This document shows positions 1-20,000 of a stretch of DNA of 20,000 nt, in pieces; position 1 is the stretch's first letter; the number at the start of each line of letters is the position of its first letter. The DNA is taken from the IMG/VR virus record IMGVR_UViG_3300020576_004096, one strand, 5' to 3'. The position numbers and the translations under genes are program-made. Below the pieces are notes generated by a model. That model had not been told where the DNA came from and searched no databases. It saw nothing but the letters and a program-made list of their open reading frames with translations. Source of the DNA: an uncultured virus (IMG/VR IMGVR_UViG_3300020576_004096). Its lineage: Duplodnaviria; Heunggongvirae; Uroviricota; Caudoviricetes.

Positions 1-24
1 TCTCTCACCATCTTTCAAGAGGAC

Positions 25-345
25 ATGGCAGCGGCGCAGGCTGAACTCGAAGCCTTGTTTCGCGACTTGAACGAAAACCTCGCCGAAGAAACAACGCTGG
101 GCCGCGAATACAACAAGGAAACCTTTGACGCTGCACTGCGCGTCGCTCGCGGCAAGGTCTTGCAGCGGTTCAGTAACTTCCCGATTGCCGCCGCACTGCT
201 TGAGTGTTTCCTCATGTACCTCGAAACCCAACTCGACCTCGGCGCGCATTTCCTCAACCTCCGCAAAGTGGCGAACGTCGAAGACCGAGCCAAGAGCGGA
301 AACCAGTTCTACAACCTTGACGGCGACCCCAAGAGCAAGGGCTGA
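25..345 (+). CDS. Hypothetical protein, 106 aa
   Basis: AGGAGG SD before ATG; C/G-ending codon bias like neighbours; TGA followed by AACTAAACTT at 347. Confidence 0.75.
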   Translation: MAAAQAELEALFRDLNENLAEETTLGREYNKETFDAALRVARGKVLQRFSNFPIAAALLECFLMYLETQLDLGAHFLNLRKVANVEDRAKSGNQFYNLDGDPKSKG

Positions 346-659
346 GAACTAAACTTCCTCGGCAACTCCAAAGAGCATGGATTGGTAGAACCAACAGGAA
401 ACCAACCGGCAGGTTGGGTGTATGGTTGGGAGCCTAGATACCCCTTGTTGGTAGGTCAAGCCAACTGGTCGGAACCCGAACGAGACTCGGGAGGTAGGTA
501 TACCCGGGCGGCCCTAAACAAGCCGCCCTTATGTTTGCGCCCTTCGTAATCGTTATGAGTGAAATGATCGGATCGACCCTCGATGATCTTCCCATCTATT
601 AATTGGTCACTTAAGCCACACAACCGCACACAATTTGCCTAAAAGTGACCTAACGACTG

Positions 660-770
660 CTGGATTTAGTGGAAACCGGGTCAGGGTTCCCAGGGTTTCG
701 TCAAATCCAGAGCGGGCTGCCCAGGGTTCCGAGACCCCGCAACGGGCTGCCTCAAGGCGGAGCCGCTCTG
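660..770 (+). ncRNA. Candidate structured non-coding element (long hairpin plus multi-branch domain)
   Basis: CTGGATTT 660-667 pairs with AAATCCAG 703-710 (inner GAAACC/GGTTTC); CAGAGCGG 708-715 pairs with CCGCTCTG 763-770 and encloses three small hairpins; lies in a ~700-bp gene-free gap. Confidence 0.35.
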
Positions 771-1071
771 AAGCCCCTAACGAAGATGTAACAGCGGGCT
801 GAAACGGCAGAACTAAACTTCCAAACCCATACAACCGCCAACCAAACCCAACCGCCTAGCGCAATCCGTTAGGGAAAGATTCGTATACCAACAGTATACA
901 GCAGGCAGAAATCGTTATGAGTGATACAGGTTCAGCGAGCAGCCCGATTGCGAACCCGAGCAGGTAGCGAGAACTAAACTTTGCGCGCAGAATCAATCCT
1001 CAACAACGGAAACAACCGCCGAGTAGGACTAAACTTCCGTTGGAGAACTGAGAAGCAGAAAGGAAAGCCCC

Positions 1072-1800
1072 ATGAAACTGATTACTCGCAACGAACTCCG
1101 AACTCTCCTCCTCGCCCAAACGGGCGCAACCATCGTTTCGCTCGTTTCGGTTGTCGAGCCGGACCTGCGGGCGAAGGACGACAACGGCAACGCAAACCCC
1201 TTCATGGCGGGCCGCAAACTCGCCGATGGGTTCACCATCGCCAAGACGAACAAGGCGACGGGCCGAATCGACACGGACTACAACCGCGAAGTCGAGAACC
1301 AACTGCGCAAGGAAATCATCGAGGAGCGCATGGCGGCGAACATGCCCCCGCTTCCGACCAACGAACTCGAAGCCGAAATCGAGGCGCGCTTCCGCAAGGG
1401 CGAATCTTGGCATCGCCCCATCATGGCGGCGAACGGGCGGCCTACTCCGCTCTCCGTCAACAAGAAGGACGGACCCAACGACGACGGCGCGGCCTATCTC
1501 CGCATCATCATCAGCGCAGAAGGGGACAGCGAATTCCTCAAGTATGAGGACGGCACAACGGTTCCGAGCGAGAACGTCATCCCCTTCAATCAGAAGAAGA
1601 AGCCCTACGCCAATCAGGGGACGAAGCAGCCGCGCCAGATTCGGACCTACGGCTTGGAGAACATCGTCGAGTTTACCATGAACGGCGAACGCTACCGAGT
1701 CGCGGACAACTTCCTCTCCCGCCCCGAGGCAATGAGGCACCGAATTTGGGATATCGCCGAGCAGTACCTCAACGGCGAGCGCAGCATGGCGAAGGTCTGA
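1072..1800 (+). CDS. Phage-type hypothetical protein, 242 aa
   Basis: AGAAAGGA SD; codon bias; NP...DY..V.N...YL...QG...R.Y.LENI pattern recalls an uncharacterised phage family (by eye). Confidence 0.85.
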   Translation: MKLITRNELRTLLLAQTGATIVSLVSVVEPDLRAKDDNGNANPFMAGRKLADGFTIAKTNKATGRIDTDYNREVENQLRKEIIEERMAANMPPLPTNELEAEIEARFRKGESWHRPIMAANGRPTPLSVNKKDGPNDDGAAYLRIIISAEGDSEFLKYEDGTTVPSENVIPFNQKKKPYANQGTKQPRQIRTYGLENIVEFTMNGERYRVADNFLSRPEAMRHRIWDIAEQYLNGERSMAKV

Positions 1801-1843
1801 AACTAAACTTTCATACCTGCCAATCCAACAAACTTTCATGGGC

Positions 1844-1888
1844 GACCAACGCCGAACGGGGACCAAACCGTATCGGCGTTCGGTCTTT
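1844..1888 (+). terminator. GC-rich hairpin with short T-run; possible intrinsic terminator
   Basis: GACCAACGCCGAACGG ... CCGTATCGGCGTTCGGTC then TTT, downstream of the 1072-1800 gene. Confidence 0.5.
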
Positions 1889-2004
1889 GGTAAAGCGAAA
1901 TGGTTATGAGTGAACATTCTGAGCCGTCGCCGAACTCAGAGCAAGTGAAAGAATCAGGACTAAACTATCGGCGCAACTCTGATTGTTGAAAGGAAGCCCA
2001 ACCC

Positions 2005-2403
2005 ATGAAAGCGCAGAACTCCGAACATTACATTCCGATTGGTCTTGACGACGCAGCGAGCAACGCAGCAACGGCGGTCGAAGAAGCGACCGATATCCGA
2101 GTCAAGGTCAAGAACGACCCGAGAACTCGCGGACAGAGGGACCATGTTGTTTTGCTTTGGAACGACGACGAACATACCGAAGTGTTCGTTATGGCGATCC
2201 TCATGGAAGTCTGCAAAATGACGCAAGAACAAGCGTTTGAGACTGCCATGAAAGTCCATAACGAGGGCAAGGCCCCCGTTTGGCGCGGCTTGCTCGAACC
2301 TTGCGAACTGAAGCGCGAACAAATCGCAACCTTCCGAGACAAGTTTATCGTTGAGAATGGAGGCCCCAACCTTCCCCTCAACGTCACCGTCGCGGAAGCG
2401 TAA
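2005..2403 (+). CDS. clpS: ATP-dependent Clp protease adaptor ClpS
   Basis: HVVLLWNDDEHTEVFVMAIL...A...AMKVHNEGKAPVW...CELK matches the ClpS core with the intact N-D-D/His N-degron pocket; SD GAAAGGA. Confidence 0.9.
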   Translation: MKAQNSEHYIPIGLDDAASNAATAVEEATDIRVKVKNDPRTRGQRDHVVLLWNDDEHTEVFVMAILMEVCKMTQEQAFETAMKVHNEGKAPVWRGLLEPCELKREQIATFRDKFIVENGGPNLPLNVTVAEA

Positions 2404-2435
2404 CTAAACTTCCAGAACAATGAACTTTCATGGGC

Positions 2436-2477
2436 GAGAGCGTTGAGCGAACTGCGGCGGTTCGCTCCGCTCTCTTT
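2436..2477 (+). terminator. GC-rich hairpin with T-run; possible intrinsic terminator
   Basis: GAGAGCG(TT)GAGCGAAC ... GTTCGCTCCGCTCTC then TTT after clpS. Confidence 0.55.
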
Positions 2478-2542
2478 AACCTTTGATAATCGTTATGAGT
2501 GAACCAGTCGCCGACTAAACTTCCGCGCAAAAATTCAAGAGT

Positions 2543-2734
2543 ATGAACAACAACCCTCCCAATCCCATGCGTCCCATGCCTCAAGGCCCCCAGAACGTCC
2601 ACAGCGTTACCCTCAACGGTCAAACCAAGACCGTCACCGGGGCGTTCAGCAGCGACCACGCCGCTCGCCAGGCGTTTGGGAGCAACTGGAACCGGGCGAC
2701 CGTCCAGACGACCCAAACGAAGAAGTGGATGTAA
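2543..2734 (+). CDS. Hypothetical protein, 63 aa
   Basis: ATG exactly 20 nt after motif end; bounded by next motif. Confidence 0.7.
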   Translation: MNNNPPNPMRPMPQGPQNVHSVTLNGQTKTVTGAFSSDHAARQAFGSNWNRATVQTTQTKKWM

Positions 2735-2769
2735 GGCAGAACTAAACTTCCCAACAGAAGGGGAAGAAC

Positions 2770-3117
2770 ATGCCGAACGTCAAGAAGAACTACCCGAAAC
2801 TCGCCGATATGAAGGCCGCTAACCCCGGTTTCTTCAACAAGGCCAACAAGTCTTTCTTTGGCGACCAGAAACATCGGGCGTATCATGGCTACCTCATTGT
2901 TGAGGGAACAACGCCGCACAGCGACGGCAGCAAGAGCAAGCGCATTGCCGTCTATCGGTTCGCTCCCGAACTGAACAAGGACGACCCATTCTTTCACGTT
3001 ACTCTCGCCGAGGACTCTCGCAACGTCGATAGGGTTAAGGAACTCATCAGCGAGTACGAGAAGAATGAGTGGCCGACGAAGGCCGCCCGAATCGCAGCGG
3101 AAGTTAAGAAGGCGTAA
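2770..3117 (+). CDS. Hypothetical protein, 115 aa
   Basis: ATG 20 nt after motif; stop TAA overlaps next motif; codon bias. Confidence 0.8.
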   Translation: MPNVKKNYPKLADMKAANPGFFNKANKSFFGDQKHRAYHGYLIVEGTTPHSDGSKSKRIAVYRFAPELNKDDPFFHVTLAEDSRNVDRVKELISEYEKNEWPTKAARIAAEVKKA

Positions 3118-3148
3118 CTAAACTTTCGCGCCAAGAGAGAAACGTACC

Positions 3149-3493
3149 ATGAAAGACGCAAAGGGCAACAAGGTCGGTATCGGAACTCTCCTCTACGCCA
3201 ATCTCGGAGACTACGGCCCCTGCGCTCGAATTTGCGACTTCAAGACAGACCCATTCGGAAGGGGTTACGATTGCGCTTATCTCGAATGGGGAACAACAAT
3301 CACCGACGAGTTTGGGAACAAGACGTTTATCCCAATCTATAGCAAGCCGCAACCAATCAGCCTTGAAAGCCTTAAGAACTCCTATTGGAGCGCAACGAGG
3401 ACTTTCTGGCAAGAACTCGCCCAACCGCTTCGCAAGTGGTGGTACGAATTCCGCGCCGAACTCAAGAAGGCATTGGCAACTTACAAGGACTGA
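3149..3493 (+). CDS. Hypothetical protein, 114 aa
   Basis: ATG 23 nt after motif; ends 4 nt before the next gene. Confidence 0.75.
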   Translation: MKDAKGNKVGIGTLLYANLGDYGPCARICDFKTDPFGRGYDCAYLEWGTTITDEFGNKTFIPIYSKPQPISLESLKNSYWSATRTFWQELAQPLRKWWYEFRAELKKALATYKD

Positions 3494-3497
3494 ACTC

Positions 3498-3719
3498 ATG
3501 GCAGCAACACCAATCAATCAGAAGCAGCCAGGCGACTCGGGCTACGTTTACTTCTACAACAGCCAACGAATCGAACTCTACGCCAAGAACGCAGCAGACG
3601 CAAAGGACAAGGCGGTGGCGTACTTCAAGCCGCCCAAGAGCAAACGCCATATGGTTCATGGCATGATTGCCGAGGACAAGGACGGCAACGCCGTCGTCCA
3701 TTCGACCGCTTCAATCTGA
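3498..3719 (+). CDS. Small phage-type hypothetical protein, 73 aa (start revised from 3312 to ATG 3498)
   Basis: MAATPINQKQPGDSGYVYFYNSQRIELYA...A.DKAVAYFK...MIAEDKDGNAVVHST; revised start removes overlap with the previous gene. Confidence 0.75.
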   Translation: MAATPINQKQPGDSGYVYFYNSQRIELYAKNAADAKDKAVAYFKPPKSKRHMVHGMIAEDKDGNAVVHSTASI

Positions 3720-3848
3720 AGAACTAAACTTCAGAACCAGCCCAAACTTCAATCGGTTTCGGTTGTTCAATTCCGAAACTAAACTTTCGGCGCAGAACAG
3801 ATAGGCATGAAGGGAATGAACCCTTCGCCTAACTGAAAGGACCGAATC

Positions 3849-4202
3849 ATGCCTCTCGACCGCAACCAACTCGCCAAACTCATGCAGAACCCCGCCCAAG
3901 CCCTCATGGAAGCGCAGCAAGCCGAAATCGCGGCAATGGCGGGCGGCAACGTCCCCGTCCAACTCCCCGGCATGACGCTCAAGGACATCGAGGACGAACT
4001 TCGCAAGCGCGCCGCCGCGGCCGAACAATTGGGCGACCGAACCATCGTTCGGACGACCGAATCCCTCATCGCCATGAATCGCCAATGGATGGCGGGCGTT
4101 GCGGGCGGCATGGTTGCCCTCCAGAACCAAGTCAACGAACTTCGAGCCGCCAACGCCAACGGCGGCAACGTCATCGAGGTCAAGCCCAAGAAGAAGAAGT
4201 AA
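3849..4202 (+). CDS. Hypothetical helical protein with basic tail, 117 aa
   Basis: GAAAGGA SD; strong codon bias; ends KPKKKK. Confidence 0.8.
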   Translation: MPLDRNQLAKLMQNPAQALMEAQQAEIAAMAGGNVPVQLPGMTLKDIEDELRKRAAAAEQLGDRTIVRTTESLIAMNRQWMAGVAGGMVALQNQVNELRAANANGGNVIEVKPKKKK

Positions 4203-4438
4203 TCCTCCAGCCGCCAAGCAGGGAGCCGACAATCGGTAATCCCCCAATAAGGGCCGCAAGGCCCTTTGGCGGTTTAAGAACTAAACTTTCTGAACCATGC
4301 CGAGACGTAAGGGACGAGCAATCCGCCAGCCGCAAGGTTGGCTCTCGGGCCAACGCAGCGTAATCGTTATGAGTGAATCAGGTTCGCCGAGGAACCAGGT
4401 CTATGCGAAACTAAACTTCCCAAACATTAAGAACTAAC

Positions 4439-4660
4439 ATGCTCGACCCCTTCGCCGCTACCGTTGAACATGGCAAAGTCATCATCGCCAACATCGAGGC
4501 GAATCTCCGAAGGAATCGCCAGCCCAAGCCGAAGCGTCCAACTCCCCAAACGCCCTACAAGGGTTCATGGGCGCACAGCGAACAACTCCGCAAAGAGCGA
4601 GGCGAGCCGCTCAAGACTCCGCCAGCGTTTGACAGCGGTTGGGTTACGCTTAAGTCGTAA
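4439..4660 (+). CDS. Hypothetical protein, 73 aa
   Basis: ATG 20 nt after motif; stop overlaps next motif. Confidence 0.7.
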   Translation: MLDPFAATVEHGKVIIANIEANLRRNRQPKPKRPTPQTPYKGSWAHSEQLRKERGEPLKTPPAFDSGWVTLKS

Positions 4661-4883
4661 CTAAACTTCCGCGCAAAGAGGGATTGGTATGCCGCTCAAC
4701 AGAGAACAATACAGTAACCTTTGGGACGAGGGCTACAACGCTTTCTTTGATAAGAAGCCCTCAACGTCCTGCCTTTACGCCGAAGGGTCCGAAGAGCGCA
4801 AGGCATGGATGGAAGGTTTCAACTACGCCGAGGAAACGCAGAAGTAAACTAAACTTCCGCGCAAAGAGGGATTGGTATGCCGC
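4659..4883 (+). repeat. Exact 37-bp direct repeat covering motif, spacer and start of two different genes
   Basis: AACTAAACTTCCGCGCAAAGAGGGATTGGTATGCCGC at 4659-4695 and 4847-4883. Confidence 0.95.
4689..4847 (+). CDS. Ribosome modulation factor (Rmf/CrpP)-like small protein, 52 aa (not in ORF track)
   Basis: Hand translation MPLNREQYSNLWDEGYNAFFDKKPSTSCLYAEGSEERKAWMEGFNYAEETQK fits the RMF pattern GY.A.......C.Y......R..W..G(W/F); ATG 20 nt after motif. Confidence 0.7.
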   Translation: MPLNREQYSNLWDEGYNAFFDKKPSTSCLYAEGSEERKAWMEGFNYAEETQK

Positions 4884-5104
4884 AAGACAATCAAAAGCCC
4901 AAACTCTCCGACGATGACCTTGTATGGTCAATGGTTGTGTTCATGGAAGAACACGGAGGCGAGCGCATGCTCAAAGCAACCGCAATGGCTTGCAAACTCA
5001 TCTCCGAGAAAGCCAAGACCGAACTCGACGGAACTTCCGCTCAAGTTTGGGAAGAAGCACGCAAGAGAGTCGCTTCCGCCGCTCAATACTTGGAGGAGAA
5101 CTAA
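4877..5104 (+). CDS. Hypothetical protein, 75 aa
   Basis: ATG 20 nt after motif; last codon and stop (AAC TAA) supplied by next motif. Confidence 0.75.
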   Translation: MPQDNQKPKLSDDDLVWSMVVFMEEHGGERMLKATAMACKLISEKAKTELDGTSAQVWEEARKRVASAAQYLEEN

Positions 5105-5128
5105 ACTTCCTGCCTACCCTTGTTAGGC

Positions 5129-5317
5129 ATGGAAGCAATCCAAACAAGAACTTGCGAGGATTGCAGAGAACCCTTTGAGGTACTCGACCCAACATGCAAG
5201 GCCGAAGTCCGTTGCATTACTTGTCAAGTTTTGTTTCGCTTGACGGGTAAGACCGCTCATCAGCGGTATATCGAGGAACTTAAGAAGCAACAGGAGGAAG
5301 CCCATGCCTCTGTCTGA
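5129..5317 (+). CDS. Small zinc-ribbon protein, 62 aa (start ATG 5129)
   Basis: CEDC...CITC pair; ATG 20 nt after motif. Confidence 0.7.
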   Translation: MEAIQTRTCEDCREPFEVLDPTCKAEVRCITCQVLFRLTGKTAHQRYIEELKKQQEEAHASV

Positions 5318-5612
5318 ACAAGAAGCCGCCAAAATCCGAGTCGAATCGAAGCGCGCCAGCAAGGGAATGGGAAACCTCATTCTCCCCATCCTCCGAGAGC
5401 CGCCCTTCCCAACTTCCCTCAAGGCGGGCGACATCGTTGGATTCCGCTACATTGTCGCAGGAGGCGAGCGTCCCCTCTACTTCAATGACAACGGTTGGGA
5501 AGTCGTTGGGTTCGCCCATGACCCCAAGACGAGCCGCCAGAACCTTGTGGTGGTTCATAAGGAGGACCGAACCATCAACATCGAACTGAAGGACATCACT
5601 TCGCGGAACTAA
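5304..5612 (+). CDS. Hypothetical protein, 102 aa
   Basis: AGGAGG SD inside upstream gene; stop supplied by motif. Confidence 0.8.
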   Translation: MPLSEQEAAKIRVESKRASKGMGNLILPILREPPFPTSLKAGDIVGFRYIVAGGERPLYFNDNGWEVVGFAHDPKTSRQNLVVVHKEDRTINIELKDITSRN

Positions 5613-5636
5613 ACTTCCTGCCATGACCTAAATAGC

Positions 5637-5882
5637 ATGGCAAACTTCTCCCTCATCAACATCCGCAAAGAGAGCAGCGACGGAACAATCATCGAGGGAG
5701 AGTGGATTCAGAACGCCGTCGCCTGTACGCTCGAAGAAGCAACCCAACGAGCCATCGGTTACGAGCGCAAAGTCTGGGGCGTTCAAACCCATGTTGGAGT
5801 CGTCGCAGAAGTCCCCTCATCAACGCCGCAAGGAGTTTGGGCAAACCTCAAGAGACTCGACCAGAGCCGTAGGTATTCGTAA
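5637..5882 (+). CDS. Hypothetical protein, 81 aa
   Basis: ATG 20 nt after motif; stop overlaps next motif. Confidence 0.75.
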   Translation: MANFSLINIRKESSDGTIIEGEWIQNAVACTLEEATQRAIGYERKVWGVQTHVGVVAEVPSSTPQGVWANLKRLDQSRRYS

Positions 5883-6068
5883 CTAAACTTTCCGCGCAAA
5901 AGGGAAAGTCAACGGAAAAAGCAAGGTTGCCGCGAGACTGGCGGCAGCAGCGGACGGGAGTTAGTCGCCCGAGCCGCACTTGTTACTTAACAACGCCTAA
6001 TCGTTATGAGTGAACGCCCGCTGCCTTACGAACGCCGAAACTAAACTTCTCTCTTAAATAACAAGAGC

Positions 6069-6368
6069 ATGGCAAAGCAGAAGACCGAATTCTACCAGCA
6101 CAAGGCCGAGACTTGGGACGCCAAGACTTGCGAGAAGAAGGCCAAGCATGTCGCTAAGGACGGTCTTGGAACGCCTTACCCTTTCAAGGGCTACATCGGC
6201 TCCTCCACCTCAATCCCTCCCAAGTACGGCGCAATCCGCTACAACGGCGGATGCGTCAGAGAGGGAGAGTGGTATCAGGGCGAATTCTTCCCGCTTCCCA
6301 ACGTCGCCGAAGGGTTCGTGATTCAGCAAGTCCCGAACTGGGGCTACCGAATCGTCAAGGAGTCTTAA
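6069..6368 (+). CDS. Hypothetical protein, 99 aa
   Basis: ATG 20 nt after motif; codon bias. Confidence 0.8.
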   Translation: MAKQKTEFYQHKAETWDAKTCEKKAKHVAKDGLGTPYPFKGYIGSSTSIPPKYGAIRYNGGCVREGEWYQGEFFPLPNVAEGFVIQQVPNWGYRIVKES

Positions 6369-6406
6369 GAACCGAGAACTAAACTTCTCGCGAAAGAGAG
6401 AAAGCC

Positions 6407-6634
6407 ATGAGCAACGCAACCAAGCCCAAGTCCAAGAAGTCCAAGCCCCGCAAGTCAGCCAACGTCCAACTCGGTGTTTACATCGACGTTGGGGATATCG
6501 TCCGAGTCGCTGGACCCGACAAGGCCCAGAAGATGGTGGACAAGATTCTCCGCTTCGTCGGCAACGACAAGACCCGAGTGAACATCCCCAAGAAACTCCG
6601 CAAGACCCTCGCAACCGTCGCCGGGAAGAACTAA
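6407..6634 (+). CDS. Small basic hypothetical protein, 75 aa
   Basis: ATG 20 nt after motif; stop supplied by motif; Lys-rich. Confidence 0.75.
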   Translation: MSNATKPKSKKSKPRKSANVQLGVYIDVGDIVRVAGPDKAQKMVDKILRFVGNDKTRVNIPKKLRKTLATVAGKN

Positions 6635-6676
6635 ACTTCCCAACCTTACCAGTTAGGTAAGAAAGGACTCTTACCC

Positions 6677-6808
6677 ATGAAAATCAGCGAAATGTCATTC
6701 GGTCAATTGATGGACGCCTTTGAGGTCGCCAAGATGGAGGGTGACGCCGAACTCATGTTGACCCTTTGGAATGAACTCAGCAACCGCCGAGGAGCCAGAG
6801 CCGCATGA
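6677..6808 (+). CDS. Small hypothetical protein, 43 aa (not in ORF track)
   Basis: AGAAAGGA SD; MKISEMSFGQLMDAFEVAKMEGDAELMLTLWNELSNRRGARAA; ATGA overlap with next ORF. Confidence 0.65.
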   Translation: MKISEMSFGQLMDAFEVAKMEGDAELMLTLWNELSNRRGARAA

Positions 6809-6921
6809 AGTATCAGACCGACGCAGACCGCGACGCCCAAGCCATCCAGAACTGGGCCGAACAGCAAGAGAAGAAGCACAACCGCAAGGAGAGGCAGCGG
6901 AAGAAGAAACGGGGGAACTAA
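6805..6921 (+). CDS. Small basic hypothetical protein, 38 aa (not in ORF track)
   Basis: MKYQTDADRDAQAIQNWAEQQEKKHNRKERQRKKKRGN; ATGA coupling upstream; stop supplied by motif. Confidence 0.55.
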   Translation: MKYQTDADRDAQAIQNWAEQQEKKHNRKERQRKKKRGN

Positions 6922-6959
6922 ACTTCCTGCCGTCGCTTGTAAGGAAGAAAGGACAGCCC

Positions 6960-7253
6960 ATGAAAACCGCTCGCAAGCCATTCCGAACCTTCCTCAAGAA
7001 CAGCAAGACCCACAGCCTCGAATTCGTCATCTCCCTCGTTCAGCGCATCAACCCCGAACTCTCCTACGACGACGCCAAGGCCGTCGCCCTCAAGGTCCAC
7101 AACAACGGCAAGGCCCTCGTCGCCAAGGGCAGCAGAGAGGCTTGCCGCAAGGCCGCTCGAATCGTCCGAGAGGCGGGAGAGGACGCAGCGGCCCTCCGCT
7201 ACCTCAGCCTCAAAGGGCAAGGCCCCATGAAGACGACCATCGACCGTAACTAA
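6960..7253 (+). CDS. Divergent ClpS-like protein, 97 aa (start revised from 6771 to 6960)
   Basis: FRTFLKNSKTHSLEFVISLV...LSYDDAKAVALKVHNNGKALVAKGSREAC aligns with the ClpS core; NDD replaced by NSK; AGAAAGGA SD. Confidence 0.75.
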   Translation: MKTARKPFRTFLKNSKTHSLEFVISLVQRINPELSYDDAKAVALKVHNNGKALVAKGSREACRKAARIVREAGEDAAALRYLSLKGQGPMKTTIDRN

Positions 7254-7369
7254 ACTTCGGTCGCAAAGAACAACAGAGTCAGACAACGGAACGAAGGGTC
7301 TTAACAAAGGAGCGAGCCATGAAGAACTAAACTCCCACCACCAAAGACTCACACAGATTTGATTGTCTC

Positions 7370-7406
7370 AGCAACCCCCAGCCATGTTGGTTGGGGTTTG
7401 CTATTT
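7370..7406 (+). terminator. Intrinsic terminator-like hairpin closing the GC-rich gene array
   Basis: AGCAACCCCCAGCCA-TGT-TGGTTGGGGTTTGCT followed by ATTT. Confidence 0.6.
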
Positions 7407-7600
7407 AATAATGGCGCAGTGGAAGACTCCTCACTCATAACGATTTAATTTTGTTGGAAAGGATACCCCACCCCCCAGCCCGCCCCTTCTCTAATCTAAA
7501 AGATACCTAGTTTGCGGAGGTAGCCTAAGGCATGCGCAGCTACGGAAAGACTCTTTGCCGATAATATACCTGAAAGCTTTGGGGTATACGAGGGATAATT

Positions 7601-7918
7601 ATGACAAACAAAGAGAAGAATAGAATTAAAAACGCAAAGAGTAAAGAGTATAGGACTTCATACAAGAAAAAGATTTATCAACAATGTAGAGAATACTGTT
7701 GGGAGTATAAAAGAACTCATCCATGTATGCATTGCGGAGAAAAGCATCCTGCATGTTTATCTTTTCATCATAGAGATCCATCAACAAAGGACGGAGATGT
7801 TACATACCTCTGTAAGTATGGAATGAAAAGAGTTTTAGCAGAAATTGCCAAATGCGATATACTCTGTCATAACTGTCATGCCAAGGTTCATTATAATGAA
7901 GGGCATGCCGTCACTTAA
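7601..7918 (+). CDS. HNH endonuclease, 105 aa
   Basis: CMHCGE...LSFHHRDP...EIAKCDILCHNCHAKVH: zinc-binding HNH signature. Confidence 0.9.
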   Translation: MTNKEKNRIKNAKSKEYRTSYKKKIYQQCREYCWEYKRTHPCMHCGEKHPACLSFHHRDPSTKDGDVTYLCKYGMKRVLAEIAKCDILCHNCHAKVHYNEGHAVT

Positions 7919-8118
7919 AATTCAGGAATAAAAGGATACCTTATCTCGCTCACCCGTAGAGTAAATTTCTAAAGGGTATACCGTCACTTAAAATTCGCGC
8001 AAGAAGGATACCTTGGATTGCTCCCCGCTAATTGTTCTGTATATCCCGCCTCTTGCTCCTCTAGTCGCATTCTTCAAACCAAACATCTAATAAAATTTCG
8101 CGCAACGAAAGGATACCT
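7908..8118 (+). repeat. Three related units TAAAATT(T)C...AAGGATACCT in an intergenic region
   Basis: CCGTCACTTAAAATTC at 7908-7923 and 7981-7996; AAGGATACCT at 7932, 8004, 8109; related AAAGGATACC 7458 and AAAAGATACC 7498. Confidence 0.8.
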
Positions 8119-8159
8119 CATTGTTCGATAGTATCTATGAGAAGAGAGGAAAACGAACA

Positions 8160-8549
8160 ATGAAGAATATACAAACAAAATCTTATAAGAAAGCAATGCA
8201 TGATCAGGAATGGAACTATAAAGGCCATACCTGCAAGATTGATATTGACGTTGAAAGAGACCATAGAGGCGTTCCAGAGGTTGCTAAAGCTTATCATACC
8301 GTTATAACTCCTGAAGGCAAAACGCTTTATCCTGATATAAGCCCATACGATACGGATCAAACAACTGTTAACATGTGGATTGACGCAGGTTATCCTCCTC
8401 GTCCTGGCGGTAGCAATCATGACAAGAAGAGCTTACAAGCTTTGTTAGCTCAGAAAGGTCAAGTCGGACACAGGGGTATACTTCCTCCAAAAGACAATAA
8501 CATTACTTGGCTAACGAATCAAGAGCCGCTTGGAGGTAACAATGTCTAA
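8160..8549 (+). CDS. Hypothetical protein, 129 aa (start likely ATG 8160)
   Basis: GAGGA upstream; begins MKNIQTKSYKKA; overlaps start of next gene. Confidence 0.75.
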   Translation: MKNIQTKSYKKAMHDQEWNYKGHTCKIDIDVERDHRGVPEVAKAYHTVITPEGKTLYPDISPYDTDQTTVNMWIDAGYPPRPGGSNHDKKSLQALLAQKGQVGHRGILPPKDNNITWLTNQEPLGGNNV

Positions 8550-9139
8550 CTGGTATGAAATGGCAAAGTTTGCGGACGGTCAATGGACTGGTCTCAGAAC
8601 CGACGAATTGCAAAATGATAAATCAATTGTTGATCAAGCTTGGGATCTATATCAAAAAGGCGTATCTCTATCAAAAAGGCGTATCTCTTCAGCAAATATC
8701 AAGACAAATGAATATCGGTCCCAATATTCTAAGAAACTTTTTATCCAAAAGAAAAGGGTTTCAACCAGAACGGTTTGGTCCTGGAAATAATGCGTATAAC
8801 GGCCCCGCCCTAGACGAAAATAAAGGAAAGAAAGCTGCTGATCTTTACAGAAAGGGCTATACCATCAATCAAATTGCTGCTCATTTTAATGTAGCTAATC
8901 AAACCCTTCTTCCATATCTTATGAAAGCTCTCAATCCAAATGAGCGAGCAGAAATAAGAGAAAAGTTCTTATCTAGAAAAGACTCTAACTTCAAGAAAAT
9001 AGTTGATAAGATTATAGGTTTCAAAAACAAAAATCCAAACCTATCGTCTTCTCAAATATCAAAACTATTAGGTATAGAAGTTCATAATGTAAAGCGTATT
9101 GTTGAAATGTTTTATGACGGGCAACAGGAAGCGGCATGA
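8542..9139 (+). pseudogene. Triple helix-turn-helix protein frameshifted by a 19-bp tandem duplication
   Basis: GGAGG SD then MSNWYEMAKFA; TATCAAAAAGGCGTATCTC tandem at 8650-8668 and 8669-8687; removing one copy joins track ORFs 8530-8790 and 8555-9139 into one 192-aa frame with three HTH-like units. Confidence 0.8.
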
Positions 9140-9762
9140 AAATCATAGTTTCTGAAAACTATAAAATGAATCTACTACCTATCCCTGGTAGTAGATTTTT
9201 TCGTTATCGTTGCGACCATTGTGGCGATGTAATGAGAGCAAAAGAATCTGATATAGAAAAAGCAAGAAAAGATCGCATTCCTATATACTGTCTAAAATGC
9301 AAACCAACAGGAATACCTGGAAAGAGTCTAACCAAAGACCTTAATACACTTGAAGAAGATCCAGACGCTTTTAAGAAAAACCTAGAATCAAACTCTCATG
9401 AACATGGTTTGGTAAAATTTGCAGGCTTTGATACTGGGCATTGGCAAACCAAAAGCTTCAGAGACTCGCTATCCTTATTGCCAGTTCAAGTTCAACAGCT
9501 AGCCTCTCAAAAATATCAAACGCTTCTTTCCAATCCTCAACAAGTTGGCATTAAGCCATTACCCGAAAATAGGGGAAAGCTAGAAGTTTGGTCTGCTCAG
9601 GTTGGCGGTCGTTACAGAGCATTAGCTGTTAAGTTTCAATCTCAGTTTATATGGTATTGGATCGGCTCTCACGAAGAGTACAATAAGCTCAAGAGCATGC
9701 CTCCAAACTCTCAAGTCATGAACTTCGTTCAAAAGATTATGAGGGAAGGACGGTCCTCATGA
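9136..9762 (+). CDS. Zn-ribbon plus RelE/ParE-superfamily toxin-like domain fusion, 208 aa
   Basis: CDHC...CLKC at N-terminus; C-terminal TKSFRDSLSLLP..VQ..A...LLSNP...WSAQVGGRYRAL...WYWIGSHEEYNKL. Confidence 0.75.
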   Translation: MKIIVSENYKMNLLPIPGSRFFRYRCDHCGDVMRAKESDIEKARKDRIPIYCLKCKPTGIPGKSLTKDLNTLEEDPDAFKKNLESNSHEHGLVKFAGFDTGHWQTKSFRDSLSLLPVQVQQLASQKYQTLLSNPQQVGIKPLPENRGKLEVWSAQVGGRYRALAVKFQSQFIWYWIGSHEEYNKLKSMPPNSQVMNFVQKIMREGRSS

Positions 9763-10652
9763 GTTGGTACGACCTTGCTAAGTTTGCAGACAGGCTCACC
9801 TTGCCTCCCGGCAGGAGTCCCGAAGAAAGACCGGCGCTACAGAAGAACGACGTAGTAAGGGTCTTTCATGGTTTTAGGGATTTAGAGGACGCCATAGCCG
9901 CATGTCGCTACGGCTTATCTGGAAAGTCAAGAGTTGGTAGGGTTTACTCATATGAAGCCGACAACAATCCTACAGGGTTATTTGTAACAACAGACCCAAA
10001 GAAAGCTTCGGAGTTTGGAGCTTGGATAGTTGAGTTTCATGCGAACATGAACGAGCTTGAGGCTCCCGTTTGGCCAGGCGGTTCTTATACCGTTCAAGGG
10101 CAGATGGCTGAATACTTTGGCAACAGCAAAGCAAAAAGAGAAGAAGAAAGAGTTCGAGCAAGGCAACGAGCGGTAGACCGCAACATTCCGCCCATCTCTC
10201 AGAGCGAAAGACCAGAGCTTGCAAATACTCTTTTAGGATTTGGCGAGAGCCAAGCTTTATTCGTTGGACACTTGAATCCAAACCGTATTATCAGAGTATG
10301 GCTAAGAGACAACCGTAACGGTCAGTTATCCAATGTATCAAGACAACAGTTCTTAGCGAACAACAAGGGTTACGAGTTCAAGGGCAACAGCAATCATGAA
10401 TCAACCTTGGCAGCAAGAAGAGTGTTTAGGGTAGACGAGGAGTTTGACCCTAACAAGTTTGTACAGAGCTTTGTTGATAGGTATGGCGGAAGATGGACCT
10501 TTGACGAAGCGAAGAAAGCTTTGATAAGAGGTTTTGGTAATAAGAGTGTACAAGTTATGAAGAGCGAGCTATATAGGTATGTATGGCCTAAACAGTTACC
10601 CGCAGCTTTGAGATGGCTTGGCAGAGAGTACAAGAATCGCAATGTGGTATAA
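9759..10652 (+). CDS. Putative ADP-ribosyltransferase-fold protein, 297 aa
   Basis: RVFHG...GL...GLFVTTDPKKASEFG..IVEF pattern of His-type ART strands; N-terminal MSWYDLAKFA. Confidence 0.55.
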   Translation: MSWYDLAKFADRLTLPPGRSPEERPALQKNDVVRVFHGFRDLEDAIAACRYGLSGKSRVGRVYSYEADNNPTGLFVTTDPKKASEFGAWIVEFHANMNELEAPVWPGGSYTVQGQMAEYFGNSKAKREEERVRARQRAVDRNIPPISQSERPELANTLLGFGESQALFVGHLNPNRIIRVWLRDNRNGQLSNVSRQQFLANNKGYEFKGNSNHESTLAARRVFRVDEEFDPNKFVQSFVDRYGGRWTFDEAKKALIRGFGNKSVQVMKSELYRYVWPKQLPAALRWLGREYKNRNVV

Positions 10653-10950
10653 ATTCGCGCAAAATAGAAGAACAGGGTTTAAGGTCGTTGGCTTTGCCAA
10701 CGGCAAGGCTTATTCTCTAGCCAACCGCAACCTCCAATACAACCTTACCATTGGCAGCGTCGTTGGCGATACTTTCTTAGGAACGACAGAACAGTTCGTT
10801 ATAGACTATTACAGTAATATGACGGACGGGCAAGAGCTTTTGCTCACCTATTCGTATGAAGAAGCTGATATAATATCAGGAGGCGATTCTGCGAATGGCG
10901 GCGAGGTAAGGGTAAGCAAGGCAAGACTTGAAAGCGTCAGACCTCTTTAG
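10642..10950 (+). CDS. Hypothetical protein, 102 aa (start ATG 10642)
   Basis: Begins MWYKFAQ, overlapping the previous stop. Confidence 0.75.
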   Translation: MWYKFAQNRRTGFKVVGFANGKAYSLANRNLQYNLTIGSVVGDTFLGTTEQFVIDYYSNMTDGQELLLTYSYEEADIISGGDSANGGEVRVSKARLESVRPL

Positions 10951-12049
10951 GCGGCTCGAACAATAGATTTCGCGCAACAGGAGGAAGCCCAACTTGGTTG
11001 GGTTTTTGTGTTATTGGTTTGAGCGGAGCCGTTGGAGGAGTCTTTGGCGGCAACTGTAACCCAACCTCTCGAAGGTCTAAGTCCCATTCCTCAAACTCGG
11101 TAGCATTACTAAGAAGGTCCATTGCTCGACGAATCTCGCCCTTTGAGTCTTGGGTAACGTCAGCTATATAATCGAGCATGTCTCCGGTTTGGTGAGCGGA
11201 GTTGATAACAATATTGATTGTAGCGAGGGCTTGACCGATAGGTTGGTTCTCAACGCTCTTGAGCATGCTATAGGCATTCTCTATTCTTTGTCTTGTTTGG
11301 TCTATACCTTGGGGCTTCCAGAAGCCGTACCAAATAGGGAAGCATAAGAACTGAGCAAACTCTATACATATTTCCTCAAGGTCATACATTTGGGAAGCGG
11401 CCTCAAGGAATCCTGCCAAATCGTCGCCGTGCCAGGTGCTAAGATATTCGGAGAACGGCATTTCTTCGTAGCGTTGTTTGATTTCAGCTTGTATTTGTTC
11501 CTCGTCTATTTCTTCTTGGTTTCTATTAGCTTCGTAAAAAGCGTTTTCGGTATCAGCTTCAATAAGCTCATACTTTGCGGTTTCAAAGAGTTTATGAAGA
11601 ACAGGAGCTTGGCCGTTCTTAACAGGTTCGTCGAGTCGGTGTAGCTCTGGAGAAATGTTAAACTTCTTTCTTAGTCTTTGCATATCGCATTCGCTCTCGA
11701 TCATTTCGGCGAGGGATTGCGGGGAATCTCCGTTTATTTCAAACCATTCTTTAGCTCTTTTGGTTGCCCAAGTTCGAGGGGTAAGGAGGGCGTGACCCGA
11801 AAGCCAGTTTTCAAAGACTGGAACGAGTATATCCACAAAGTCTGCGATAACGGTTCTTGCGGAGTTTTCTATTTGTTTGAGGATATTTTCAAGTCTCTTT
11901 GGGTAGCCGTTGAAGTTATGGTGTTGTAAGTATTGGTACTTATAAGTAAGTTCATAGAGGGCATAGAGCATGCTTGATATGGAGTCTCTGTTATATTGGA
12001 CGTTCCATATAGGCGTTGTTGCAAACTTTGCTCTAGAGTACCAGTTCAT
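10937..12049 (-). CDS. Hypothetical helical protein with Pro-rich tail, 370 aa
   Basis: Long ORF, the only credible minus-strand gene; begins MNWYSRAKFA. Confidence 0.85.
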   Translation of the reverse strand: MNWYSRAKFATTPIWNVQYNRDSISSMLYALYELTYKYQYLQHHNFNGYPKRLENILKQIENSARTVIADFVDILVPVFENWLSGHALLTPRTWATKRAKEWFEINGDSPQSLAEMIESECDMQRLRKKFNISPELHRLDEPVKNGQAPVLHKLFETAKYELIEADTENAFYEANRNQEEIDEEQIQAEIKQRYEEMPFSEYLSTWHGDDLAGFLEAASQMYDLEEICIEFAQFLCFPIWYGFWKPQGIDQTRQRIENAYSMLKSVENQPIGQALATINIVINSAHQTGDMLDYIADVTQDSKGEIRRAMDLLSNATEFEEWDLDLREVGLQLPPKTPPTAPLKPITQKPNQVGLPPVARNLLFEPPKEV

Positions 12050-12131
12050 ACCACTATGTATCGAGAAAGTATGCTCTAATCCTTGATTGTTGAGAAAGGA
12101 AAGGCTGTTTATATTTCGATACTATAGTATC
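12050..12131. promoter_or_regulatory. Divergent pair of putative promoters AAGG-N16-TCGATA
   Basis: Minus: AAGG 12084-12081, TCGATA 12064-12059, ATG 9 nt later. Plus: AAGG 12096-12099, TCGATA 12116-12121, ATG 10 nt later. Confidence 0.55.
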
Positions 12132-12611
12132 ATGTGGTATAAAGCCGCTAACGAGACCTTTGTAACTTTGTATCATGGCACCAGCCGTGAGAACTATCTT
12201 TTAATGAATAGGACTGGCGTTTTGAGGAAATCGGACGTACCGAACCTTACAACGAGCAAAGAGTTAGCGAAGGCGTTTGGGAAGCAGTTCTTTGAGGGCG
12301 ACGAAACAGTAATCCTTTCTTTTGTACTTCCGCGAAATTTAATAGAAGGTCGGGTTGGTACGGTAGTAACGACGGTTGGCGACATTCCAATGAGATACTG
12401 CAAGGGCGTTGAGAAGTTTGACAGCATGGACGCTTCGATAGGAAAGCCAGCGGACATAAGGCATGGGTTAGAGGTTGGTCAGCAGGTTGGGGGATGGACA
12501 GCGGAGCAAGAGCGTATGGCGGCGGAGAAGCTTAGGGAGTTGGAGAGGAATCCAAAGGCTTATATACCGGCATGGATGAGGAACGACGGTAGGTTTAGAG
12601 GGAAAGTGTGA
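12132..12611 (+). CDS. Putative ART/Tpt1-fold protein, 159 aa (start ATG 12132)
   Basis: TLYHGTSREN......G......NLTTSKELAKAF...VIL; begins MWYKAA; catalytic Glu not evident. Confidence 0.55.
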   Translation: MWYKAANETFVTLYHGTSRENYLLMNRTGVLRKSDVPNLTTSKELAKAFGKQFFEGDETVILSFVLPRNLIEGRVGTVVTTVGDIPMRYCKGVEKFDSMDASIGKPADIRHGLEVGQQVGGWTAEQERMAAEKLRELERNPKAYIPAWMRNDGRFRGKV

Positions 12612-12687
12612 AAAAGTTAAGCAATTATACCTCTGGGAAATTTTTTCGTGCGAGCATGGCGGCGTTCGACGAGAAGGGGTTTAGCGG

Positions 12688-15003
12688 ATGGATTGGTTAA
12701 AGAAAGCGAGCAATATGAAGAAGAAAGCGAACGGCCCATGCCCGTTATGCGGTTCTCCGATGACGAAGAGGAAGGGACCGTATGGCGAGTTTTTTGGATG
12801 CAGCAAATATCCGCAATGCAAAGGAGTAAGGAAGCTTAATGAAGCTCCTGCCGCTCCTCAGAACAGACAACCTCAAGCTCCCCAACCTCGTCCGCCGCAG
12901 GCTGCTATGCCGCAGCCTGAAAAGCAAAGAACATGGATTCTTGCAACGATGATTGCAACTGGCGAGCCTGTTGTTGCCGCTAAGGGAGCGACGGGATGGG
13001 ACTATCAAACAGAAAATGGCGACTTTGGAACAATCCCAAACGCTGAAGTTGCGAAAACTATTAAGTCAGTTGAAGAAAACGGTCAAAAGGTTTCAGGCAC
13101 AAATCCTGCGGTTCTTTTTAACAAGTATCATCAACTCAATCCTAAAGCTCAAGAAGCTGAACAGCAACAACCCGAAGCTCCTGGCCGAATTCCAGCCAAC
13201 AGAATCAGTCCTCAACAAAAAGATATTGAGAACTCATTCCTTAATACGCCTCAGAGCATTATGATCAACGCTCTTGCCGGGTCTGGTAAGACGACCATGC
13301 TTCGTCACTTGGCAAGCTTTAAGCCGCCTGGCGAAAAGTGGCTATACTTGGTTTTCAACAAAAAGAACCAAGTTGAAGCTTCTACGGGCAAGGGTAAGTT
13401 CCCGAACGGTGTTGAAGTTAAGACAAGCCACAGCTTCCTTGGACAAGTTCTAGGTCGAAGCTCTGAACTTAACATGATTCAGCATACAGATTTATGGAAC
13501 AACTTTGGCGAGCGTATTACTCAGATTCTTGACCACATGATGGAAAGAGACAACACGTTCCCTCAATCTGTAAAATACGTTGCAAAGCAAACAATCAAGC
13601 AACTTGCTTCTTTGAGTAAGGCGTTTGCGGTTCATCCTCAGTCGCAAAATGCTGCTCAGCAAATGACAGAGATTATCCGTCAGTACAATATTGATACAGA
13701 CTTATCTCCTAATAAGGATAAGCAACCAAACGCAGCGGGCGTCAACTATGCGCCTCAGATTATAGACAAGGCTCTTGACTTGTTGCATTATTGCTTGCCC
13801 GGAAATGCGCCAACGCCAGAGCTTAACTCTATGAGAGACCATGACGATACGTTATGGTATTCTGCGATCAACGACGTAAAGTGGCCTCATTTTGACGTTG
13901 TTTTGGCTGACGAAGTTCAAGACTTCAATACTTGTCAAACGATTATGTTGCAGAAGTTATCTCAGGCAGGCGCGAGGGTTATTGCGGTAGGCGACCCAAA
14001 TCAAGCTATCTATATGTTTAGAGGCGCTGACGCTCAAGCTTTCCAGAAGGTTCAAGGCGTTCTTGGTCAGGCTCCGAACGGTAATGTTCCTCATGAACTT
14101 CCTGTTAACTACAGAAGCGGAAGAGCCATTATCAAGTACGTCAATGAAAAGACCCATGTTAAGAATCTTCAGGCTGGTAGGGACTTTGACGGTCAAGTAA
14201 CCGAAGGCCGCAAGGTTGAAGAAGCTATGGGCGATATCTTCAACGAGAAGAGGCAAAGAAATAGGCTTGCGGAACAAACAGCGTTTATTGCGAGAACGAA
14301 CTCTCCTCTTGTAAAGACTGCTCTTGAGCTTATGAAGAACAATGTTGAGTTTGTCATCATTGGTAGAGACTTCTCAAAAGAGCTTGTTGACCATATCGAA
14401 AAGATAACGGGCAAGGGCAGAATGGCGAAGAAGGTTCCTATACGAGTTCTTGGCGAAACGATCAACAACTTCCTTAGCGAAAGAGAAACAGCTTGGAAGG
14501 GCAAGATTGCAAGAGAGTCAGAACTCAAGGATATGAAGGCAACAACCGAAGCCTTGAGTAATGTTATTGAGTATTTAGCGGCTTCTGGCTATAGAGACCC
14601 TCAGTTGAATATGAGAGTTGACGACAGCACGGGCTTTATTGATTATATCAAGAAGAAGTTTGCTGGTGTCAATATGGATAATGCGGAAGAAGCAGAGGCT
14701 TTGAAGAAGAAAGACCCTCTATCCTATGTAACTCTTACTTCTGCTCATAGATCTAAGGGTTTGGAGTTTGATAGAGTCTTTATTCTTGAACCGAATCTCT
14801 TTCCTCATCCTAAAGCCAAAACGCCAGAAGAGCTTTTACAAGAAGAGAATGCTAAGTATGTCGCATATACAAGAGCGATGAAGGGCTTGCATGTTCTTGC
14901 TCCAAGCAAGGAAGAAAAGAAAGAAAGAAGAGAGGCTTCTTCCAAGGTTGGTTGGTATGTCAAGGCAAAGAGTACCAAGAAGAAAAGGAAAAAGAAAAGG
15001 TGA
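12688..15003 (+). CDS. UvrD/Rep-family SF1A helicase with N-terminal topoisomerase-type C4 zinc ribbon, 771 aa
   Basis: CPLCGSPM..RKGPYGEFFGCSKYPQC; ALAGSGKTT, DEVQD, VGDPNQAIYMFRGA, NYRS, ARTN, SAHRSKGLEF, YVAYTRA. Confidence 0.95.
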   Translation: MDWLKKASNMKKKANGPCPLCGSPMTKRKGPYGEFFGCSKYPQCKGVRKLNEAPAAPQNRQPQAPQPRPPQAAMPQPEKQRTWILATMIATGEPVVAAKGATGWDYQTENGDFGTIPNAEVAKTIKSVEENGQKVSGTNPAVLFNKYHQLNPKAQEAEQQQPEAPGRIPANRISPQQKDIENSFLNTPQSIMINALAGSGKTTMLRHLASFKPPGEKWLYLVFNKKNQVEASTGKGKFPNGVEVKTSHSFLGQVLGRSSELNMIQHTDLWNNFGERITQILDHMMERDNTFPQSVKYVAKQTIKQLASLSKAFAVHPQSQNAAQQMTEIIRQYNIDTDLSPNKDKQPNAAGVNYAPQIIDKALDLLHYCLPGNAPTPELNSMRDHDDTLWYSAINDVKWPHFDVVLADEVQDFNTCQTIMLQKLSQAGARVIAVGDPNQAIYMFRGADAQAFQKVQGVLGQAPNGNVPHELPVNYRSGRAIIKYVNEKTHVKNLQAGRDFDGQVTEGRKVEEAMGDIFNEKRQRNRLAEQTAFIARTNSPLVKTALELMKNNVEFVIIGRDFSKELVDHIEKITGKGRMAKKVPIRVLGETINNFLSERETAWKGKIARESELKDMKATTEALSNVIEYLAASGYRDPQLNMRVDDSTGFIDYIKKKFAGVNMDNAEEAEALKKKDPLSYVTLTSAHRSKGLEFDRVFILEPNLFPHPKAKTPEELLQEENAKYVAYTRAMKGLHVLAPSKEEKKERREASSKVGWYVKAKSTKKKRKKKR

Positions 15004-17117
15004 GTTGGTTTCTTCGTATAGCAGATCTTAATCTTCAAGCCTTAGGCTTTAGTCAAGGCGCTCAAGCCTATTTAATGTCATTGAACAACTGGGACCGAGG
15101 AACGGCTGTTGAGTTATCAAAGCTTACAAATGAAAAAGGAGCTTCAAGGCTTGAGTTTCATCTCAACAGATATAAGGGATTTTTGCATGAAGTTCAAGGC
15201 AAGATACCAAATCGCTTCTTGTTTCCTGTATATGCATGGCTAAATCGTGGCGTAATAAGGCTCCCTGAAGATTTGGGCAGACTAACAAGAGCTTTATCTG
15301 TCTTTACGCAACAAAATAACAAGTTTCAGCTAAAGAATATACAACAGTATCCTTCTCTTGGAGACCTTGAAGAGGCTGTTAGCAAAGTTACTGGTGTTAA
15401 TGAAGAAAGCAAAAGACAGGTTGCCAAGAATGTAAAGATGCAAGGCAGCAGAGAGGTTTATAGAGACGATGAGTGGCGCGTTATTGAAATGACAACGCCT
15501 GAGGCTGTTTGCGAGCTTGGCAAAGGAACAAAGTGGTGTACTAATGCTGATAATGACGGTCTTGAAAATGCGCAAATGTACTTGAAGGGTGGGCCTTTAT
15601 TTTTGTTTTTGCATAACGAAGGCGGCAAGTGGCAGAAATATGCTCAAGCGACAAAAGACCTAGATCAAGTAATGGATATTCTTGATAAATCCATAGATCA
15701 GCCTCCGCAATCTTTTATTGAGGTTCTCAAAAAGCTTATTCAGCTTGGTCATATCAAAGATGAAGACTTCTTTGGTAACTATGCTAAGAACGTATTTTAT
15801 GACGGCGCTGACGTTGATTTCGCAAACTACTTTGAAAAAGAACTACAAGAAAACGACGGAGAGTTTCCGTCTTATCTCTTTAATGACATACTTGAGTATG
15901 CAAGAGATTTTGGAAGACTCAAAGCTGTTGAAGAAAATGTTATATTCAAACCAATCTTATCTGATAAAAAGATGCTTAAGAACTATGGTGTTATCAATGG
16001 TTCTCGCATAGAAGAGTATATGGAAGCGGTCCTTTCTGGAGGCCTTCGTTGGACAGAAGAAAGACATGAAGCTCAAATTATAAACTCAACATATGCTCAT
16101 AATTATTGGAAAGACAGATATTCAAGCTACAACTTTGGAGAGGGTAAGCCTGGAAATGGTGATTATTCTACTTGGCCAGAGTATGAAGCTGCGATGCTTA
16201 GCAATCCTCTTCGCGCAGAAGAAGTTGTTAGTTATCTTTGGCATCTAAATGGTAATAGAAGAGCAGAAAAGCGATTTGAAGACTATTTAATCAAGGTTGG
16301 TCAAGAGAGTTATGATTTTGAATATGCCATAGATTATGCCAAGAATTGCAATTTTAGATGGGTTGAACTTGAAAGAGCTATTATACAAAGCAACAAGATA
16401 TGGGATATGTACCAATACGCAAAAGAAGTTATCAAAGGAAGATGGCCAGAAATTGAGCCAAAACTCCTTAATGACAAATGGGGAGGGCTATCTGAGGCCC
16501 TTTATTACGCAAGAGACTTAGTAAGACAAAGATGGCCAGAGCTTGAACAAAGAATCATGGAACTCAAAAATGAATGGGCTGCTGGTCAATATGCTGTAAC
16601 CATTATGAAAGCAAGATGGCCAGAAATGGAACCTTACATTCTAAATAACAAAGACAAAGCAATTCCAACCTATTATGAAAAGAACTTTGGAATATCTGGA
16701 GCCAAGAATGCTTCTGGCACAAACTGGTACAAAAAAGCTCAAGGCGAACAAGTTTATGACTTGGACGACAATTATTTAAGCATTGGTCATTCTGGTTTTG
16801 AAAAAGGCGAGTATGGTTGTAACTATCTTTGGTTCTTTTATAGAAACGGATCTTTTAGGCATACAAAAGAAACAGACTTAGTAAACAATCATGGTACATG
16901 GAAAATCGAAGGCGATTTATCAGACGATTATATTTACAAAGGAAGGGTTGATACTTGCAAGAGAATGGCGAGCCTAACCGCTTGCGATGCTTGTTTTAAT
17001 CGAAACCTTGCTCCTATGAACGCTGCAAAAGAAATGTATTGTAAAAGAATGAAAGAAGTTTGCAAGAACAATATTCATCAGACTTTTGGAAACGATATTG
17101 TAATAAGAGAGTTTTGA
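15000..17117 (+). CDS. Multidomain phage protein with GTKWCT domain and RWPE helical repeats, 705 aa (start likely GTG 15000)
   Basis: GTGA overlap with helicase stop gives MSWFLRIA; TTPEAVCELGKGTKWCT...Y...GPLF; repeats YA......RW.E.E; internal NWYKKAQ. Confidence 0.85.
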   Translation: MSWFLRIADLNLQALGFSQGAQAYLMSLNNWDRGTAVELSKLTNEKGASRLEFHLNRYKGFLHEVQGKIPNRFLFPVYAWLNRGVIRLPEDLGRLTRALSVFTQQNNKFQLKNIQQYPSLGDLEEAVSKVTGVNEESKRQVAKNVKMQGSREVYRDDEWRVIEMTTPEAVCELGKGTKWCTNADNDGLENAQMYLKGGPLFLFLHNEGGKWQKYAQATKDLDQVMDILDKSIDQPPQSFIEVLKKLIQLGHIKDEDFFGNYAKNVFYDGADVDFANYFEKELQENDGEFPSYLFNDILEYARDFGRLKAVEENVIFKPILSDKKMLKNYGVINGSRIEEYMEAVLSGGLRWTEERHEAQIINSTYAHNYWKDRYSSYNFGEGKPGNGDYSTWPEYEAAMLSNPLRAEEVVSYLWHLNGNRRAEKRFEDYLIKVGQESYDFEYAIDYAKNCNFRWVELERAIIQSNKIWDMYQYAKEVIKGRWPEIEPKLLNDKWGGLSEALYYARDLVRQRWPELEQRIMELKNEWAAGQYAVTIMKARWPEMEPYILNNKDKAIPTYYEKNFGISGAKNASGTNWYKKAQGEQVYDLDDNYLSIGHSGFEKGEYGCNYLWFFYRNGSFRHTKETDLVNNHGTWKIEGDLSDDYIYKGRVDTCKRMASLTACDACFNRNLAPMNAAKEMYCKRMKEVCKNNIHQTFGNDIVIREF

Positions 17118-17150
17118 AGGTTTTGATTGTAAAAGTACGAATTTTAGAAT

Positions 17151-20000
17151 ATGAACTGGTATTATGGTCAAATCATAAAAGAATCCGCAGCAGGCGATAA
17201 CTCTGTTGAGGCTTTTCTTGCGCGAATTGGAGTTCCTGAAGAAACGGTAAGCTTTGTTACAACGATAACAAACCCAGAACTAAAACAACAGGTTATTGGT
17301 TATCTGCGCAAGTTTCCTCAAACTCCGTCAGCTTTGCTTATGGACAAGATTAGGCCGCAGAACCAACAACCTAAGCAAAACCCAAATACTCCTCAAGAGC
17401 TTCAGCTTGCCAATAGGTTTCAGAACCTTGAATTTCAGAAGTGGCTACTTGTATCTCTAAGAAAAGCAAGAAATGAATATCAGATTAAGAAGAAACCTGA
17501 CGGCATGGCTCTTACTGGTGACGGATATTCAATTCCTGGCCGAGGAAATGTCAATTTTACTTTGATTCCAGATATTGCTCAAAGCATATTTGACTGGTAT
17601 GTAAGAGGCGTTCTTCCTGCGAGACAAGCTTTTCAAGCCGCTCAGACGCCAGAAGAAAAAGCCATCGTTATCAATGAATACGGCGTTACAAATGCAAACA
17701 CCAACCTTGCCGGACTAACTCTTGACCAAGCAGATCAGTTTGCTGAAAACTGGCATGATGTTATTTCTGGAGAAGGCGAAGGTCTTGAGTATTACGGCGA
17801 AAAAAGAGAAGACGTTGTATTTGGTCCTCAATGGAGTAGACCTGATTGGGCCGGTTGGACAATCAAGCAAGTTGTAACAAAGAACAATCTAAGAACCGAA
17901 GGCGGTAAGATGGGTCATTGTTTTGCTGCTGGTTCTTTAATAAGAACTAAACAAGGGTTTATTCCTATAGAAGAAATAGAAATAGGAGATTTAGTTCTTG
18001 TTGAAAATGGAACATTTCAAAAAGTAACAGAAAAATTCGAAAGAGATTATGTTGGTGAAATTATTAAATTACAAACTAAATTAGGTACAGATCCTATATA
18101 TGTTACTCCCGAACATTTATTTTTATCTCTGAAATCGAATCACAAAGGAAATAAGCCTTGTAGACTTCATACGTGTGGATCTTTATGTAGAAATAATAAA
18201 CCTGAGGAAAAACACATTATTGAGTGGCAACCTATAGAATCGCTAAAAGATTCGTATATTTTATCAAGAGTTCCAAAAGAATTTGAAGATATAAATGAAA
18301 TAAAAATTCCAGATCATTGTATTATAAACGAATCTAAAGGCAATAAGATATATAATGTAGATAAAGATTTATTATGGATTTTTGGGATATACATAGCGGA
18401 AGGCTCAAATGACGGAGACAAACTGAGTTTTGCTCTTTCAAAAACAGAAACAGAATATGTTAATAGAATTTTTGATTTTTTCTCAAAAAATGGCTTTTCG
18501 CCGCGCATAAGAAAAGATTCGGAAGAATTTGGGGGAATAGTTGTTTTAGTAAACAGCAGAATGCTGTGCAGATGGTTCAGTGAAATGTTTGGATGTGGAT
18601 GTTCTAACAAAAAAATACCTTCGCAATTCCTTAATTTGCCTAATGAAAAAGTTATTTATATTTGGCAAGGAATATTTGATGGAGATGGATGCAAAGGCAG
18701 AAATGTTTTACATCAAACATCCAAAGAGCTTGCTCTTCAAATGACTGAGATCTCTCTTAGATTGGGAGGGTTTCCTTCTTTATCAAAAAAAGATAATACT
18801 AAAAGAAATAGAAAAACAGCATACACTCTTGAGGGTGCTGACGCAAGCATAAAAAGAGATTCTAGAAAATCAAACTTTTGGATACATAAAAAAGAAGTTT
18901 TAGTTAAACCTATTTGCCATGAAAAAATACAATTTACAGGTAAGGTTTATAACATAGAAGTTGAAGGAATACATTCTTATGTAGTTCAACATCTTGTTGC
19001 TCACAATTGCGTCGGAAGTTATTGCGATGACGTTATGAAAGGTAATACCAGGATCTTTTCGCTTCGAGATCCTTCTAATGTACCTTATGTAACAATGGAA
19101 GTTAGCCCTAATAGTTGGACCTTTAGACAAATTTATGGCAACGGTCCAAAGACTGGAAACGTAGACCCAAGCGACAATCTAAAAGCAATGATTGGCGAGT
19201 GGATGAGAACTCTCAAAGGCGCTGCTATTGAGGGTATGGACGACTTTGATTATAGCGATCTTAGCTATGGAAGCATGGACGACGATCTTGAAAGAGCCAT
19301 ATATAAGGGAGCAGAGGGCTACGGCTTACCAGTATCTCTAACAAAATGGGAATATCAAGACGCATATGAAGCTGTTTACAAAAAGCTCAACAATGATAGA
19401 GGATACCGTAATGACGGCGGATATCAAACGCATCATGTCTCGAAGGTATTAGCCAGAGCCGCTGTTGATTCTGATATACAAAAACTCAATCAAGGTCTTA
19501 TTAACGAAAAAGAAATGAAAGCAATGGCATTGAATTGGGCGCATAAGTCTGCAAAGCATAGCGTTATGAAGAAAGAACAGTTCGATAGAATGTCGCCCGA
19601 GAACAAAAAGATATATCTCAAAGACTATATACCAGAGGCAGCGGCGGCAGTTCAAAGAGAGACAGATCAAGCTCTCAAAGATAAATGGCAAGGATGGGAA
19701 AGATATACAAGCCCGCAAGCTGTTGAACAGAAAACTATTGAAAAGGCTTATTACAATATGAGTCAAGCTAAAGAGTTTGATTACAGCAAGCTTAGAAGCT
19801 TTGATCAGCTTGACGAGAAAAATCAAAGAAGGTTTATGGCTCAGGTTCTTGATGCTCAGTTTCAGATTGCGCAAATATATAACAAGAGGCAAGAAAACAA
19901 CGAGAAATTCTTTGACCACTATGATGATTCTTATTTAGAGTTTCCAGACGAACCTCAGGAAGATGATTTTGAAGATCCTGAAGAGTATCAAAAAGCGCTT
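17151..20000 (+). CDS. Large PcfJ-like domain protein containing an intein (3' partial; not in ORF track)
   Basis: Hand translation from MNWYYGQIIKESA is open as far as read (about 19570) and no stop-terminated ORF is tracked here; spliced extein reads LRTEGGKMGH|CVGSYCDDVMKGNTRIFSLRD...VTMEV, the PcfJ-like L..EG..M.HCV..Y signature. Confidence 0.85.
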   Translation, partial: MNWYYGQIIKESAAGDNSVEAFLARIGVPEETVSFVTTITNPELKQQVIGYLRKFPQTPSALLMDKIRPQNQQPKQNPNTPQELQLANRFQNLEFQKWLLVSLRKARNEYQIKKKPDGMALTGDGYSIPGRGNVNFTLIPDIAQSIFDWYVRGVLPARQAFQAAQTPEEKAIVINEYGVTNANTNLAGLTLDQADQFAENWHDVISGEGEGLEYYGEKREDVVFGPQWSRPDWAGWTIKQVVTKNNLRTEGGKMGHCFAAGSLIRTKQGFIPIEEIEIGDLVLVENGTFQKVTEKFERDYVGEIIKLQTKLGTDPIYVTPEHLFLSLKSNHKGNKPCRLHTCGSLCRNNKPEEKHIIEWQPIESLKDSYILSRVPKEFEDINEIKIPDHCIINESKGNKIYNVDKDLLWIFGIYIAEGSNDGDKLSFALSKTETEYVNRIFDFFSKNGFSPRIRKDSEEFGGIVVLVNSRMLCRWFSEMFGCGCSNKKIPSQFLNLPNEKVIYIWQGIFDGDGCKGRNVLHQTSKELALQMTEISLRLGGFPSLSKKDNTKRNRKTAYTLEGADASIKRDSRKSNFWIHKKEVLVKPICHEKIQFTGKVYNIEVEGIHSYVVQHLVAHNCVGSYCDDVMKGNTRIFSLRDPSNVPYVTMEVSPNSWTFRQIYGNGPKTGNVDPSDNLKAMIGEWMRTLKGAAIEGMDDFDYSDLSYGSMDDDLERAIYKGAEGYGLPVSLTKWEYQDAYEAVYKKLNNDRGYRNDGGYQTHHVSKVLARAAVDSDIQKLNQGLINEKEMKAMALNWAHKSAKHSVMKKEQFDRMSPENKKIYLKDYIPEAAAAVQRETDQALKDKWQGWERYTSPQAVEQKTIEKAYYNMSQAKEFDYSKLRSFDQLDEKNQRRFMAQVLDAQFQIAQIYNKRQENNEKFFDHYDDSYLEFPDEPQEDDFEDPEEYQKAL
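17919..19007 (+). mobile_element. Intein with LAGLIDADG homing endonuclease, 363 aa
   Basis: Block A CFAAGSLIRTKQGFIPIEEIEIGDLVL; block B VTPEHLF; LLWIFGIYIAEGS and IWQGIFDGDG; block F/G VYNIEVEGIHSYVVQHLVAHN followed by +1 Cys; visibly AT-richer than flanks. Confidence 0.95.

Follow-up and report, generated by a model that had tools for sequence, protein, structure and literature searches.

A strand-biased repeat held 20 nt from start codons in a huge tailed phage: a candidate lineage-specific promoter core

In archaea and eukaryotes, TATA-box promoters combine an element centred near -26 with a pyrimidine/purine step at the start site and with leaderless mRNAs whose start codon lies at +1. 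Among phages, T7-like polymerases are paired with phage-specific, conserved promoter words that extend from about -17 to +6 and set an exact start, while the promoters of the N4 virion RNA polymerase form a hairpin. Other known elements include the -24/-12 pair of sigma-54 promoters and the activator box near -30 of T4 middle promoters, and the promoter within the promoter-early stem-loop (PeSL) cassettes of T4-type phages is of the sigma-70 early type. These cassettes (see also PMC2839356) are described as composite terminator/promoter units (PMC4122927). Transcript maps exist for the jumbo phages phiKZ and AR9, both of which encode multisubunit polymerases (PMC8244752, PMC5312081); the authors of the phiKZ map detected no leaderless transcript (PMC8244752), and the AR9 map gives 5' UTRs of 26-491 nt (PMC5312081).

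The locus described here lies within a 20,000-nt stretch of viral DNA (the window), part of a huge tailed phage whose relatives are IMG/VR contigs of 0.26-0.49 Mb. Positions 347..7405 form an array, entirely on the + strand, that combines 25 copies of the motif with 18 small ORFs and at least six non-coding units; its G+C content is 0.53-0.57 versus 0.31-0.48 downstream. An initial annotation had counted a 10-mer 25 times on one strand; the single strand holds, but the exact 10-mer AACTAAACTT occurs 21 times (0.08 expected from shuffles), and it is the 8-mer core ACTAAACT that reaches 25 copies (0.64 expected). All 25 core copies are on the + strand between 348 and 7333 (347-7334 as 10-mers), and 15 of them stand immediately 3' of an upstream stop codon. 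As in PeSL cassettes, short repeated regulatory sequences are found between small, mostly unknown genes in the variable regions of a large phage. Unlike PeSL cassettes, the array has neither sigma-70 geometry nor a motif-linked stem-loop, contains only two + strand terminator-like hairpins in 7 kb, and keeps start codons at a rigid distance of 20 nt while using lineage-specific words; the composite of terminator stem-loop and early promoter is not present in it.

The ruler had been reported for 11 start codons, and an ATG does begin exactly 20 nt past the end of the 10-mer in 11 of the 25 window copies, at the position here called +21, which is the predicted first transcribed base and from which negative positions are counted back. 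Genes open in this manner at 2543 (63 aa; copy 2513..2522), 2770 (115 aa; 2740..2749), 4439 (73 aa; 4409..4418), 4689 (52 aa, borderline RMF-like; 4659..4668, overlapping the stop codon 4658-4660), 4877 (75 aa; 4847..4856), 5129 (62 aa; 5099..5108, whose own TAA at 5102-5104 terminates the upstream ORF), 5637 (81 aa; 5607..5616, its TAA likewise the upstream stop codon), 6069 (99 aa; 6039..6048) and 6407 (75 aa; 6377..6386). The remaining two ATGs, at 377 and 3807, share the spacing but open frames of only three and nine codons and are not gene starts: the former is formed by the first bases of a non-coding RNA of ~186 nt, RNA A (copy 347..356), and the latter by the first bases of a 42-nt leader containing GAAAGGA that precedes ATG 3849 (117 aa; copy 3777..3786).

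Where +21 is not an ATG, it marks the beginning of a Shine-Dalgarno leader of 14-19 nt or of a small non-coding RNA. Consistent with the initial annotation, the first base of (A)GAAAGGA lies at +21 ahead of four leadered ATGs. Specifically, copy GACTAAACTT (1027..1036) is followed at 1057 (A) by the 15-nt leader AGAAAGGA and ATG 1072 (242 aa); copy GACTAAACTA (1958..1967) at 1988 (G) by a 17-nt GAAAGGA leader and ATG 2005 (ClpS-like, 132 aa); copy 6629..6638 at 6659 (A) by an 18-nt leader and ATG 6677 (43 aa); and copy 6916..6925 at 6946 (A) by a 14-nt leader and ATG 6960 (ClpS-like, 97 aa), the TAA within each of the last two copies being the upstream stop codon. After copy 3116..3125, which overlaps the stop codon 3115-3117, a leader of 3 nt connects 3146 (A) to ATG 3149 (114 aa). 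Two copies stand in tandem, 55 nt upstream of copies 1027 and 3777, respectively: 972..981 (predicted start 1002, A) and 3722..3731 (predicted start 3752, A). Non-coding units are predicted to begin at 841 (A; unit B, copy 811..820), 1831 (A; unit C, copy 1801..1810, abutting the stop codon 1798-1800), 2432 (G; unit D, copy 2402..2411, overlapping the stop codon 2401-2403), 4309 (A; unit E, copy 4279..4288) and 5911 (A; unit F, copy 5881..5890). Copy 7248..7257, its own TAA again the upstream stop codon, has a predicted start at 7278 (G), and the last copy, AACTAAACTC (7325..7334), has one at 7355 (A) that would yield an RNA of ~50 nt ending at the terminator-like hairpin with a T-rich tail (7376..7396, + strand) that closes the array. 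A second repeat, TCGTTATGAGTGA, serves as a 3' box of the non-coding units (550..562, with further + strand copies at 912, 1901 with one mismatch, 2490, 4364 and 6001); its inverse on the - strand (7431..7443) lies just beyond the array end, an arrangement also found in the relative G001. By our reading of the annotations, the proposal of one promoter per gene is nearly right and applies to 15 of the 18 genes, which have a copy of their own; it fails for the ORFs 3498-3719 (next after the 114-aa ORF), 5304-5612 (after the 62-aa ORF) and 6805-6921 (after the 43-aa ORF), and the remaining window copies precede small RNAs or stand in tandem.

The base at +21 is a purine in all 25 window copies, and the base before it is, as first annotated, C or T in all 11 copies with an ATG at +21. 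A pyrimidine followed by A is a typical signature of a transcription start, but the pyrimidine alone is no marker of one, since C at -1 also precedes the Shine-Dalgarno-led ATGs read in the window. In a pooled set of 149 non-redundant CTA[AG]ACT copies from two motif-word lineages (the window, G001, L220, L216 and L218), an ATG lies at offset 20 in 64, the next best offsets accounting for 9, 7 and 7 copies and the flanking offsets 19 and 21 for 2 and 4; the base at +21 is A in 110, G in 22, C in 5 and T in 12, and that at -1 is C in 71, T in 47, A in 20 and G in 11. An ungapped comparison of nine hand-picked orthologous pairs, made to look for a conservation step at +21, gave 84/180 vs 84/180. 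The earlier suggestion of a single conserved element at -30..-21, held rigidly 20 nt from a special position, is supported. The chances are about even that the motif is a promoter core particular to its lineage, lying at -30..-21, setting the start site and giving rise to many leaderless mRNAs; that +21 is where transcription begins, and which factor recognizes the motif, are inferred.

Support for conservation of the ruler can be found in the relatives, in which three lineages use three motif words (AACTAAACTT, GGCTAGACTT and TCACTGA) in one register. The related core CTAGACTT occurs 32, 19 and 16 times in forward orientation in L220, L216 and L218, and never in reverse, and 36 of these 67 copies have their ATG at +21; in L219, an ATG follows TCACTGA 24 nt later in four of six copies, which is the same register. 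G001 carries ACTAAACT 66 times forward and six times in reverse, and single scattered copies far from its array also precede genes at +21 (e.g., 183769). The initial annotation had named loss of the spacing in relatives as grounds for abandoning its proposal; no such loss was seen, and this test fails to refute the proposal because the ruler is kept across the rest of the relative's genome and in relatives with other words.

The spacers themselves bear on how translation begins. The mean anti-Shine-Dalgarno duplex energy of the ATG-at-+21 class is -2.84, versus -2.66 for shuffled spacers, whereas the leadered class, in which leader lengths counted from +21 cluster at 14-19 nt and the word lies 35-38 nt from the ATG, has a mean of -4.28 and a median of -5.6. 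The initial impression that most ATG-at-+21 copies lack a convincing Shine-Dalgarno sequence is borne out on average, there being no signal beyond composition, as is characteristic of leaderless mRNAs; about one third of these spacers nevertheless contain an AAGGA-like stretch, suitably distant from the ATG, and 38% reach -4.5 kcal or lower versus 21% of shuffles. A fixed ATG distance, spacers mostly free of Shine-Dalgarno sequences and the position of 15 of the 25 copies directly after a stop codon would suit a signal acting in translation, in which the word pairs with rRNA outside the anti-Shine-Dalgarno site and sets the start codon 20 nt downstream, and the word may loosely resemble a known phage translational enhancer. 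Such a role is highly improbable given that what follows nine of the window copies, and many of those in relatives, is a non-coding unit or a tRNA, that the leadered class holds the word at 35-38 nt, and that pairing with a conserved rRNA site would not be expected to let the word differ from one related phage to another.

The AAGGA-like stretches in some spacers are also compatible with a promoter whose start lies near the motif. TAAACT and TAGACT, the forms found in two lineages, retain T1, A2 and T6 of a -10 hexamer (minimal TAnnnT), and the motif logos reveal a partial GCGCAAA block at -17..-11 (consensus tCnGCGCAAA after the motif); a start about 7 nt past the motif is conceivable because these hexamers are followed, at the right distance, by a G+C-rich block and then by A's. 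The polymerase of the host, guided by a sigma factor of host or phage origin, would then read TAAACT or TAGACT as a -10-like hexamer, GCGC would be the discriminator, transcription would start at the following A's, and the 20 nt would be mostly a 5' leader of 13-15 nt; this arrangement fits the relative, which encodes three proteins of the sigma-70 family and in which no phage polymerase was found. It would, however, leave unaccounted for both the sharpness of the ruler (64 copies at 20 vs 2 and 4 at its flanks) and the purine at +21 before non-coding units, and it is at odds with spacers that on average carry no Shine-Dalgarno signal, with TCACTGA, which has no TAnnnT in that register, and with the lack of a -35 element and, in clade 1, of a TG extension. 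A start near the motif is rather unlikely. A sigma-70-type bacterial promoter is likewise not indicated: -35 and -10 hexamers spaced 16-18 nt apart were matched three times in 8.2 kb versus 3.5 expected, never at a motif copy, and the logos, in agreement with the initial annotation that no -10 hexamer is conserved, show a hexamer neither at -12..-7 nor at -35..-30 as counted from +21.

Should transcription begin at +21, the array would resemble TATA/TBP promoters in its element centre at about -26, its pyrimidine/purine step and, for the ATG-at-+21 class, a start codon at +1. Unlike those, the word is not a T/A run, G001 yields no match to TBP (PF00352), and the genes of the relatives are bacterial in type (sigma-70 family, DnaB, Pol III alpha, RecA, DnaJ), so TATA/TBP machinery was rejected. 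Like the words of T7-like pairs and N4, those described here are phage-specific, highly conserved, different between related phages and tied to an exact predicted start, but their conserved core stops 20 nt short of it. Motif-to-spacer complementarity indicated no hairpin (18/149 vs 15.3 +/- 3.0 in permutations) and two giant ORFs (3439 and 3257 aa) bear no likeness to solved polymerase chains, which speaks against an N4-type hairpin promoter. As in sigma-54 and T4 middle promoters, the main block falls between -30 and -20, rather than at -35/-10, with a second block near -15; unlike them, there is no conserved TAnnnT at -12..-7, and a sigma-54 promoter was discarded, as the logos show no GG -24/GC -12 consensus and G001 no sigma-54 DNA-binding domain (PF04552). 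The arrangement of a large phage with its own promoter words before many genes recalls phiKZ and AR9, but no multisubunit polymerase genes were found in the best-sampled relative. A single-subunit RNA polymerase was found neither by PF00940 in G001, where the control gave no match either, nor by a PHROGs search of 30 large ORFs. A check for phage polymerase or sigma genes had been proposed; in the best-sampled relative it returned three sigma-70-family genes and neither a recognisable polymerase nor a factor whose geometry would match.

Nine window copies precede non-coding stretches, with a purine at +21 in all nine. RNA A has identical first 11 bases from +21 in the window and in L220, its spacers being identical at 11 of 20 positions and the sequence downstream of +21 at 17 of 20; in G001, tRNA-Lys begins 37 nt past a motif copy. 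A block common to three non-coding units, ACTTTCAT|GGGCG, is cut by +21 in two of the three. The further proposal that the mRNAs are monocistronic is not supported, given the two terminator-like hairpins and the contigs from RNA libraries that span motif copies (e.g., 1087-2011). Few terminators and bridging contigs are also what would be expected were a phage or host endoribonuclease to recognize the word within one long polycistronic RNA and cleave at a set distance 3' of it, thereby freeing small RNAs as well as mRNAs with a short leader or none; the same ruler and strand bias would result, and the relative yielded no matching polymerase. Such processing is nonetheless improbable: no other promoter type is visible to feed 7 kb here or ~48 kb in G001, the Y|A step at +21 is typical of a transcription start, the scattered G001 copies precede genes at +21 far from the array, and we know of no nuclease able to count off 20 nt from a linear word of 10 nt.

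As in PeSL cassettes, genes are gained, lost and replaced at the repeats, and natural variants swap cassettes at the motif with the ruler retained. Each of the 13 loose ends listed for the array falls at a motif copy, and the five alternative cassettes to which loose ends of other contigs belong (places 3140, 4290, 4292 and, twice, 5900) all bring back an ATG exactly at +21. In two variant contigs unit E (copy 4279) is replaced by cassettes with an ATG at +21, and two variant contigs carry other such cassettes at the place of unit F (copy 5881). A further variant lacks 4659-4846: the 37-nt units of copies 4659 and 4847 are identical, and the joint 4658->4847 shares these 37 letters.

Taken together, the mechanism that we favour is one in which the motif forms the central element of a promoter specific to the phage, occupying -30..-21 with its core CT at -28/-27, and is accompanied by a second, weaker block, GCGCAAA or A-rich, at about -17..-6. 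A rigid 20-nt ruler would make transcription begin at a pyrimidine|A step, producing a leaderless mRNA where the predicted start A is the A of the ATG; elsewhere the transcript would open with a Shine-Dalgarno leader of 14-19 nt or with a small structured RNA, and in a relative with the precursor of a tRNA. Because related lineages use different words in the same register, the recognizing factor is probably phage-encoded or phage-modified, for example a sigma-70-family protein such as the relative's or an unrecognised protein. Since most cassettes lack terminators, successive promoters probably yield nested transcripts that continue as far as the terminator at 7376-7396, and the repeated promoter units of 30-37 nt would also act as homology points for cassette gain, loss and exchange. 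If true, this family of very large bacterial viruses would possess a start signal of its own, giving messages that begin directly at the start codon and serving dozens of small genes and small RNAs.

The core of the motif, ACTAAACT, occurs 25 times in the window, exclusively on the + strand and between positions 348 and 7333, against 0.64 copies expected from shuffled sequences. The initial annotation had attributed this number and strand bias to a 10-mer; both hold for the core, while the exact 10-mer, AACTAAACTT, is present 21 times (0.08 expected). Its central observation, a motif at a fixed 20-nt distance, is confirmed and extends to relatives. Specifically, an ATG follows the 10-mer at exactly 20 nt, beginning at a position hereafter called +21, in 11 of the 25 copies, and nine of these ATGs begin ORFs that encode 52-115 aa. 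Those at 377 and 3807 head frames of 3 and 9 codons; the former marks the beginning of a non-coding RNA and the latter that of a long leader. Position +21 is a purine in all 25 copies, including the 14 lacking an ATG there, and in five copies (1057, 1988, 3146, 6659, 6946) short leaders begin at +21, four of them of the (A)GAAAGGA type as originally described.

As read here, the + strand carries every unit of the array, 18 small ORFs and no fewer than six non-coding units. Of the ORFs, 15 possess their own motif copy, and the remaining three (3498, 5304, 6805) lie directly behind the preceding ORF. A stop codon of the upstream frame is found no more than 8 nt from the motif in 15 of the 25 copies, five of which (5099, 5607, 6629, 6916, 7248) use the TAA inside the motif for this purpose. 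The array ends in a terminator-like hairpin (7376-7396), and the last motif copy is predicted to yield an RNA of ~50 nt (7355-7405) comprising little beyond that hairpin.

Array DNA matched none of the cultured phages, matches to the helicase all fell below 60% identity, a 14-mer scan of viral contigs returned 120 loci that were all chance single matches, and a locus search with a single protein found nothing. Two IMG/VR contigs, G001 (494,120 bases) and G002 (370,652 bases), were reached through the second repeat of the array, AATCGTTATGAGTGAA. G001, collinear with the window in 13 pieces of 66-87% identity, belongs to a tailed huge phage encoding a terminase, a portal protein and tail fibre proteins, as well as Pol III alpha, DnaB, primase, RecA, topoisomerases, DnaJ and many methylases. 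G001 has 66 forward and 6 reverse copies of the core (control word, 18 and 30). The forward copies become denser between 278 kb and 326.5 kb, and at the latter point G+C falls from ~0.54 to 0.40 as it does in the window. Between 256 and 356 kb, an ORF of at least 30 aa begins exactly at +21 in 17 of 57 copies, other spaced copies have leaders of the AAGGAG or GAAAGGA type, and lone copies distant from the array (183769, 202408, 233221) also obey the ruler. Tandem motif pairs, an arrangement like that of double promoters, are seen in the window (972/1027, 3722/3777, 7248/7325) and in G001 (322234/322285, 324063/324113), mostly 50-55 nt apart and in one case 77 nt.

Additional loci were sought via homologues of a 242-aa array protein. 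In L220 (a 256,820-base IMG/VR contig), L216 and L218, the 8-mer found most often is CTAGACTT, contained within GGCTAGACTTTC, with 32, 19 and 16 forward copies, respectively, and no reverse copies. An ATG stands exactly 20 nt on in 36 of these 67 copies, and where it is missing, a AGAAAGGAAC leader or a non-coding stretch mostly begins instead, +21 being A or G. TCACTGA occurs at L219, the remotest of the loci with a signal; four of its six copies have an ATG exactly 24 nt later, a distance at which the three lineages agree in having CT at -28/-27; L223 yielded nothing comparable to these lineage words. The initial annotation had named loss of the fixed spacing across the rest of the genome and relatives as grounds for abandoning its reading; the spacing is kept in G001, L220, L216, L218 and L219. 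When 149 CTA[AG]ACT sites were pooled after removal of duplicates (window 25, G001 array 72, L220 32, L216 14, L218 6), an ATG was found at offset 20 in 64, the runners-up being offsets 35 (n=9), 18 (n=7) and 37 (n=7), with n=2 and n=4 at offsets 19 and 21.

Non-coding units follow motif copies in every lineage. In the window, these lie at 377-600, 841-971, 1831-1957, 2432-2512, 4309-4408 and 5911-6038, each preceded by a motif copy and composed of an RNA, a box, (T)AATCGTTATGAGTGA, at 550, 912, 1901, 2490, 4364 and 6001, respectively, and a short variable tail reaching the next motif. The ~186-nt RNA of the first unit opens at precisely +21 with identical bases in the window (377) and in L220. 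A block common to three units, ACTTTCAT followed by GGGCG, is divided by +21 in two of the three, which speaks against a start there. Long hairpins of unlike sequence, each followed by UUUAA, occur in the fourth unit of the window and at G001 323700, in what looks, from the sequences compared, like compensatory change. The box, TCGTTATGAGTGA, is present also in a lineage with a different promoter word; one might guess that it signals a stop or processing, or that it binds a protein. Small frames beginning MG or MSE within the units were rejected as genes because their peptides are not conserved. Searches of the window produced no Rfam family at E<=1 apart from a chance snoRNA match, and no tRNA with ARAGORN; likewise, no inverted-repeat site structure of the kind an integron attC reading calls for was visible by eye. 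Directly past the array terminator lies a conserved GGCGCAGTGGAAG (window 7413-7443, G001 near 326560-326598, L220 near 12850), after which the 13-nt box is inverted in the window (7431-7443, - strand) and in G001; this arrangement may bar antisense entry to the array or form part of a - strand RNA.

A further non-coding target is a tRNA-Lys gene in G001, which starts 37 nt past a motif copy, after a tRNA remnant. A G001 tRNA that seemed to start 4 nt past the motif, and so to exclude a start at +21, proved to be only a 5' remnant; one such remnant is located immediately before tRNA-Lys, at 13919-13951 of L178 (part of G001). Seventeen tRNA genes are clustered in the G001 array (L178 1104-14025; G001 297-310 kb), among them seven tRNA-Leu in series.

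Analysis of the type of signal bore out the absence of sigma-70 geometry, with 3 sigma-70-type sites found versus 3.5 expected and none at a motif copy, as well as that of a conserved -10 hexamer, none appearing at -12..-7 in sequence logos. For one clade these logos display only GCGCAAA at -17..-11, and for the other a run rich in A whose A at -11 is well conserved. The proposed weakness of Shine-Dalgarno pairing at ATGs located at +21 stands in the mean (-2.84, versus -2.66 in shuffles) but not in the tail, 38% of spacers reaching -4.5 kcal or lower versus 21% of shuffles. Copies in which +21 opens a leader show a mean affinity of -4.28 (median -5.6), and their leader lengths counted from +21 cluster at 14-19 nt. 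The lack of sigma-70 sites and of Shine-Dalgarno sequences at +21 ATGs, together with the non-coding and tRNA-Lys targets, fits a promoter that starts transcription at +21, and for the same four reasons the motif fits poorly as a translation signal. The base at +21 is A in 110, G in 22, C in 5 and T in 12 of the pooled sites. The pyrimidine claimed for -1 also predominates (C 71, T 47, A 20, G 11), although it is poor evidence of a start, since the Shine-Dalgarno-led ATGs examined also have C at -1. Conservation on either side of +21 is a tie, 84/180 versus 84/180, in nine hand-picked orthologous pairs compared ungapped. A hairpin between the CTTYC flank 3' of the motif and GRAAG in the spacer was dismissed, as exact 5-bp complements occur in 18 of 149 sites versus 15.3 +/- 3.0, 466 of 2000 permutations having reached 18.

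A promoter could instead start transcription ~7 nt past the motif, leaving a 13-15-nt leader, with TAAACT or TAGACT serving as a -10-like element. Both words match TAnnnT, and each precedes a G+C-rich block that gives way to A's, but no TAnnnT-type pattern exists in the third lineage (L219) and so sharp a ruler would be left unexplained, such that we consider this arrangement rather improbable. For a start at +21 we judge the prospects evenly poised: on sequence grounds, the core at -30..-21 would set a start 21 nt downstream, and the predicted starts would give rise to mRNAs with no leader or a short one and to small RNAs.

Sequencing data bear on how the motif units behave in nature. The whole stretch is present in one DNA-like run and parts of it in several wastewater, sludge and freshwater runs. 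When contigs of four runs were compared with window 1-9000, all 13 loose ends listed within the array lay at motif copies, and the five that continue behind a motif (3140, 4290, 4292, and 5900 in two runs) run into other cassettes, with an ATG exactly 20 nt past the motif each time. In one long contig 4659-4846 is absent, the joint consisting of 37 letters shared by two identical promoter units; of the other joints listed, the majority are short-sided and best ascribed to the repeats. From these loose ends and joints it follows that motif units are cassette boundaries in nature, and that the ruler survives exchange. RNA-library contigs span motif copies (e.g., 1087-2011), yet these runs represent contigs of variants whose ends, overlapping by ~30 letters in the manner of assembly branch points, are uninformative regarding transcript starts, and uncovered parts carry no weight.

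The cassettes encode two ClpS-like adaptor proteins (2005-2403, PF02617, E 2e-17; 6960-7253, PF02617, E 1e-11) and a 52-aa protein resembling ribosome modulation factor (RMF; 4689-4847) that scores 27.4 bits, just below the Pfam cut-off of 27.9. All three can be described as small and host-directed, and the borderline RMF-like cassette is missing from a natural variant. Located 3' of the array are genes for an HNH endonuclease (7601-7918, immediately past the array), a multi-HTH protein, a 208-aa protein with a ParE-like toxin domain (9136-9762), a UvrD-type helicase and a PcfJ-like protein split by an intein with a LAGLIDADG domain (17151-20000), as well as a Cdc6-lid AAA+ protein on the opposite strand. 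The coding strand of the window array is rich in A and C and poor in T, and G+C drops from 0.53-0.57 in the array to 0.31-0.48 over the remainder. Similarly, array G+C is 0.50-0.56 versus 0.36-0.43 elsewhere in the phage, an excess of 10-15 points (window 1-7400 versus 7400-20000, G001 290-326 kb, L220 1-12000), and the coding strand is T-poor in all three arrays. The excess may represent adaptation of array genes to host codon use before phage tRNAs act.

As to what reads the word, the suggested search for phage polymerase or sigma genes turned up three sigma-70-family genes in G001 but no RNA polymerase match there. Matches to RNA polymerase beta and beta-prime domains, the sigma-54 DNA-binding domain and TBP were lacking in G001, as were matches to the single-subunit polymerase family, though in that search the control gave no signal either. 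Three giant ORFs may encode virion or transcription proteins that have escaped recognition: one of 3439 aa (G001 373117-383436) with no PHROG match and unlike any solved chain, one of 3257 aa (G001 11918-21691) matching only unnamed PHROGs and Kelch repeats, and one of 2212 aa (8676-15311 of locus L205) with no PHROG match. Neither of the first two bears polymerase likeness among solved chains.

Several known systems share features with the motif units. PeSL elements of T4-type phages (PMC4122927) behave alike as cassette boundaries, whereas the units here lack a terminator stem-loop and a sigma-70 form. TATA-type and -24-type promoters have a similar geometry, but their defining proteins were not found in G001, whose gene content is bacterial. 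T7-like promoter/polymerase pairs likewise combine lineage-specific words with an exact start; here, however, the conserved core lies 20 nt before the predicted start, and searches of G001 yielded no polymerase of this kind. Among the mapped jumbo phages, phiKZ is reported to show no leaderless transcript (PMC8244752), and AR9 to have leaders of 26-491 nt (PMC5312081). A full-text literature search with a 9-mer returned no phage promoter paper among the matches listed (primer lists and coronavirus papers), and a keyword search for leaderless jumbo-phage promoters nothing on this system among those listed. The motif word resembles a coronavirus transcription signal, a likeness that is coincidental because the bearer is a tailed dsDNA phage with terminase and portal.

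Tentatively, and with more doubt than belief, these huge phages of wastewater and freshwater metagenomes can be pictured as possessing an orthogonal transcription system, in which a phage factor or polymerase would read a word of 10-12 bp centred near -26 in TATA-box rather than sigma-70 geometry. Specificity would have diverged among lineages (AACTAAACTT, GGCTAGACTT, TCACTGA), the fixed distance would generate dozens of leaderless mRNAs and a small RNA family, and the ClpS-like and RMF-like proteins may favour Shine-Dalgarno-independent translation. The motif ruler provides more than 100 exact, falsifiable start-site predictions and pinpoints where a factor must bind, and promoter words this short and modular, governed by an exact ruler, would be of use as engineering parts. 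We know of no earlier large block of leaderless genes in a huge phage, and if +21 is the true start, the array would be the first. In that event, the motif would define a class of bacterial-virus promoter in archaeal/eukaryotic geometry with at least three natural specificity variants, and its units explain the shuffling of small host-takeover genes in these phages.
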